Origin: Verrucomicrobiota bacterium
Lineage (GTDB): Bacteria > Verrucomicrobiota > Verrucomicrobiia > Limisphaerales > VHCN01
NCBI GenBank assembly: GCA_016871675.1
Contig: VHCN01000007.1
Span: 19,126 to 83,125 of the forward strand
Direction: 5' to 3'
DNA length: 64,000 bases
Shown: one piece after another, positions 1 to 64,000 of the stretch
How the letters are laid out: every line of letters starts with the position of its first letter
How positions within the stretch are numbered: position 1 is the first letter of the stretch
Notes under the pieces: model-generated
What the model was told of the DNA's origin: nothing
The model's database searches: none
The model's input: only the letters and a program-made list of their open reading frames with translations
Made by a program: the position numbers and the translations under genes

Positions 1-648
1 CTGTCGTTCGATGCGCCGGCGAGCGGGAGCGACAAGGAGTTCGACACTTACATCTCCGACCCGGCGCGGCCGGTGCCGTATCGCACGCGGCCCATCGAGC
101 CGACTTACGGCCCGGGCTCGCGCTGGAGCGAGTGGCTGCTCGAAAACCAGCGGCACGTCCACAACCGTCCCGACGTGATGAGCTACGTGAGCGACCCGCT
201 TGCAGAGGACACGGTCATCGCCGGCGAGGCCGTCGCGCACTTGTTTGCCGCGACGAGCGGCACGGACAGCGACTGGATCGTGAAGTTGATCGACGTGTTC
301 CCCGACGACCATCCGCGGCCCGAGATGCAGGGATATCAACTCATGGTGGCGAACGAAGTCTTCAGGGGGCGATTCCGCAAGAGCTTCGAGAAGCCCGAGC
401 CGCTGCGGCCAAACGTGCCGGCAGAATTCACGTGGAGCCTGCTCGCGCTGAACCACAGCTTTCAGAAAGGCCATCGCCTCATGGTGCAGGTGCAGAGCAC
501 GTGGTTCCCCCTGATTGACCGCAACCCGCAGAAATACGTGAAGAACATCTTCGAAGCGGACGAGAAAGATTTCACGCCCGCGACGCAGCGGATTTATCGC
601 TCACGAAAGCTGCCCTCGCACATCGCGGTGAGTGTGGAGGTGAAGTAG
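1..648 (+). CDS. CocE/NonD-family hydrolase (X-Pro dipeptidyl-peptidase type), C-terminal part; 5' end lies outside the window
   Basis: Frame 1 is open from base 1 (LSFDAPASGSDKEFDTYISDPARPVPYRT...) to TAG at 646-648. The segment YQLMVANEVFRGRFRKSF...HRLMVQVQSTWFPLIDRNPQ matches my memory of the PepX_C/CocE C-terminal beta-sandwich domain. Confidence 0.75.
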   Translation: MSFDAPASGSDKEFDTYISDPARPVPYRTRPIEPTYGPGSRWSEWLLENQRHVHNRPDVMSYVSDPLAEDTVIAGEAVAHLFAATSGTDSDWIVKLIDVFPDDHPRPEMQGYQLMVANEVFRGRFRKSFEKPEPLRPNVPAEFTWSLLALNHSFQKGHRLMVQVQSTWFPLIDRNPQKYVKNIFEADEKDFTPATQRIYRSRKLPSHIAVSVEVK

Positions 649-1212
649 AGCAACGCCGAAACTCCGCGGTGAAGCAGGAGTGGAATGCGGTTCGACCCGC
701 CCCAGGCCGTCGCACGCCTTTATAGAATCGGAGGCCGGCGCTTCCCGCGGAGGTGTCCTGAATCTCCACCGCGCCGTTGTTGAGGAGGATGCCGTTGGTC
801 ACGCGGCTCCACGGGCCGGCGTGGGCGCTTGGGGAAGCGGCCCACCAAGCTTCAAGTTGCGCGCGCCGTTCACGTGGAGCACCTGCACGGAGACGACCGC
901 GCGCGGATGCTGCCAGGGTGATCGCGCACCCGGCGCGGAGTTGAAGAGTTTCATGAGCCGTGCTGGTCGGGGTGGAGCTTCGGTGTGATCCAGCGAGGCA
1001 AGCTGCAGGCAAATGCCGCGTGAGGCCGCGACACACGGCCTCAAAAACACTACCGGCACGACGTGGAACGCGCGCCATGAGCTGCCGGCGACCGGAGACC
1101 GTTCATCGCATCGCTACGGCCAGCTTCGCAGGCTGGGTTTTCAGCCTCCCCTTTCGCGGCGGCAGTGCCTTGGGTGCAACCCGTGCAAGCGACGAGTGTT
1201 TGACGTGTCCGC

Positions 1213-2727
1213 ATGAATCCTTCAACCTCCCGGCCCATGCAACTCCGAGACCTGCTGGCGACGGCGGTGCTTTGCCTGCCAATCGGCGCGGCGGCGCAGA
1301 CGAGTGCCAACGTGCGTCCGCTTTCGCTCGACCAGTGCATCGAGCAGGCTCTTCAGAAGAACCTGAGCATCCAGATCGACCGCATCGGGCCGGAGATCGC
1401 GACCTTCAACCTCGAAAGCTCTCTGGGCTCGACCTACGACCCGGTGGCGAGCTTCAGCCTCAGCGAGCGCTTCAGTTCCAGTCCCGGCCGTGTCGATGCC
1501 GCGACGGCGCTGCGCAGCCCGCCGAGCGAGAATTACACCGACATCTGGACGCCGAGCATCCGTGGCACGCTCCCGAGCGGCACCGTGCTGACGCTTTCCG
1601 GCAACCTCACGCGCTCCAGCGGCACGAGTTTTCCGCTGGGCTTCCAATACGTGGACAGCGCGTCCCTCTCGCTCACGCAGCCGTTGCTCAAGAATTCGTG
1701 GATCGATGCCAACCGGCTGAACATCCGGCTCAACCGGAAGAACATCACGATCTCCGAGCTGTCGTTGCGGTTGACGCTGATCAGCACCGTCAACGCCGTG
1801 CAGCAGGCCTACTACGACCTCACCTTCGCGGTCGAGAACATCAAGGTGCAGGAGGCGTCGCTTGCGCTCGCGGAGAAACTGCTTGCCGAAAACAAGAAGC
1901 GCGTGGAACTCGGCGCCATGGCCCCGCTCGACGAGAAACAGGCCGAGTCGCAGGTGGCCGCGCGCAAGGCGGACCTGCTCACCGCGTTGCGCGAGGTGGA
2001 CGCGACGCAGAACCGGCTTCGCAACCTGCTCACGGATGACTACCCGGCGTGGAGCAGCGTGCGCATCCAGCCCACCGACACCCTGATGGCCCTGCCGCAG
2101 ACATTCAATGTGCTGGAGAGCTGGCAATCCGGGATGGCCAACCGGCCCGAGGTGCTCCAGGCGCGGCTGGACGTCGAGAAGCAGAACATTTCGCTGAGCT
2201 ACAGTTACAACCAGTTGTTTCCCTCGCTCGACCTCACCGCGAGCTACGGGCACAACGGCGTCGGTCCGACGCTCTCCGGCGCGCTCAACGACATTCAGGG
2301 CGGCATGTTCCAGTCCTATTCCTACGGGGTCGTGCTCAGCTTCCCGCTCAGCAATCGAGATGCAAAGAGCCGCTACGCATCGGGAAAGGCGAACGTGGCG
2401 CAATCGCTGCTTCGCCTGAAAAAGCAGGAGCAGGACGTGGTCGTGCAGATTGACGACGCCGTGAAGTCCGCGCAAACGAGCTACGACAAGATCGACGCCA
2501 CACGCCTTGCGCGCGTGTATGCGGAGATCGCGCTCGAGGCCGAGCAAAAGAAACTCGAGAGCGGCAAGAGCACGAGCTTCGTCGTTCTCCAACTCCAGCG
2601 CGACCTCACCGCCGCGCGTTCGGCCGAAATCCGCGCGCAGGCGGACTACAACAAGGCGGTTGCCGCTTTGCGACAGGCCGAGGGCACCACGCTCTCGAAG
2701 GCGAAAATCAAGGTGGGCGCAAAGTAG
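1213..2727 (+). CDS. TolC-family outer membrane efflux protein
   Basis: 504-aa ORF with an N-terminal signal peptide (...LCLPIGAAAQ). It opens with LSLDQCIEQALQKNLSIQ and has the long two-repeat coiled/beta architecture typical of OEP/TolC proteins. No adjacent membrane-fusion or RND gene is present in the window. Confidence 0.8.
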   Translation: MNPSTSRPMQLRDLLATAVLCLPIGAAAQTSANVRPLSLDQCIEQALQKNLSIQIDRIGPEIATFNLESSLGSTYDPVASFSLSERFSSSPGRVDAATALRSPPSENYTDIWTPSIRGTLPSGTVLTLSGNLTRSSGTSFPLGFQYVDSASLSLTQPLLKNSWIDANRLNIRLNRKNITISELSLRLTLISTVNAVQQAYYDLTFAVENIKVQEASLALAEKLLAENKKRVELGAMAPLDEKQAESQVAARKADLLTALREVDATQNRLRNLLTDDYPAWSSVRIQPTDTLMALPQTFNVLESWQSGMANRPEVLQARLDVEKQNISLSYSYNQLFPSLDLTASYGHNGVGPTLSGALNDIQGGMFQSYSYGVVLSFPLSNRDAKSRYASGKANVAQSLLRLKKQEQDVVVQIDDAVKSAQTSYDKIDATRLARVYAEIALEAEQKKLESGKSTSFVVLQLQRDLTAARSAEIRAQADYNKAVAALRQAEGTTLSKAKIKVGAK

Positions 2728-2746
2728 TTTCTGGCGGTTGAACCGC

Positions 2747-3205
2747 TCAGCGGAACGCACGGAAGTCTCCGATCAACTCCGTTCGCATTTCGGCCTCCAC
2801 GTCGGGTTTCATCGGAAGATACTTCCCAGTAGCACTCGCCAGCAGCGCGCCCGACTCATCGCGAACTTCGCCCCGGGCTTCGAACAGCCGGCCACGCCCA
2901 TCCGACACGAGTTCGGCGGTTGCAACCACGGGCTTACCCGGTTGCGCCGTCGCCGAGAAACGCACAGTCATCTCGGCACAGTAGGCGAAGCGTTTCGTCT
3001 GCACACCGCACGCCCACACCATGATTTCGTCGAGCAGCGTCGCGAGGATGCCGCCGTGGACCGTCTGCTTGAACCCGATGTGCTCCGCGCGCGGCGTGAA
3101 CTGCGTGCGCACCACGCGCCCATCCGTCTCGAACTTCAGCCCGAGCCCAAGCGGATTCGCCTCGCCGCAGACGAAGCATGAGAGCGTGTGAGGGAGTGTT
3201 TGCAT
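2747..3205 (-). CDS. PaaI-family (hotdog fold) thioesterase
   Basis: 152 aa. It has the N-terminal CFVCG motif, then HGGILATLLDEIM and a C-terminal GxxxxxGxLLAxATG pattern typical of PaaI/4HBT hotdog thioesterases. Confidence 0.75.
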   Translation of the reverse strand: MQTLPHTLSCFVCGEANPLGLGLKFETDGRVVRTQFTPRAEHIGFKQTVHGGILATLLDEIMVWACGVQTKRFAYCAEMTVRFSATAQPGKPVVATAELVSDGRGRLFEARGEVRDESGALLASATGKYLPMKPDVEAEMRTELIGDFRAFR

Positions 3206-3304
3206 CGCGCAGGTTGCTGCGCGGCCGGTTCGAGAGTCGAGATTGAAGTGGCACCGCCGTTCGCTTCGAGCCGATGCTTGATACGGCCCGCCGCCGACTT
3301 CTGC

Positions 3305-4216
3305 TTACTTCCCGGCTTTGGAGCGGGAGGAAGAATCACCGCTTCCCGTCAACGGGTTCTCGATGCCTTCGCGTCTCGCAACCTCGGGCGCAATGCCCCA
3401 CAGCGCGGTCGCAGATGCCACTCGGACGACTTCTTCGCTGGAACGAACGGTCTTGAGCAACTCAGGGGTTGCGGGCGCTGCGAGCGGCCCAAAGTCGCGC
3501 AGTCCCGTGATGGCACCGATCCGGACGTCTGTCGTCGCGTGATCGAGCAACCGCAGAAGGGCTGGAACGACGCGGTCGGCATCTGCGCCGATTTTCCCGA
3601 GCGCGCCCGCTGCGGCGATGATGGTGGGAGCGTTAGTGGATCCCAATGCGTTCAACAAAACTGGAAGGGCGGGCGCGTCCGAAGGCCGGAGCGACAGGAT
3701 CGCGCTCGAAGCGGCCGCCCGGATGCGAGGTTGATCCGATGACACTGCTTGCACGACAGCCGTGACACCGTCGGGGCCCAGGCGCACCATCGCCATCGAG
3801 GCCACGGGCGCGTTTTCGGGAGATGCGAGCACGGGCAAGAGCAACGGGAGTGCAGCCGACGCGTTCGTCCCGAGCGCGCTGAAGGCGCCAACAGCGTAGG
3901 ACCTTCGTGTGGCGGGGAGAGTGTCCGCCAAACTTGGGAGAGAGTGAGGAGCCAGATTGTTGGGTGTTTTTGTCGGACCCGGAACCGCTCCGGCCTTGGA
4001 TTCGAGGAGGGCGACAAGTGTTGGAAATGCGTTTGTGCCCGAACGACGCAGTTGGTCAAGCGCACGATTCTTCCGCAGCTCATCAGTGGAATTCAGATCC
4101 TTGAGAATCTCACCGATGGGCCTTCCCTCCAGGCTCAGTTCGCTTTGGCTCGGACGGCAGGCGGCGAGGCAGAGGAGAAGCGAGAGGAGCGAAAGAGGTA
4201 GCCGGCGCATGTTCAT
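3305..4216 (-). CDS. HEAT-repeat lipoprotein
   Basis: Signal peptide with lipobox (MNMRRLPLSLLSLLLCLAAC). Repeated A/L-rich helical pairs follow (ALPLLLPVLASPE..., VPALLRLLDHATTDVRIGAITGL..., ELLKTVRSSEEVVRVASATAL) as in HEAT/PBS-lyase repeats. The start could be 4234, 4216 or 4210. Confidence 0.65.
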   Translation of the reverse strand: MNMRRLPLSLLSLLLCLAACRPSQSELSLEGRPIGEILKDLNSTDELRKNRALDQLRRSGTNAFPTLVALLESKAGAVPGPTKTPNNLAPHSLPSLADTLPATRRSYAVGAFSALGTNASAALPLLLPVLASPENAPVASMAMVRLGPDGVTAVVQAVSSDQPRIRAAASSAILSLRPSDAPALPVLLNALGSTNAPTIIAAAGALGKIGADADRVVPALLRLLDHATTDVRIGAITGLRDFGPLAAPATPELLKTVRSSEEVVRVASATALWGIAPEVARREGIENPLTGSGDSSSRSKAGK

Positions 4217-4285
4217 GGGGCGTGCGCAAGTCACACCACTTGCGTGAAACTGTCAACTCGGCACGCGGTTCGGCGGGGCAGGGGA

Positions 4286-5269
4286 CTAATCACCGGGGAG
4301 CACGGTCCACATCCCGCTCTGGTTGGTGATGTTCTGGTTGATCCGGCCCAGAGTCTCCTCGCGTTTGAGAATCTGCACATGGCCGTCGAGGAACATGTAG
4401 TTGAAGCGGCCATTGTGATACCGGTAGAACTCGGCATCACGTGCGGTGGGGAAGACGTTTTGAAAGCTCGAGTTCGAAGTCTCGCACGGACTGTTTGCGT
4501 AGCCATCACCAACGATGTTGGAGTTCTGGATTCGTTCGGTCAGGGCAATCGTGCCGCTCTGGTCCCCAAGCGTGGACAAGCGAAAGTTTTCCACGCCCTG
4601 CGGGTTGGCGCCTGCGTTTGCTGGCGTGGTCGTTGGCCAGTTGATTCCAGGCCGCAAGATCGTCGCCCCAAATGTGTTGTCCCAATTCAGGCCGATGCCG
4701 CACGGATTGCCCGGGCCGGGAGGCCAGTCGGCGGCTTGCGGACCTACGCCGTTGAAAATCCACGCCTGCATTCGGTGCTTCGGCATTGTGTAGCTTCGGC
4801 GCGCAGGAACGGCGGGGTCCGTGGCGAAAACCGCGATGACCTCGACTTTGTCCGTCGGGCATCGCAGCATTTTGGGCACCTTGCGACCCGGGGTAAACTC
4901 GTCGTTGAATTCTAGCGTCGTCATGTCCACCGCAAGGTAGCGAGCGATAAGGTCGTCCCAAGTCCATTCCGAATAGCCCTTGGGATGCCCACCGACGAGT
5001 GCAAGCGAGGAATAGGGAAACTTGTCATCCATGTCGCTGACGTAAAGGTGTATGGCCAGGCCCATCTGCCGCAAGTTTCCCTGACAGACGGCGGCTTGCC
5101 CCTTGGCCTTGGCCTTGGCCAGCGCCGGCAGCAGCATCCCCGCCAGAATTGCTATGATCGCAATGACGACGAGGAGTTCGATGAGGGTGAACCCGTCCCG
5201 ACGAACGGATTCCATTCTCGGATTGGAGGTCATGGTGTCGTTCATTGGAGAATCGTGGATTGTGAGCAC
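4286..5269 (-). CDS. DUF1559 / prepilin-type N-terminal cleavage-methylation domain protein (H-X9-DG pseudopilin-like)
   Basis: Contains G|[28 protein letters not shown] (class III signal/pilin helix) and a C-terminal [15 protein letters not shown] motif. It is a full-length paralogue of 33795..34775. The start is ambiguous: GTG at 5269, or ATGs at 5245, 5233 or 5215. Confidence 0.85.
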
Positions 5270-5286
5270 TGGTCTGGATGCAATCG

Positions 5287-5841
5287 CTATTGTTTCGAAA
5301 GCTTCACTTCCTTCGTGTTTTCATCGATGACGTATTGATAACCCGCAGGCGGCGGAGGGACGCTGCGGACGAGTCCGGCAGCCGCGAGGGCGTTGATGGA
5401 GTCGGGCAACAACCCAAACTTCTGCTGAAACGCCTCCACAGCACGTGTCAGTGCTGGCAAGTCAATGGGCTGTTGGGGCGCGGGAGCCTTGCGTGGCTGG
5501 CTCGAACTCGACGATGGGGCGCTACCGCCATCGCCCCCTCCCCGGCCTCGAGGGGCCGCATTCGGACTATCGCTCACCGGTTTCGGTTGCGATGCGCCCA
5601 AAGAAGTTGGCGGCGGGACGTAGGTGAGTGTCTTGTTTCCCTTTGGTTCCTTCGGCGTGGAAGACTGCGTGGGCACCGCCTCCGGTTGGCTCGAAGGTGC
5701 CGCCGAGGTCACGGCGGACGCTGGTGGAGCCGCAAGCGCAGGCTTTGCCGCCAGTTCAGGAGCCGGCGCAGGAGCCGGCGGCTTCCGGCACGAAATTGAC
5801 ACGGCGCAACCAAGCGAACAAATGAAGGCTGCAATGCGCAT
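5287..5841 (-). CDS. Pro/Ala-rich secreted protein (probable lipoprotein) with conserved C-terminal LP..I..L...GL..SVP..P.G....ID...KEV.L motif
   Basis: 184 aa. Hydrophobic N-terminus with Cys residues ([18 protein letters not shown]), a long P/A/S-rich linker, and a C-terminal ~50 aa homologous to the C-terminus of 33265..33777. It sits directly upstream of the DUF1559 gene, as in the second locus. Confidence 0.65.
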
Positions 5842-5863
5842 CGAATAATGGGTTGGTTGACCG

Positions 5864-5893
5864 ATTACTACTAAGGGAGGTTCCTCGGGTCAA
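5864..5893 (-). promoter_or_regulatory. Candidate sigma70-type promoter for the 5841->3305 gene string
   Basis: On the minus strand: TTGACC (5893-5888), a 17-nt spacer, then TAGTAAT (5870-5864), about 20 nt upstream of the ATG at 5841, in a locally AT-rich patch. Pattern match only. Confidence 0.3.
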
Positions 5894-6131
5894 ACTCATT
5901 CCTTCAGTGCAAGCGAATTCGCGCCGCTGCGGCCAAGGCACAAGCGCGCGTAGGGCAGCGGCTTCCTTCGCCGATGTTCGGCGCGCGGCGCAGCCGAGTC
6001 GAGACCGGTGCCCTGCGCGAGGATGGACGCGCGCGCTGCCCGGGATTGACGCGTGGAGGGATCCTGCCACGAGTCGGCCGGTGAATCGACCGCCGCACCC
6101 GCGGGCTGCGCGAATCCGCGACGACTTCTCT

Positions 6132-6159
6132 TTGCATCCCGCGCACCCTGTTCTATAAC
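6132..6159 (+). promoter_or_regulatory. Candidate sigma70-type promoter for pyc
   Basis: TTGCAT (6132-6137), a 16-nt spacer, then TATAAC (6154-6159), 12 nt upstream of the pyc ATG at 6172. Pattern match only. Confidence 0.3.
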
Positions 6160-6171
6160 CCTCCGGCCAAC

Positions 6172-9100
6172 ATGAGTTCCGGCAGACCTGTCACCGAAGC
6201 TGCGGCCCTCGCCGCGACCGCGTTCACGCCGCCGCGGCCCAGGAAGCTTCTCGTCGCCAACCGCAGCGAGATCGCCATCCGCATTTTCCGCGCCGCCACG
6301 GAGCTCGGCTTGCAGACGGTCGCCATCTATGCGCAGGAAGACCGTCTCGGCATCCATCGCTTCAAGGCGGACGAAGCCTACCAGGTCGGCGCGGGCAAGG
6401 GCCCCGTCGGCGCGTATCTCGACATCGAGGGCATCGTCGCGCTCGCCAAGGAACGCGGCGTGGACCTCATCCATCCCGGTTACGGGTTCCTCTCCGAGAA
6501 CGCGGACTTCGCCGACGCGTGCGCGAAGGCTGGCATCACCTTCGTCGGACCGCGGCCCGAGTTGCTCCGGCTCATGGGCGACAAGACGGCCGCGCGCGGG
6601 CTCGCCAAGACAATCGGCGTGCCCACGTTGCCGGGCACCGAGGAGCCGGTCGAGGACCGCGACGAGGCGCTGCGCATCGCGAAGGAGATCGGCTTCCCGC
6701 TCATCATCAAAGCCGCGTTCGGCGGCGGCGGGCGCGGGATGCGCGTGGTGCACAAGGCCGCCGACCTCGCGGACCTGCTCGACGAGGCGCGCGGCGAAGC
6801 GGGCCGCGCGTTCGGCAATCCCGCCGTCTTCCTCGAGAGATACATCCCGCGCGCCAAGCACATCGAGGTGCAGATCCTCGGCGACCGCCACGGCAACGTG
6901 CTCCACCTCCACGAGCGCGACTGCTCCGTGCAGCGCCGTCACCAAAAGGTCGTCGAGATCGCGCCGAGCATCGGGCTCGATGATCATGTGCGCCGCGAGT
7001 TGTGCCTCGCCGCCGTCCGCATGGCGAAGGAAGTCCGCTACGACAACGCGGGCACCATCGAGTTCCTGTTCGACCTCGACCGCAACGAATGGTTCTTCAT
7101 CGAGATGAACCCGCGCATCCAGGTCGAGCACACGGTCACCGAGGTCATCACGGGCATTGACCTCGTGCGTTCGCAGATTCTCGTCGCTCAAAACCACGCG
7201 CTGCACGGCACAGAACTCGACCTCCCGCCACAGGAGGACGTGCCGCGGATGGGCTTCGCCGTGCAATGCCGCGTCACGACCGAGGACCCGGAGAACAAGT
7301 TCACGCCCGACTACGGCAAGATTCTCACCTATCGGTCGGCGGCGGGCTTCGGCATCCGTCTCGACGGGGGCATGGGCGACTCGGGCAGCCTCATCACGCC
7401 GTTCTACGATTCGCTGCTCGTGAAGATCACCGCCTCGGGGCGCTCGTTCCCGATCGCGTTGCAGCGCATGGACCGCGCGCTGCGCGAGTTCCGCATCCGC
7501 GGCGTCAAGACCAACATCCCGTTCCTCGAAAACGTCATCGCGAACGACGCCTTCCGCACCGGCGCCGCGACGACCGCGCTGCTGGACACCACGCCCGCGC
7601 TGTTCACGTTCAAGGTCCGCCGCGACCGCGCCACGCGCCTGCTCAACTTCCTCGGCAACGTCATCGTCAACGGCAACCCGCACGCGAAAGGCTGCAAGCC
7701 CGGCGGCCCGCTGCCCGCCGCGCGGCCGCCAGAGTGGGACCACAAGCAGCCGCCACCCGACGGCACGCGCGACCTGTTGCGCAAGCTCGGCGCGCGGAAG
7801 TTCGCCGAGTGGACGCGCGAGCAGAAGCGCCTGCTCGTCACCGACACCACGTTCCGCGACGCGCACCAGTCGCTGCTCGCCACGCGCGTGCGCAGCTTCG
7901 ACATGCTCGCCGCCTCGGACGCCATCGCGCGGCGCACGCCGGGATTGTTTTCGCTGGAGATGTGGGGCGGCGCGACGTTCGACACCGCGATGCGCTTCCT
8001 GCACGAGGACCCATGGGAGCGCCTGCGCCAGTTGCGCGCGCGCATCCCGAACATCTGCTTCCAGATGCTCTTCCGCGGCAGCAACGCCGTCGGCTACTCG
8101 AACTATCCCGACAACGTCGTCGCCGGTTTCGTGAAGCACGCGGCCGCATCCGGCATTGATATCTTCCGCATCTTCGACTCGCTCAACTACACGCCCAACC
8201 TCCGGGTCGCGATGGAGGCCGTACAGGAAACGCACGCCGTCTGCGAAGCCGCCGTCTGCTACACCGGCGACATCCTCGACCCCAGGCGCGACAAGTATCC
8301 GCTCAAGTATTACGTCAACCTCGCGCGCGAACTCGGGAAGATGGGGGCGCACATCATCGCCATCAAGGACATGGCGGGACTCTGCCGGCCTTACGCCGCC
8401 TACAAACTGGTCAAGGCGCTCCGCGAGGAAGTCGCGCTGCCCGTGCACTTCCACACGCACGACACCAGCGGCATCAACTCCGCGTCCATCCTGCGCGCGA
8501 GCGACGCGGGCGTGGACGTGGTGGACCTCGCGCTCGCCTCGATGAGCGGCAGCACGAGCCAGCCCAACTTGAACTCCACCGTCGCCGCGCTCCAGCGCAC
8601 GCCGCGCGACACCCGGATCGACCTCGCCGCGCTCAACGAGTTCTCCGACTACTGGGACGAAGTGCGCGAGTTCTACAAACCCTTCGACACCGCGCCCCGC
8701 AGCGGCAGCGCCGAGGTGTATCTGCACGAGATGCCCGGCGGCCAATACACCAACCTCAAGGAACAGGCCGCGAGCATGGGCCTCGCGCACCGCTGGCACG
8801 AAATCGCCCGCACCTACGCCGAGGTCAACCAGCTCTTCGGCGACATCGTCAAGGTCACCCCCTCCTCCAAGGTCGTCGGCGACATGACCATGTTCCTCAT
8901 CACCCGCGGCATCAAGCCCGCCGACGTGGTGAACCTCGAGCCCGGCTCCGTGCCGTTCCCGGCCAGCGTGATAGACATGATGCACGGCGGCCTCGGCCAG
9001 CCGATGGGCGGATGGCCCGAGCGCGTGCAGAAGGTCGTCCTCGGCAACAAACGCCCCCTTCACGGCCGCCCCGGCGAAGACCTCGCCCCGCTGAACTTGA

Positions 9101-9675
9101 AGAAGACCCGCGACGAACTCGGCGCAAAGCTCAAGCGCGACGCCACCGACGACGACCTTTACTCCCACCTCATGTATCCCGAAGTCTTCGCCGACTTCGC
9201 GAAAATCCAGCGCGACTACGGCGACGTGGGCCTCCTTCCCACGCCCGCCTTCTTCTACGGCCTCAAGCCCGGCGAGGAAGTCTCCGTGAACATCGAGCAG
9301 GGCAAGACCCTTTTCATCAAGCTCATCAACATCGGCGGGCCGGACAAGGACGGCACGCGCACGCTGACCTTCGAGCTCAACGGCATCTCGCGCGAGGCGG
9401 CCATCGCCGACAAGGCGGTGCAGCCCAAGGCCAAGGCCCGCGTGAAGGCCGACCCCGCCGACCCGCTGCACGTCGGCGCGCCCATGCCCGGCGTCATCAC
9501 CTCGCTCGCCGTCGGCGTCGGCGCGAAGGTGGCGAAGGGCGACAAGCTGCTCACCCTCGAGGCGATGAAAATGCAGACCACCCTCTACGCCAACGCCGGC
9601 GGCGTGGTGGAAGAAATCGCCGCCCAAGTCGGCGACACCGTGGAGAGCAAGGACCTGCTCGTGCGGCTGCGGTAA
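6172..9675 (+). CDS. pyc: Pyruvate carboxylase (single-chain, biotin-dependent)
   Basis: 1167 aa with three recognisable parts: a biotin carboxylase N-terminus (LLVANRSEIAIRIFRAATELG, ATP-grasp GGGGRGMR), a carboxyltransferase TIM-barrel middle (FRDAHQSL, HFHTHDTSG), and a C-terminal biotinyl domain with EAMKMQT. Confidence 0.97.
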   Translation: MSSGRPVTEAAALAATAFTPPRPRKLLVANRSEIAIRIFRAATELGLQTVAIYAQEDRLGIHRFKADEAYQVGAGKGPVGAYLDIEGIVALAKERGVDLIHPGYGFLSENADFADACAKAGITFVGPRPELLRLMGDKTAARGLAKTIGVPTLPGTEEPVEDRDEALRIAKEIGFPLIIKAAFGGGGRGMRVVHKAADLADLLDEARGEAGRAFGNPAVFLERYIPRAKHIEVQILGDRHGNVLHLHERDCSVQRRHQKVVEIAPSIGLDDHVRRELCLAAVRMAKEVRYDNAGTIEFLFDLDRNEWFFIEMNPRIQVEHTVTEVITGIDLVRSQILVAQNHALHGTELDLPPQEDVPRMGFAVQCRVTTEDPENKFTPDYGKILTYRSAAGFGIRLDGGMGDSGSLITPFYDSLLVKITASGRSFPIALQRMDRALREFRIRGVKTNIPFLENVIANDAFRTGAATTALLDTTPALFTFKVRRDRATRLLNFLGNVIVNGNPHAKGCKPGGPLPAARPPEWDHKQPPPDGTRDLLRKLGARKFAEWTREQKRLLVTDTTFRDAHQSLLATRVRSFDMLAASDAIARRTPGLFSLEMWGGATFDTAMRFLHEDPWERLRQLRARIPNICFQMLFRGSNAVGYSNYPDNVVAGFVKHAAASGIDIFRIFDSLNYTPNLRVAMEAVQETHAVCEAAVCYTGDILDPRRDKYPLKYYVNLARELGKMGAHIIAIKDMAGLCRPYAAYKLVKALREEVALPVHFHTHDTSGINSASILRASDAGVDVVDLALASMSGSTSQPNLNSTVAALQRTPRDTRIDLAALNEFSDYWDEVREFYKPFDTAPRSGSAEVYLHEMPGGQYTNLKEQAASMGLAHRWHEIARTYAEVNQLFGDIVKVTPSSKVVGDMTMFLITRGIKPADVVNLEPGSVPFPASVIDMMHGGLGQPMGGWPERVQKVVLGNKRPLHGRPGEDLAPLNLKKTRDELGAKLKRDATDDDLYSHLMYPEVFADFAKIQRDYGDVGLLPTPAFFYGLKPGEEVSVNIEQGKTLFIKLINIGGPDKDGTRTLTFELNGISREAAIADKAVQPKAKARVKADPADPLHVGAPMPGVITSLAVGVGAKVAKGDKLLTLEAMKMQTTLYANAGGVVEEIAAQVGDTVESKDLLVRLR

Positions 9676-9686
9676 TCTCCGCTCCT

Positions 9687-9739
9687 TATCCTAATCCTAC
9701 TCATGATCTTCATCCGCCTTCGCCGGATGAGATTAGGAT
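9687..9739. terminator. Imperfect inverted repeat / terminator-like hairpin between convergent pyc and ptsH
   Basis: ATCCTAATC (9688-9696) pairs with GATTAGGAT (9731-9739), and TCATCCG (9710-9716) pairs with CGGATGA (9724-9730) around a 7-nt loop. There is a 13-nt one-sided internal loop (9697-9709). It is an AT-rich island in GC-rich DNA and has only a weak T-run afterwards. Confidence 0.4.
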
Positions 9740-9785
9740 TTCGATGAACATCTCGCTGAAGAGGAGCCGTGCGGCGCGCCGTCCC

Positions 9786-10088
9786 TCACTCTTCCTCGAA
9801 CTTCCGAACGAAGAGCGCCTCGATCTCGCGCAGGGCGGGCTCGGCATCGGAGCCCTTGGCCTCGACCTGGAGCTTGCTGCCGGGGCCGGCGGCGAGCATG
9901 AGCAGGCCCATGATGCTCTTGCCGTTGACCTTCTCGCCGTCCTTCTCCACGAAGATGTCGCACTGGTAGCGGTTGGCGATCTTCACGAACATCGCCGCGG
10001 GCCGCGCGTGGATGCCGACCTTGTTGGCCACGACGACTTCCTTGATGGCGATGACTTCGGTGTTGGCGGTTCGCTTCGTCGCGCTCAT
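9786..10088 (-). CDS. ptsH: Phosphocarrier protein HPr
   Basis: 100-aa product from the internal ATG at 10088 of ORF 9786..10256. It has GIHARPA (His15 phosphorylation site) and GKSIMGLL (Ser46 regulatory site). The upstream part of the ORF is Arg/Pro-rich nonsense. Confidence 0.9.
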   Translation of the reverse strand: MSATKRTANTEVIAIKEVVVANKVGIHARPAAMFVKIANRYQCDIFVEKDGEKVNGKSIMGLLMLAAGPGSKLQVEAKGSDAEPALREIEALFVRKFEEE

Positions 10089-10149
10089 GTCTCGCGCCGG
10101 ATGATGGGTCAAGCCGGAATGACTGCAAAGGATTTTTCGACTCAAGCCG

Positions 10150-11103
10150 CTAGGGTCGTGGCAATCCCAACTGCTCGCGCAGCCAGCCGGGGCGGTTGGT
10201 GGTGATGCCGTCCGCGCCGGCGTCGAGGAACTGTCGCGCGGTCGCCACGTCGTCAACCGTCCAGACGTAGAACTTCAGCCCGGCGGCGTGTGTCTTGCGG
10301 ACCCACGAGGCGTCGGCCGGGCCTTTGTAGCTGATGTTGATGCCGTCGAGCTTGGCGCCCTTCGCGCGCGCGATGAGTTCGTCGAGCACCGGCGTCCACG
10401 CCTTCGTGGCCTTGTCCTGCTTGAAGCTGGAGAGGAAGAGGACGGGGATGTCCGGCCACAGCGCCCTGGCTTGCGCGCAGACGTCGAACTTGAAGCTGAT
10501 GATGACGAGTTGCGCGTGCGGGGTGCCGGCGGATTTGAGCACGCGTCCGAGTTCGGGCAGCGCTTCGACGCCGCACTTGATCTCGATGACGAGCCGTCGG
10601 CCGCGCGGGAGGATCGCGAGCGTTTCCTCGAGTGTCGGGAGTTTTTCGCCCTTCCACCGCGGGTCCTTCCACGAGCCGGCGTCGAGGGCGCGCAAGTCGG
10701 CAAGGGAGGTCTTGGACGCGACCTTCGCGACGCCGGTGGTGCGCTTGGTGTCTTCGTCGTGAAGGCAGATGATGCGGCCGTCTTGAGTGAGCCAGATGTC
10801 GAGCTCGACGGCGTCGGCGTGCTGCTCCCAGCCGAGCTTGAACGCGGCGAGCGTGTTCTCCGGGGCGTCGTGCGACGCGCCGCGGTGCGCGATGATGTCC
10901 GCGCCGGCGGCGGCGAGCGCCAGGCCCAGGAACAAGACAAGGAGAGACCGGTGCAAAATGTGCAGCGTCGAGGCTGCACCCCGACTGACCGTGCCAGATC
11001 CCTCGGAAAGTCCGGTCAAAGGCCGGACACTACGCCGACGCAAGATGGACTTTGCAGGGGTCTCAAGGAGTGGCAGTGGGTTCATGTTCGCGCGAGCGTG
11101 CAT
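10150..11103 (-). CDS. Glycerophosphodiester phosphodiesterase (GDPD family), secreted
   Basis: Contains [47 protein letters not shown], the GDPD catalytic motifs, preceded by a hydrophobic signal segment ([15 protein letters not shown]). The start is ambiguous: ATG at 11103 or 11085. The 5' part of the 368-aa ORF overlaps the xylA upstream region. Confidence 0.85.
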
Positions 11104-11227
11104 GGCAGCGGGGCGGCATTCAAGCTTGCCGCACGGTGGCGTTTCCACTAGCAATCCCGTCGCTCGGCGCCCGCGCGTCGGACCCTTGCAACCCGGTAAC
11201 AATCCAACTCCGCACCCCAGCACCGCC

Positions 11228-12535
<1,308 letters not shown>

Positions 12536-12626
12536 GGCGGCAGTGCCCCGCACGCAGCGGTGGATCGCCGAGGCTCGATTTGAGTCTTTCTACAGCAACA
12601 CACGTTCATCTAAGCTAGCGTTCGAC

Positions 12627-13997
12627 ATGACATCCAAGTCCAGACGCGCCGGATTGCTTCTTAGTGCGATGCTCGCGCTGCAGACTGCGGGCGCGGGCCG
12701 GGTCGCAGGCGCGGAGGCGGTGACTTACTTCGGGGATGTGGAAAGGATATTCCGCAATCATTGCGTGGAATGCCACCGGGTCGGCGGCAACGCGCCGTTC
12801 GCGCTCGTGTCGTTCGAGGACGTGCGGCGGAAGGCGAAGACCATTCGCGAAGTGGTCGAGAAGCGCATCATGCCGCCGTGGGGTGCGAGTCCGCAGCACG
12901 GGGCCTTTGTCAATGACCCGTCGCTCACGGCCAAGGACATCGCCAAGCTGGGGCGTTGGATCGAGGGTGGCATGGAGCGCGGCGATGCGGCGCGCGCCCT
13001 GCCGCCGCCGCCGCCGGGGGCCGAATGGCAGATCGGGACACCCGACGTGATCTTTGAGACTGAACCGGTCGAAGTCCCCGGCGAAGGACCGGTGCCGTAT
13101 CGATACGTGCGCCTGCCGACCAACCTGCGTGAAGACCGGTGGGTCGAGGCGACTCAAATCCTCTCCACATCGCCGGAGATCGTTCATCACGTTCTTGTCT
13201 TCATTGAAAGGGCGGCACCACCCGCGCCGGGCGTGACCCGGCCATGGACACCTCCATTTGACCCGACCCGCCTGCTCGAAGGTTCTGAACCCGGCGAGGC
13301 ATGGAAATGGATCGCCAAGTTTCAAGACCACCTAAAGGACTTGCAAGTGGGCGGCGGCGGCGGCCTCAATGGCAGCTTTGCTACTTCGCTCTCCGGTGGT
13401 CGTGGCATGAACTTCCCGCCAGGTCGCGCCAAGCTCCTTCCCGCCGGAGCCACCCTGACGTTTCAGATTCATTACACGCCCGTCGGGACGAAGCGTGAAT
13501 CCAAGACGCGCATCGGCCTGCGCTTCGCCAAGGCCCCGCCGCGCGAGCCGTTGGATTCCCGTTCACTGGCCACGGTCGCCTTCACGATCCCGCCCGGCGC
13601 GAAGTCGCACGAGGTCAAGGCTACAAAAGTCCTGCCGCGCGACGCGTTGCTCGTTTCATTGCGTCCGCACATGCACCTTCGCGGGAAATCCTTCCGCTTC
13701 ATCGCCGAGCAACCGGACGGGCGGGAGGAAATCCTGCTCGATGTTCCGAAGTGGAATTTCGAGTGGCAGGTCGAATACATCCTCGCCAAACCGAAGCTGC
13801 TGCCGCGCGGCACGCGACTGCGCGCCCACGCCACTTACGACAACAGCTCAGGGAACCCGGCCAACCCGGACCCGACGAAGGAGGTTTTCTTTGGACTCCA
13901 GAGCCACGAGGAAATGATGATCGGCTACTACGAAGTCGTGTGGGGACCGGACCCGCGGGCCGCGTCTGCCAAAGGCGCGGTGCGCCCTGCGCCCTAG
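12627..13997 (+). CDS. Secreted fusion: mono-haem cytochrome c domain + PHM/DBH-like type II copper monooxygenase domain
   Basis: Signal peptide [23 protein letters not shown], then a CVECH haem-binding motif in the [10 protein letters not shown]...MPPW context. It continues with [27 protein letters not shown] and [10 protein letters not shown], which give the HH...H...HxH...M copper-ligand pattern of peptidylglycine alpha-hydroxylating monooxygenase / dopamine beta-hydroxylase. Confidence 0.7.
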
Positions 13998-15478
13998 TAG
14001 CGGTAGTGCTCCGGCTTGTAGGGACCTTCGACCGGCACGCCGAGGTAGTCGGCCTGTTTCTTGGTGAGCTTCGTCAGCTTCACGCCGATGCGCTCGAGGT
14101 GCAGGCGGGCGACTTCTTCGTCGAGATGCTTGGGCAGGCGATACACGCCGACTTTGTTCGTGTCGTGGTTCTTCCACAGGTCCAATTGCGCGAGGCATTG
14201 GTTGGTGAAGCTGTTGCTCATCACGAAGCTCGGATGGCCGGTGGCGCAGCCGAGATTCACTAGACGGCCTTCGGCGAGCAGATAAATCGTGCGGCCGTTC
14301 GGCAGCGCGTATTTGTCATACTGCGGCTTCACGTTGATGCGCTTCACGCCTTTCAACGTGTTGAGCTTGTCCACCTGAATCTCGTTGTCGAAGTGGCCGA
14401 TGTTACACACGATCGCCTGGTCCTTCATCTTGAGGATGTGATCGAGCGTGATGACGTCGCAATTGCCGGTGGTCGTCACGTAGATGTCGCCCGTGCCGAG
14501 CGTGTCTTCGAGCGTGGTGACTTCGAAACCTTCCATCGCGGCTTGCAGCGCGTTGATGGGGTCAATCTCGGTGACGATGACGCGCGCGCCGAATCCGCGG
14601 AGCGAATGCGCGCTGCCCTTGCCGACGTCGCCGTAGCCGCAGACGACCGCGACCTTGCCGGCGATCATCACGTCGGTGGCGCGCTTGATGCCGTCCGCAA
14701 GCGATTCGCGGCAGCCGTAGAGGTTGTCGAACTTGGACTTGGTGACGGAGTCGTTGACGTTGATGGCGGGCACGAGAAGCTTGCCCTGCTCCAACATCTG
14801 GTAAAGGCGATGCACGCCGGTGGTCGTTTCTTCGGAAACGCCTTTCCAGTCTTTCACGACTTCGTGCCAGAAACCGTGGCGTTCCTTTGCGACGCGCTTG
14901 AGCAGCGCCTTGATGACGGCGACTTCGTGGTTGTCGCTCGGCGTGTTGACCCAGGTGTCGCCGTTTTCGAGTTCGTAGCCTTTGTGGATGAGCAGCGTGG
15001 CGTCGCCGCCATCGTCCACGATGAGTTGCGGGCCTTTATTGCCGGGATGCGTCAGCGCGGCGAGGGTGAAGTTCCAATACTCTTCGAGCGTTTCGCCCTT
15101 GTGCGCGAACACGGGCGTGCCGGCTTTGGCGATCGCGGCGGCGGCATGGTCTTGCGTGCTAAAAATGTTGCAACTGGCCCAGCGCACGGACGCGCCGAGT
15201 TCCTTCAGCGTCTCGATGAGAATCGCCGTCTCGATGGTCATGTGCAGCGAACCGGTGATGCGCACGCCGTTAAGCGGCTTCTGCGGGCCGTATTTCTTGC
15301 GAATGGCCATGAGGCCGGGCATCTCGTGCTCGCAAACTTCGATGGTTTTGCGGCCCCACTCGGCGAGCGAGACGTCACGGACGGAGTAATCCGGGGCGGC
15401 TGGCGCGATGGGAGAAGAACTCATATCGGTCGTGGTTGCGGGTTTCGTGCGCGGGCGGGGGGCGGTGAGTGTGGGCAT
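13994..15478 (-). CDS. ahcY: Adenosylhomocysteinase
   Basis: [35 protein letters not shown], a Rossmann GYGDVGKG motif, and a C-terminal ...YKPEHYRY. An alternative start is the ATG at 15424. Its stop overlaps the stop of the convergent gene ending at 13997. Confidence 0.95.
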
Positions 15479-15520
15479 GGTTCGTAATGAGTAACGAGTG
15501 ATGCGTAAAAGGTGAGGCGA

Positions 15521-16705
15521 CTACTTTACAGCTCGCTTCAAGGCCGCAGCCTTGTCATGGCGCTCCCACGTGATGCTGGCGAGGTCGTCGACCTTGCCGA
15601 AATGGCCGTAGTTGGTGGTCTTGCCGTAGATCGGGCGCAGCAGGTTGAGTTGCTTCACGATGTCCGCGGGCTTGAAGCTGAACACGGCGCACACGGCCTT
15701 CTCGATCTGCTCGTCCGTCAGGCCACTCTGCGCGGTGCCGAAGGTGTTGATGCACACGCTGACCGGTTCGGGATGGCCGATGGCGTAGGCGAACTGAATC
15801 TCCGCGCTCGTCGCGAGGCCCGCGGCGACGATGTTCTTCGCCACGTAACGGCCCATGTAGGCCGCGCTGCGGTCCACCTTGCTCGGGTCCTTGCCGCTGA
15901 AGGCGCCGCCGCCGTGCCGCCCCATGCCGCCGTAGCTGTCCACGATGATCTTGCGGCCGGTCAAACCGGTGTCTCCCTGCGGCCCGCCGACGACGAACCG
16001 GCCCGTCGGGTTGATGAGGAACTGCGTGCGCTTCGTGAGCAGGCGCTTCGGCAGCGTCTTCGTGATGACCGCGTCGATGCAGAATTCCTTGATCGTCCTG
16101 TGCTTCACGTCCGCGCTGTGTTGCGTGGAGATGACCACGTTGGTGATCTCGACGGGTTGATCGTTCACGTAGCGGACGGACACCTGCGATTTCGCATCGG
16201 GCCGGAGCCACTTCACCGCGCCGGCCTTGCGCAACCGCGTCAGCTCGCGGCCGAGCTGGTGGGCGAACATGATCGGCGCGGGCATCAACTCCGGCGTCTC
16301 GTTGCACGCGTAGCCGAACATCAACCCCTGGTCGCCTGCGCCCTGCTCGGCGTGCGCCTTGCCCTCGGCGGCCTTCGCGTCCACGCCCTGCGCGATGTCG
16401 GGCGACTGCGACGTGACGGCGTTCATGATGAGCACCTTGTCGGCGTGGAAGACGTCGTCGTCGTGCGTGTAGCCGATGCCGCGGATGGCGTCGCGGGCGA
16501 TCTGGTTGAAGTCCAGCTTGGCCTTCGTGGTGATCTCGCCGCCGACGACGACGAGGTTGGACTTCGCGTAAGTCTCGCACGCCACGCGGCTGAATTTGTC
16601 CTGCGCGAGGCAGGCGTCCAGCACGGCGTCGGAGATCGTGTCGCAAACCTTGTCCGGGTGGCCTTCGCCGACCGATTCCGAGGAGAAAATGTAGTTTTTG
16701 CTCAT
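15521..16705 (-). CDS. metK: S-adenosylmethionine synthetase
   Basis: [45 protein letters not shown] and [19 protein letters not shown]. It lies directly upstream of ahcY on the same strand. Confidence 0.97.
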
Positions 16706-16759
16706 TCAGTTGAGGGTGGGCGATGAAGGGGCGCGGGCCGCGACGACAAACACCGTGCG

Positions 16760-16787
16760 AAGATACGGACGGCAAGGGGAGCGTCAA
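16760..16787 (-). promoter_or_regulatory. Candidate sigma70-type promoter for metK-ahcY
   Basis: On the minus strand: TTGACG (16787-16782), a 16-nt spacer, then TATCTT (16765-16760). This leaves a ~50-nt leader before the metK ATG. Pattern match only. Confidence 0.3.
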
Positions 16788-16896
16788 CGTTGAATTGGCC
16801 GCAGGAAAGAGTTGAAACGCGCCACACCCACGGGGTTTGATGGCGCGCGGCAACCGGCAGGCAGGGAGCAGTCCCGGCCGCCGCCGCGCCGAACCA

Positions 16897-17187
16897 ATGA
16901 CACCGGACCACATCCTCTGGACTTACATCGTGCTGCTCATCGCGGGCGGGTTGGTGGGCTGGCTCAAGGCTGGCAGCAAGGCGTCCATCATCGCGTCGGT
17001 TGCGTGCGCCGTGCCGCTCGTGCTCGGGCTGCTCCTCAAGTGGCCCAACGCCATCATGGCCGCGCTGCTCGGCGTGCTCGCCCTGTTCTTCGCGGTGCGG
17101 ACGATGAAGTCCAGGAAGTTGATGCCCTCGGGGCTGATGCTCCTCCTCACGCTCGTCACGCTCCTCCTCCGGTCGGTGCTGAAGTAG
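16897..17187 (+). CDS. TMEM14/UPF0136-family small membrane protein
   Basis: 96 aa from the ATG at 16897, with four hydrophobic segments. The IAGGLVGWLKAGSKASIIAS motif matches the GGxxG(Y/W)xKxGSxxS signature I recall for TMEM14. Confidence 0.65.
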   Translation: MTPDHILWTYIVLLIAGGLVGWLKAGSKASIIASVACAVPLVLGLLLKWPNAIMAALLGVLALFFAVRTMKSRKLMPSGLMLLLTLVTLLLRSVLK

Positions 17188-17193
17188 CGGGTG

Positions 17194-19863
<2,670 letters not shown>

Positions 19864-19947
19864 GCGGCGGGGGATGCTGGTCCAACCGCGCGTCATGCGC
19901 CGAGCTTTTTCTTTCCCGCGCGCCGCCGGTTCCGCTACGGTTCCGCC

Positions 19948-20433
19948 ATGCCGTCATTCGACATCGTCTCCGAAGTGAACTCGATGGAGATTGAGAACGC
20001 CGTGAACCAGGCGAAGAAGGAGCTGGCGAACCGCTTCGACTTCAAGGGCAGCACCGCCGCAATCGCGCTGGAGAAAAACGACATCAAGCTCTCGGCCGAG
20101 ACGGACTTCCGCGTGCGCTCGATGGTCGAGATGGTGCGCACGCGGCTTGCCAAGCGCGGCGTGAGCCCGAAGAACATTGACGAGGGCAAGCCGGACATCT
20201 CGCCGCTCGGCCACGCGCGGCAGGTCATGAAGATCAAGCAGGGCATCGCGCCTGATGCGGCCAAGCAGATCGCGCAGTTCGTCCGCGACACCAAGCTCAA
20301 GGTCAGCGCCGCCATCGAGGGCGAGAAACTCCGCGTCACCGGCAAGAGCCGCGACGACCTGCAAGCCGTCATCGCCGCCGTGCGCACGAAGGAATTCCCC
20401 GTGGCCCTCAGCTTTGTGAACTTTCGGGATTGA
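19948..20433 (+). CDS. yajQ: YajQ-family (UPF0234) nucleotide / cyclic-di-GMP-binding protein
   Basis: 161 aa from the ATG at 19948: [35 protein letters not shown]...LSFVNFRD, a near-textbook YajQ sequence. The preceding ~345 codons of ORF 18910.. are antisense to the GH63-like gene. Confidence 0.9.
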
Positions 20434-20484
20434 GCCAATGAAGCGCGCGGGATTCGAGATCGAGGGCAACCGGATTCCCCATCC

Positions 20485-23400
20485 ATGTCGCCTCTCTCGA
20501 TGACCCCGCCGCCCGGCGGGCGCCTGCTGCGCTTCGTCGGCGACACGGTGCGGTTCGCGCTGCGGCCGGCGTCGTCGCAGCAATCGCCCGGGCGCGGCTG
20601 GTCCGCGCGACTCCGCACCGACCTTGGGCGCGCGGACCTCGTGCGCCGTGAAATCGTTGACGCGAACTTCAAGAAAATCCCGCTTGCGGGCGCGTGCTGG
20701 CGCGACGTGCCGATGCGCTGGGCCGACGGCGCGTGGTCGCTCGAACTGACGCTCGCCGAAGTCGGCTGGTTCAAGGCCAAGGCTTACGCGCTCGACCCGC
20801 GCGGCTGGCAGCACTGGCCCGACGGCCCCGACGCAGGCGTCACCGTTCATCCCGACTGGAGCCGCAGCGCGAACACCATCTACTGCGCGTTCGCGCGCAT
20901 GTTCGGCGCGGGCAAAACCGCCGCGACCGCGTGGGACGATGAGCGCGAGGCTGAGTTCAAGAAACTCGATGCGCAGGGGTTCACGGTCATCCCGCCCTCC
21001 GGCACGTTGCGGGACCTCGCGCGCGAGCTGCCGCACATCTTCGGCACGCTCGGCTGCCGGATTCTCCATCTGCTGCCGGTCAATCCCACGCCCACGACGA
21101 TGGCGAAGTTCGGCAGGTTCGGCAGTCCCTACGCGGCGCTCGACCTCACGGGCATTGACCCCGCGCTCGTCGAGTTCGACAGGCGCACGACGGCCACCGG
21201 GCAGTTCCGCGAACTCGCCGACGGCGTTCACGAGCGCGGCGGACGGCTCTTCCTCGACATCGTGATCAACCACACCGGCTGGGGCTCGCGCGTGCAGGAG
21301 GCGCATCCCGAATGGTTCCTGCGCGATGCGAAGGGGAGCTTCGTTTCGCCCGGCGCATGGGGCGTCACGTGGGAAGACCTTACCGAACTCGAGCACGTCC
21401 ACCCCGGTTTGTGGGTCGAGCTTGCCGATGTCTTCCTCACGTGGTGCCGGCGCGGCGTGGATGGCTTCCGTTGCGACGCCGGCTACAAGGTCCCCATGCC
21501 TGCGTGGCAGTTCATCACCGCGCGCGTGCGGCAGGAATTCCCCGACACGGTATTCTTGCTCGAAGGGCTCGGCGGCGGGTGGGCCGAGACCGAATCGCTT
21601 CTCACCGACGGCGGCATGCAGTGGGCCTACAGCGAACTGTTCCAGGAAAACACAGCGCTTCAAGTGCAGGGCTACCTCGACCACGCGCTCAAGCAATCCT
21701 CGCGCGTCGGGGTGCTTGTCCACTACAGCGAGACGCACGACAACGCACGCCTCGCCGCGAAGGGCCGCGCGTGGTCGCTCTTCCGCAACCGCCTCAGCGC
21801 TCTCACGAGCGTCAGCGGCGGCTACGGCTTCACGTGTGGCGTGGAGTGGCTCGCGACGGAGAAAGTTCGCGTCCACGGCAGCACCGGCATGAACTGGGGC
21901 GCGACCGACAACATCACCGCGGAACTCGCCGCGCTGACTGCGCTGCTCGCGGAACACCCGTGCTTTCTCGATGGCGCGCGGCTCACTCGCGTGAGCCCGG
22001 CCGGCTCGCCGGTCTTCGGCCTTGTCCGGCAGTCCGCCGACAACAAGGACGTCGTGCTCGTGCTCGCGAACACGGACGCAGACAAGCCGCACCCCGTCAC
22101 CCTCGACCTGCGCGACGCAGGTTTTCCCGGCAGCGCCGGCCTCGGTGCGCGACGGCTCACCGATTTGCTCGGCCAGGTCGCGCCGCGCCCGCAGTCCACC
22201 GGCGACGGCCATTTCACGTTCACCGTCGCTCCGCTCGAATGCCACTGCCTCGCTCTGGACCCGATGCCGCTCGGCCTCACCGGTTCCGCTTACCGCCGCG
22301 CCCGCGCGCAGGCCGCGTGGGGACTCGCCGCGCTCGCGCGGGCGATGCCCGCCGAGAGCATCGGCACATTTGACTGGCGGCAAGTGGCCGCCGTCGTGGA
22401 CCGCTCGGCCGCCGACTGGCTGGCTTCAGTCAGCCTGGGAAAACCCGGCGCTTCCGCGGCAGGCTACGCCCCGGTTGTCACGTGGCGCGCATCCGATCGA
22501 TCGCGGGTGCTGCTCGTGCCGCCTCATCACTGGCTGCTTGTCGAGGCCACCGTGAGCTTCCGGGCGACGCTCCTCCGTGGCGACAAGCCCGAGCACGCCG
22601 CCTCCATCGCCACCGCCGCCGGACACGTCGCCAGCTTCGGCCCGTCCGACTTTGCCGGTGATGCCGAGTTGCGCGTGCAACCATTCGGCGGAACGTCGCA
22701 GGCAACGGGCGGCGCGATTCGATACCTCGCCTCCGCGCCGGCCATTCCGCAATCCGCGATCCGCAATCCGCAATCGTCACTTGTTCTCCTCACCAACGGC
22801 CGCGGCGGCATGGCGCGCCTGTGCGTGGATCCCGGCAACATCCACTCCAAATACGACTGCGTGCTCGGCGCAAACCTGAACGCGTCCGTGCCCGTGGACC
22901 GCCATGTCTTCGTAAAGCGCCTGCGTCTGTGGTGCAACGCAGACGGCTTCATCACGCCCTTGAACGGCGGGAACCTGGTCGCGTTCGAAGCCGGCCCTCG
23001 ATCCCGGTGGCAGTTCGTGGCAAATGCCGGTGACGGCCGTGCGGCTGGCATCGAGCTCAGCGTCGAGATGTTGAACCAGCGGAACACCGTCGTGGTGCGT
23101 CTCGCCCGCACCGGTGTGCCCGGGGGACTCGGCCGCGAACTGCCCGCGAGCGCCGACGTGCGGCTGACGGCGCGTTTCGACATCGAGGACCGCAACTTCC
23201 ACTGGGAGACGAAACGCAACAGCGCCGCGGAGCATCACTTCTCGAGCCGCTGCCAGGTCGAACATCGCACCGGCGCGCACGAGCACACGAGGGTGCTGCT
23301 GGCGGGCGAAGTCCCCTCCGCGTCCGCGGCCGATGCGCCCATCGCCAGCGGCTTCAGCTTCACGCCGGCGCGTGACCGGCAATTGCGCATCACGGCCAAC

Positions 23401-24855
23401 GCCGGCGTGTATCACGCCGCGCCCGAATGGAGCGAAGGCATTCCGCACCCGGTCGAAGGGTCGCGCGGCATGGCGGCGGGCGGCGATGCGTGGAGCCCGG
23501 GCTGGTTTGAACTGCCGCTGGCACCGGGGCGGCCCATCACAATCCTCGTCACCGCGGAGGCTGAGGAACAGGTGACCGATTCGCCTTTCGAACGGGCGTT
23601 GGGCACGGTGAGATCCGATCCGGGCGTATCAACCTTTGAGCGCACCCTCATCGACGCCGCGAGCGCGTTCGTGGTGCGGCGCGGTGACGGCAAGACGGTC
23701 ATTGCGGGCTATCCGTGGTTCCTCGACTGGGGACGCGACACGCTCATCGCCGCGCGCGGCCTGCTCGCGGGCAGATTCACCGGAGAGGTGCGGGACATCC
23801 TGCTCACGTTCGCGCGGTTCGAGGCGAACGGCACGCTGCCCAACGCCATCTATGGCGACAACGCCAGCAACCGCGACACCGTGGACGCGCCTCTGTGGTT
23901 CGCGCTCGCGTGCGAGGAATTCGCGGCGTCGGAACCGGCATTCCTCACAGCGGTGGTGGATTCGCGCGGGCGCGCCCTCGCGGACGTGCTTCGCAGCATC
24001 GCGGAGAATTACCTGCGCGGCACGCCGAACGGCATTCGCGTGGACGCGGAGTCCGCACTCGTGTGGAGCCCGGGCCACTTCACGTGGATGGACACAAACT
24101 TCCCCGCGGGCACGCCGCGCGAAGGCTACGCGGTGGAGATTCAGGCGCTGTGGATCCGGTTGCTCCGGTTGCTCGACCGGCTCGGATCGAAGCCCGCAGA
24201 GGAGCCGTGGACGGAACTTGCCGCGCGCGCGGAACGCTCGCTGACCGAACACTTCTGGCTCGATGAAGAGGGCTGGTTTGCGGACGTGCTCATCGGCAAG
24301 GCTGGCGTTCCTGCGAAGTCCGCCGTGCGCGACCCCGCGCTGCGAAGCAACATGCTCTTCACCGTCAGCCTCGGATTCGTCACGGGCGAACGCGCCCGGC
24401 GCTGTGTCGCGGCTGCGGCGCGCCACCTCATTGTGCCCGGCGCGCTGCGTTCGCTCGCGCCGCTGCCCGTGTCGCCACCGCTCGAGATCCGCGCGGGAGA
24501 CGGCCGCTTGCTCAACGACCCGGCCAATCCATATTGGGGCCGCTACGAGGGCGACGAGGACACGCGCCGCAAGCCCGCGTATCACAACGGGACGGCGTGG
24601 TGCTGGACGTTCCCCACGTTTTGCGAGGCACTCGCTTGCGCATACGATGGTTCGCCCGAGGCCGTTGCCGCCGCGCGGGCGTATCTCGGCAGCGTGGACC
24701 GCCTGCTCGCGGAAGGCTGCCTCGGTCACCTGCCCGAAATCTGCGACGGCGACGCGCCGCACGCCCAACGCGGCTGCGACGCGCAGGCGTGGAGCGTGAC
24801 GGAAGCGCTGAGGGTGTGGCGGATGTTGAACGCGGCTACTCCGCCCGCCCGTTGA
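20485..24855 (+). CDS. Fusion protein: GH13 (GlgE/alpha-amylase-like) catalytic module + amylo-alpha-1,6-glucosidase (GDE_C, GH133-like) module
   Basis: 1456 aa. GH13 regions: LFLDIVINHTG (I), GVDGFRCDAGYKV (II), FLLEGLGG (III), LVHYSETHDN (IV). The C-terminal module has GYPWFLDWGRDTLIA, YHNGTAWCWTFP and CDAQAWSVTEAL, typical of glycogen-debranching six-hairpin domains. Confidence 0.75.
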   Translation: MSPLSMTPPPGGRLLRFVGDTVRFALRPASSQQSPGRGWSARLRTDLGRADLVRREIVDANFKKIPLAGACWRDVPMRWADGAWSLELTLAEVGWFKAKAYALDPRGWQHWPDGPDAGVTVHPDWSRSANTIYCAFARMFGAGKTAATAWDDEREAEFKKLDAQGFTVIPPSGTLRDLARELPHIFGTLGCRILHLLPVNPTPTTMAKFGRFGSPYAALDLTGIDPALVEFDRRTTATGQFRELADGVHERGGRLFLDIVINHTGWGSRVQEAHPEWFLRDAKGSFVSPGAWGVTWEDLTELEHVHPGLWVELADVFLTWCRRGVDGFRCDAGYKVPMPAWQFITARVRQEFPDTVFLLEGLGGGWAETESLLTDGGMQWAYSELFQENTALQVQGYLDHALKQSSRVGVLVHYSETHDNARLAAKGRAWSLFRNRLSALTSVSGGYGFTCGVEWLATEKVRVHGSTGMNWGATDNITAELAALTALLAEHPCFLDGARLTRVSPAGSPVFGLVRQSADNKDVVLVLANTDADKPHPVTLDLRDAGFPGSAGLGARRLTDLLGQVAPRPQSTGDGHFTFTVAPLECHCLALDPMPLGLTGSAYRRARAQAAWGLAALARAMPAESIGTFDWRQVAAVVDRSAADWLASVSLGKPGASAAGYAPVVTWRASDRSRVLLVPPHHWLLVEATVSFRATLLRGDKPEHAASIATAAGHVASFGPSDFAGDAELRVQPFGGTSQATGGAIRYLASAPAIPQSAIRNPQSSLVLLTNGRGGMARLCVDPGNIHSKYDCVLGANLNASVPVDRHVFVKRLRLWCNADGFITPLNGGNLVAFEAGPRSRWQFVANAGDGRAAGIELSVEMLNQRNTVVVRLARTGVPGGLGRELPASADVRLTARFDIEDRNFHWETKRNSAAEHHFSSRCQVEHRTGAHEHTRVLLAGEVPSASAADAPIASGFSFTPARDRQLRITANAGVYHAAPEWSEGIPHPVEGSRGMAAGGDAWSPGWFELPLAPGRPITILVTAEAEEQVTDSPFERALGTVRSDPGVSTFERTLIDAASAFVVRRGDGKTVIAGYPWFLDWGRDTLIAARGLLAGRFTGEVRDILLTFARFEANGTLPNAIYGDNASNRDTVDAPLWFALACEEFAASEPAFLTAVVDSRGRALADVLRSIAENYLRGTPNGIRVDAESALVWSPGHFTWMDTNFPAGTPREGYAVEIQALWIRLLRLLDRLGSKPAEEPWTELAARAERSLTEHFWLDEEGWFADVLIGKAGVPAKSAVRDPALRSNMLFTVSLGFVTGERARRCVAAAARHLIVPGALRSLAPLPVSPPLEIRAGDGRLLNDPANPYWGRYEGDEDTRRKPAYHNGTAWCWTFPTFCEALACAYDGSPEAVAAARAYLGSVDRLLAEGCLGHLPEICDGDAPHAQRGCDAQAWSVTEALRVWRMLNAATPPAR
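22744..22778 (+). repeat. Five-unit heptanucleotide tandem repeat inside the GH13-GDE gene
   Basis: ATTCCGC AATCCGC GATCCGC AATCCGC AATCGTC, with unit boundaries at 22744, 22751, 22758, 22765 and 22772. It encodes IPQSAIRNPQSS. The unit length is not a multiple of 3. Confidence 0.8.
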
Positions 24856-26368
24856 ATCCTGCGAGCATCGCCACGATCGCGTCCACTTCGTTGCGGCCGG
24901 AGGACTTCGGATCGGGATTCGAGTAGGCGTTGAGCATGATGCTGAAGACGAGTCGCTCGCGCGCGGCGCTGGTCACGTAGCCGGAGATCGTGTTCACGAA
25001 GGCGAGCGTGCCGGTCTTGGCGAGCGCGTTCTTCTCGGCGGGCGTGCCCTTCAATCGCGAGCGAAGCGTGCCGTCCACTCCGGCAATGGGCAGCGAGTCG
25101 CGGAAGACTTGCGCGTGCCGGTGCCGGGCCATGTGCTGAAGCAGCTGCACGGTGGCGTTCGGTGTCACGAGCGCCGTGCGCGACAGACCCGAGCCTTCCT
25201 GCAAGTGAACGTCGTCGGGCCGGATGCCGGCCTCGGTGAGAAACTTCTGCAACTCGGCCAGTCCGAGGGAACCCGTGTTGCGAGCGGCTTGTGACGCCGT
25301 GCGCGACCTTTCGCCGACTTGCAGGAGCAACAGGTGCGCGTAGAGGTTTTGCGAGGGCTTCATCATCTTCGGCAGCATCTCGGACAACGGCCGCGAGTCG
25401 ACGGCCGCAACCTCGACGAGCTTTGCCGTGTCGGGCGGCGAGGCGGGTCGGTCGAGCCAGTTCACGGAACGCACCTTGCCGTGGACCGGGATGCCGCGCT
25501 TCGCCAGCGCGTCGCGCAGTTGGGTGACGAACCAGAGCGCGGGATTGTGGACGGCCACGGCATCGGTGACACCGGCGTCTTTCAGCGGCACCGAGCCGGT
25601 GATGTGGACGCGGTTCTCGCCGACGGGCCGGTAGATGTCCACGCGGCGCGCGCCGTTGGTTGCGACGGTCGCGACGTGGCTGATGAAATTGAGGAAGGCG
25701 GTCGCGGGCTTCACGACGAGCTGCGCCGGGTCGCCGATGGTCGCGCCGGGCTTGAAGAGGAGGTCCACGACGTTGTCCTCGTGCGTGAGCGCGGAGACCT
25801 CGGCGCCGTAGTAGTATTGGAGGTCGTCCCACGTCCAGCCGTCGCCGAGGGGCGGACCGCGGAAGTAACTCTCGTCACCCACGAGGTCGCCGGCGAGGCG
25901 CTTGATCCCCGCGGCGGCGAGGGCGTTGATGAGTGGTTCGAGCGACTTCGAGTCATCGCCGCCGTTGAAGCGCGACGCCATCGAGGGGTCGCCGCGTCCG
26001 AAGATGACGAGGTCACCCGCGATCGTGCCGTTCGCATCCGGGCGCGACGCGGCGAAGCACGAGGTGCGGATGCGGCAGTCCGGGCCGAGCCGGTCAAGCG
26101 CGAGCGCGCCGGAGTAGAGCTTGGCGTTGCTGGCGGGCTTGAGCAGCTTGTGGGCGTCGCGCTCGAACAGGACTTTGCCGGAGTCGAGCGAGACGACCTT
26201 GATGCCGAGCGAGGCGGCGGCGAAGCGCGGTTCGGTCACGTGGGCGGCGAGTCGCCGCTGGAGCACCTCAAGCGAGTCGGGCGCGCGGAGGGCCGGGGCT
26301 TGCGGCTGCTGCGCGGCGCCGGCGAACACGGTGAGGCTCAAGAAGAGCAGGGCGGGTGAGGCGTTCAT
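24836..26368 (-). CDS. dacB: D-alanyl-D-alanine carboxypeptidase/endopeptidase, PBP4 (peptidase S13) family
   Basis: Signal peptide MNASPALLFLSLTVFAGAAQ. The SxxK motif is in LKPASNAKLYSGALAL, followed by the long inserted domain and EGSGLSR region typical of PBP4. Start chosen at the ATG at 26368; the ORF extends to 26500. The 3' end overlaps the convergent GH13-GDE gene by 20 nt. Confidence 0.8.
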   Translation of the reverse strand: MNASPALLFLSLTVFAGAAQQPQAPALRAPDSLEVLQRRLAAHVTEPRFAAASLGIKVVSLDSGKVLFERDAHKLLKPASNAKLYSGALALDRLGPDCRIRTSCFAASRPDANGTIAGDLVIFGRGDPSMASRFNGGDDSKSLEPLINALAAAGIKRLAGDLVGDESYFRGPPLGDGWTWDDLQYYYGAEVSALTHEDNVVDLLFKPGATIGDPAQLVVKPATAFLNFISHVATVATNGARRVDIYRPVGENRVHITGSVPLKDAGVTDAVAVHNPALWFVTQLRDALAKRGIPVHGKVRSVNWLDRPASPPDTAKLVEVAAVDSRPLSEMLPKMMKPSQNLYAHLLLLQVGERSRTASQAARNTGSLGLAELQKFLTEAGIRPDDVHLQEGSGLSRTALVTPNATVQLLQHMARHRHAQVFRDSLPIAGVDGTLRSRLKGTPAEKNALAKTGTLAFVNTISGYVTSAARERLVFSIMLNAYSNPDPKSSGRNEVDAIVAMLAGFNGRAE

Positions 26369-26423
26369 GCAGCGTGGCGATTTAGCCACGGCAGGCAGCG
26401 GCGTGTCGAGGCTGTGAGGGCTC

Positions 26424-26972
26424 GTGCGTAAGAATCTTTTTGCCAAGGGAGCACTGCGACTTGAGGATTGCGGTGTGGAAGTCATCGGCCCTCCGGACAT
26501 TCATCATCTGAACGCTGCGGCTGGCTGGCTCGGCCTGGGCGCGCCCGCGGATGCCGCGGAGGAACTCGACCGCATCCACCCGGGGTTGCAGGGTCATCCC
26601 GACGTGCTGGCGGTGCGCTGGCAGTTGTTCGCCACGCAGAAGCGGTGGGAGGAGGCGTTGCAGGTCGCGCGCAATCTCGTGGACGCAAGCCCGATGTCCT
26701 CGTGCGGCTGGGTGGACCAGAGTTTTGCCCTGCACGAGTTGCGGCGCACGGCGGAGGCGCGGGAGAAGCTGATGCTCGTCTCGGAGCGTTTTCACGATGT
26801 GCTCGTGATTCCTTACAACCTCGCGTGTTATTGCTGCCAGCTGGGAGATGAGTCGGAGGCGCGCGCGTGGTTGCACCGGGCGGTGCAGGTCGGCGGCCGC
26901 GACGAAGTGCGGACGATGGCGCTCGCGGACCCGGACCTGGAGCCACTATGGGGCTGGATCCGGAAGTGGTGA
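26424..26972 (+). CDS. TPR-like repeat protein (hypothetical)
   Basis: 182 aa with a GTG start. It contains helical A/L/W-rich pairs (AAEELDRIHPGLQGHPDVLAVRWQLFATQKRWEEALQVARNLV; YNLACYCCQLGDESEARAWLHRAV) typical of tetratricopeptide repeats. No catalytic motif is recognised. Confidence 0.5.
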   Translation: MRKNLFAKGALRLEDCGVEVIGPPDIHHLNAAAGWLGLGAPADAAEELDRIHPGLQGHPDVLAVRWQLFATQKRWEEALQVARNLVDASPMSSCGWVDQSFALHELRRTAEAREKLMLVSERFHDVLVIPYNLACYCCQLGDESEARAWLHRAVQVGGRDEVRTMALADPDLEPLWGWIRKW

Positions 26973-28178
26973 CGGCGGCGGTTCGTCCTGCGTCGGGGCA
27001 ACAGGTTCCGCAGCTTTTGGCTCTGCGTCCGCCGCCGGATCATCATGGGACTTTCGGCGCCATGCGGTGACGAACATGGCGTTGCCGCCGGTGTCCTTCG
27101 GCCAAAGCGTCCATCGCGGGGAGGGCGGGGCGATCTCGATGAAAGGGTTGGGCAACGGCAGCGGCTCGAACTCCGGGTGTGCCTGCTCGAACGCGTCGCA
27201 TATGGCCTTGGTTTCGTCGCGCGTGATGGTGCACACCGCGTAGATGAGTTTGCCCCCGGGCTTCACCGTAGGGGCGGCGTGCCGGAGAAGCTTCGATTGC
27301 ACGGCCGCCAGTTCGGCGACGTCGCCCGGTTTGCATGTCCAGCGCGCATGCGGATTCCGATGCCATGTGCCGAGGCCCGTGCAGGGCGCGTCGAGGAGCA
27401 CGCCGTCGAATTGGGCCTTGGTAGGAAGCCTGGCGGAGCCGTCCCAAACTTCGGCGCGATAATTAAACGCCTGCGCGCGAGCGGCGCGCGTTTTCAGCGA
27501 GTCGAGACGCCAAGGCGCGCGATCGGAAGCCCAGATGAGCCCCTGATTCTGCATCAGGCTGGCGAGATGGAGGGTCTTCCCGCCTTCACCGGCGCAGGCG
27601 TCCCACCACGTCTCGCCGGGTTTGGGTTCACACATCACGCTCACGGCTTGGGAGGCGATGTCCTGGATTTCGAACTCCCCCGCCTCAAATTCCGGGCGGG
27701 CGTAGAGATCTTTGTTGCCGAAGTATTCCACCGCGTCCGGCAACGCCCGGATGCGCGCGGACTTGGCGTCGATGAGTGTCTTGATGAGCCGGCGAGCCGT
27801 GCCCGCGCGCGCGCGGAGCCACAGGCGCGGTTCCCTCTGGATGGCGCGCAGCCAGTCCGGCCTGAATTCAACGTGAGCCGCGACCCACTTGGGCATCGCC
27901 TTCTTCGCGAGGACCTCGGCCGAAAAGAGGAACTGGTTGCGGGAAAACTTCTCTGCAAACTCAAGGGCAACCTCCACCCGCGCCTCGATGGGAGCCTCGC
28001 GAGGCAGGAATCCCTTCCAGCGATAATAGGCGAAGACGGCACGGCTGATGACGCGGCGGTCGCCCTTGGTGATGACCTTGTCGGCCTTCAAGGCCTCGCG
28101 CAGGACGCCGTCGGTGGGCCGATCCTGGGATGAGCCGCGGATGACGTCGGCCGCGAAGTTGACGAGAAAGGGTTCCAT
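26946..28178 (-). CDS. RsmB/RsmF-family rRNA cytosine-C5 methyltransferase (NOL1/NOP2/Sun)
   Basis: 410 aa. Contains FDGVLLDAPCTGLGTWHRNPHARW (motif IV PC) and GGKLIYAVCTITRDE (motif VI TC), plus a SAM-binding DACAGEGGKT. It has a Pro/Ala-rich C-terminal tail. Confidence 0.8.
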   Translation of the reverse strand: MEPFLVNFAADVIRGSSQDRPTDGVLREALKADKVITKGDRRVISRAVFAYYRWKGFLPREAPIEARVEVALEFAEKFSRNQFLFSAEVLAKKAMPKWVAAHVEFRPDWLRAIQREPRLWLRARAGTARRLIKTLIDAKSARIRALPDAVEYFGNKDLYARPEFEAGEFEIQDIASQAVSVMCEPKPGETWWDACAGEGGKTLHLASLMQNQGLIWASDRAPWRLDSLKTRAARAQAFNYRAEVWDGSARLPTKAQFDGVLLDAPCTGLGTWHRNPHARWTCKPGDVAELAAVQSKLLRHAAPTVKPGGKLIYAVCTITRDETKAICDAFEQAHPEFEPLPLPNPFIEIAPPSPRWTLWPKDTGGNAMFVTAWRRKSHDDPAADAEPKAAEPVAPTQDEPPPSPLPDPAP

Positions 28179-28214
28179 GACCGTGGGTCGCGTCGAATTG
28201 CAAACTCGCGCGAA

Positions 28215-29636
28215 TCAACCCGCGCGCTTCCTGGCGATGGTGTGAGTCGAGTGGCCCCAAAACGCCTCGGCGGATTCCATCAGCGTCTCCGACAGCGTCG
28301 GGTGCGGATGCACGCAGCGGCCGAGGTCGCGAGCCGTGGCACCCATCTCAACGGCGAGGACGCCCTCGGCGATCAGTTCGCCCGCGCCGTGCCCGGCAAT
28401 GCCGACGCCGAGCACCCGCTGGGTCTTCGGTTCGAGAATCAGTTTGGTCAAGCCATCGGGGCGATCCATCGCCTGCGCGCGACCGCTGGCACCCCACTGG
28501 AATCGGGTCACTTCGACCGCGATGCCGCGCTGCGCGGCCTCGGCTTCGGTCAGGCCGCACCACGCAACTTCCGGGTCCGTGAACACGACCGCCGGGATCA
28601 CGGGTGCGCGAGTCGGAGCCGGGGGAGGACCGGTGAGGCATTCGACTGCGACTCGCGCTTCATGCGCGGCCTTGTGCGCGAGGAGGACGCCGCCCGCGGC
28701 GTCGCCGATGGCGAAGATGTTTGGGCTGGAAGTCCGCTGGCTGGCATCGACTGAGATGAACCGATTGGCGTCGGTCGTGACGCCCGCGGCTTCGAGTCCG
28801 ATGTCATTCGTGTTTGGCGCCCGGCCGACCGCCACAAGCACGCGTTCGTAGCGTTCCTCGGTTGGCTTGCCGTCAAACTCCATTGCCACACGGATTGTGT
28901 CAGACTCCACCGTGAGTGATGTGACGCGCGCCTTGAGGCGCACTTCCTGGAGGTGCTTCCGTGCCCACGAGAGGACCAGCCGCGAGAGGTCGGCGTCCGC
29001 CCCGCCGAGAATGGAGCCGAGCGCCTCGGCGACCACGATGCGCGAGCCGAGCAGGGCGAACACGGTGGCCAGTTCCATGCCAATGTAACCGCCGCCGATC
29101 ACCAGCAACCGCGCTGGAATGTCAGGGACTTCCAGGGCTTCAGTCGAAGTCATCACGCGCGGACTCCCAATGTCGAAAAGGGCGGGCAGCGCGGGCCGGG
29201 AACCGGTCGCGATGATCGCGTGTTGAAAGCGGACGGTCTGCTCGCCCGATGCCGTCTGGACGACGATTGTCTGCGAACCGGTGAATCGTCCCGTGCCGGT
29301 GACGACCTGCACGCCGCGAGCCTTCGCGAGTTGCGCAATGCCTGCGCCGAGCTTCGTCAGCACGGATTCCTTCCAGGCACGGAGCCGCACAAGGTCCACT
29401 TGCGGCGCGCCGAAATTGATCCCGCGATGAGCCGACTCGCGCGCCGTCGTGATGGCATGCGTGGCGTGGAGCAGCGCCTTGGACGGAATGCACCCGGCGT
29501 TGAGGCACACGCCGCCCAGGCGCGGCGAGGACTCCACGATCACGACGCGCCGTCCGAGGTCCGCCGCGTGGAATGCCGCGGCGTAACCTCCCGGCCCGGC
29601 GCCGAGCACTGCGATTTCCGTTTGGATGGGGTCCAT
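28215..29636 (-). CDS. lpdA: Dihydrolipoyl dehydrogenase (E3)
   Basis: VLGAGPGGYAAAFHAADLG (FAD-binding), GGVCLNAGCIPSKALLH (redox disulfide), and the C-terminal HPHPTLSE dimerisation/His-Glu motif. No E1/E2 genes are adjacent. Confidence 0.9.
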   Translation of the reverse strand: MDPIQTEIAVLGAGPGGYAAAFHAADLGRRVVIVESSPRLGGVCLNAGCIPSKALLHATHAITTARESAHRGINFGAPQVDLVRLRAWKESVLTKLGAGIAQLAKARGVQVVTGTGRFTGSQTIVVQTASGEQTVRFQHAIIATGSRPALPALFDIGSPRVMTSTEALEVPDIPARLLVIGGGYIGMELATVFALLGSRIVVAEALGSILGGADADLSRLVLSWARKHLQEVRLKARVTSLTVESDTIRVAMEFDGKPTEERYERVLVAVGRAPNTNDIGLEAAGVTTDANRFISVDASQRTSSPNIFAIGDAAGGVLLAHKAAHEARVAVECLTGPPPAPTRAPVIPAVVFTDPEVAWCGLTEAEAAQRGIAVEVTRFQWGASGRAQAMDRPDGLTKLILEPKTQRVLGVGIAGHGAGELIAEGVLAVEMGATARDLGRCVHPHPTLSETLMESAEAFWGHSTHTIARKRAG

Positions 29637-29689
29637 TGATGTTGCTCCCGACTGCGCGCGGCACTATACGGGGCGGGACTTGCGCCTCA

Positions 29690-30409
29690 ATGAAATACCT
29701 CGACCTCACGCTGCCAACACCGGCTGAGAACCTCGCGTGCGACGAAGTCCTGCTCGAACTCTGCGAGCAATCGCCCCGGCTCGAAGTGCTCCGCGTCTGG
29801 GAGCCGGCGCAGGTCTTCGTCGTCCTCGGATGCGGGAACAAGGCTGCCGCGGAGGCCGACCTCCCGGCGTGTGGGCGCCTCGACGTGCCCGTGCTGCGCC
29901 GCTCGAGCGGCGGCGGCGCTGTCGTCCTGGGGCCGGGTTGTCTGAGTTTCGCCCTCGTCCTCCAATCGGAAGGCCATCGCCCACTGTCGCGGGTGACAAC
30001 CACCGCTTCGTTCGTCCTCGACCGCACGCTCGCGGCGATCCGCCCGTTGCTCGCAGGCGCCGCTCATTGCCGGGGGACCGGCGATCTCGCAACGGGCGAG
30101 TTGAAATTCGCCGGCACGGCGCAGCGCCGGCTGCGACGGTGCGTGCTCGTTCACGGCGTGATGCTGCTGGGGTTCAAACTGCAACTGATGAATCAACTGC
30201 TGCGGCACCCATCGCGCGAGCCCGCATATCGGCGGGGCAGGGGACACCTGGATTTTGTCGCCAACGTCCCGATGGTGGCATCCGACGTGAAGCACGCGCT
30301 GCGGGCGGCTTGGGGCGCGGGCGGACAGTTCGGCGCGGTTCCCGGCGAGCGCATCCGCCAATCCGTCGCCGCGCGTTACGGGCGCGACGAGTGGAACTTC
30401 AGGCATTGA
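29690..30409 (+). CDS. Lipoate-protein ligase / octanoyltransferase family protein (BPL_LplA_LipB domain)
   Basis: 239 aa from the ATG at 29690. Contains VLRRSSGGGAVVLGPG and ELKFAGTAQRR (catalytic Lys context K-F/I-x-G-x-A). It is divergent from lpdA. Confidence 0.65.
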   Translation: MKYLDLTLPTPAENLACDEVLLELCEQSPRLEVLRVWEPAQVFVVLGCGNKAAAEADLPACGRLDVPVLRRSSGGGAVVLGPGCLSFALVLQSEGHRPLSRVTTTASFVLDRTLAAIRPLLAGAAHCRGTGDLATGELKFAGTAQRRLRRCVLVHGVMLLGFKLQLMNQLLRHPSREPAYRRGRGHLDFVANVPMVASDVKHALRAAWGAGGQFGAVPGERIRQSVAARYGRDEWNFRH

Positions 30410-30454
30410 CGGACTTTTCTTGGCGGCGCGGAGTGCCCGGGATACGCTGAGCCT

Positions 30455-30871
30455 GTGAGTCAACACGACGGATTCCACAAGCTCCCGGGCCTGCGCGTCA
30501 CGGTGGACCGCATCGCCTACTCACCGCACATCCCCGGGCGGCCCGAGCAGCCGCATTGCTTCGTCTATTACATCAGCATCCACAACGATGCGGACATCGC
30601 GGTGACCATCAAGGCCCGCAAGTGGGTCGTGAAAGATGACGAAGGCGGCGTGCTCGTGGTGGAGGGCGACGGTGTGGTGGGGCAGACGCCAACCATCGAG
30701 CCGGGCAGCAAGTTCAGCTACCAGAGCCGCCATCTGCTCAAAGCCCAGACGGGCGAAGCCGAGGGCAGCTACATCGGCTTGGATGCGCTTGGCCGGCGAG
30801 TGCTCGTGCGCATTCCGCGATTCCGGATGACCGTCCCGCACGAGGCGAAGGGCGGGGCGCAGTGGGCGTGA
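30455..30871 (+). CDS. apaG: ApaG (DUF525) domain protein
   Basis: 138 aa with a GTG start. YVYYISIHNDADIAVTIKARKWVVKDDEGGVLVVEGDGVVGQTPTIEPGSKFSYQS matches the ApaG beta-sandwich consensus (GVVGxxPxxxPGxxFxYxS). Confidence 0.85.
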   Translation: MSQHDGFHKLPGLRVTVDRIAYSPHIPGRPEQPHCFVYYISIHNDADIAVTIKARKWVVKDDEGGVLVVEGDGVVGQTPTIEPGSKFSYQSRHLLKAQTGEAEGSYIGLDALGRRVLVRIPRFRMTVPHEAKGGAQWA

Positions 30872-30922
30872 GCCGCCTGACACGGTGTCGCACTCCGTCT
30901 GGCCCAATCACATCGATGCATC

Positions 30923-31453
30923 ATGAAGACTGAGTCCCTCCACATCGGCATGAAAGTCCGGCACCCGGGTCACGGCGCGGGCACTGTCGTCGCCATCACA
31001 ACGCAAGCCGCGACGATCTGCTTTGACTCGGGCGAACACACCATTGCGCCGGAAGCGAGCGGACTCGAGCCTGCTGAAGCGCAGGCCGGCGTCACGGGGC
31101 TGACGGTTCCGCTTGCTCAAGTCATCCGCGAGACGGTTGAAGCGCTCGCCACGAAGCTCGCCATCGAACGCCCGGGGGTCGTCGTCGAGCAACTCGGCGC
31201 GCGCTGGCGCGACGGCAAGTTTGTGCTGCACCCTTCCGACCCTTCGTTGGCGACCAAGGAAGTGCCGCTGGAGGTTTTCTTCCACAAGGTCGTGATGATG
31301 CGCAACCAGCTCCGCGTGATGGAGCAGAAGATCAACGCGCACCCCGGGTTGAGCGACGCCGACAAGGTGGACCTCCAGCAGCACCTGACCAAATGCTACG
31401 GCTCAATGACGACGTTCAACTTGCTGTTCAAGGAAAAGACGGATCAGTTTTGA
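30923..31453 (+). CDS. Hypothetical protein
   Basis: 176-aa ORF with GC3-rich codon usage. The N-terminal GMKVRHPGHGAGTVVAI resembles a small Tudor/SH3-like barrel motif. The C-terminal part is helical (VFFHKVVMMRNQLRVMEQKINAHPGLSDADKVDLQQHLTKCYG). No family is confidently recognised. Confidence 0.5.
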   Translation: MKTESLHIGMKVRHPGHGAGTVVAITTQAATICFDSGEHTIAPEASGLEPAEAQAGVTGLTVPLAQVIRETVEALATKLAIERPGVVVEQLGARWRDGKFVLHPSDPSLATKEVPLEVFFHKVVMMRNQLRVMEQKINAHPGLSDADKVDLQQHLTKCYGSMTTFNLLFKEKTDQF

Positions 31454-31477
31454 ACCGGGCGCAGTTCGTAGCCCGCG

Positions 31478-32509
31478 TCAGGCTTTTCTTCCCAGCATCC
31501 GATCGAGCGAATCACTCGTCTGCCAGATGAGCGCCTCCGGGTAGTGGATGTAGGGGTGGAAATACTCAAAGGTCACGAACCCGCGGTAGTTGAGCCGGTC
31601 GAGTTCGTCGATGACCGCGGGCCAGTTGGTCGTGCCGTCGAGCAAGGGGCGAAACGTCTCCAGCGAGTAGTCGGTGCCCTTCTTCGTGAATTCCTTGAAG
31701 TGGATGTTTTTCGTCCGCTTGCCGAGCACGGGGACCCAATGCTCCGCGTTTTGAAACATCGAGATGTTGCCGGTGTCGAAGTGCACGCGCACGCGTTCGT
31801 TGCCAAAGTGGTCCACGAACGCGTTCATCTCCATCGGCGTCATGAGGTAGCCGTTGAAGAAAATGTTCTCAATGTTCAGGAAGACCTTCTGGCGCGCGGC
31901 GGTCCGGGCGAGCTGGGCGATGGCTTCCTTTGCGCGCTGGTCGCAAATGTCGTTGCGCACAGGCTCGTGGTCGTTGCGCCACGGGATGTGCACGGCGCCG
32001 GGCACGACGAGGACGTTCTCGACTTCCATGTCGCTTGCGCACTGCGCGATCCTGCCGGCGAGTTCAAGGCCGCGCGCGCGTTTCGCCGGCTCGTTGCTCG
32101 TGAGCGGATACGGCCAAAAGAGAAACGAGCACAACCCGCTGATCTGGATGCCGATCTTGTCGGCGAGCTTCCGGATGGCGACGAACTCTTTCGTGCCGCC
32201 CTTCGGCGAGAGGTCGTTGTCGAGGTCGTAGTTTAGTTCGATGCCGTCGAAGCCCGCGTCCTTCGCGAGTTGCAGGCACTCCTGCAAGTTCATCCGCTCG
32301 GGGTAGGGAAAGGCCCAGAGGTTGATGGATTTCTTGATGTCGTAACGCTTGAGGGCGCCCCGGCGGATGTCGGGTTTCGCCGGAGCCGCGGCCTCGACAG
32401 GCGACATCCCGCAGGCGAGCGCCGACGCTCCCGCGGTGACGACCGCCGCCCGCATCGCGTCGCGTCGCGTGATGCAGGTTCGCGCCGTCGGCTCGAATGC
32501 GTTTGGCAT
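31478..32509 (-). CDS. Tat-exported sugar phosphate isomerase/epimerase (xylose isomerase-like TIM barrel)
   Basis: Twin-arginine signal ITRRDAMRAAVVTAGASALA. The sequence then follows the AP_endonuc_2-type TIM-barrel pattern (GFDGIELNY..., VHFDTGN..., HFKEF...). The start could be the ATG at 32509 or 32530; the ORF extends to 32737. Confidence 0.75.
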   Translation of the reverse strand: MPNAFEPTARTCITRRDAMRAAVVTAGASALACGMSPVEAAAPAKPDIRRGALKRYDIKKSINLWAFPYPERMNLQECLQLAKDAGFDGIELNYDLDNDLSPKGGTKEFVAIRKLADKIGIQISGLCSFLFWPYPLTSNEPAKRARGLELAGRIAQCASDMEVENVLVVPGAVHIPWRNDHEPVRNDICDQRAKEAIAQLARTAARQKVFLNIENIFFNGYLMTPMEMNAFVDHFGNERVRVHFDTGNISMFQNAEHWVPVLGKRTKNIHFKEFTKKGTDYSLETFRPLLDGTTNWPAVIDELDRLNYRGFVTFEYFHPYIHYPEALIWQTSDSLDRMLGRKA

Positions 32510-32678
32510 CGGGATGGAAGGGCAGGGCATGGGGGCGGGACCGTTCGGGGTGTTCACAGTGCTGTGAATGCCACGAAGCGCTGCGGGTCGCAAGTTGGGA
32601 ATGCCGTCCGCAAGCGGGTCTGCACCGGCGGTCGAAACCGGGCTTGGCAGCCGTGCCACGCCCTGCCAGTCTTGGGGC

Positions 32679-33071
32679 ATGAAGATGTCATGGCTGTCAG
32701 CCGCGATGCTGGTCGGTGGCCTGTTCGCCGGATGCACGAAGAGAGAAGCAGCGCCTCCTGCGCCGCCGCTTCAGATCAAGGCCGCACCGCCCGTTGCAGC
32801 CCCCAAAGTGGAACCCGCCAGTATTCAACCGCCGACGCCGGCGCAACCCCCGCCCGAAGTTCCAGCGTCCCCGGCAAAAACCGAGGCGCCCTTCGACGCC
32901 AAGGCCGCCGCCCAGCAGCAGCAACAGTTCAACGACATCAACAAGATTCTGGCGGACTTGAGCTCGAGCGATCCCGCGGCGCAATCACGCGCGCGCGGAG
33001 CCATCCAGCGGCTCACCCCCGCGCAGCGCCAGGAATTTGAGAAGCTGCGAAAGCTCTACTTGGGGAAGTGA
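32679..33071 (+). CDS. Pro-rich lipoprotein (hypothetical)
   Basis: 130 aa from the ATG at 32679. It has a lipobox signal peptide MKMSWLSAAMLVGGLFAGC, a P/A-rich linker, a Q-run, and a helical C-terminus (RLTPAQRQEFEKLRKLYLGK). Confidence 0.55.
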   Translation: MKMSWLSAAMLVGGLFAGCTKREAAPPAPPLQIKAAPPVAAPKVEPASIQPPTPAQPPPEVPASPAKTEAPFDAKAAAQQQQQFNDINKILADLSSSDPAAQSRARGAIQRLTPAQRQEFEKLRKLYLGK

Positions 33072-33264
33072 TGTTTCAAACGAGGCCAACGGGCTGAGCA
33101 GGCAATCGGCGGCCTCGAAGTCGCTTCCGCGAGAGTTGAGTTTGAGAGGCGCCGTTCGAGGCGAAGCGGCTTTCGCGCCCGTGTGGCGTTGCCTGCGCCT
33201 TTGATTTGACAGGCCAAGCGGCATCTGGTCGACTGTCCTCACCCAGGAAACTGGAGAGTTGATC

Positions 33265-33777
33265 ATGAGCGCTCGCGGACTTTGTCATGCAATGGCCCTT
33301 CTGGCTTTGGCCGGATGCAGCCGGGAGCCAAAGGCTCAAAGCACGAACCCTGCTGTCGTTGCGCCACCGCCGCCCGCCGTTCGACCGGTCACGGTGGCAT
33401 CTCCAACTCCGCCTGCACCTTCAGGCGCTCCGGCGCCCGTTGGGGCGAATGCTCCCGGCGCTCCCTCCTCGCCGGCAGCGGTTCAGACCGGTGGGTTTGT
33501 CGTGGAACCGCAGAAGAAAACCTTTGTTGCCATCGGTTTGGGGTCGATGCGCCGCCCTCAAAAGGGCCCGACGCCTTCAGCCGAAGAATCGCTGGCGCTG
33601 TTGAACGATGCCCTCAAGGCTCACTTGGCCACCGGCAATCCGCTGCCGGCGAGGATTGAGGAACTTGTGAGTTCGGGTTTGATTCAAAGCGTCCCCAAGG
33701 CGCCGATTGGGAAGCGGTTCGAGATCGATGCCGCCTCGAAGGAAGTCCGGCTGACGAGCGCCGGTTCGGCGCCCTAA
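33265..33777 (+). CDS. Pro/Ala-rich lipoprotein with C-terminal LP..I..L...GL..SVP..P.G....ID...KEV.L motif (paralogue of 5287..5841)
   Basis: ATG at 33265 preceded by GGAGAG (33253-33258). It has the lipobox LLALAGC and a P/A-rich linker. The C-terminal [51 protein letters not shown] aligns with the C-terminus of the 5287..5841 product. Confidence 0.7.
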
Positions 33778-33794
33778 CGAGATCAGGAGCAAAC

Positions 33795-34775
33795 ATGAAA
33801 TCAAACACACGACCGCAGAACACTGGCGAATGCGCGAGGGCCGGTTTCACCCTGATCGAATTGCTGGTCGTGATCGCCATCATCGCGATTCTGGCTGCGA
33901 TGCTGTTGCCGGCGCTTGCCGGAGCCAAAGAGCGCGCCAATGCCACCAAGTGCATGGCCAACCTGAAACAGGCCGCCCTCGCCAACCTCCTTTACGCCGA
34001 GGAAAACGACGACCGACTCACGTTTGGCGCCTGCCATTCCAGCGCGAACACGGCGTGGTCCTGGGATGACATGGTGGCCTCGTATCTGGGAGTGCGATAC
34101 ACGCAACAGGAGTTTGACAGCAACATCGCCACCAACGCGCCGGCCATGCTGGCGTGTCCGTCGGACAAAGTGCCTCGTTCCACAACGTGGACATCGCGCG
34201 GGGGCAAGGTGCGGACCTACGCGATGCCCATGCACAACATGCGGATCCTTGTCATCAACGGGGTGCAGTTTCCTTCTGCGGCCGATTGGCCGCCTGGAGC
34301 CAACAACACTTGCGGCATCGGGATCTATTGGGAGATCGGCGGCAACGGCTTCCCGGACCTCATCCGGCCGAACGTGAATTGGAACGCGGCCGACCCCAAG
34401 CCCACGACATCGCCCAAAGCCCAGCCCGCATACCGCCTCGGAACCCTTAACCGCCCCGACGACATCATCATGCTCACCGAACTCGTCTCAGCGGAGAACG
34501 TCGCCGGAAGCGCCTCGTCCCAGAATATCCCGGGCTACGGCCTGCTTGCGGCCACAAGTGTGGTGGACTCGCCGCTGGAACAACTCGACATCAACCAGCC
34601 CACGCCGACAATCGTCGGTTCCTACACGGGCCGCTACAAGTTTCACGCCAACGGAAAGTTCCAATACGTGATGCTCGATGGCCACGCGGAGCGGCAGTTG
34701 CCCGAGGACACACTTGGACGGAGCCGCGACATCCGGAGGCAGACCGGAAAGTGGACACCGACCGTGACGGACTGA
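33795..34775 (+). CDS. DUF1559 / prepilin-type N-terminal cleavage-methylation domain protein (H-X9-DG pseudopilin-like)
   Basis: [17 protein letters not shown]|[28 protein letters not shown] and a C-terminal [20 protein letters not shown] lies in the 17-nt gap after the upstream gene. It is a full-length paralogue of 4286..5269. Confidence 0.88.
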
Positions 34776-34841
34776 CGGTGCGTGGCCGGAGGTTGCCGCC
34801 CTCGGCCGTCCGCGGAGTGCGCGTTCCCCCCGGCGCGGTGC

Positions 34842-35723
34842 TCAAGCCCAGGCCGGATTCTCCGGCAGGCAGGCATCGAAATCCCGCACCAACTTCGCCT
34901 CGTAGTTTCCTGCGTAGGTGCCGTCGAAGAACCGGTCCAGCGCCTCGGCATGAAGCCGTTCCCACGATGCCTCCTCGGCGCCGGGGTTGATCGGAAAGAA
35001 CAACGCGCCATTCTTCTTTGCCGCGTTGAAGTCGCCCGGCGCGTCGCCAATCATCAGCACCTTCGCGGGATCATACTTCCCGACCGCGGCGAACTTGATG
35101 TGCTCGGTCTTGGTGCCCATCTCCTGTCCCGCGATGATCCTCACGAACCCGCTCAACCCGTGCTCGGCCCACTCGCGTTCCAGCGCGGGCGTGGGCGTCT
35201 GCGAGATGCACATTGCATCCGCCTGCGACTGGATGCGCTGCAAACACTCGCGCACCAGCGGGAACGGCGGCACCCCGTGCACGATGTCCTCGATGGACCG
35301 GTTCACCGCGTCGCTCCAAACCTTGACCGGCGCCAGTCCGGCGTTGCCGCGCGCGACCTCGGCATTCAGCGTGGCGTTGCCGAGCTTCGATTCTCGGGCG
35401 ATCCACTCGTCCAGCGCGGTCGTCGCGGCCACCGCCACACCGCGGGCCTTCACCTGGGGACGCTCGCGAAGCAGATTGAGCGCGCGCACGAGCGCGGGGA
35501 ATCGGTTCGCCCCGCGTGTCTTCGAGTAAAGGTTCACAAAGTCCCAGCACTCGCGCGCATACTTGCTCACGGCCTGCAGCTTGAAGTGCTTCACAAACAT
35601 CGGCGTGAAGCACTCCTTGTGCTTGATCTCCATGCTGTCGAAGATGCAGCCGTCGGAATCAATGCCGACGAAGTGGGCGTGACCCGGCTTGAAGTCGCGT
35701 AGGATTTGCGCGGGATCCGTCAT
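34842..35723 (-). CDS. HAD-superfamily hydrolase
   Basis: 293 aa. It has motif I FVGIDSDGCIFD (DxD), a cap domain, and motif IV MIGDAPGDFNAAKKNGALFF. The substrate cannot be inferred. Confidence 0.7.
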   Translation of the reverse strand: MTDPAQILRDFKPGHAHFVGIDSDGCIFDSMEIKHKECFTPMFVKHFKLQAVSKYARECWDFVNLYSKTRGANRFPALVRALNLLRERPQVKARGVAVAATTALDEWIARESKLGNATLNAEVARGNAGLAPVKVWSDAVNRSIEDIVHGVPPFPLVRECLQRIQSQADAMCISQTPTPALEREWAEHGLSGFVRIIAGQEMGTKTEHIKFAAVGKYDPAKVLMIGDAPGDFNAAKKNGALFFPINPGAEEASWERLHAEALDRFFDGTYAGNYEAKLVRDFDACLPENPAWA

Positions 35724-35821
35724 CGAAGGGTCTCCGGTCTCGGACGTTCAGTTTCGATTGTTCCGGCGGTTCAACGCCGGCGAAGCGCCCGGAGTGTTTG
35801 CAAACGACCTGCGAGCGTCAA

Positions 35822-35836
35822 GTTGAAGTCTTCAAC
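35822..35836. promoter_or_regulatory. Perfect 7-1-7 palindrome GTTGAAGtCTTCAAC (possible operator)
   Basis: Read directly in the ~300-bp non-coding gap upstream of the HAD gene. It abuts a minus-strand TTGACG hexamer (35821-35816). Function is unknown. Confidence 0.2.
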
Positions 35837-36029
35837 CGTGCGCGTCCATCGGTGCGCGGGAACCCGGTCCGAAGATTCGCCGGAGGGCGTTGCCCATGGA
35901 TGGTTTCCACGACATCGGAGCAAGCGGCGCCCCGGTCGGCGCTCGACCTTGACGCCGGGCTTCGCCAGCGAGGGTGAAGGCCGGCGAGGCAGCGGGACGG
36001 ACGGGGCGAGGCAGGGCAGGTTCGTCCGT

Positions 36030-37175
36030 TCAGGCGCCAAGCAGCCTCGCGTGTTCTTCCATCGCATAGCGGTCCGTCATGCCGGCGACGTAGTCGCAGA
36101 CGACGCGGTGCAGGCCGTCCTTGCGGATGCGTTTGCGGGCTTGTTCGCCGAGTTCCGCGGGCCGCTTCAAGTAGGTGTGAAAGAGGTCTTCGAGCATCTT
36201 CACGGCGCGCACGTTGGGTTCGTGGACGACGGGGTTGAAGTAGAGGTTTTCGTAGAGATACTCGCGCAGGTCGAGGTTCAGCTTGCGGCGCTCGGCGCTG
36301 TATTGCACGAGCGGCCGCGGTTGAAGGCGCACATCGTCGGCGGAGTTCACGCCCACGGCGCGGAGGCGTTCCATGGTCGTGGCCACTACGTCGCTCACCT
36401 GCCTGTCAATCAGGCAGCGGATGATGAAGTAGCGGCGTGACTCGTCCGCGAGCGCGCCGTGGACGCGCCTGACCGCGCGGTCGGCGAGGGACCACAGCTT
36501 CACGTCGCCTCGAAGCTGCTTCTCGCTGAGCAGGTCGGACTCAAGCCCGTCGTCGAGGTCGTGGCTGTAGTAGGCGATTTCATCGGCGAGGTTGGCGACC
36601 TGCGCTTCGAGGGACGAGGACCTGGCCTCGAACCCCGGTCGTTGGCTCGGATGGTCGAAGGCGGTGTAGTGCTTCACGAGCCCTTCGCGCGCCTCCCACG
36701 TGAGGTTCAGCCCGCGAAAAGCGGGATATTTCTGCTCGAGTTCCTCGACGATGCGCAGGCTCTGCCGGTTGTGCTCGAAGCCGCCGTGGGACTTCATGAG
36801 CGTGTTGAGCGCCTGCTCGCCGGAGTGGCCGAAAGGCGAGTGTCCGAGGTCGTGCGCGAGCGCGATGGTCTCCGCCAGGTCCTCGTTGAGGCGCAGCGCA
36901 CGCGCGATGTTGCGGGAGATCGCGGCGACTTCTATTGTGTGCGTGAGGCGAGTGCGGAGGTGGTCGCCGGTGCCGTTGAGGAAGACCTGCGTCTTGTATT
37001 CGAGCCGGCGGAAGGCGCGCGAGTGGATGACGCGGTCGCGGTCGCGCTGGTATTCAGTGCGCCACTCGGGCGGGGCTTCCTTGAACTTTCTCCCGCGCGT
37101 GTCGGAGCTGAACTGCGCGAAGGGCGCGAGCGTGCGGCGTTCGCGAAGTTCGAGTTCGGCGCCGGTGCAGGGCAT
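36030..37175 (-). CDS. dgt: dGTP triphosphohydrolase-like HD-domain protein
   Basis: LAPFAQFSSDTRGRKFKE...YQRDRDRVIHSRAFRRLEYKTQVF...RLTHTIEVAAISRNIARAL...LAHDLGHSPFGHSGE. Start chosen at the ATG at 37175 (alternative 37220). The remaining upstream part of ORF ..37400 overlaps ispH. Confidence 0.9.
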   Translation of the reverse strand: MPCTGAELELRERRTLAPFAQFSSDTRGRKFKEAPPEWRTEYQRDRDRVIHSRAFRRLEYKTQVFLNGTGDHLRTRLTHTIEVAAISRNIARALRLNEDLAETIALAHDLGHSPFGHSGEQALNTLMKSHGGFEHNRQSLRIVEELEQKYPAFRGLNLTWEAREGLVKHYTAFDHPSQRPGFEARSSSLEAQVANLADEIAYYSHDLDDGLESDLLSEKQLRGDVKLWSLADRAVRRVHGALADESRRYFIIRCLIDRQVSDVVATTMERLRAVGVNSADDVRLQPRPLVQYSAERRKLNLDLREYLYENLYFNPVVHEPNVRAVKMLEDLFHTYLKRPAELGEQARKRIRKDGLHRVVCDYVAGMTDRYAMEEHARLLGA

Positions 37176-37228
37176 GGAGGAGGGGAATGCGGAGTGCGGA
37201 ACGGCTCGGATGCGCCTCATGGATGCGC

Positions 37229-38464
37229 TCAATTCGCCAGCACGTCCTGCACGGAGATTCCGCGCAGATCGAGCAGGCGCTTGATGGCGTCCTCGATGAG
37301 GTTGTTCGGGCAGCTCGCGCCGGCGGTGATGCCGATGGTGATGGGGCTGGAGGGCAGCCAGTGGCGCGTTTCCTCCTCGACGTGGGTGTGCTGGTTCCAA
37401 TGCCGGATGAGCGCGGCGGATTCCATCTTGGCGGCGTTCTTGATGAAATACGTGGGGAGGACTTTCTCGCCCATCTCGGCGAGGTGTGATGTGTTCGACG
37501 AGTTGTAGCCGCCGATGACAAGCAGCAGGTCGAGTTTCTCGCGCAGGAGTTTGCCGAGCGCGTCCTGGCGGTCCTGCGTCGCGCCACAGATGGTGTCGAA
37601 GAAGCGGAAGTGGTCATTGATGCTCGCGGCGCCGTGCTTCTTCTCCATCGCCGAGCGAAAGCGCCGCTGCACTTCCTCCGTCTCGCCGCGGAGCATCGTG
37701 GTCTGGTTGGCGACGCCGACGGCGATGAGGTGCTCGTCCGGGTCGAAACCCGCCGAGTGAGCGCCTTTGAACTTTTCGAGGAACTCGGCCTTGTCGCCGC
37801 CGCGCAGGATGTAGTCGCAGACGTAGTCGGTTTCTTCGAGGTTGAACACGACGAGGTAGTGGCCGCTGCCGTAAGCCGTGGCCTGCGACGTGGTGGCCTT
37901 CGTCTCCTCGTGCTTCGCCTTGCCGTGGATGATGCTGGTGACGCTCTCCTTGGAGTATTGGCGGACGCGTTTCCACACGGACATCACGTCCCCGCAGGTG
38001 GTGTCCACGAGCAGGCAGCCCTTTTCCTCAAGCCGGCGTCGCGTGAGGACTTCGGTGCCGAACGCGGGGATGATCACCACGTCATCGCGCTGAAGCATGG
38101 CCATCTCCTCCTCGGTGGGCTTGTTGGAAATGGTGCGGATGCCGAGGTTGCGAATCTGGTCGTTGACCTCGGGGTTGTGGATGATTTCGCCGAGCAGGAA
38201 GATGGGCTTGTCCGCCGCGAAGGACTTGCGCGCGGCATAAGCGAGGTCAATCGCCCGCTCGACGCCGTAGCAGAAGCCGAATTCCTTCGCGAGCATGATG
38301 GTCAATCCCTCGGCGCGGATGACGTGTCCCTGCGCGCGGAGATGCTCGACGAGCTGGCTGCGGTAATGCGACTCGACCTGCGCCTGCACGGCGGTCATCA
38401 CCTCCGGGCGGCGGAGGTTGATCTTCTGCGGTGGTGCGTGTCGGGGTGCGGCGAGCGTTGACAT
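37229..38464 (-). CDS. ispH: 4-hydroxy-3-methylbut-2-enyl diphosphate reductase (long form)
   Basis: 411 aa. Contains FGFCYGVERAIDLAY, IHNPEVN, TTCGDVMSVW and ICGATQDRQDA, which provide the three Fe-S cysteine contexts. N-terminal and internal extensions make it longer than the ~316-aa E. coli type. Confidence 0.92.
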   Translation of the reverse strand: MSTLAAPRHAPPQKINLRRPEVMTAVQAQVESHYRSQLVEHLRAQGHVIRAEGLTIMLAKEFGFCYGVERAIDLAYAARKSFAADKPIFLLGEIIHNPEVNDQIRNLGIRTISNKPTEEEMAMLQRDDVVIIPAFGTEVLTRRRLEEKGCLLVDTTCGDVMSVWKRVRQYSKESVTSIIHGKAKHEETKATTSQATAYGSGHYLVVFNLEETDYVCDYILRGGDKAEFLEKFKGAHSAGFDPDEHLIAVGVANQTTMLRGETEEVQRRFRSAMEKKHGAASINDHFRFFDTICGATQDRQDALGKLLREKLDLLLVIGGYNSSNTSHLAEMGEKVLPTYFIKNAAKMESAALIRHWNQHTHVEEETRHWLPSSPITIGITAGASCPNNLIEDAIKRLLDLRGISVQDVLAN

Positions 38465-38581
38465 GACGAGGGTGAAGATAACAGCGCAAGGCGGAGCGTC
38501 GAGGCTTGATTGAGGGGATGGGGCGCCGGCGGTTGCTGCGAAGTTCAGCGGCGGGCGGCTCTGCCAGGCGAATCTTCCGTT

Positions 38582-38609
38582 TTCACGGCGCGTCAGGATC
38601 TGTTAAATT
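38582..38609 (+). promoter_or_regulatory. Candidate promoter for the PSCyt/DUF1553-DUF1501 pair
   Basis: TTCACG (38582-38587), a 16-nt spacer, then TAAATT (38604-38609), 8 nt before the ATG at 38618. This would give a near-leaderless transcript. Pattern match only. Confidence 0.3.
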
Positions 38610-38617
38610 CAGCGCGC

Positions 38618-41600
38618 ATGACGATGAGTCACGGAACCACATCACCGATCCTCGCACGAGCAACCCTGGTCATGCTGACGCTCGGACTTGCCCCGGACTG
38701 CTCGATCGCCCATGCAGGCTCCGACGAGTTTTTCGAGAAGCGCATCCGTCCGCTTCTGGTCGAGAAGTGCTTCAAGTGCCACAGCGCGGAGTCCGAGAAA
38801 CTCAAGGGCGGGTTGCGGCTCGACTCGCGCGAGGCGATGCTGAAGGGAGGCGACACCGGTCCCGCGGTGGTGCCGGGCGAGCCCGCGCGGAGCCTGCTCA
38901 TCAAGGCCGTGAGCTACGAGCACACGGACTTGCAGATGCCGCCCAAGGCGAAGCTGCCCGCGCGGGAACTCTCCGACCTCGCCTCGTGGGTGACGTCTGG
39001 CGCGCCGTGGCCGGCCGCGAAACCAGCCATGGGCGCGGGCGCGTCCGCGAAGAAGGACGGGTTCGATTTGCAAAAGCGCCGCGCCTCGCACTGGGCCTGG
39101 CAGCCCGTTCGCGCGACTGCCCTGCCGAAGGTGAAGCAACGCGACTGGCCGGCGACGACTGTGGACCAGTTTGTCCTTGCGAAACTCGAGGCCGCGAATC
39201 TCAAACCGGCAACGTCCGCCGGGGCGCGGGCGTTGATCCGGCGACTCTCCTTTGATCTCGTCGGCTTGCCGCCGACGCCGGCTCAGGCGGAGGCATTCGC
39301 AGCCAGCACCGGCGGGACGGACAGGCCCAACAAGCCCTACGAGTCCGTCGTGGATGAACTGCTCGCATCGCCCGCTTTCGGCGAGCGATGGGCGCGGCAC
39401 TGGCTCGATCTTGTGCGCTATGCCGAGACGCGCGGGCACGAGTTCGAGCCGATCATTCCGAACGCATGGCAGTATCGCGACTACGTCATCCGCGCGCTGA
39501 ATGCCGACGTTCCCTACGACCGGTTCGTGACGGAGCACATCGCCGGCGACCTTGTGCCGCAACCGCGGCTGAACCCCGGGAATGGGGCGAACGAATCACT
39601 GCTCGGCACGGGCTTCTGGTTTCTCGGCGAAGAAGTCCACTCGCCGGTGGACATCCGGCAGGACGAATGCGATCGCCTGGACAACCGCGTGGACGTGATG
39701 ACCAAGACCTTCCTCGGCCTCACCGTGAGTTGCGCCCGCTGCCACGATCACAAATTCGACGCCATCTCGCAGCGCGACTACTACGCGCTCGTCGGATTCC
39801 TCATCAGCAGCAACTACCGGCAGGCGCGGTTTGAGACGATCGAGCACCATCGCGCCATCGCGCACGAACTCGACAAGCTCCGCACATCCGAATCGCCACG
39901 ACTGATGACCGAACTTGCGGTCGCGCTCCGGCCCGCGGCGGAAAGCGCCGCCCAAAACCTCCTCGCCGTCCGGCGGGCGGCGCCGGCGGAAAGGGAGGCG
40001 GGCAACACGTGGCCCCGCGAACTCTCGGCCGCGAAGTCCGACCGCGCGCATCCGTTGCATGCGTTCGCCGCGCTGCCGCCGGGCGCGGACGATCCGTCGC
40101 GCTTTAGATCGGAGGCCGCCACGTTCTTGCAGTCGTTCACAAATCGGCCGGGAGCCGCATCGGGGCCCGAAGACGGGATTATCGCCGACTTCACCCGCGT
40201 GGCGGCGCAGGATTGGTTTCAGGATGGATTCTCGTTCGGGCTCCGCCCGGCCCGTGCCGGCGAATTGCGATTCGGAGCGGATGGAGTCCAGCCTCTTCTC
40301 GGCGTGTTGACACATGCGGGCGCGTGGCGTGATGAGGCGTGGAAGCAGCTGAAAGTGACAGCGACTGAACGTGACGACGCGAAGCTCGGGCAGTGGGACC
40401 GCAGCGAGCAGACGCTTCGCACGCCCGAGTTCACGCTCACGGGCGGGAGACTTTGGTATCTGGTGAAGGGGCCGGGCCGCGCCTACTCGCCGGTGGATTC
40501 GCACCTCATCGTGCACGGCCCGCTCCACGGGGCGACGCTCAAGGAATGGAAGACAGGCGCGACAGAATGGCAATGGGTCGAGCACCGGCTCGATGCCTAC
40601 AAAGGCCACCGGGCCCACGTCGAGTTTAGCCCTGTCGGGACGAACGACCTCGCCATCGCGATGGTGTTGCAGCAGGAGTCGCAGCCGTCAGCGCCGGGGA
40701 CGAATCCCCTTGTCGCCTCCCTGCTCGCCGATGCCGCGTGCGATTCGGCGACGGCGCTCGCCAACGGGCTGCAAGCCTTGTTCCTTCGCGCGCTCGGCCG
40801 CATGGAATCCAGCGCGCTCGCAACCGATCCCGAGGCCGCCGCACTCGCACCTTTTGCCGACCTGCTCGTTCGGAATGTTCACTCGTTTTGCCCCGTCGGT
40901 TCTGCCCGACGGACCCGGCTCGACGCCGCGCTCAGACCTTTCGCCACCCGCCAGGCGGAATTGGCGAAATCGATCAAACCGAACTCGGCCACCGCACCGG
41001 CGATCATGGATGGCAACGGCGTGAGTGAATTCCTGCTCGTTCGCGGCCAGCCAAGGACGCCCGCCGCGCCCGTGCCGCGCCGGTTCCTTGAAGCCATCGC
41101 GGGCGCGAGGCAGCCCGATTACGGCGCGGGCAGCGGCCGCTTGCAGCTCGCCCAACAAATCACCGACCCTTCGAATCCGCTCACGGCGCGCGTGATCGTG
41201 AATCGCGTCTGGCATCACCTCTTCGGGCGCGGCATCGTCCCGACCGTGGACAACTTCGGCGCGCTCGGCCAGGCGCCCTCGCACCCGGAGTTGCTCGACC
41301 ACCTCGCGGACCGATTCGTCACGGTGCATCGCTGGTCGCTCAAGCAACTCATCCGCGAACTCGTCCTTTCGCGCGCTTATCAAATGTCCAGCGAACCGGT
41401 TGACGCGCGAGCTGAAGCTGCGGACCCGGCGAATGCCCTGCTCCACCGCGCAAACTTGAGGCGCCTCGAAGCCGAAGTCATCCGCGATTCGATACTCGCG
41501 GTCTCGGGCCGCCTCGATCCAAAGCAGGGCGGGCCGAGCGTGCCGGTCCACCTGACTGCCTTCATGGAAGGACGCGGCAGGCCAGCCCAGAGCGGCCCAC

Positions 41601-42013
41601 CCGACGGCGATGGTCGCCGCAGCATCTACATTGCAGTGCGCCGGAATTTCCTCTCGCCGATGATGCTCGCCTTCGACGCGCCCATTCCGTTCACCACCAT
41701 CGGCCGGCGCAATGTTTCGAACGTGCCCGCGCAGGCGCTCATCTTGATGAACGACCCGTTCGTGGTGCAGCAGGCGCAAGTGTGGGCGAAGCGTGTCCTC
41801 GCCGCGCCGACGGCTTCGACGGCGGAGCGGGTGCGCGGCATTTACCTCGCAGCGTTCGCGCGCCTGCCGACCGTTTCGGAACTCGGCGACTCGCTCGCAT
41901 TCGTCGAGGCGCAGTCCAGATCATACGAGCCCGGCGCAACCGGCGAGCAGAAGGCGTGGGCCGACCTCTGCCACGTGATGTTCAACGCGAAGGAGTTCAT
42001 TTTCTTGAACTGA
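38618..42013 (+). CDS. PSCyt (planctomycete cytochrome c) + DUF1549 + DUF1553 (PSD1) domain protein
   Basis: Signal peptide, then FFEKRIRPLLVEKCFKCHS (CxxCH). This is followed by RRLSFDLVGLPPTPAQAEAF (DUF1549 signature) and CARCHDHKFDAISQRDYYAL (DUF1553 signature), with a C-terminal NAKEFIFLN. Start at the ATG at 38618 or 38624. Confidence 0.88.
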   Translation: MTMSHGTTSPILARATLVMLTLGLAPDCSIAHAGSDEFFEKRIRPLLVEKCFKCHSAESEKLKGGLRLDSREAMLKGGDTGPAVVPGEPARSLLIKAVSYEHTDLQMPPKAKLPARELSDLASWVTSGAPWPAAKPAMGAGASAKKDGFDLQKRRASHWAWQPVRATALPKVKQRDWPATTVDQFVLAKLEAANLKPATSAGARALIRRLSFDLVGLPPTPAQAEAFAASTGGTDRPNKPYESVVDELLASPAFGERWARHWLDLVRYAETRGHEFEPIIPNAWQYRDYVIRALNADVPYDRFVTEHIAGDLVPQPRLNPGNGANESLLGTGFWFLGEEVHSPVDIRQDECDRLDNRVDVMTKTFLGLTVSCARCHDHKFDAISQRDYYALVGFLISSNYRQARFETIEHHRAIAHELDKLRTSESPRLMTELAVALRPAAESAAQNLLAVRRAAPAEREAGNTWPRELSAAKSDRAHPLHAFAALPPGADDPSRFRSEAATFLQSFTNRPGAASGPEDGIIADFTRVAAQDWFQDGFSFGLRPARAGELRFGADGVQPLLGVLTHAGAWRDEAWKQLKVTATERDDAKLGQWDRSEQTLRTPEFTLTGGRLWYLVKGPGRAYSPVDSHLIVHGPLHGATLKEWKTGATEWQWVEHRLDAYKGHRAHVEFSPVGTNDLAIAMVLQQESQPSAPGTNPLVASLLADAACDSATALANGLQALFLRALGRMESSALATDPEAAALAPFADLLVRNVHSFCPVGSARRTRLDAALRPFATRQAELAKSIKPNSATAPAIMDGNGVSEFLLVRGQPRTPAAPVPRRFLEAIAGARQPDYGAGSGRLQLAQQITDPSNPLTARVIVNRVWHHLFGRGIVPTVDNFGALGQAPSHPELLDHLADRFVTVHRWSLKQLIRELVLSRAYQMSSEPVDARAEAADPANALLHRANLRRLEAEVIRDSILAVSGRLDPKQGGPSVPVHLTAFMEGRGRPAQSGPPDGDGRRSIYIAVRRNFLSPMMLAFDAPIPFTTIGRRNVSNVPAQALILMNDPFVVQQAQVWAKRVLAAPTASTAERVRGIYLAAFARLPTVSELGDSLAFVEAQSRSYEPGATGEQKAWADLCHVMFNAKEFIFLN

Positions 42014-43464
42014 TGCATCACTGCCACCGCTACCTCCGAACTCCGCTGTCAAGACGCGAGATGCTCGCGCAGTGCGCGAATGGCTTTGGCGCGCTCGCGT
42101 TCACCGCGCTCCTGGCCGAAACCGCGCGCGGCGGCGCGGATTTGACCAGCCTTCCGTCCACCGCGCCGAGCGGAGCGCCCGGGCCGCGCCGTCCGCACTT
42201 TCCGGCGCGCGCGCGGAGCGTGATCTTCCTTTACATGGACGGGGGGCCGTCGCAGGTGGAGACCTTTGACCCGAAGCCGAGGCTCACGAAGGAGGACGGC
42301 CAGCCTTTCGGGATGAAGATGGAGCCGACGCAGTTCAACAACAACGGCACCACGCTCGGCTCGCTGTGGGCATTCCAGCAGCATGGCCGCAGCGGCATTC
42401 CGGTCAGCAGTCTGTTTCCGCACGTCGCGCAATGCGTGGACGAGCTCGCGGTGGTCCGCTCGATGACGAGCAACTTTTCGGAGCACACGAACGCGAATTA
42501 CTTTCTCCACACGGGCAGCGGCCTGCAGGGCCGGCCGAGCATGGGCGCGTGGGTCGGCTACGGGTTGGGCACGGAAAGCGCCGACCTGCCGGGCTTCGTC
42601 GTGCTCAACGGCGGGCTCATCCCTCCGGGCGGCCTCGACAACTTCAACAGCGGATTCCTGCCCGCGTCGTTCCAAGGGTCGGTGTTCAAGGCCGGGGAGA
42701 ATCCCGTCGCGAACATCCGCCCGACCGAGCCGGGCGCGACGTTGCAGCAGAACAAACTCTCGTTGCTCAACCGCCTCGACCGCGCGCTCGTCGCGCGAAC
42801 GGGGAGGCACGACGCGCTCGAAAGCGCCATCGCAAACTATGAACTTGCCGGACGCATGCAGACCGCCGTGCCCGCCCTCATGGAATTGCGTGGCGAGAGC
42901 GACGCGACGCGCGAACTTTACGGCCTCACCTCGCGCGTGGAGCAGACCCGCACGTTCGGCGCGCAATGCCTGCTTGCGCGGCGGATGGTCGAGCGCGGCG
43001 TGCGCTTCATCGAACTCACGTGTCCGAACGGGGCGGGCGACCGATGGGACCAGCACGGTGACTTGAAGAACGGCCACGAAAAGAACGCGCTGTTCGTCGA
43101 TCAGGGGATCGCCGGGCTTTTGAAGGATTTGAAATCATGCGGCCTGCTTGACTCGACGCTAGTCGTGTGGGCGGGCGAGTTTGGTCGCACGCCCTTCGCA
43201 CAGGGCAAGAACGGGCGCGACCACAATCCCTACGGCTTCACCATCTGGCTCGCGGGCGGCGGGATCAAGGGCGGCACCATCCACGGCGCGACGGATGACT
43301 ACGGCTACAAGGCCGTCGAAAACCGCGTGGCCATCCACGACCTGCACGCGACGATGCTGCACCTGCTCGGCCTCGATCACACTCGCGTGACCTTCCGTTT
43401 CAGCGGGCGAGACATGCGGTTGACGGACGTGCACGGCGAGGTGGTGCGGGAAATCCTCGCGTAG
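42013..43464 (+). CDS. DUF1501 (sulfatase/alkaline-phosphatase-like) protein, Tat-type signal
   Basis: The start ATG overlaps the upstream TGA (TGATG, 42011-42015). Contains LSRREMLAQCANGFGALAF, SVIFLYMDGGPSQVETFDPKP and GRDHNPYGFTIWLAGGG, typical of DUF1501. Confidence 0.88.
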   Translation: MHHCHRYLRTPLSRREMLAQCANGFGALAFTALLAETARGGADLTSLPSTAPSGAPGPRRPHFPARARSVIFLYMDGGPSQVETFDPKPRLTKEDGQPFGMKMEPTQFNNNGTTLGSLWAFQQHGRSGIPVSSLFPHVAQCVDELAVVRSMTSNFSEHTNANYFLHTGSGLQGRPSMGAWVGYGLGTESADLPGFVVLNGGLIPPGGLDNFNSGFLPASFQGSVFKAGENPVANIRPTEPGATLQQNKLSLLNRLDRALVARTGRHDALESAIANYELAGRMQTAVPALMELRGESDATRELYGLTSRVEQTRTFGAQCLLARRMVERGVRFIELTCPNGAGDRWDQHGDLKNGHEKNALFVDQGIAGLLKDLKSCGLLDSTLVVWAGEFGRTPFAQGKNGRDHNPYGFTIWLAGGGIKGGTIHGATDDYGYKAVENRVAIHDLHATMLHLLGLDHTRVTFRFSGRDMRLTDVHGEVVREILA

Positions 43465-43474
43465 CGGCTGGCCA

Positions 43475-44487
43475 CTAGAATTTCCGCTTCGGAATCTCGA
43501 GCACCGTCGGACGCGGCTCCATTTTGCGAGGCGGTTCTGTGGAGGGAGGATTCTGGGCGGGTGCGACCGGATTCAATCGCGGGTCGAATGCGGCCGCACC
43601 GCCGAGCCTTGCACTGTCCATGAATCCGCTCTTCGTCGCGCCGGGGACAAATGCCCCGGGCGCTTGCAGGTAAGCGCGCGGCGGCGCGCCCGCGCCGGCG
43701 TTCCAGTCGCGAGTCGTTGCGGTTCCCGCCGCGGGAAAACCCGCCCCCATCCCGGTCGTGCCGATGATCGATCCGCCGACGGCGCGCTGAAAGGCCGCCG
43801 AGTCAGCCTCCACGGCCTGCGACCTGAGCCGCTCGCGCGCCGGGTCAAGCGGGACGCGCCCCGTGAATTCGAACCCGCGCATGTCCGCCGGACCGGTGCG
43901 GCCCGCGTCGCGCGCGGGATTGGCCGGCGAACTGGCGTCGAGCGCCCCGTTGATCGCATTTCCGCTGACGCCGCCTTCGCGCGGGCCCTCGGGCCGGAGC
44001 GTGGCACGCGCCGTGCCTTCGCGTCTGGCGCGCGGTTCGCCCGGGACTGAATCGTCGTCGCCTTTCGGATTCCCATCCTCCACGAAACGCTCGATGGCCG
44101 TCTTCCGGCGCGGGTCGGCCTCGCGCTCGTCATCGGCTCGGGACGTCTTCACGGCGTCCTTGATCGACGCAGCGTTGGGATTTCGGAACATCCAATCGCG
44201 CCGCTCGTCGAGTTCCTCCTGCTGCCGGCGCGTGAGCCGAGGCTTGGGCGCCTGGGGCGCGACGGCGATGGTGAGCGAATCGGCCGGAGAATCGCCCGGT
44301 AGCTTCGGCGTGTGCAGCCCGCGCTCCATCAGCGATTCTTTGCGGTTCAAGTCCACCGCGGGTTTCGAAGTCTCCCGTCCCGAGAAAATGATCTTCTCAC
44401 CCGCGTAGCTGGCGTCTCCCGCCGCCGCGAGCACGACGACGCCCGCGAGCAATGCGCCGGCGCGCCACGGGCTGGGAATGCAGTTCA
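43475..44487 (-). CDS. Hypothetical secreted low-complexity protein
   Basis: Long GC3-rich ORF. A GTG at 44487 gives the signal-like N-terminus VNCIPSPWRAGALLAGVVVLAAAGDA. The rest is rich in R, D, E, P, G and A, with no recognised domain. The ORF-track start at 44674 would overlap the divergent oxidoreductase gene. Confidence 0.45.
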
Positions 44488-44663
44488 CGCGGTTTCTATA
44501 GCGCCTTGCGCGCTCCAAGTCAAAGCCGCGCGCTGCGGACTTGTGCGGTGCGCCTTCCCCTCGCCGCGCGTAGCGGCCCGGACGCACAGTTTGCTCGACA
44601 CCCACGCGTTCGACGGTGTTAACCTCCGCCCATCCGCACGTTGTCCGCCAACACCCACCACTC

Positions 44664-45950
44664 ATGAAACACATTCACCGCACCGGTCGCCGCCACTTCC
44701 TCGCCTCCGCGCTCGCTGCATGCGCCGCGCCGCTCATCCTGCCCGCGCGCGTGTGGGCGCAGGCGCCGTCGAAGCGACTCGCGCTCGGCCTCATCGGCAT
44801 GGGCATGATGAATCGCGGCCACCTCGGCGGTTTCCTCAACATGCCCGATGTCCAGGTGGTCGCCCTGTGCGACGTCCACAAGATCCGCCTCGACGACTCG
44901 GTTGAGCGCGTCCACAAGGCCTACGCCAAGGAGCGCGACTCCGGCGCCTACAAAGGCTGCGCCGCGCTCGGCGACTTCCGCGAACTCATCGCCCGCCGCG
45001 ACATGGATGCCGTGTGCATCGCCACGCCCGACCATTGGCACGCCATCCCCGCCATCCTTGCGGCGCGCGCGAAGAAGGACGTCTATTGCGAGAAGCCACT
45101 GTCTCTGACCATCGCCGAATCGCGCGCCATGGTGAAAGCCGCGCGCGAGAACAACATCGTTTTCCAGACCGGCAGCCAGCAGCGCACCGAGTTCAACGGT
45201 TACTTCCGCAAGGCCGTCGAATACGTCCGCTCCGGCCGCATCGGCAAGGTGAAGACGGTGCGCGTCGGTGTCGGCGGACCCGCCAAGCCGTGCGACCTTG
45301 CCAACGAGGCGACACCCGACGGCGTGAACTGGGAGCTTTGGAACGGCCCCTCGCCCGCGCGAGCCTTCAGCCACGTCCTCTGCCCGCTCGACATCCACAA
45401 GCACTTCCCCGCGTGGCGCAGCTACCGCGAATACGCGGGCGGCGGCCTCGCCGACATGGGCGCGCATCACTTCGACATCGCCCAATGGGCGCTTGGCATG
45501 GACGACACCGGCCCCGTGGAAATCCACCCGCCCGAGAAGGGAGACACCGGTCTGCGCTTCGTGTATGCGAACGGCATCGAAATGTTCCACGGCGGGCCCA
45601 GCGGCACCACGTTTGAAGGCACCGACGGCGTGATCTACGTGGACCGCAAGGGAATCGAGTCCACGCCGAAAAGCATCCTCGAAACGCCGCTCGGCGAGAA
45701 AGACCACCGGCTTCCGGCCATTGCAAAGAGCCACAAGCAGAACTGGGTGGACTGCATCAAAACCCGGCAACGACCCGTGGCCGACGTGGAGGCTGGCGCG
45801 CGCACCGCGCAGGTCTGCCAGCTCGGCAACATCGGCTATTGGCTCCGCCGCCCGCTGAAGTGGGACCCCGCGAAGGAAGCGTTCATGAACGACGCCGAGG
45901 CCAACAAACTCCGCAGCCGCGAGAATCGCGCGCCGTGGAGCCGGGTGTGA
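44664..45950 (+). CDS. Tat-exported Gfo/Idh/MocA-family oxidoreductase
   Basis: MKHIHRTGRRHFLASALAACAAPLILPA (twin-Arg signal). This is followed by LGLIGMGMMNRGHLGGF (Rossmann) and EKPLSLT, the Gfo/Idh/MocA signature. Confidence 0.85.
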   Translation: MKHIHRTGRRHFLASALAACAAPLILPARVWAQAPSKRLALGLIGMGMMNRGHLGGFLNMPDVQVVALCDVHKIRLDDSVERVHKAYAKERDSGAYKGCAALGDFRELIARRDMDAVCIATPDHWHAIPAILAARAKKDVYCEKPLSLTIAESRAMVKAARENNIVFQTGSQQRTEFNGYFRKAVEYVRSGRIGKVKTVRVGVGGPAKPCDLANEATPDGVNWELWNGPSPARAFSHVLCPLDIHKHFPAWRSYREYAGGGLADMGAHHFDIAQWALGMDDTGPVEIHPPEKGDTGLRFVYANGIEMFHGGPSGTTFEGTDGVIYVDRKGIESTPKSILETPLGEKDHRLPAIAKSHKQNWVDCIKTRQRPVADVEAGARTAQVCQLGNIGYWLRRPLKWDPAKEAFMNDAEANKLRSRENRAPWSRV

Positions 45951-45978
45951 CCGCCGGCGGCGCCCGATGGCGCGTCGC

Positions 45979-46477
45979 CTATGGGACAAACGCGAGCAAT
46001 CCGTCAAGTCGGCCGTGGACGACGCGCTTGGCGGCTCTCGCGACGCGCTCGTCCTTGGGCTGGAAGGCAACGGACATGCCGGCGGCTCGCAACATGCCGG
46101 TGTCGTTAAGCCCATCCCCCACCGCGAGGACCTGGGTGCGCTTCAAACCCATCTGGCGGACAAGGTATTTGAGGACGTGGAGCTTGTCGTAGGCGCGACG
46201 GCCCGTGCGCAGGCGCGGGAACATGAGCGAGGCGAGGGTGACGCGGCCCGAGGCGCGCTCGTTGTCAAAACGCATGAGGTTGGCCACGGTGAAGTCGGCA
46301 AAGACGCGCCGACAGAGGGTCTCGGCGGCGACATGGTAGCGTTGCCGGAGGAGGGATTTGCGCGCGGCGATGATGCCGCTGAGCGGCTGGGCGAAGTGCG
46401 TTGCGCGCGAAGGCGACGATCGAGGCGATACGCGCGGACTCGTTCAGGACGGGAATGATGACCGTGACGCGATCGGA
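45979..46477 (-). pseudogene. HAD-superfamily (SerB-like C-terminus) gene, apparently frameshifted or decayed
   Basis: The 3' part (frame ending 45979) encodes ...FDNERASGRVT...DKLHVLKYLVRQMGLKRTQVLAVGDGLNDTGMLRAAGMSVAF..., the HAD motif III/IV region. That frame is closed by a stop at 46444-46446. A different frame upstream encodes DSDRVTVIIPVLNESARIASIVAFAR (46477-46403). Both segments are GC3-rich in their own frame. Confidence 0.45.
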
Positions 46478-46868
46478 GTCCGGAGTGGCGGGCCATGTGT
46501 CGAGCTTGAGGCGCGGCCCGCCGGTGAACCGATACACCGGAGCGGCAGCCCTGGCTGGCACCGGCGATTCGCGACGGCTGCGCCGCACGGCAGTGTGACG
46601 TGCGATCGGGCTTTTCGGCTCGGTTATCCGCTTAGTGTAATGAGGCCTGCAATCGGTGAGCAAGCGACGTCTTCAGGACTTGGACTGGACATGGAGGAGC
46701 TGGGCGATTGCAAGGACACGGGCGCGGTGTGGCCCAACAGCCCGCGCACATAGCTGTGGATGCGCGTGCGGCAGACTGCCCCGTGGATTCGAATCCGGGA
46801 CGGACGGGGCTACGCTCAACTTCCTTGCACCTTGCGCCCGCGACGAGTCACTCTGATTGCACCCGGCC

Positions 46869-49739
46869 ATGAGCGATTCCACGGCACCAGAGATTTCGCC
46901 GGTGGCTGCATTCCCCGCGGTGCGATTCAAGCGAACGCTCCGCCCGTCGCAGCAGGAGGTCGTCGCGATCGCGCGCCGGCACTTCGCCGAGGGACGCCGG
47001 CATTTGTACATCGTTGCGCCGCCGGGCTCGGGGAAAACCGTCATCGGCCTGTTCCTGTGGGCTGAACTGGCGCGGTGTCCCGCACTCGTGCTCTCGCCAA
47101 ACTCCGCGATTCAGGCGCAGTGGGTCGGCAAGCTCGAGCACTTCGACCTGCCCGACCACGTGGACGCACTCGCCACGACGGGGTCCGAGCCGCCGTTATG
47201 GCTCACGTCGCTGACGTATCAGGCGCTCACGATGCCAGATCGCGGCGGAGAGGACCTCGACGCGCAAGCGCTTGAGTTCTGGCAAAACCGGCTCGTTGCG
47301 AAAGGCGAGGCGAAGGACCCGGTCGAGGCCCGCGTGTGGATCGAGGATCTCGCGCGCCACAACCGCGGCTATTACGACGGGCGCCTCGCGATCTATCGCA
47401 AGGAGGTGCGCGACGCCGCCGCGCTGGCGGGCGATTCACTCAAGGTGCTGCACGCTTCGTCGCTCGCCGCGCTCGGGCGACTCCGTGCGCGCGGGATCGG
47501 GCTGATCATTCTCGACGAGTGCCATCACCTGCTCGGGCACTGGGGCCGCGTGCTCGCGGACGCGCACGAGTTGTTCGAACGGCCGCTTGTCGTGGGCCTC
47601 ACGGCCACGCCGCCCGATCGCGACGGCAAGTTGAAGGAGGACCTCGATCGTTACGACGCCTTCTTCGGCCCGATCGCCTACGAAGTGCCGACGCCCGCCG
47701 TGGTGAAGGACGGTTTTCTCGCGCCCTATCAGGACCTCGTGCAATTCGTGCGGCCATCGCCCGAAGAACTCGCGTTCATCGCGAATGCGAGCGCGCAGTT
47801 TGCCGCGCTGGTGGAGGAGCTTTGCCACGCTCCCGGCGCTTTGAACGAGGCGGGTGCAGGGCAGGGGAGTCCGTCGGCTCCGGATTTGGCAAAGGAGTTC
47901 TCCCAATGCTCAGAGTCTATGGTCGCGTGGGTCACGCGCGTGCTCGCGGAGCGGCGGCTCCCGACCGGCGTGGTGAAAGACTGGCTGTCCTTCGAACGGC
48001 GCGACCCGGTGTTCGCAGACGCGGGGCGGTGGTTTCTTCAGGGGCGCAAGCATCAGCTGCCCGAGGGAGTCCCGCCGCCGCCGGAACTGCCCGCGGACGA
48101 TCCCAACCTCGAACTCACGATCCACGTGCCCGTGCTCGACCGCTACATCCGGCACCGGTTGCGAGGGTCTGCGGACCCGCAGGACCACGCGATTGCGGAG
48201 CGCGCGATTCGACGGCTGCGGCTTTTCGGTGTGCAAGTGACCGAGACGGGAACGCAGGCGTGCGTCTCGCCCGTCGGTCGTGTGATGGCTTACGCGCGCG
48301 GCAAGACCGCCGCCGTGCTGAGCATCCTCAAGGCCGAACGCGCCGCACTCGGCGACCGTATCCGCGCCGTGATCGTGGCGGATTTCGAACGAACGTCGTC
48401 GGTGGACACCGAGGTGAAACACCTGCTCGACGAGGAAGCCGGCGGGGCGGTCGCGGCCTTTCGCGCGCTGCTGGGCGACCCGGAGACGGACGCGCTCGAT
48501 CCGGTGCTCGTCACCGGCTCCACCGTCCTCGTGGACGACGACCTCGCGCCGCGACTCGGCGAGGCGGCAGCCGCGTGGCTTTCCGCCAACCGCCGCGACG
48601 TGAGGTTCGAGTTCGGCGACGAACAGGGCTTCAAGATCATGCGCGGCAGCGGCAGCGACTGGTGCCCGCAAACGTATGTGACGCTGATCACGGAACTGTT
48701 CCAGCGCGGGCTCACGAAGTGCCTCGTCGGGACGCGCGGCCTGCTCGGCGAAGGCTGGGACGCGCACAAGGTCAACGTGCTGATCGACCTCACGACCGTG
48801 ACGACTTCCATGTCGGTGAACCAACTCCGCGGGCGTTCCTTCCGGCTCGACCCGGATGATCCCGCGAAGCTCGCGGACAACTGGGACGTCGTGTGCATCG
48901 CGCCCGAATTCAGCAAGGGGCTCGACGATTACGAACGCTTCATCGGCAAGCATCGCGTGCTGTTCGGCCTCACGGACGACGGCGTGGTGGAGAAAGGCGT
49001 CGGCCACGTGCACGCGGCGTTCACGGAGTTGAAGCCCGAACTGGTCGAGGGATCCATCGGTCCCCTGAACGCGGAGATGCTGAACCGCGTGAACCGGCGC
49101 ACGGAGTTCCGCAAGCTCTGGCGCATCGGCGAGCCGTATCACCCCGAGCCGGTGCGCGCGCTCGAACTGAAACTCGGCGGCGGCGGCGGAGCCATGGGAT
49201 TTCCACCGTTCGCCGGCGCAACGCCGTGGAGTGCGCGATCGCTCGCGCTTGCCGTGGGCGAAGCGGTGCTCGGCGCGCTCGTCGAGAGCGGCTTGCTGAA
49301 ATCCCGCAGGAACATCCACGGCGGGGAACGCACGGGCGGTTACGTCCGGGTCTTTCTTGAGGAGGCGACGGGGGACGAAAGCCGCCTCTTCACCGAAGCC
49401 TTGCACGAAGCCCTCGGCGCGCTTGGTCGGCCGCGCTACGTCATCCCGCGCTCCGTGGACCGCGTGGAGGCCACGTGGCTTTCGCGACTGCTCCCCAAGG
49501 TGATCGGGCAGTATTTCCAATCCCGCCGGCGCGAGTTGATCATGTGGCACGCCGTCCCCTCGGCGCTTGCGAAGCACAGGGACCTTGTGGCGGTGTATCA
49601 GCGTCATTGGAACCTGCGCGTGAGCCCCGGCACGGCCGTCTATGCGCACCAGGGTGAAGGGGAACAACTCGTGGCCGATGCCCGCGCAACCGGGTTGGCG
49701 CCGAGTGCGACGATTCATCCGAAGGAGGTTTTTCTTTGA
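46869..49739 (+). CDS. Superfamily-2 DEAD/DEAH-box (ResIII-type) helicase with large uncharacterised C-terminal region
   Basis: 956 aa from the ATG at 46869. Helicase motifs: I VAPPGSGKT, II LIILDECHHL, III GLTATPP, VI VNQLRGRSFR. There is a ~250-aa insert between the RecA lobes and a ~330-aa C-terminal extension with no family I recognise. Confidence 0.8.
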   Translation: MSDSTAPEISPVAAFPAVRFKRTLRPSQQEVVAIARRHFAEGRRHLYIVAPPGSGKTVIGLFLWAELARCPALVLSPNSAIQAQWVGKLEHFDLPDHVDALATTGSEPPLWLTSLTYQALTMPDRGGEDLDAQALEFWQNRLVAKGEAKDPVEARVWIEDLARHNRGYYDGRLAIYRKEVRDAAALAGDSLKVLHASSLAALGRLRARGIGLIILDECHHLLGHWGRVLADAHELFERPLVVGLTATPPDRDGKLKEDLDRYDAFFGPIAYEVPTPAVVKDGFLAPYQDLVQFVRPSPEELAFIANASAQFAALVEELCHAPGALNEAGAGQGSPSAPDLAKEFSQCSESMVAWVTRVLAERRLPTGVVKDWLSFERRDPVFADAGRWFLQGRKHQLPEGVPPPPELPADDPNLELTIHVPVLDRYIRHRLRGSADPQDHAIAERAIRRLRLFGVQVTETGTQACVSPVGRVMAYARGKTAAVLSILKAERAALGDRIRAVIVADFERTSSVDTEVKHLLDEEAGGAVAAFRALLGDPETDALDPVLVTGSTVLVDDDLAPRLGEAAAAWLSANRRDVRFEFGDEQGFKIMRGSGSDWCPQTYVTLITELFQRGLTKCLVGTRGLLGEGWDAHKVNVLIDLTTVTTSMSVNQLRGRSFRLDPDDPAKLADNWDVVCIAPEFSKGLDDYERFIGKHRVLFGLTDDGVVEKGVGHVHAAFTELKPELVEGSIGPLNAEMLNRVNRRTEFRKLWRIGEPYHPEPVRALELKLGGGGGAMGFPPFAGATPWSARSLALAVGEAVLGALVESGLLKSRRNIHGGERTGGYVRVFLEEATGDESRLFTEALHEALGALGRPRYVIPRSVDRVEATWLSRLLPKVIGQYFQSRRRELIMWHAVPSALAKHRDLVAVYQRHWNLRVSPGTAVYAHQGEGEQLVADARATGLAPSATIHPKEVFL

Positions 49740-49794
49740 GCGGCCAACGCCGCGGGCCTTGATAGGCAGCGCCGCGCACGATACGCTTCGAGCC

Positions 49795-50868
49795 ATGAAG
49801 TCCTCCCTCGCAATCCTCGCGTTCTGCCTCGCGTGTCCCGTGCTGCGCGCGGGCGATGCGCAACGAATCCTGGACGCCTTCAACGCCGCGCGCCCCGCGG
49901 AACGCGAACTCGGCGTGTTCAAGCTCGATTGGGCGGATTCGCTGAAGGATGCAAAGACGCGCGCGACCCGGGAACGGCGCCCCGTGTTCTTCGTCACCAC
50001 CACGCAGCTCAAGGAGGCGGGCAATCTGCGCGACGGCCATTGCTGAGCGAGTTCGATGCATGTGAGGGGGAGTTCCCTCTCCCACCCGGAGGTCGTCGAG
50101 GCGCTGCGCCCGTTCATCGTGACGTTTTGGGGGCAATCGAACAACGAACGGCTGCCCGATGACGTCCTGCCATTGCACCAGGCGTCGGGCGGCGCATCGC
50201 ATTTCGCCACCGGCTCGAACGTGCGCTGCTTCGTGCTGGATGCGGACGGACGGCTCCTGCACTGGTTCAACGGCTTCCCCAACCACACCGGGAACCCCAT
50301 GGGGCGTTCCTCCGATGAATTCGCAGCCTACTACGTCCGCGAAATCAACCGCAGCGGCGCCGGGCGCACAGCCCGCCGCGCCGAAATGCCGTTGAAACTC
50401 CCGGAGGTCGGCAATGGCGTGCGCCTGTTCATCCGGTTCACCGGGCAGCGCGATGCCCACGCTTCACCCGTGGTGGAGGCCGTCGAATCCCTCGACGAGT
50501 GGAAGACGCTCTCGCCACCCACGTCCGCCCGCGAGATTGACGCGGCGAAACTGTCACGCTGGCTGCGGCTTTGTTATCCGGCGGGCGTCAACGAACAACT
50601 CGAGCCCTACACCGGCGTCCACGGCAAACTCACCTTGACCCCCGCGGGCCCGAATCAGGCCGTGCTCGCGGGAAAAGTGCGGATGGATTTGCCGGACAGA
50701 AAATCACCGCCGTTCGACGGGACCTTCCGAGCCGTGCTGACCTACGGCACCGGAGGCGCGGTAAGACTGCGCGGCGTGGTCGAGGGCGGATACCCGCGGT
50801 TCGACTGGAATCAGGTCGCGTGGGCCGACTGGCCCTTGACCGTGGCAATCGAATCGCGGCCGGACTAG
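49795..50868 (+). CDS. Secreted thioredoxin-fold (Thioredoxin_7/DUF255-like layout) protein interrupted by an in-frame TGA at 50044-50046; candidate selenoprotein or pseudogene
   Basis: ORFs 49642..50046 and 50056..50868 are in the same frame. The signal peptide MKSSLAILAFCLACPVLRAG occurs only on the first. The junction reads RPVFFVTTT...DGHC-TGA-ASSMHVRGSSLSHPEVVEALRPFIVTFW, so the TGA sits at the expected redox motif. Confidence 0.5.
50062..50085 (+). promoter_or_regulatory. SECIS-like stem-loop 15 nt downstream of the in-frame UGA
   Basis: GUG A GGGGG [AGUUCC] CUCUC C CAC. This gives 8 base pairs (2 of them G-U) with one A/C mismatch and a 6-nt loop containing GU. The loop G lies 28 nt after the U of UGA. 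Folded by hand. Confidence 0.35.
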
Positions 50869-50871
50869 GGC

Positions 50872-51915
50872 TTACTGCTTTCGCACAAACTTCTGCGCGC
50901 GTCTGCCAATGATGTCGCCGGCGTAGATGTTGCCTTTGGAGTCCAGCGCGATGCAGTGGAGCCAGTTCAGTTCGCCGGGCTTTTCCTTGTCGTCCTCGCC
51001 CTTCGGAATGGTCCATTGCTGGAGGAGTTTGCCCTCGGTGTTGAAGCGCATGAAAACCTGGTCCTTGGGCGGACAGCCGAGCGGGGCGGCCGGATACTTG
51101 GGGTCCACGCGCCAGGGCGATGGGGTCGAGCCGCAGACCCAGATGTCGTCGTTCGGCGCGACCCAGAAGCCCCACGGCACCACGACGTCGCGCCACGAGC
51201 CGGTGAGTTTTCCGAATCGATCGAAGACCTGGACGCGCACGTTGTTGCGGTCCGCGACGTAAAGCCGGCCCTTGGAGTCGTTCGCAATGGCGTGCGGGAT
51301 GGAGAAGTTCGCCGAGCCAATCCCGAGGGCTCCCCAGGCCTTGATGAAGTGTCCGTGCTTGTCGTAGTGGGCGACGCGGCTGTTGCCGTAGCCGTCGGAG
51401 ATGAAGAGATCGCCATTGGGCGCGACCGTCAGGTCGGTGGGCATGTTGAGATGGCGCGGCCCTTCGCCCTTCTGCCCCGGCGTGCCGATGGAGAGCAACA
51501 TCTGGCCGTCGGGCGTGAATTTCCGCACGACATGAAAGCCGATGTCCGTGATCCAGACATGGCCTTCTCGGTCGATCTTGAGGTGGTGCGCGTTGCTGAT
51601 CACGCCCGAGCCCCACGCACGGACAAACTTGCCCGCCGCGGTGTAAACCTGCACCGGCGGGTTCGTGCGCGTGAAGACGTAAACATGGTCGTGCTTGTCC
51701 ACCGCGATGCCGGGGACGTGGCCCCAGGGCATGTTCGCCGGCCGCTCGGGCCAGGTGGCGTCCACCTCGTAATACGGCGTCAGGTTGACCCGGGGATAGA
51801 CGGGGCCCTCGGACTTGGCCTCGGCTTTCTTCTCTTGCGCAAGCCCGGTGATGCACACGAAGACGCAGGCGACGGCCGGCAGGATGAACTGCAAAGCACC
51901 GGATGGAGTTTTCAT
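50872..51915 (-). CDS. NHL-repeat six-bladed beta-propeller, peptidyl-alpha-hydroxyglycine alpha-amidating lyase (PAL)-like
   Basis: Signal peptide, then repeated propeller blades (GIAVDKHDHVYVFTR; HHLKIDREGHVWITD; PTDLTVAPNGDLFISDGYGNSRVAHY; PHAIANDSKGRLYVADRNNVRVQVF; LHCIALDSKGNIYAGD). SDGYGNSRV resembles the DGYCNSR segment I recall from the PAL domain of PAM. Confidence 0.65.
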   Translation of the reverse strand: MKTPSGALQFILPAVACVFVCITGLAQEKKAEAKSEGPVYPRVNLTPYYEVDATWPERPANMPWGHVPGIAVDKHDHVYVFTRTNPPVQVYTAAGKFVRAWGSGVISNAHHLKIDREGHVWITDIGFHVVRKFTPDGQMLLSIGTPGQKGEGPRHLNMPTDLTVAPNGDLFISDGYGNSRVAHYDKHGHFIKAWGALGIGSANFSIPHAIANDSKGRLYVADRNNVRVQVFDRFGKLTGSWRDVVVPWGFWVAPNDDIWVCGSTPSPWRVDPKYPAAPLGCPPKDQVFMRFNTEGKLLQQWTIPKGEDDKEKPGELNWLHCIALDSKGNIYAGDIIGRRAQKFVRKQ

Positions 51916-51933
51916 ACGTGGACGGAGCCGCGA

Positions 51934-52164
51934 CTAGCCGGGGAGCTCGTCGTCTGCGGAGACTTCGGCCTCAATCTGCTCGGCGAGTGACACGGCCAGA
52001 TTGAATGATGTCTCGCACAGTTGCTTCGCTTCCGACTCCGAGTATCGGCCGGACGCAATGAACGCCGACAGGATTTGCGCAGACGCGCCGAGCAGCGCCC
52101 GTTCGGAAGCGGAGAGGGAAAGGAAGTGCTGTTTGCCGGCCTGAGGAGTGGTCTTGGAGCCCAT
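51934..52164 (-). CDS. Small hypothetical protein
   Basis: 76 aa from the ATG at 52164 (MGSKTTPQAGKQHFLSLSASERALLGASAQILSAFIASGRYSESEAKQLCETSFNLAVSLAEQIEAEVSADDELPG). It is helical with no recognised family. Its GC content is somewhat below the window norm. Confidence 0.35.
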   Translation of the reverse strand: MGSKTTPQAGKQHFLSLSASERALLGASAQILSAFIASGRYSESEAKQLCETSFNLAVSLAEQIEAEVSADDELPG

Positions 52165-52273
52165 AAGGTGATGGCCTGAACGCTGCGTCGTTCCGCCGCG
52201 CAAGGGCAAGCAAATTCTCGTTCAATCCTGCCCCGTTGATCGGCGCCGCCCGGGACACGTTCCCTGCTCGACG

Positions 52274-53422
52274 ATGGCCGGATTCAAGCCTTGCGCGCGG
52301 ACGAGGTCCGGGTTTAGCCTGTCAAGCGTGACGCCTGTTTCAGTTGACGTGGAGAATTCGACGCGCATCGCTTCGCTGGGGAAGCGCGTTCTCGCGGGCG
52401 GCCAGCTCACCCGCGACGAGGCGATGGGGCTGTTCCACCTTGAGGACTCCGCGGACATTTACGACCTGCTTGCCTGGGCCAACCGCATCCGCGAGCGGTT
52501 CAAGGGAAACAAGGTTCACCTGTGCTCCATCGTGAACGCGAAGGCGGGCGCGTGTTCGGAGAACTGCCGGTTTTGCTCGCAGTCGTCGTTCTACCAGACC
52601 GGCTCGCCGAAGTATGGCTTCGTGGACCCGGAGCCCGTGCTCGAGGCGGCGGACGAGGCGCAGCGCAACGGCGTCACCGCAGTCGGCCTCGTGGCGGCGT
52701 GGAAGGGATTGCAGGAGGGCCCGATGCTCGACGAGGTGTGCGACCGCATCCGCGACCTGGCCGCGAGCGGCAAGACGCGCGCCGATGCGTCGCTCGGCCT
52801 CATCAAGAGCCAGCGCGTGGCGGACCGGTTGAAGGAGGCGGGGCTCGAATGTTACGGGCACAACCTCGAAAGCTCGCGGCGTTTCTTCCCCAACACTTGC
52901 ACGACGCACAGCTACGACGACCGGCTCGAAACCATCGGCTACCTCAAGAACGCCGGCCTGAAGATCTGTTCCGGCGGCATCATCGGCATGGGAGAGACTC
53001 GCGAGGACCGGTGCGACCTTGCCTTCAGCTTGAAGGAAATTGGCGCGAACGTCGTGCCGATCAACATCCTGAATCCGATCAAGGGCACGCCGTTCGAGCA
53101 CCATGAACCGCTGGCACCGCTGGAAATCCTCAAGACCATCGCCTGCTTTCGTTTCATCCTTCCGCGCCAGGAAATCATGATCGCCGGTGGGCGCACGGTG
53201 AATCTGCGCGACTTGCAGCCGATGGTCTTTTTGGCCGGCGCGAGCGCGCTCATGGTGGGCAGTTACCTGACCACGCTCAACCAGCCCGTCGAGAAGGACC
53301 TTCAGATGCTCAAGGATCTCGGCCTTGATCCGGATTGGGACAAGCACGACTTCGCCGATCAGCGCGAGTGTGGTTGCAGCGCGGCACCCGACTGCGACGA
53401 ACCAGCCACTGCCGCCGCGTGA
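52274..53422 (+). CDS. bioB: Biotin synthase (radical SAM)
   Basis: GACSENCRFCSQS (CxxxCxxC), followed by the GxNLE-like YGHNLESS and ICSGGIIGMGET motifs. The start is uncertain: ATG at 52274 or in-frame GTG at 52349. It has a Cys-rich C-terminal tail. Confidence 0.93.
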   Translation: MAGFKPCARTRSGFSLSSVTPVSVDVENSTRIASLGKRVLAGGQLTRDEAMGLFHLEDSADIYDLLAWANRIRERFKGNKVHLCSIVNAKAGACSENCRFCSQSSFYQTGSPKYGFVDPEPVLEAADEAQRNGVTAVGLVAAWKGLQEGPMLDEVCDRIRDLAASGKTRADASLGLIKSQRVADRLKEAGLECYGHNLESSRRFFPNTCTTHSYDDRLETIGYLKNAGLKICSGGIIGMGETREDRCDLAFSLKEIGANVVPINILNPIKGTPFEHHEPLAPLEILKTIACFRFILPRQEIMIAGGRTVNLRDLQPMVFLAGASALMVGSYLTTLNQPVEKDLQMLKDLGLDPDWDKHDFADQRECGCSAAPDCDEPATAAA

Positions 53423-54220
53423 ATGCAACGACTCGGCAAGAACGCGGGCGCGTATCGCGGCGAGACCATTGAGATCGAGTCCGTGCTGGGAAAGACCATC
53501 GCGGCCGCCCGCCGTCACGGCTGGAACGTGAAGTGCCTCGAAGCGGCACCCGGGCTCTCCCTCTGTGCGTTGCACCGAGCCTCGCGTGTTTCTCCGCGCA
53601 CCACGCATCACGCACCACGGATTTACCTCTCCACCGGAATCCACGGCGACGAACCGGCCGGCCCGCTCGCGGCGCAACGCTTGATTGAGGAAGACGCGTG
53701 GCCCGCGGACTGCGACTTCTGGCTCTGCCCGTGCCTCAATCCCACAGGCTTCCCGCGCAACTCCCGCGAGAGCGCGCTGGGCCACGACTTGAACCGCCAA
53801 TACAGCCAGTTCGACGCGCCCGAGACGCGCGCGCACGTCGAGTGGCTCAAGCAGCAGCCGCCGTTCGACCTCACGCTCTGCCTGCACGAGGACTGGGAGG
53901 CGCAGGGTTTCTACCTCTATGAGTTGAACCCGTCAGGTTTGCCGACCCGCGCAGAAGCGGTCATCGAAGCAGTTGCGAAGGTCTGCCCGATCGACCACTC
54001 GGCAGAAATCGAGGGCCGTGCGGCGCGTGGCGGGATCATCCGGCCCGACACCGACCCGCGGTCGCGTCCACAATGGCCGGAGTCGTTCTGGCTGCTCACG
54101 CACAAGTCGCCGCAAAGCTACACGTTTGAGGCGCCGTCGGATTTTTCGATGGAAGTTCGGGTGTCCGCGCTGGTGGCGGCCGCAAACTCAGCGCTTCAGT
54201 TCTTCAAACCGGCGGCCTGA
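53423..54220 (+). CDS. M14-family zinc carboxypeptidase / succinylglutamate desuccinylase-aspartoacylase-like protein
   Basis: The ATG immediately follows the bioB TGA. STGIHGDEPAG (HxxE zinc motif) and LCLHEDWE (third His ligand context) are present. Confidence 0.7.
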   Translation: MQRLGKNAGAYRGETIEIESVLGKTIAAARRHGWNVKCLEAAPGLSLCALHRASRVSPRTTHHAPRIYLSTGIHGDEPAGPLAAQRLIEEDAWPADCDFWLCPCLNPTGFPRNSRESALGHDLNRQYSQFDAPETRAHVEWLKQQPPFDLTLCLHEDWEAQGFYLYELNPSGLPTRAEAVIEAVAKVCPIDHSAEIEGRAARGGIIRPDTDPRSRPQWPESFWLLTHKSPQSYTFEAPSDFSMEVRVSALVAAANSALQFFKPAA

Positions 54221-54680
54221 CTTCGCCATCAAACCCCTGTTGCCTCAGCGCCTCGAACAGCACGAGCGCGGCGCAGTTGGATAGGTTTAACGAACGGGCA
54301 TTCGCGTCGAACATCGGGATGCGCAGCCATGCGTCGCGATTCGTGTCCAGCAACACACCGGGAAGTCCAGCGGTCTCGCGTCCGAAGACCAGGTAATCGC
54401 CCGCCGCAAATCGCGCCTCCGTGTAGTTCTTCGGGCCCCCCTGCTCGATGAACCACAGGCGCGCATCGCCCGGCACTGACGCCCGGAATGCCGCCCAGTT
54501 CGCCCACCGATGCCATGTGACGTGCTGCCAGTAATCCATGCCCGCGCGCCGTAGTTGCTTGTCGTCGAGCGTGAAGCCGAACGGCTCGATCAGATGCAGC
54601 GTCGTGCGCGTCGCGGCGCAGAGTCGCGCGATGTTGCCCGTGTTCGGCGCGATTTCAGGTTCAACCAAGACGAGGTTCAT
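54204..54680 (-). CDS. trmL: tRNA (cytidine/uridine-34 2'-O)-methyltransferase, SpoU/TrmL
   Basis: MNLVLVEPEIAPNTGNIARLCAAT...GRETAGLP...RIPMFDANARSLNLSNCAALVLFEALRQ. It is nearly collinear with E. coli TrmL as I recall it. The start ATG at 54680 overlaps the truA stop (ATGA). Confidence 0.9.
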   Translation of the reverse strand: MNLVLVEPEIAPNTGNIARLCAATRTTLHLIEPFGFTLDDKQLRRAGMDYWQHVTWHRWANWAAFRASVPGDARLWFIEQGGPKNYTEARFAAGDYLVFGRETAGLPGVLLDTNRDAWLRIPMFDANARSLNLSNCAALVLFEALRQQGFDGEVRPPV

Positions 54681-55462
54681 GCGGACTTTGGCGCTTCGCC
54701 GCACCGTCGCCGGTAGAACACCTTCCACAACACCAACCCGCACGCGGGCGCAGTCATCCCGGCGAGCCGGCGATCCTTGCTCGCGAGGATGCGTTTGATC
54801 TCACCGGGGGCTATTCTGCCTTCGCCGACTTGAACGAGCGTGCCGACAATGCCGCGGCACATCTTGTAGAGAAACCCGTCGCCCTCGATGACGAACGTGA
54901 GAAGCGGTCCGCTGCGCCGGATTTCGCATCGCGTCACGGTGCGGACCGTCGAGTCGGTGTCGTAACAAGGATTCGTCCGAAGCGCGCGGAAGTCGTGTCT
55001 CCCCACAAAATGACCCGCGGCGTGACGCATCGCGGCGACATCAAGCTTGCGCTTCACGTGCCAGGCGCGATGGGCGAGCAGCGGGTTCATCGCGGCGTGA
55101 TTCCACGCGAGGTAACGATACTGTTTCCCGCTGGCGCTGAAGCGTGCATGAAAGTCCGCCTTCGCCCGTGAGGCTCCCAGCACGCGGACATCCGCCGGCA
55201 GGTGCGCGTTGAGGGCAAGGAGAAGTTTCGCCGGCGAGATTCGTCCTTCCGCGCTCGGCACTTCGAAGTGTGCGACGAGTCCAAGCGCATGAACGCCCGC
55301 GTCCGTGCGGCTCGACCCGTGGACGCGCGGCCGGCTCGGGAACAGCTTGGAGAGCGCCGTCTCGAGCATCTCCTGCACGCCGGTGCCGATCTTCTGCAAC
55401 TGCCAGCCTTCATACGCGCTGCCGTCGAAGGCGATCGTGAGCTTGTATTTGAGAGTGGGCAC
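54677..55462 (-). CDS. truA: tRNA pseudouridine(38-40) synthase
   Basis: YKLTIAFDGSAYEGWQLQ and GSSRTDAGVHALG (catalytic Asp). Confidence 0.93.
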   Translation of the reverse strand: MPTLKYKLTIAFDGSAYEGWQLQKIGTGVQEMLETALSKLFPSRPRVHGSSRTDAGVHALGLVAHFEVPSAEGRISPAKLLLALNAHLPADVRVLGASRAKADFHARFSASGKQYRYLAWNHAAMNPLLAHRAWHVKRKLDVAAMRHAAGHFVGRHDFRALRTNPCYDTDSTVRTVTRCEIRRSGPLLTFVIEGDGFLYKMCRGIVGTLVQVGEGRIAPGEIKRILASKDRRLAGMTAPACGLVLWKVFYRRRCGEAPKSA

Positions 55463-55533
55463 GGGAATGAAGCCGCGTGGCGCGTGATACGTGAAGCAAT
55501 CGTTCCTTCACGCGCCACGAGCCGCGCACCGCG

Positions 55534-55947
55534 TCAAGTGGATTGGCAGTCCAAAAAGCTCTGCAGGAGGATCGCGGCCGCCATCGAGTCCACCTTCTCC
55601 TTCCGCCGCTCGCGACGAACGCCACTTTCAAGCATCACGCGATTGGCTTGTGCAGAGGTGAGTCGCTCGTCCCAAGTCCGGATGGGCAGCTGGAGCGCCC
55701 CCTTGAGCATGGCGACGAACGCGCGGACCTTCTCGGCTTGCGGTCCGTAGGTGCCGTTCATGTTGCGCGGCATGCCGACGATGAGTTGCGTCACGGTTTT
55801 CTCGGCGATGAGGCCCCTCAACTTCTCCACGCACGCGTCCGCCGGCTCGGCGGGGATGTAGTCGAGCGGGAGTGCGATCATCCCAAGCTCGTCACTGACA
55901 GCGATGCCCAGTCGGACGGTTCCATGGTCAATGGCAAGGATGCGCAT
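55534..55947 (-). CDS. ruvX: Putative pre-16S rRNA nuclease / Holliday junction resolvase-like YqgF
   Basis: MRILAIDHGTVRLGIAVSD...GMPRNMNGT...DERLTSAQA, the YqgF/RuvX pattern. Confidence 0.9.
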   Translation of the reverse strand: MRILAIDHGTVRLGIAVSDELGMIALPLDYIPAEPADACVEKLRGLIAEKTVTQLIVGMPRNMNGTYGPQAEKVRAFVAMLKGALQLPIRTWDERLTSAQANRVMLESGVRRERRKEKVDSMAAAILLQSFLDCQST

Positions 55948-55961
55948 GAGTTGGAGACAAC

Positions 55962-56285
55962 TCAGGTGTCGTTCTCATCGGGCACGCGGCCCAACTTGTT
56001 GCTTTGTTTCCACGACTTCGGAAGACCTGCGGCTCCAAATGCCTCAAGTGCTTCGCAAAGATAAGGCCGCAAATGATCTTCAAACACCTTGTGGCTATTG
56101 GGACACAATGGAAGTCCGTCCACCTGCCGGTCACAACCATCAGTGCCGGTCCTCCATTCTTGTTTGTCAATGATGTGCGCCGCCCCTGGGAACGGGTAGC
56201 GCCAACCGCACATCACACAAGGCAAACGCTCGCTCGTTTTATCATCGTGAAGGACTGTCTCTTTGATTTGCGGGTTAAATGCCAT
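55962..56285 (-). CDS. Small Cys/His-rich protein with HNH (His-Me finger)-like motif; compositionally atypical
   Basis: 107 aa from the ATG at 56285. CVMCGW...AAHIIDKQEW...DGLPLCPNSHKVFEDH follows the CxxC...H(H)I...N/G-L..LC..(C/S)H...H spacing of HNH nucleases. Many A/T-ending codons (AAA, GAT, CAA, GAA, TTT, CTT, TGT) contrast with the GC3-rich neighbours. Confidence 0.45.
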   Translation of the reverse strand: MAFNPQIKETVLHDDKTSERLPCVMCGWRYPFPGAAHIIDKQEWRTGTDGCDRQVDGLPLCPNSHKVFEDHLRPYLCEALEAFGAAGLPKSWKQSNKLGRVPDENDT

Positions 56286-56304
56286 GGTCGACTGGCGCAA
56301 TGGT

Positions 56305-57594
<1,290 letters not shown>

Positions 57595-57623
57595 GCGGGA
57601 CTAGCGGTCATGCCGGCGGTGCT

Positions 57624-59258
57624 TCATTCGCGGTAGCGCTGTGCGATGGGAATGCGGCGCCCGACGCCGAAGGCCTTGCTTGTGACTTTCAAGCCGGGAG
57701 CGGCCTGCCGGCGTTTGTATTCGGCGAAGTCAATCAGCCGCACGACGCGGTTCACGGTCCCGGCCTTGAAGCCGCCCGCGATGATGTCTGCGGCGCTGCG
57801 GCCCTTCACCACGTATTCGTCGAGGATCGCATCGAGTTCCTCGTAGGGGGGGAGGGAGTCCTGGTCGGTTTGGTTTGGGCGCAACTCGGCCGACGGCGCT
57901 TTGGTGATGCTTGCGGCGGGGATGACCTCGCGCTCGCGGTTGATCCAGCGGGCGAGCCGGTAAACCATCACCTTCGGAACGTCGCTGATGACCGCGAGTC
58001 CGCCGCACATGTCGCCGTAAAGCGTGCAGTAGCCGACGGCGAGTTCGCTCTTGTTGCCGGTGGTAAGCAGGAGGGAGCCGAACTTGTTGGACAAGGCCAT
58101 GAGGATGACGCCGCGCAACCGCGCCTGCACGTTCTCCTCGGTGACGTCCTCGGCGCGCCCGGCGAACACGGGCTTGAGTTGCGCCTTCATGGCCTCAAAG
58201 GGCGGTTGAATCGGGATGACGTCGTAACGGATGCCGAGGTTCGCCGCGAGGACGCGCGCGTCGTCGAGGCTGCCTTGCGAGGAGAACTGCGACGGCAGCG
58301 AGACGCCGAATACGTTGTCCTTGCCGAGCGCCTCGACCGCGAGCACCGCGGTGAGCGCCGAGTCAATCCCGCCGCTCAAGCCGAGCACCGCCGACTTGAA
58401 GCCGCACTTGTGCAGGTAATCGCGCAGGCCGAGCACGAGGGCGTTGAAGAGTTGTTCCTCGTCACAGGAACTCGCGGGCTCGACGGTGGAAGTGGAGTCC
58501 GTGTCCACGAGCAGGAAATCCTCGGCGAAGGACTTCCCTTCGGCGATGAGTCCACCCGAGGCGTTGAACACGAGGCTGCTGCCGTCGAAAATCAATTCAT
58601 CATTCCCGCCAACGAGGTTGCAGTAGGCGACCGGCCGCTTCGCCTTGGCCGCAAGACTGCGAAGCATCTCGAAGCGCGTCGCGTTCTTGCCGAGGTGCCA
58701 CGGCGAGGCGGAGATGTTGAAGATGATGCCGACGCCCTCGTGCACAAGGTCCATCGCGGGATTTCGCCGGTAGCGACGGTCGCGCCAGAAATCTTCGTCG
58801 TTCCACACGTCCTCGCAAATCGTCAGCCCGACGGGACGGCCGTTGAATTCCGCGGGCGGGTTGTCCGTGGCGGGCTCGAAGTAGCGGTCCTCGTCGAAGA
58901 CATCATAAGTCGGGAGCAGCGTCTTCACCCGGGTGGTCATCACACGGCCGTGCTGAAGCAGCGCGATCGCGTTCGTGGCTTCGCGACCGGGGCGCTTCTC
59001 GTTGCGGCCGACGAAACCGACGAGCAGGCCGGTGGCGGCCGTCGCCGCGGCAAGGCGGTCAAGCGCGGCGAGGTTTGCGGCGATGAATCCAGCCTTGAGC
59101 AGCAGGTCGCGTGGCGGATAGCCGGTGAGCGCCAGTTCGGGCACCACCACCAGTTCGGCGCCGGCTTTTGCGCCGCGTTGATAGGCGGCGAGGACTTTCG
59201 CCTCGTTGCCCGCGATGTCCCCGACGGTGGTGTTGATTTGAGCCAGTGCGATTCTCAT
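57624..59258 (-). CDS. nadE: Glutamine-dependent NAD+ synthetase
   Basis: An N-terminal nitrilase/CN-hydrolase domain (MRIALAQINTTVGDIAGN...PELALTGYPPRDLL...ICEDVW). The C-terminal NAD synthetase domain carries the PP-loop LGLSGGIDS. Confidence 0.93.
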   Translation of the reverse strand: MRIALAQINTTVGDIAGNEAKVLAAYQRGAKAGAELVVVPELALTGYPPRDLLLKAGFIAANLAALDRLAAATAATGLLVGFVGRNEKRPGREATNAIALLQHGRVMTTRVKTLLPTYDVFDEDRYFEPATDNPPAEFNGRPVGLTICEDVWNDEDFWRDRRYRRNPAMDLVHEGVGIIFNISASPWHLGKNATRFEMLRSLAAKAKRPVAYCNLVGGNDELIFDGSSLVFNASGGLIAEGKSFAEDFLLVDTDSTSTVEPASSCDEEQLFNALVLGLRDYLHKCGFKSAVLGLSGGIDSALTAVLAVEALGKDNVFGVSLPSQFSSQGSLDDARVLAANLGIRYDVIPIQPPFEAMKAQLKPVFAGRAEDVTEENVQARLRGVILMALSNKFGSLLLTTGNKSELAVGYCTLYGDMCGGLAVISDVPKVMVYRLARWINREREVIPAASITKAPSAELRPNQTDQDSLPPYEELDAILDEYVVKGRSAADIIAGGFKAGTVNRVVRLIDFAEYKRRQAAPGLKVTSKAFGVGRRIPIAQRYRE

Positions 59259-59283
59259 GCGCCGATCAGGTCGCCGTCCGCGC

Positions 59284-59823
59284 CTACCTCCGCCCGAAGA
59301 ACGTCTGCTGCAACGTCCCCTTCTCGCTGCGGATGAGCGTGCCGGCGCCGACCTTGTTGCGCTCGAACCAGCCCGCGTTGACCTCGAGCACGAACTGGAT
59401 CTTGTCCGACTTGGACTCGATGGACGACTCGTCGAACGGCTTCATCGGATGCGTCTCGAGGATCGTGCCGTCCGCGCCGATGTAAGCGCACGACATCGGG
59501 AGCGGACAATTCTTCATCCAGAACGATCGCGAATCCACCACCGGGAAGACGAAGATCATGCCGTCCATCTCGGCGAGATTCGTGCGCCACATCATGCCCG
59601 TCTGAATCTGCTCCGGCGTGCGCGCAATCTCAGCGACGACTTCGTGCGGACCGACCCAAAGCTTGACGGTTGGAAGCTTGGGCTGCGGCCTGGCGCGCTC
59701 GGGCTGGGACGCCTCGGTGGACGACGCTCCGGCTGACGCGCTTCCCGCGGTTGTTGTCTTGTCGCAGCCAAACGCGGTCAGCAGGATCAAACCTGCGAGG
59801 CACAAGCAACGCTTGAAAACCAT
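59284..59823 (-). CDS. DUF192 domain protein, secreted
   Basis: Signal/lipobox MVFKRCLCLAGLILLTAFGC. It then has TPEQIQTGMMWRTNLAEMDGMIFVF...FWMKNCPLPMSCAYIGADGTI, typical of DUF192. Start chosen at the ATG at 59823. Confidence 0.8.
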   Translation of the reverse strand: MVFKRCLCLAGLILLTAFGCDKTTTAGSASAGASSTEASQPERARPQPKLPTVKLWVGPHEVVAEIARTPEQIQTGMMWRTNLAEMDGMIFVFPVVDSRSFWMKNCPLPMSCAYIGADGTILETHPMKPFDESSIESKSDKIQFVLEVNAGWFERNKVGAGTLIRSEKGTLQQTFFGRR

Positions 59824-59892
59824 GCGTGCAGAGTGAGGCTTCCCCGCGCGCAGTTCAATCACGCACTGCGAGCCCACTCCGGCCGCGCGGGC

Positions 59893-61386
59893 CTACTGCT
59901 TCGCCTTGCCCTTCTTTACCTTGGGCACGGGCTTGCCGTCGGGGCCGATGATGGCTTGCTGGTTCGGGTTGCCTTCGGCCGCGGGTTTGGTGAGGCCTTT
60001 GCGCGCGGTGACTTCGGGGGGTTCGGGGAAGCGCCCTTGATCATCGGACTCGACGAGCCATTTTTCCAACTCGGCGCGGAGGCGTTTGAGCGCGGCTTGA
60101 TGCTCGGGCTTGGTTGAGGCGACGAGGTTGTTCATCGAGTGCGGGTCGGCGTCCATGTCGAACAACTCCTCGGGCGGCATCGAGGGGGCGAGGTAGAAGT
60201 TCCTTTGCCAGTCGGTGAGCTTGCCGGCGGGGCCGAGTTCCTTGATGAGATTCCATACCGGGTAGCTGCGCTGCTTGTAGTCGTTCGCCTGCAGGAACGG
60301 GCGGTCGGGCATGAAGTTCCGGATGTAGCGGTAGCGGGCGTCGCGCACGGTCCGGAAGCGGAACATCGTCTCGTCGCACCGGTCGCGCGCGCCGAACACA
60401 TACGCGCGCGGCGGCTCGGACTGCTCGCCGAGGAACACGCGGCCTTGCATCGCGGCGGGCTTCTTCACGCCTGCAAGCGCGAGCGAAGTGGCTGTGAAGT
60501 CCAGCGAACTGACGAGTTGGTCGCTCACGGTGCCGGGCTTGAAGTTCCTCGGAGCTGCAATGGCCTTGGGCCAGCGGATGATGAGCGGGATGCTCAGGCC
60601 GTCGTCATAGACGAACTGCTTGCCGCGGACGTGCGACTGGCCGTGGTCGCTCATCACGAGCACCATGGTGCTGTCGGCGAGGCCGTCGGCTTCGAGTTGC
60701 TGGAGGATGAGTCCGATCTTTCGGTCGAGTTCACTCGCGGCGTCGAGGTAGGCGGCCCAATCCTCGCGCGCGACGGGATGATCGGGGTAGATCGGCGGCA
60801 GCGCGACCTTCGAAGGGTCGGCCTTCTTCGGCGCATGAAAGCGGCGGTGCGTCTCCTGGAAATTGATCTGCGCGTAGAAGGGTTGGTGCGACTTGAGGTC
60901 ATCCCAGTTCGCCGAGTCGAACGGCCGGCCGGTGTAGGTGAAGTTCCAGTCCGTCTTGCCGCTGCCGCGGAAGCCGAAGCTTTCGGGGAGTTGCACGAGG
61001 TTTGCCGTGAAGTAGCCCGCGCTGCGCATCCAGTCGGAGATGGGCTTCACGCCGTCGGGCAGTTTGAAGCCGTCATCGCGGTGCGAGCGGTGGTGGTGCG
61101 CCCCGATGGTCGTCTGATACATGCCCGTGATGAACGCCGAGCGGCTCGCGCTGCACACGGGCGCGGTGGTGAACGCGCGCGTGAAGCGCATTCCCCCGTC
61201 GGCAAGACGGTCGAGGTTTGGCGTCCAGACTTCCTTGGTGCCGTAACAGGCGAGGTGCGGGCTGAAATCCTCCGCGATGAGCCAGAGGATGTTCGGCCGC
61301 TTCGCCTCGGCGGCGGGGGCGCACTGACTCCGGGGCGACGAGCAGAGGACGATGGAAAGAAGCAAGGCGAGGAGCAGGCGTTTCAT
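59893..61386 (-). CDS. Sulfatase (formylglycine-dependent, arylsulfatase A family)
   Basis: Signal peptide MKRLLLALLLSIVLC. PNILWLIAEDFSPHLACYG...APVCSASRSAFITGMY contains the C-x-A-x-R formylglycine motif. Start chosen at the ATG at 61386. Confidence 0.88.
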   Translation of the reverse strand: MKRLLLALLLSIVLCSSPRSQCAPAAEAKRPNILWLIAEDFSPHLACYGTKEVWTPNLDRLADGGMRFTRAFTTAPVCSASRSAFITGMYQTTIGAHHHRSHRDDGFKLPDGVKPISDWMRSAGYFTANLVQLPESFGFRGSGKTDWNFTYTGRPFDSANWDDLKSHQPFYAQINFQETHRRFHAPKKADPSKVALPPIYPDHPVAREDWAAYLDAASELDRKIGLILQQLEADGLADSTMVLVMSDHGQSHVRGKQFVYDDGLSIPLIIRWPKAIAAPRNFKPGTVSDQLVSSLDFTATSLALAGVKKPAAMQGRVFLGEQSEPPRAYVFGARDRCDETMFRFRTVRDARYRYIRNFMPDRPFLQANDYKQRSYPVWNLIKELGPAGKLTDWQRNFYLAPSMPPEELFDMDADPHSMNNLVASTKPEHQAALKRLRAELEKWLVESDDQGRFPEPPEVTARKGLTKPAAEGNPNQQAIIGPDGKPVPKVKKGKAKQ

Positions 61387-61569
61387 GCGAGTCAGGTTAG
61401 CGGGTGGGTCGCCGATCCGAGAGCGAAAAGTGAATCGCCAAGAGAACCGCGCAGACGGGGTAAGGCGGAGTTTTCCCTTCACAAGAGGGGGCATGCGGTT
61501 ATCTTCACGCCGTCGTTGCGGTCGCTGCTTTCGCGGTGGCTGATTCGTCTTCCTCCTCCCGGCAGAGCA

Positions 61570-61601
61570 GGGCAGGGGAGGGGAGTTGGGTTGGGGGCGG
61601 G
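61570..61601 (+). other. G-run tract (potential G-quadruplex-forming sequence) upstream of lepA
   Basis: GGG ca GGGG a GGGG agtt GGG tt GGGGG c GGG. There are six runs of 3 or more G separated by 1-4 nt, read directly on the lepA-sense strand in the sulfatase/lepA divergent intergenic region. Confidence 0.5.
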
Positions 61602-61610
61602 AGCAGGAAC

Positions 61611-61640
61611 AAGATTAAGATCAGGATTAAGATTGAGAGT
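61611..61640. repeat. Hexamer-periodic AT-rich array (ARGATY)n
   Basis: AAGATT AAGATC AGGATT AAGATT GAGAGT, an AT-rich island ~30-55 nt upstream of the lepA start. TAAGAT (61628-61633) fits a TAnnnT -10 hexamer. The same hexamer family occurs, inverted, at 9687-9739. Confidence 0.6.
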
Positions 61641-61666
61641 GGGGACGGATGGAGAGTGAGCACTGG

Positions 61667-63457
61667 ATGGACGCCGAGCACATACGCAATTTCAGCATCA
61701 TCGCGCACATCGACCACGGAAAGACCACGTTGTCGGACCGGCTGCTGCACATGACGGGCACGATCGCCACGCGTGACATGGAAGCGCAGCTCCTGGACTC
61801 GATGGACTTGGAGCGCGAGCGGGGCATCACCATCAAGGCGCACCCGGTGACGATGCTTTACACGGCGAAGAACGGGGAGACATACGAGTTGAACCTGATC
61901 GACACGCCGGGACACGTGGACTTCACCTACGAGGTGTCCCGCAGCCTGAGCGCATGCGAGGGGGCGCTGCTGATCGTGGACGCGGCGCAGGGCGTGGAGG
62001 CGCAGACGGTGGCGAACCTGCACCTGGCGATGAAGCAGAATCTGACGATCATCCCGGTGATCAACAAGATCGACCTGCCGCACGCAGACGTGCCTTTGGC
62101 GAAGCAGCAGTTGGAGGAGATCCTGGCGATTCCGGCGGAGCTGGCCATTCTCGCCAGCGCGAAGGAGGGGATTGGCATCTCGGAGATTCTGGAGGCGATC
62201 GTGGCGCGCGTGCCGCCGCCCAAGCCAACAGGGCAGGGGAGCTTGCAGGCGCTCGGGTTCGATTCCTACTTCGACACTTACAAGGGCGTGGTGACGCATG
62301 TGCGCGTGTTCGACGGCGAGTTGAAACGCGGGATGCAGGTGAAGCTGATGCACTCGGGAAAGAACTACGAGGTGAAGGAAGTCGGCAGCTTCAACCCGAA
62401 GCCCTACGTGCGCGACGTGCTGACGGCGGGTGAGACCGGCTACGTGACGGCAAACATCAAGTCGCCGAAGGACGTGAAGATGGGCGACACATTCACGGAT
62501 GCGCGCAACCCGGCGCCGGCGTTGCCGGGATTTCAGGAGGTGCATCCGATGGTCTTCAGCGGGATTTATCCGATCAACCCGGCGGACTACGAGCACTTGA
62601 AGGCGAACCTCGGCAAGCTGCAGTTGAACGACTCGGCGTTCGCCTACTCCAGCGAAAGCTCGGTGGCGCTCGGCTTCGGCTTCCGGTGCGGTTTCCTCGG
62701 GCTGTTGCACATGGAGATCGTGCAAGAGCGGTTGCGGCGCGAATACGGGATGGACATCATCGCGACGTATCCGAGCGTGGTGTATCGCGTCCGCATGACG
62801 GACGGCGCGGTGAAGGAAGTGGACAACCCGGCGTTCCTGCCTGAGCCGACTTACATCGAGCACATCGAGGAACCGACGGTCAACGCCTTCATCATCTGTC
62901 CCAACGAATACATCGGCGACATGATGGCGCTGGTGAGCGAGAAGCGCGGCTCGCTCGACCACACCGAGACGCTCGACACCAAGCGCGTCATGATGACGTG
63001 CAAGATTCCGCTGAACGAAATCCTGATCGATTTCCACGACCGCATCAAAAGCATCACGCGCGGCTACGGCTCGATGGATTACGAGCACACGGGCTACATC
63101 GTCTCCGACATGGTGAAGCTCGACATGCTGGTGAACGGCGAGTCGGTGGACGCCTTTTCCTGCATCGTGCACCGCGAGAAGGCGGAATTCCGAGGGCGCG
63201 CGCTTGCAGCCAAGCTCAAGGAAGTCATCCCGCGCCAGCAATACGCGGTGGCGATCCAGGCGGCGATCGGCGGGAAGTTCATCGCGCGGGAGACGGTCAG
63301 CGCCCTGCGCAAGGACGTGACCGCGAAGTGCTACGGCGGCGACATTTCGCGCAAGCGCAAGCTTCTCGAGAAACAGAAGGAAGGCAAAAAGCGGATGAAG
63401 TCCGTGGGATCTGTGAACATCCCGCAGGAGGCCTTCATTGAGGTGCTCAAATCGTAG
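61667..63457 (+). CDS. lepA: Translation elongation factor 4
   Basis: [22 protein letters not shown] (G1), DTPGHVDF (G3), NKIDL (G4), and the C-terminal LepA_C ...[28 protein letters not shown] at 61667 is preferred because GGAGAG lies 10 nt upstream and the N-terminus is then E. coli-like in length. The alternative is 61649. Confidence 0.97.
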
Positions 63458-63472
63458 GGCAGGGGACGCATC

Positions 63473-64000
63473 ATGTTCATCTTTCGCTGGCTGACATCCG
63501 GAACATTCCGACAGGCGGTGGACTTGCGGCGGCAGGTCCGCAAATGGGTCAACCACCAGCGCGACTTGCTCGCGCCAGACGCGATCGCCAAGGTGGACGA
63601 CGCGTGCGAGTCGCTTCGACGGATGCTCGACGAGGGCGCGGGGCCAGTTCAGTTGCGCGAGGGGATGTCCGCGCTGGAGCGCGTCGCCAACGACGTGCTG
63701 ATCCCGTATCCGAACACCGCCTGGCGCGACAACGTCGAGGTCATCCTCGTCGCCGTCGCCGTCGCCATGGGCATCCGCACCTTCTTTCTCCAGCCCTTCA
63801 AGATCCCCACGGGCTCGATGCAGCCCACCCTTTACGGAGTGCATTTCGAGGACTTGCGCGCCGCGCCGGACGACGCGGTGCCGGGCTTCATCACTCGATT
63901 TTTCCACGCGACACTCGGAGGGACCTTCTACCACGTCATCAAGGCCGAAGCCGACGGCGTGATCGTGGACGTGCTTCCGCCCAAGGGCTTCATCCTGCCG
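63473..64000 (+). CDS. lepB: Signal peptidase I (S26), 3' end outside the window
   Basis: My own translation from the ATG at 63473: MFIFRWLTSG...VILVAVAVAMGIRTFFLQPFKIPTGSMQPTLYG... It contains the catalytic-Ser box (PTGSMxPTL). The frame is open to the window end and follows the conserved lepA-lepB order. It is not in the ORF track because it is truncated. Confidence 0.85.
   Translation, partial: MFIFRWLTSGTFRQAVDLRRQVRKWVNHQRDLLAPDAIAKVDDACESLRRMLDEGAGPVQLREGMSALERVANDVLIPYPNTAWRDNVEVILVAVAVAMGIRTFFLQPFKIPTGSMQPTLYGVHFEDLRAAPDDAVPGFITRFFHATLGGTFYHVIKAEADGVIVDVLPPKGFILP

Follow-up and report, generated by a model that had tools for sequence, protein, structure and literature searches.

The locus analysed here raises the question of whether a small gene for a Pro-rich lipoprotein, standing directly beside a gene for a prepilin-type protein, encodes a conserved companion of that protein, and if so, what the two products could do together. 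The arrangement occurs twice in the 64,000-nucleotide stretch of Verrucomicrobiota DNA that we analysed (the window). We know of no function for the H-X9-DG/DUF1559 prepilin-like proteins, which form huge paralogous families, and to our knowledge no partners of these proteins were known previously.

Two copies of a two-gene unit

A sequence-only reading of the window had proposed that the same two-gene unit is present at two positions on opposite strands and in the same internal order, and this was borne out for 4286–5841 on the minus strand (copy 1, small1 and pil1) and 33265–34775 on the plus strand (copy 2, small2 and pil2). The component features are collected in Table 1. The gap of 17 nt between the small gene and the pilin gene was also found in both copies, when the gap in copy 1 is measured from the small1 stop codon to the GTG at which the pil1 ORF opens. 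Alignment to copy 2 suggests, however, that the true start of pil1 would be the ATG at 5233 or 5245, which would give a protein of ~315–319 aa. The gap in copy 2 contains an AGGAG located 5 nt ahead of the pil2 ATG.

Table 1. Positions in the window of the two copies, their domains and motifs, and the flanking genes.
Feature	Positions	Strand	Remarks
Copy 1 small gene (small1)	5287–5841	−	ORF; 184 aa, probable lipoprotein
Copy 1 conserved C-terminal domain	5296–5466	−	Residues 126–182; similarity to copy 2
Copy 1 prepilin-type H-X9-DG/DUF1559 protein (pil1)	4286–5269	−	ORF opens at GTG 5269
pil1 class III (prepilin) signal	5129–5194	−	Gly followed by 21 residues; Pfam N_methyl, TIGR02532
pil1 H-X9-DG motif	4379–4417	−	13 residues; TIGR04294
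HEAT-repeat lipoprotein, copy 1 flank	3305–4216	−	
Copy 2 small gene (small2)	33265–33777	+	170 aa, starts with ATG; lipoprotein
Copy 2 conserved C-terminal domain	33586–33756	+	Residues 108–164
Copy 2 prepilin-type protein (pil2)	33795–34775	+	326 aa, pil1 subfamily
pil2 class III signal and α1N	33843–33908	+	22 residues
pil2 variant motif H-X10-DG	34644–34685	+	14 residues
Third Pro-rich lipoprotein, copy 2 flank	32679–33071	+	

A tblastn search of the window found each gene in these two copies only. The two pilins aligned end to end, as had been reported, with 39% identity over 333 columns (E = 7e-51). The small proteins do share their C-terminal part, and the shared region extends over ~70 aa rather than the ~50 aa described before, with 26 of 71 residues identical (37%, E = 3e-11); this similarity lies outside the Pro/Ala-rich part and thus goes beyond low-complexity sequence. 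The window copies are old, diverged paralogues, each with its own partner, and recent duplication is not their origin.

The HEAT-repeat lipoprotein gene beside copy 1 and the third Pro-rich lipoprotein gene beside copy 2, both listed in the earlier reading, are indeed present. Neither of these, nor a 293-aa neighbour, is conserved beside the cassettes elsewhere, and the module is therefore limited to the two genes. Scans for promoters and terminators near the two copies gave nothing above background, and no T2SS or T4P machinery gene, prepilin peptidase included, was found near either copy.

A pseudopilin-like domain in the small proteins

The small proteins are probably bacterial lipoproteins, with lipidation predicted from their N-termini. 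In small2, a canonical lipobox (LAGC, Cys18) is followed by a Pro/Ala-rich linker of 78 aa and the C-terminal pseudopilin-like domain, and the homologues P0009, P0013, P0022 and P0027 share this architecture. The layout of small1 is a signal peptide, a Pro/Ala/Ser-rich linker of 102 aa and the same C-terminal domain; its status as a lipoprotein is only probable because its lipobox is non-canonical (SLGC or SISC).

The C-terminal domain defines a real family. While a word-indexed search with a two-sequence domain profile returned only a fragment of the query itself, an exhaustive search retrieved 606 cluster representatives at E ≤ 1e-3, most of which are 95–180 aa long, with a lipobox followed by a linker and then the C-terminal domain. 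Linkers among the relatives range from 8 to ~115 aa, and a crude regular expression for the lipobox, which gives an underestimate, was satisfied by 31 of 46 partner proteins.

Comparison of the small domain with short pseudopilins using hhalign gave a probability of 98.3% (E = 1.4e-14), pairing columns 5–53 of the domain with pseudopilin residues 38–86. The profile of the domain also matched N_methyl/T2SSG proteins of ~123 aa at E ~1e-7, as well as solved GspG chains in the PDB (hmmsearch, E = 7.5e-4 to 5e-3). An AF2 model of the copy 1 domain, with a pLDDT of ~90 for the domain, comprised a helix, a short helix and a β-hairpin, and its best PDB match in Foldseek was EpsG, at an E-value of 1.5 that is not significant alone. 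Relatives of the small protein carry a precomputed, weak match to Pfam PF26697 (ComGC_C); PF08334 did not match the small proteins of the window at E ≤ 1, and the domain fell below every curated threshold in the Pfam and NCBIfam libraries used. Taken together, these sequence comparisons show that the small domain (~57 aa) is homologous to the head of GspG/ComGC-type pseudopilins (PF08334, PF26697), comprising α1C, the α-β loop with the pattern (R/K)xP...L(D/E)ELV...YL..(V/I)P.DP, and the first β-hairpin.

Unlike GspG and ComGC, the small proteins have neither a class III signal nor an α1N helix, carry a lipoprotein signal and a Pro/Ala-rich tether, and end their domain after a two-stranded hairpin. 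Their N-termini (stretches of 12 and 18 residues in small1 and small2, respectively) are followed directly by Pro/Ala-rich sequence, and we rejected the idea that they are full pseudopilins or pilins, since the class III signal and the hydrophobic α1N are both absent. The predicted lipobox and the Pro/Ala linker stand in place of the polymerising N-terminal helix, and the small protein would not be able to polymerise as a pilin does. We also considered whether the small protein could be a piece of its partner, but hhalign of the domain against the partner pilin found no relationship, and the small protein is therefore no fragment or duplicate of its neighbour. The pseudopilin-like nature of the domain had not been part of the sequence-only reading.

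Public annotations truncate the small gene or leave it nameless, cutting small2 to 91 aa (NCBI) or 76 aa, and the GC3 of the linker region is unremarkable. Both would be in keeping with the long small ORFs being gene-calling artefacts, with only a short C-terminal peptide, or nothing, being made. However, homologues retain the lipobox, the linker and the domain at low identity, and a GGAG resembling a Shine-Dalgarno sequence lies 8 nt before the small2 ATG at 33265. The dN/dS of the small gene was 0.10–0.39, well below 1, over its last 82–100 codons, a span that, in the short homologues used for this comparison, includes the linker in part or in full; the corresponding values for the pilin gene were 0.03–0.14, indicating purifying selection on both genes. 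The exact 184-aa product of small1 is called in JGI/Logan/ENA assemblies, and the 170-aa product of small2 was found on 12 contigs. We regard an artefact as very unlikely.

The H-X9-DG/DUF1559 prepilins

Both pilins carry an 18-residue stretch that matches PF07963 (N_methyl; E = 1.3e-8 for pil1 and 4.2e-8 for pil2), and they scored 32.1 and 31.7 bits, respectively, against TIGR02532 (cutoff 16.3). A short basic leader ending in Gly precedes the sequence F-T-L-I-E, whose Glu lies at +5, and a run of ~20 hydrophobic residues, as expected of a class III signal; in pil1 this region holds the predicted prepilin-peptidase site and the α1N helix. The earlier description of both proteins as DUF1559 pilins of ~326 aa holds in length for pil2, pil1 being probably shorter, while only pil1 gave a match to the family model, and a partial one. 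The match of pil1 to PF07596 (DUF1559) reached 34.9 bits against a threshold of 23.3, yet covered only profile positions 10–55 of 268, and pil1 scored 20.6 bits against TIGR04294 (H-X9-DG; cutoff 19). There was no match of pil2 to Pfam DUF1559 or TIGR04294, and its motif is H-X10-DG, which aligns with the pil1 motif with a one-residue insertion; we therefore treat pil2 as a variant.

The subfamily that we studied consists of proteins of ~300 aa ending in G(M/K)W(T/S)....D, with at least 8000 database matches at E ≤ 1e-10, and the H, D, G and H of the motif are invariant within it. Many close relatives of the pilins have a precomputed match to PF07596. The likeness to the H-X9-DG (TIGR04294)/DUF1559 (PF07596, SBP_bac_10) proteins of Planctomycetes and Verrucomicrobia lies in the signal, the region after α1 and the H-X9(10)-DG-H motif. 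Databases name close relatives of pil1 and pil2 as prepilin-type H-X9-DG/DUF1559 proteins.

Assignment of pil1 and pil2 as GspG (TIGR01710) was rejected, as their scores (33.0 and 37.1 bits, respectively) fell short of the cutoff of 88.85 and came from the N-terminal helix only. A profile of the subfamily containing pil1 (A5) matched only α1 of solved pilins in the PDB. The AF2 model of pil1 was of low confidence (pLDDT 65), with a helix at residues 17–67 (pLDDT 80–96) and a head mostly below 60, and Foldseek of this model against the PDB matched only α1 of M. xanthus PilA, leaving the head without a match.

Conservation of the pairing and possible roles of the two products

We used the small domain to find loci in other Verrucomicrobiota genomes, the survey covering the closer 14-sequence subgroup of the small domain only. 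An H-X9-DG prepilin was the immediate neighbour at 25 of 26 genome loci, and such a gene also adjoined the small gene in all three metagenome contexts. Adjacency in related genomes, on which the earlier reading had staked its proposal, is thus upheld. The shared gene order that it described applies to the window copies; elsewhere the order varies, the pilin being downstream on the same strand at 14 loci, upstream on the same strand at 8 and convergent at 3. The distance from the small-gene stop to GFTLIE had a median of 76 nt, with the leader peptide counted. Verrucomicrobiota genomes contain very many prepilin-type genes, as the size of the subfamily indicates, and two abundant gene families could have come to lie side by side by chance, twice in the window. 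However, only about 4 non-adjacent prepilins were found in ~190 kb around the 26 independent loci, and the clade-structured presence of the partner and the co-varying distances described below also refute chance adjacency, which we consider to have practically no probability.

When the pilin was taken as the starting point, ~40% of the sampled relatives had an adjacent partner and ~60% did not, in a clade-structured manner. Nearest neighbours agreed in the presence of the partner in 74 of 82 cases, where 41.6 would be expected and permutations reached 59 at most. The distances of the small proteins and of the pilins co-varied, with a Mantel r of 0.66, where permutations gave 0.27 at most; the correlation dropped to r = 0.29 among deep pairs, and this mirror-tree correlation can be explained through co-inheritance alone. 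In other branches, the small domain is encoded beside unrelated genes or sits at the C-terminal end of TPR-like or ankyrin proteins; these branches are not linked to pilins, and the partner is therefore not universal. Of the earlier suggestion of a conserved, dedicated partner, the adjacency stands, while a general or dedicated companion of DUF1559 proteins does not, given the ~60% of close pilin relatives without a partner. No fusion of the small domain to an H-X9-DG pilin was present among 120 pilin matches, and a prepilin-motif regular expression found nothing among the small-domain matches checked; P0110, inspected by hand, is a prepilin that is not of the H-X9-DG type.

Homology of the domain to pseudopilin heads, conserved adjacency at very short spacing, co-inheritance of the genes and purifying selection on both are therefore established. 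The reading that we prefer, at a probability of about 50%, is that the two genes form a conserved, co-transcribed envelope module of Verrucomicrobiota whose products probably bind to one another, with the lipoprotein serving to tether or control the pseudopilin. In the product of the first gene, a flexible tether rich in Pro and Ala would connect a lipid-modified Cys to a pseudopilin-head domain of ~57 aa. Prepilin peptidase would cleave the pil protein, which α1N would then hold in the inner membrane or within a pseudopilus. The two products would be made together, and their heads would bind to one another in the periplasm. The lipoprotein may in this way act as a membrane-tethered, non-polymerising mimic of a pseudopilin, which would position, cap or retain its cognate H-X9-DG pseudopilin by analogy with LpoB. 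LpoB is an outer-membrane lipoprotein whose long linker allows it to reach a membrane-anchored partner in the periplasm. The small protein resembles LpoB in its lipid anchor, long flexible linker and small globular C-terminal domain, but has no relationship to it in sequence or fold, and its linker varies widely in length among relatives.

A more specific and rather tentative proposal is that this tethered mimic docks on its cognate pseudopilin so as to cap it or anchor it to the outer membrane. If true, pseudopilins coupled to lipoproteins would serve as numerous paralogous receptors or tethers across the Verrucomicrobiota periplasm. This would be a so far undescribed use of type IV filament parts, and would give the very large H-X9-DG/DUF1559 family its first functional handle.

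Alternatively, the lipoprotein could be a dedicated assembly or stability factor for its cognate prepilin, similar to a chaperone or pilotin, whose transient binding stops degradation or premature self-association, or hands the prepilin to the pseudopilus machinery, rather than a stable structural partner. The operon arrangement and the co-inheritance agree with such a role as they do with stable binding, a pilin head without its helix could fill the surface for pilin-pilin contacts, and many pilin clades dispense with the partner, as is often the case for accessory factors. However, searches of Pfam and NCBIfam did not relate the small proteins to any known pilotin or chaperone, and the variable and often long tether would be left unexplained. 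We consider an assembly factor unlikely.

The two genes could also be co-transcribed envelope genes whose products do not interact directly; for example, a common type IV filament machinery might load or recognise both, or both might act on a shared substrate such as a glycan. Adjacency and co-inheritance are possible without contact, the small domain is found in unrelated settings as well, and no alignment column of the pilins distinguished partnered from solo proteins. Type IV pilus-like systems of Verrucomicrobiota have been tied to the capture and uptake of glycans (PMC13174399, PMC12418764); these involve different genes and are given as context only, and the Akkermansia MUL2 pilus genes were rejected as the same system for this reason. 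On the other hand, the two genes lie very close together and the pair has been kept repeatedly across pilin identities of 35–40% and in three gene orders, both of which are more typical of interacting products and make the absence of any interaction improbable in our view.

The pairing of a lipoprotein with a pilin was not described in the literature that we searched on DUF1559/H-X9-DG proteins or on PVC pseudopilins together with lipoproteins. The Verru_Chthon cassette proteins A–D of Verrucomicrobia (TIGR02596, TIGR02599 and related models) likewise form lineage-specific, multi-copy prepilin cassettes, but these are of other composition and have no lipoprotein partner; membership was rejected on the weak N-terminal matches of about 13–23 bits against cutoffs of 70–256. 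With a conserved, co-inherited, pseudopilin-like partner at hand, the question of what this opaque family does can be framed around two defined proteins, and the reuse of a pilin head on the anchor of a lipoprotein bears on how type IV filament systems evolved. In Planctopirus limnophila, the H-X9-DG/DUF1559 proteins constitute the largest paralogue group, with 68 members, two of which are essential (PMC10632474).

The two gene pairs in the window

Each copy joins a small gene for a probable lipoprotein (small1 or small2) to a gene for a large prepilin-type protein (pil1 or pil2); we call this unit a cassette. ORF analysis of the window, which has a G+C content of 65%, confirmed the coordinates and strands of these ORFs as proposed in the sequence-only reading. 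The true start of pil1 is probably ATG 5233 or 5245, since the residues that align with copy 2 start from the Met whose codon lies at 5233.

Positions of the cassette genes and their neighbours in the window
Feature	Position	Strand	Remarks
small1 gene	5287-5841	-	ORF, 184 aa
pil1 ORF	opens GTG 5269, ends 4286	-	GTG 17 nt past small1 stop
HEAT-repeat lipoprotein	3305-4216	-	lipobox LAAC; begins 69 nt past pil1 stop
Copy 1 surroundings			TolC-like OEP, thioesterase, pyruvate carboxylase
Third lipoprotein	32679-33071	+	190 nt upstream of copy 2; lipobox FAGC, Pro/Ala-rich linker, QQQQQ run, charged helical C-terminus
small2 gene	ATG 33265-33777	+	170 aa; GGAG 8 nt upstream
pil2 gene	33795-34775	+	326 aa; 17-nt gap after small2, AGGAG within gap
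pil2 H-X10-DG motif	34644-34685	+	[14 protein letters not shown]
Copy 2 surroundings			AP_endonuc_2 protein, HD protein, LytB
PSCyt1/PSCyt2/PSD1 protein, then directly DUF1501 protein	~38510-43464		1113 and 483 aa; ~3.7 kb downstream of copy 2; L001 (a surveyed locus) 14880-19672
Neighbouring housekeeping genes	6172-9675, 1213-2727, 36030-37400		third-position G+C 0.81-0.92

The two pilins aligned end to end, as had been claimed (39% identity, E 7e-51). The C-terminus said to be shared by the small proteins was likewise significant (37% identity, E 3e-11) and lay outside the Pro/Ala-rich region, but it spans the last ~70 residues rather than ~50, and only these align. A tblastn search of the window found no further copy of either gene. 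The copies are therefore old paralogues and not a recent duplication. Third-position G+C of the cassette genes (0.64-0.79) was lower than that of neighbouring housekeeping genes, which would be consistent with weak expression or a separate history.

Proteins identical to those of the window are present on JGI, ENA and Logan contigs and on a contig of 84 kb in an NCBI MAG labelled Verrucomicrobia bacterium, where small2 is entered as a hypothetical protein of 91 aa (MBM3875669.1). Public calls of small2 are of 91 aa (NCBI, JGI) or 76 aa (ENA/Logan), and the 170-aa form is also recorded; the short calls start at internal ATGs, so that the lipoprotein signal and linker are lost. We rejected a gene-call artefact as the origin of the small ORFs.

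A pseudopilin-like domain and its prepilin neighbour

Neither small1 nor small2 has a curated Pfam or NCBIfam match. An exhaustive HMMER search with a two-sequence profile of their common C-terminal part (the small domain) returned 606 cluster representatives at E<=1e-3, most of them 95-180 aa long, in which a signal peptide closed by a lipobox Cys leads into a Pro/Ala-rich linker and then a ~57-aa domain at the extreme C-terminus. The common segment is a real domain, with the family consensus adL..LtqAlr.F.ae.gRlP.sLeELVaaGyl..lPppPaGkkyvIDpktgeV.Lv. In the window copies the linker measures 78 and 102 aa; among relatives it ranges from 8 to ~115 aa. Elsewhere the domain is found in two to four tandem copies (P0003, P0005, P0007, P0011), as the C-terminal end of TPR-like proteins anchored in the membrane (P0026, P0054, P0075, P0083, P0125), in an ankyrin-repeat lipoprotein (P0119) and in one prepilin; the varied contexts suggest a general periplasmic interaction module.

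Four lines of evidence from sequence and modelling mark the small domain as a pseudopilin head without alpha1N. A 78-sequence profile of the domain matched ~123-aa N_methyl and T2SSG proteins (E~1e-7), which their source calls GspG, and solved GspG/EpsG chains (3g20, 1t92, 5wda, 4lw9; E 7.5e-4 to 5e-3) in an alignment that takes in alpha1C as well as the "Y(I/L)RRLPQDPWG" loop. With hhalign, domain columns 5-53 corresponded to residues 38-86 of a short-pseudopilin alignment, the stretch just past the transmembrane helix (probability 98.3%, E 1.4e-14). An AF2 model, built from an alignment free of prepilin sequences, predicted a helix (24-38), a short helix (45-51) and a beta-hairpin (64-68/75-79), with a domain pLDDT of ~90; its best Foldseek match in the PDB was V. 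cholerae EpsG (63 columns, rmsd 3.4 A, E 1.5), which is corroborative at most. Several relatives carry a precomputed weak Pfam match to PF26697 "ComGC_C". The domain is a homologue of pseudopilin heads. The small protein itself lacks the class III signal and alpha1N and so is not a pilin; we detected no relationship between the domain and its partner pilin.

A textbook class III signal, G|[17 protein letters not shown] (Pfam N_methyl, TIGR02532), is present in both large proteins. Pil1 passes TIGR04294 (H-X9-DG) and exceeds the DUF1559 threshold, but across the first 46 profile positions only. Pil2 passes neither TIGR04294 nor PF07596 (DUF1559), and its motif is H-X10-DG, a one-residue insertion relative to H-X9-DG; the curated models thus under-call the subfamily. 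A 12-sequence alignment delimited a ~300-aa subfamily with invariant two Cys, W-D, C-P-x-D (its Pro near-invariant here and invariant in a 60-sequence alignment), R-x-Y-x-M, H...D-G-H and a C-terminal G-x-W....D; the invariant set of the 60-sequence alignment was similar, not identical. The pilin profile matched at least 8000 proteins at E<=1e-10, which, where the source gives a name, are [quoted passage not shown]. Similarity to solved pilins was confined to alpha1. In the AF2 model (pLDDT 65, pTM 0.71) helix 17-67 was confident and the head poorly defined, and Foldseek found no match past alpha1. Pil1 and pil2 are ordinary members of a known, uncharacterised family. In Planctopirus limnophila no paralogue group is larger than that of the uncharacterised DUF1559 proteins, two of which are essential (PMC10632474).

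Conservation of the pairing

In three of three unrelated metagenome contexts the small gene was followed by one for a 314-322-aa N_methyl protein clearly of the pil1/pil2 subfamily, the two genes overlapping by up to 8 nt or lying up to 19 nt apart. A 14-sequence small-protein subgroup, run against a single genome of each species, yielded 26 loci, essentially all from Verrucomicrobiota (Limisphaerales, subdivision 3) by record title or G+C content. An H-X9-DG prepilin lay immediately downstream in 14 of these, as in the window, and a shorter one (~247 aa) immediately upstream on the same strand in eight; three had it convergent (L024, L027, L035) and one had none. The predicted adjacency in other genomes was thus borne out at 25/26 loci and in all three metagenome contexts. 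Chance adjacency was rejected: across the ~190 kb examined around the 26 loci, other prepilin genes number just ~4. The reversed and convergent loci imply that the pairing survives rearrangement.

At the reversed (type B) loci (L019-L023, L025, L026, L029) the prepilin ends in DPRALWDK and the small lipoprotein belongs to another branch of its family. The MAG records of L015, L019, L024 and L029 bear the titles 'uncultured Klebsiella sp.' or 'Bifidobacteriaceae'. By gene content, namely the H-X9-DG prepilin cassettes, these loci look verrucomicrobial, and the records are probably mislabelled. G+C was 65% in L019, the sole one measured.

A metagenome scan keyed on the pilin motif [FI]NY[LMV][FM][HVL]DGH gave 80 loci, ~27 with the small domain just upstream. 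Partner presence tracked pilin phylogeny (nearest-neighbour concordance 74/82 against 41.6 expected; permutation maximum 59). The clade of pil1 and pil2 is mostly partnered (e.g., L036, L038, L041, L031, L030) and includes three loci without an adjacent partner (L028_5375, L039, L042). The proposal of a conserved, dedicated DUF1559 partner therefore held in part: pairing is conserved by clade, but 35 distinct evaluable pilins, all loci pooled, lack a partner, and members of three other small-domain branches (P0166, P0167, P0177) adjoin unrelated genes. No pilin alignment column separated partnered from solo proteins. No natural fusion of the small domain to an H-X9-DG pilin was found among 120 pilin matches and the small-domain matches screened for a prepilin motif.

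Several genomes have more than one cassette, at times in tandem (L028, L033). L033 (3868-6715) is apparently small-pilin-small-pilin; L028 (4130-6325) has one small gene, then two pilins 83% identical to each other.

Proposed role and genomic setting

Pilin and small-domain identities co-varied in 46 pairs (Mantel r 0.66, permutation maximum 0.27; r 0.29 among deep pairs). The median distance from the small stop to the GFTLIE codons was 76 nt, leader peptide included, and dN/dS (0.10-0.39 for the small gene, 0.03-0.14 for the pilin) indicated purifying selection on both. The gene pair is therefore conserved, closely spaced, co-inherited and under selection; its products are an H-X9-DG protein of prepilin type and a lipoprotein bearing a helix-less pseudopilin head. 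We propose that the genes are co-transcribed and that their products would bind each other in the periplasm; that both act in one function without contact seems to us less probable. Lacking alpha1N, the lipoprotein could presumably not enter a filament, and might instead be a tethered mimic of a pseudopilin, unable to polymerise, that holds its cognate pseudopilin in position, caps it or retains it. A less likely alternative to such a mimic is a chaperone- or pilotin-like role of a transient kind. LpoB is a long-linker lipoprotein, and the flexible tether of the small proteins may be likened to its linker.

Our literature search did not find a conserved lipoprotein/H-X9-DG pairing. In Akkermansiaceae, glycan attachment and uptake have been linked to type IV pilus-like loci (PMC13174399, PMC12418764); the genes of those loci differ from those here, so this is just a plausible arena for the cassettes. 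The pairing offers a concrete experimental handle on the H-X9-DG family; the mechanism set out above is a proposed one.

We found no secretion or pilus machinery near either copy. The HEAT-repeat lipoprotein may be co-transcribed with copy 1, and is not a cassette neighbour at other loci. The third lipoprotein has no pseudopilin-like domain and no family match; its relatives among the fetched loci are same-organism copies only, and it is not a conserved cassette neighbour. Downstream of copy 2, the PSCyt1/PSCyt2/PSD1 and DUF1501 ORFs as called overlap by one base.

Follow-up and report, generated by a model that had tools for sequence, protein, structure and literature searches.

Peptidylglycine alpha-hydroxylating monooxygenase (PHM) and dopamine beta-hydroxylase (DBH), the animal copper enzymes behind amidated peptide hormones and noradrenaline, are the standard examples of non-coupled binuclear copper monooxygenases, in which the long-range transfer of electrons from CuH to CuM and the activation of O2 are still debated. 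They have been studied almost exclusively in animal proteins that are rich in disulfides, glycosylated and dependent on ascorbate. Structurally, PHM, the catalytic core of PAM (PDB 1PHM, 1SDW and 4E4Z), is built of two jelly-rolls, with a CuH site (H,H,H) and a CuM site (H,H,M) that lie about 11 Å from each other on either side of a solvent cleft. In DBH (4ZEL) the catalytic core is preceded by an additional N-terminal DOMON domain, whose fold binds haem b in other proteins. PHM has been stated to be a eukaryotic family (PMC8812541). Our literature search found no paper on bacterial PHM-like proteins or on cytochrome-fused PHM-like proteins.

The feeding of a copper enzyme by a haem domain has precedents elsewhere. 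The haem domain of fungal cellobiose dehydrogenase gives single electrons to LPMO, an extracytoplasmic copper monooxygenase, and the cytochrome-c-fused copper nitrite reductases, such as the three-domain NirK of Ralstonia pickettii, are periplasmic enzymes with a tethered class I cytochrome c as the donor. The first is a functional analogue only of the protein described here, and the second is likewise a functional analogue.

The window, meaning the whole stretch of 64,000 nucleotides that was analysed, encodes a bacterial protein with the two jelly-rolls and both copper sites of PHM in the same order and register. Identity to PHM is about 15-17%, and the link becomes visible by profile-profile or fold comparison only. 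Unlike PHM, the window protein is bacterial and periplasmic, has no PAL partner domain, contains a 54-aa insert in the CuH domain, and carries an N-terminal covalent haem domain in place of soluble ascorbate as the presumed reductant. It is devoid of the PHM disulfides, its sole two cysteines sitting in CxxCH, whereas an alignment of eukaryotic PHMs shows several cysteine columns that are invariant or nearly so. Like DBH, it has an additional domain before the catalytic core. However, that domain is an all-alpha c-type cytochrome and not the beta-sandwich DOMON of DBH and of tyramine beta-monooxygenase/MOXD, and the dimerisation domain and disulfides of DBH are absent. The haem domain of cellobiose dehydrogenase is DOMON-like, binds a b-type haem and belongs to a protein distinct from LPMO, and LPMO has one histidine-brace copper in an unrelated fold, whereas the window protein unites the donor and a two-copper enzyme in one polypeptide. 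NirK has a cupredoxin fold with a Cys-containing type 1 and a type 2 copper; the window protein, in contrast, has a PHM-type jelly-roll and no cysteine outside CxxCH.

The Gene and Its Export Signal

The features of the gene and of its product are collected in Table 1. Another gene caller has chosen an upstream GTG at 12543, giving a product of 484 aa (P0001). We favour the ATG at 12627, because the signal peptide is then N-terminal and the length agrees with the closest relatives, P0002 (457 aa) and P0004 (451 aa), both of which have CxxCH at residue 46.

Table 1. Coordinates of the gene, protein domains and ligand motifs in the window
Feature	Position	Strand	Basis
Gene, 456 aa + stop	12627..13997	+	In-frame ATG at 12627
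Enclosing ORF	12543..13997	+	ORF list
Sec-type signal peptide, aa 1-29	12627..12713	+	Read from sequence
All-alpha monohaem cytochrome c domain, aa ~33-125	12723..13001	+	Pfam, relatives, AF2
CVECH haem-attachment motif, aa 46-50 (C46, C49; H50 proximal ligand)	12762..12776	+	Translation, invariance
MPPW motif, aa 82-85 (M82 presumed distal haem ligand)	12870..12881	+	Invariance
Short proline-rich linker, cytochrome to CuH domain	12981..13031	+	Translation
PHM-like N-terminal jelly-roll with CuH-type site (H187, H188, H282)	13032..13550	+	Foldseek, hhalign, residue map, invariance
HH pair H187/H188 (PHM H107/H108)	13185..13190	+	Alignment, invariance
Sub-family-specific insert, ~54 aa, between HH pair and H282	13215..13376	+	Gap in PHM alignment
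H282 in FQIHYTP (PHM H172), third CuH ligand	13470..13472	+	Alignment, invariance
PHM-like C-terminal jelly-roll with CuM-type site (H348, H350, M430)	13551..13961	+	Pfam, hhalign, Foldseek
HMH, H348/H350 in RPHMHLRG (PHM H242/H244)	13668..13676	+	Alignment, invariance
E429-M430 (PHM E313-M314); M430, CuM thioether ligand, codon 13914-13916	13911..13916	+	Alignment, invariance

A signal peptide had been claimed in an earlier reading made from the sequence only, and the translation bears this out: by eye, a basic n-region (K4, R6, R7) precedes a hydrophobic core and an AxA-like cleavage site (AGA/E). In the AlphaFold (AF2) model, residues 1-23 have a pLDDT below 50 and contain one helix (residues 3-17). 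As read from its N-terminus, the protein is secreted to the periplasm, with an export signal present. Attachment of a c-type haem needs export, and c-type cytochromes are exported by Sec in the unfolded state. A Tat signal, suggested by SRRAG, was dropped, the F-L-K part of the motif being absent.

A long antisense ORF (12615..13331) overlaps the gene; high-GC DNA yields many long spurious ORFs. There were no rRNA, tRNA or Rfam matches in the window.

Fold and Relationship to PHM and DBH

The relationship to PHM and DBH is seen most directly in the predicted structure. The AF2 model is confident (pLDDT 89.8, pTM 0.88) and folds into two consecutive jelly-roll domains downstream of the cytochrome. 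When searched against the PDB with Foldseek, its top 31 matches were human DBH and rat PHM, with E between 3e-13 and 1e-7, a probability of 1.00, about 320 aligned columns and a target-normalised TM of about 0.59; human DBH (4zel, E 3e-13) was the best structural match. The structure prediction that had been proposed with the sequence-only reading gave a fold whose best matches are these enzymes.

Sequence profiles lead to the same relatives. The profile of the bacterial family aligned by hhalign with a eukaryotic PHM profile of 32 sequences at a probability of 97.7% and E 2.3e-12, over 253 columns spanning both domains, and the alignment placed 6/6 copper ligands and 5/6 second-sphere residues identically with PHM. 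Against a single PHM sequence (100% identical to PDB 4e4z) the hhalign result was marginal, with E 0.057 and 0.0029 (0.0029 for the N-halves), and the register was correct.

Searches at the level of single sequences return far less. Pfam, NCBIfam and PDB searches with the window protein alone gave sub-threshold cytochrome c and Cu2_monoox_C matches only. Its match to PF03712 (Cu2_monoox_C) covers aa 334-434 with E 0.029 and 14.3 bits, under the gathering threshold (GA) of 23. Among 85 relatives, 51 match this family at E<0.01 (best E 3.4e-9). Some relatives exceed GA, for example P0163 with 33 bits, and precomputed PF03712 matches of relatives are also on record. The N domain, PF01082, was matched neither by the window protein at E<=10 nor by any of the 85 relatives at E<=0.01. 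The homology check named in the sequence-only reading did not refute it: Cu2_monoox_C was detected below threshold and the N domain was missed by Pfam, and the homology stands by the profile-profile match. A trimmed profile of the PHM-like family found no match among PDB sequences with HMMER; with the full-length family profile, thioredoxin-fold matches dominated, which come from the N-terminal domain of the long forms. With PHM as the query, zero bacterial members were retrieved.

Since its single-sequence Pfam scores lie under threshold, the protein is a distant relative of the copper type II monooxygenases and no curated member of the family. The claim that a cytochrome c is fused here to a PHM/DBH-like two-copper module nevertheless withstands the tests applied, as Foldseek, the profile-profile comparison, the ligand register and the invariance of the haem motif all agree.

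Copper Ligands and Their Conservation

Every motif that had been quoted for the HH, H, HxH and M pattern of copper ligands was located in the translation. The ligands are spaced 94 (HH to H), 66 (H to HxH) and 80 (HxH to M) residues apart, compared with 64, 70 and 70 in rat PHM. The first spacing is about 30 residues longer because of the lineage-specific helical insert, which consists in the model of three short helices (213-217, 225-231 and 233-239) and a G-rich loop, and which is missing from PHM and from many, shorter, relatives.

Conservation singles out these residues. In an alignment of 85 homologues with 41-84% identity to the window protein and a mean column identity of 34%, exactly 6/13 histidines, 2/9 methionines and 2/2 cysteines never vary, and these are the proposed haem and copper ligands without exception. 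Another 97 copies, drawn from species-representative genomes, show the same ligand invariance. Judged from these alignments, the ligand pattern is far beyond chance expectation.

The second sphere of PHM can be followed in the same way, with Y158 equivalent to PHM Y79, Q280 to Q170, R346 to R240, Q381 to Q272, E429 to E313 and Y434 to Y318. Among the 85 aligned sequences the positions equivalent to Y79, Q170, Q272 and E313 do not vary; a few of the 97 further genome copies have substitutions at Q280 and E429, and the Y318-equivalent position is aromatic without exception in the full-length primary copies. R346 varies across the family, so that a C-terminal glycine carboxylate is no obvious feature of the substrate. 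Some tandem paralogues have kept the haem and lost the copper ligands.

The Cytochrome c Domain

The single CxxCH and the MPPW motif of the sequence-only reading both lie in the translation, and the CxxCH...M arrangement is invariant in orthologues. CVECH is kept in 85/85 aligned homologues and in 97/97 further genome copies, so the conservation that had been put up for checking is confirmed; across more diverse representatives CxxCH occurs in 126 of 145, and the other 19 appear N-terminally truncated. M82, P83, P84 and W85 are all invariant in the 85-sequence alignment, M82 being one of just two invariant methionines. Lying within 30-60 residues downstream of CxxCH, M82 is presumed to be the distal haem ligand.

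The window protein matches Pfam Cytochrome_CBB3 (PF13442) with E 1.5e-4 and 22.5 bits, and PF00034 with 15.5 bits, which as single-sequence scores fall under the gathering thresholds of 27 and 21.3, respectively. Cytochrome_CBB3 is matched at E<0.01 by 72/85 relatives (best E 8e-7), with P0130 at 34 bits, above GA. PDB sequence matches of the cytochrome part were weak and confined to class I cytochromes c. AF2 models give the domain four helices, with a pLDDT of 83 for the isolated domain, whose best Foldseek matches were non-significant (Kustc0563, E 1.3; PccH, E 5.4); both are monohaem cytochromes c. The context had also been described as planctomycete-cytochrome-c-like. This label found no profile support, as the Pfam PSCyt profiles gave no match to the window protein at E<=10 and were absent from the families matched by the 85 relatives.

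The region of the linker is modelled with block pLDDT values of 92-95 within a whole-chain pTM of 0.88, which suggests that the cytochrome and the core would adopt a defined, rather than floppy, mutual arrangement.

Family Size, Distribution and Gene Neighbourhood

The family is large. With the PHM-like part alone as the query, 14,111 clusters (50% identity) were retrieved, in at least 599 species genomes, and homologues of the window protein number more than 3,700. The members belong to Planctomycetota, Acidobacteriota, Verrucomicrobiota and others, phyla of aerobic soil and water, and the closest named relatives are from Verrucomicrobiota and Planctomycetota. Undibacterium sp. TJN19 is a cultured carrier. 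The PHM-like module is coupled to a cytochrome essentially always, with CxxCH in all full-length relatives. Because CxxCH was recovered even though the family had been retrieved by the PHM-like part alone, we judge the fusion with the haem domain to be obligatory.

An N-terminal Redoxin/AhpC-TSA domain, of thioredoxin fold with CP...GC cysteines, is carried by 52/85 relatives according to Pfam and by 59/85 according to N-terminal length. No redoxin domain was detected by Pfam in the window protein or elsewhere in the window, and the closest relatives are also without it. Given that the thioredoxin-fold domain is absent here, the cytochrome plus the PHM-like core can be regarded as the minimal functional unit.

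Over 80 genome loci and the loci of two close relatives no conserved neighbouring gene was found, and only tandem paralogues recur. Even in a relative of 80% identity the downstream genes differ. Genes for a PQQ-dehydrogenase with a cytochrome lie near the family gene in 5/80 loci.

Proposed Mechanism and Alternative Functions

We consider it rather probable that the protein is a periplasmic redox enzyme of three modules, in which a monohaem cytochrome (His50/Met82) is tethered to a two-copper catalytic core of the PHM/DBH type and feeds C-H hydroxylation through its haem. The haem would draw electrons one at a time from the respiratory chain on the periplasmic side, through soluble cytochromes or bc-type complexes, and would hand them to the CuH-type site, until CuH and CuM together hold two electrons. 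O2 would bind at the CuM-type site, and, as in PHM and DBH, abstraction of a hydrogen atom would lead to hydroxylation of a substrate C-H bond and the release of water. The haem would stand in for the ascorbate of the eukaryotic enzymes; we know of no ascorbate in the bacterial periplasm. The role of the haem as a built-in donor, independence from ascorbate, monooxygenase chemistry and the direction of electron flow are what we infer from this architecture.

More tentatively, we extend this proposal to the whole clade of about 14,000 clusters. Its members may be true copper monooxygenases of the non-coupled binuclear class, which a covalently fused c-haem would wire directly into the respiratory chain and which would act on an abundant periplasmic or environmental substrate. 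They would then form an ascorbate-independent prokaryotic counterpart of PHM and DBH, and possibly their relative or source.

The copper core could instead reduce a small oxidant (O2, superoxide, H2O2, possibly nitrite or NO) at the expense of cytochrome c, in detoxification or as an auxiliary terminal oxidase, with no organic hydroxylation at all. We hold this to be unlikely, yet it accounts for several properties of the family: the redoxin-like domain on most relatives is typical of peroxide and thiol defence, the gene stands alone without a substrate-related operon, and the spread is wide in aerobic soil and water phyla. Moreover, uncoupled turnover is known for PHM, and according to PDB titles nitrite, azide and CO have been bound at copper in PHM crystals. 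Against it, the residues equivalent to Q170, Q272 and E313 in the substrate and electron-transfer pocket of PHM are retained with the rare changes given above, the Y318 equivalent stays aromatic, and the redoxin domain is missing altogether from the window protein, as it is from the nearest relatives. To our knowledge, the non-coupled pair of an H3 and an H2M site has so far been found only in C-H hydroxylases.

Electron flow in the opposite direction, with the copper module oxidising a substrate as a dehydrogenase and the electrons leaving through the haem to the respiratory chain, seems to us decidedly improbable. A c-type cytochrome is a common electron outlet in periplasmic dehydrogenases, and the PQQ-dehydrogenase genes near five loci would fit such a role. 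However, that association is weak, the Met-containing CuM site is tuned to Cu(I)/O2 chemistry, and we know of no member of the PHM/DBH fold that works in this way.

There is very little to recommend a non-catalytic PHM-like module, which would bind ligands in the manner of PNGase F or CBM domains, or buffer copper, and leave the haem to serve, for example, in sensing. The PHM fold is kin to PNGase F and to carbohydrate-binding jelly rolls, which appear among the lower-ranked Foldseek matches (9lwg, 3ks7; PMC8812541), and the tandem paralogues with haem and without copper ligands would suit this role. DBH and PHM, however, outscore the PNGases in Foldseek by at least six orders of magnitude, and the conservation of both ligand sets and of second-sphere residues over the roughly 14,000 clusters favours catalysis. 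Lastly, a chance resemblance of His, Met and CxxCH residues or a spurious ORF, for which the sub-threshold single-sequence Pfam scores and the frequency of long spurious ORFs in GC-rich DNA (the antisense ORF being one) might speak, is ruled out by the numbers of homologues and clusters, the confident fold, the profile-profile E of 2.3e-12 and the ligand-specific invariance.

Significance for Copper Monooxygenase Research and Annotation

If haem-fed hydroxylation holds, an enzyme class described as eukaryotic (PMC8812541) would be abundant in soil and aquatic bacteria, and a search would open for a new, probably widespread, hydroxylation of C-H bonds in the periplasm. A soluble, disulfide-free bacterial homologue whose haem donor is optically visible would also represent a tractable model, in which the injection of electrons could be triggered and tracked. 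The fusion partners of long relatives, surveyed as a hint to the substrate, included no consistent one; the extra domains are heterogeneous and comprise EF-hand, alpha/beta-hydrolase, MBOAT and BlaR1-M56 plus CBM48.

The same reading would make thousands of database entries due for re-annotation. Relatives at present go under the labels 'redoxin family protein' and 'peroxiredoxin', or are called 'mono/diheme cytochrome c family protein'. They belong to the family of the window protein, at 41-85% identity in the 85-sequence alignment, and contain the same cytochrome and PHM-like core; most carry the N-terminal thioredoxin fold in addition, and the names cover the accessory domains only.

Gene Model and Overall Architecture

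The 456-residue window protein is almost certainly a c-type cytochrome fused to a core homologous to peptidylglycine alpha-hydroxylating monooxygenase (PHM) and dopamine beta-hydroxylase (DBH). Its plus-strand ORF extends from a GTG at 12543 to 13997, with the first in-frame ATG at 12627, and the public gene call for the identical protein (P0001, 484 aa) begins at the GTG, 8 nt past the xylA stop. The start more probably lies at the ATG, since the N-terminus is then a stretch ([29 protein letters not shown]) that reads as a typical Sec signal peptide. The closest relatives are of equal length and carry CxxCH at the identical residue number. The gene region has a G+C content of 64% and many spurious antisense ORFs, and the reality of the gene therefore needed proof by homology. 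The signal peptide and the CVECH, MPPW, HH, H, HxH and M motifs described in the sequence-only reading are all present on translation.

Features of the window gene, its product and its flanks, with equivalent residues of rat PHM
Feature	Window position	Strand	Residues	Rat PHM	Remark
CVECH		+	46-50		Confirmed by translation
MPPW		+	82-85		Confirmed by translation
EIVHHVLVF		+	H187/H188	H107/H108	Confirmed by translation; CuH ligands in PHM
FQIHYTP		+	H282	H172	Confirmed by translation; CuH ligand in PHM
RPHMHLRG		+	H348/H350	H242/H244	Confirmed by translation; CuM ligands in PHM
[10 protein letters not shown]		+	M430	M314	Confirmed by translation; CuM ligand in PHM
Tyrosine			Y158	Y79	Second sphere in PHM
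Glutamine			Q280	Q170	Second sphere in PHM
Glutamine			Q381	Q272	Second sphere in PHM
Glutamate			E429	E313	Second sphere in PHM
Tyrosine			Y434	Y318	Second sphere in PHM
Arginine			R346	R240	Substrate carboxylate binding in PHM
Sub-family insert (~54 residues)	13215-13376	+	197-250		Three short helices and a GGGGG loop, CuH domain
Xylose isomerase (xylA) to ATG	12535-12627				xylA ends 92 nt upstream of the ATG
ahcY	13994-15478	-			Convergent; stop codons overlap by 4 nt (13994-13997)

The PHM/DBH-like Core

The C-terminal two-thirds of the protein is predicted to be a two-domain PHM/DBH homologue, an assignment settled by structural and profile-profile methods. An AlphaFold2 model made from an 85-sequence alignment (mean pLDDT 89.8, pTM 0.88) has human DBH (4zel) as its best Foldseek match in the PDB (E 3e-13), and 4zel together with rat PHM structures (E 2e-12 to 1e-7) accounts for the 31 best matches, at probability 1.00, with about 320 aligned columns that cover both PHM domains. 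The next matches, PNGases and double-jelly-roll capsid proteins of viruses, are weaker by at least six orders of magnitude. The rat PHM core, checked to be 100% identical to PDB 4e4z/1sdw (PAM residues 45-356), collected 120 canonical PHMs as a query, all eukaryotic, and such an ordinary sequence search does not reach the window family. When 32 of these PHMs were aligned as a profile and compared with the bacterial profile by hhalign, the match reached 97.7% probability (E 2.3e-12, 253 columns across both domains), in agreement with the core proposed from the sequence.

Single-sequence searches give weaker results. The window protein scores below threshold against Pfam Cu2_monoox_C (E 0.029, 14.3 bits, cut-off 23), matches neither PF01082 nor any NCBIfam family, and recovers only marginal cytochrome c matches from PDB sequences; a HMMER profile built on the PHM-like part matched no PDB sequence. 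Across the family, Cu2_monoox_C is matched by 51 of 85 members (best E 3.4e-9) and PF01082 by none. Copper monooxygenase homology is thus detected at the family and profile-profile level, PF01082 excepted, and stays below threshold for the window protein taken singly. The protein is homologous to PHM and DBH, and would work like them, but lies outside the curated criteria.

The spacing from HH to H282 is 94 residues, against 64 in PHM, because of the helical insert, which is a gap in the PHM alignment and is confined to the window protein's own sub-family; many relatives, like PHM, are without it. PHM has disulfides, whereas the window protein has none.

The Probable Cytochrome Domain and Conservation of the Proposed Metal Ligands

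In the AlphaFold2 models, residues ~33-125 are four-helical and hold the CxxCH and MPPW motifs. This region matches cytochrome c models only, with Pfam Cytochrome_CBB3 at a sub-threshold E of 1.5e-4; cytochrome c models are matched, at E<0.01, by 72 of the 85 relatives, and relative P0130 scores above threshold at 34 bits. Weak PDB matches are confined to OmcF-like, c6 and hydrazine-synthase cytochrome domains, and the best fold matches of the isolated-domain model (pLDDT 83), two monohaem cytochromes c, are not significant (E 1.3 and 5.4). The assignment as a probable c-type cytochrome comes from motif invariance and sequence profiles. The planctomycete-cytochrome label of the sequence-only reading gains no profile support, as no PSCyt profile in Pfam matched the window protein or the 85-member family.

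A word-indexed search gave more than 3,756 homologues; the window protein was aligned with 84 of them, which share 41-84% identity with it, and column identity averages 34%. Among the columns that never vary are C46, C49, H50, M82, H187, H188, H282, H348, H350 and M430. Invariance is selective: exactly 6 of 13 histidines (the haem ligand and the five proposed copper ligands), exactly 2 of 9 methionines (M82 and M430) and both cysteines. A second set of 97 copies (36-47% identity), drawn from 80 loci of species-representative genomes, has CxxCH...M in all 97, and the copper ligands are intact in every primary copy; the haem motif is thus conserved among orthologues, a check named when the fusion was proposed. 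Y158, Q280, Q381 and E429 are also invariant in the alignment, with rare substitutions of Q280 and E429 among the 97 copies, and position 434 is always aromatic (F/Y/W) in full-length primary copies. R346 is not conserved in the alignment consensus.

An exhaustive HMMER search of 1.84 billion representatives, with the PHM-like part alone as query, returned, at the 50% identity level, 14,111 clusters that reach E<=1e-3 (9,062 of them E<=1e-10). CxxCH is present in 126 of the 145 best new representatives; the other 19 are short, starting too near the HxH motif to hold the N-terminal region, and look like truncated metagenome fragments. The haem domain is therefore an essentially obligatory partner.

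Gene Neighborhood

Pyruvate carboxylase, GDPD phosphodiesterase and, directly upstream, xylose isomerase genes precede the window gene, and convergent ahcY and metK follow, then genes for a GH63/MGH1-like hydrolase and a 1456-aa glycogen-debranching-type enzyme. Window positions 1-30000 also encode an outer-membrane efflux protein and a HEAT-repeat protein, all ordinary housekeeping or carbohydrate genes. Adjacency to xylA is kept beside an 80%-identical relative (locus L081, 1-132), where the downstream genes differ; co-transcription is possible, and a functional link unlikely. The neighborhood of a 73%-identity relative is wholly different, and no neighboring gene family is conserved across the 80 loci, the sole recurring neighbor being a tandem paralogue. 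The overlap with ahcY leaves no intergenic room for terminators, no promoter or terminator signals above background were found at the gene, and the entire 64-kb window holds no RNA genes. The gene thus stands alone, and its context (window, 80 loci and close relatives) offers no substrate clue.

Proposed Mechanism and Its Main Rival

On sequence and structural comparison, the protein combines an export signal with a c-type haem site that is invariant among its relatives, in obligatory fusion with a two-domain core, homologous to PHM and DBH, that keeps both copper ligand sets and key second-sphere residues; it very probably binds haem and two coppers. The haem, with His/Met ligation, would take single electrons from periplasmic respiratory carriers and reduce CuH. 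CuH and CuM would each hold one electron, and O2 bound at CuM would hydroxylate a C-H bond as in PHM and DBH. Ascorbate is not known to be made by most bacteria, and c-type cytochromes abound in the periplasm, which makes haem a plausible replacement for ascorbate. The model suggests a fixed arrangement of haem and core, since the whole chain has a high pTM and the proline-rich linker is predicted with confidence. The main rival, an enzyme that uses cytochrome c to reduce O2, peroxide or some other small oxidant, is unlikely; the redoxin/AhpC-like domain in most relatives and the lack of any substrate-linked operon speak for it. The structural interpretation is supported, the haem-fed monooxygenase is plausible as a function, and the complete haem-to-copper scheme is somewhat favored.

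Functional analogies exist in cellobiose dehydrogenase, whose haem domain feeds LPMOs, and in cytochrome-c-fused copper nitrite reductases. The fold, ligands and chemistry class are already known, and the sequences already stand (mis)annotated in databases, relatives being named 'redoxin family protein', 'peroxiredoxin', 'mono/diheme cytochrome c family protein' or 'hypothetical'. What sets it apart from an ordinary new family member is that it carries its own haem donor, occurs in bacteria and belongs to so large a family. Full-text literature searches found no paper on bacterial PHM-like proteins or a cytochrome-PHM fusion, and PMC8812541 explicitly treats PHM and PNGase F as two branches of one clan, the former eukaryotic and the latter bacterial.

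Distribution and Architectures of the Family

A pattern scan with one genome per species places the family in at least 599 genomes, the matches listed including Planctomycetota, Acidobacteriota, Verrucomicrobiota, Armatimonadota, Gemmatimonadota and cultured Undibacterium. Most relatives (52/85 by Pfam) bear an extra N-terminal Redoxin/AhpC-TSA thioredoxin-fold domain with near-invariant cysteines in '...CP...' (58/59) and '...GC...' (57/59), not CxxC. It is missing from the window protein and from the three relatives nearest to it (80-85% identity), relatives at 73% identity or below have one, and none is encoded elsewhere in the 64-kb window. In homologues P0005-P0120 (e.g., P0005 aa 1-215), this domain resembles the uncharacterised PDB entries 2ywi, 3u5r and 2cvb. 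NHLRC2/SOQ1 proteins combine a thioredoxin-like domain with an NHL propeller resembling PAL, the lyase half of PAM (PMC6107167); in these long forms such a domain is joined to a homologue of PHM, the monooxygenase half, a parallel that may be coincidence.

Tandem arrays of 4-5 paralogues occur in Blastocatellia MAGs (loci L017, 4886-10556; L026, 1662-9919; L063, 3259-10495). The last copies in L017 (9264-10556) and L063 (9233-10495) keep CxxCH...M and H282 and have lost most copper ligands, the H187/H188/H348/H350/M430 columns reading R,S,L,N,L and H,C,R,H,L, respectively. Two 229-aa ORFs (L019, 3004-3693; L024, 9266-9955) keep CxxCH...M, with the CuH-region columns absent and non-ligands at HxH. 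Unusual architectures, with no common theme seen, occur among homologues P0121 (1251 aa), P0130, P0143, P0166, P0180 and P0206 and include a head-to-tail doubling of the whole unit, with two CxxCH and two PHxH. Other fusions add EF-hand tails at the C-terminus, an alpha/beta-hydrolase (esterase/PETase-like) domain, an MBOAT acyltransferase at the N-terminus, or an N-terminal BlaR1-type M56 domain with a C-terminal CBM48.
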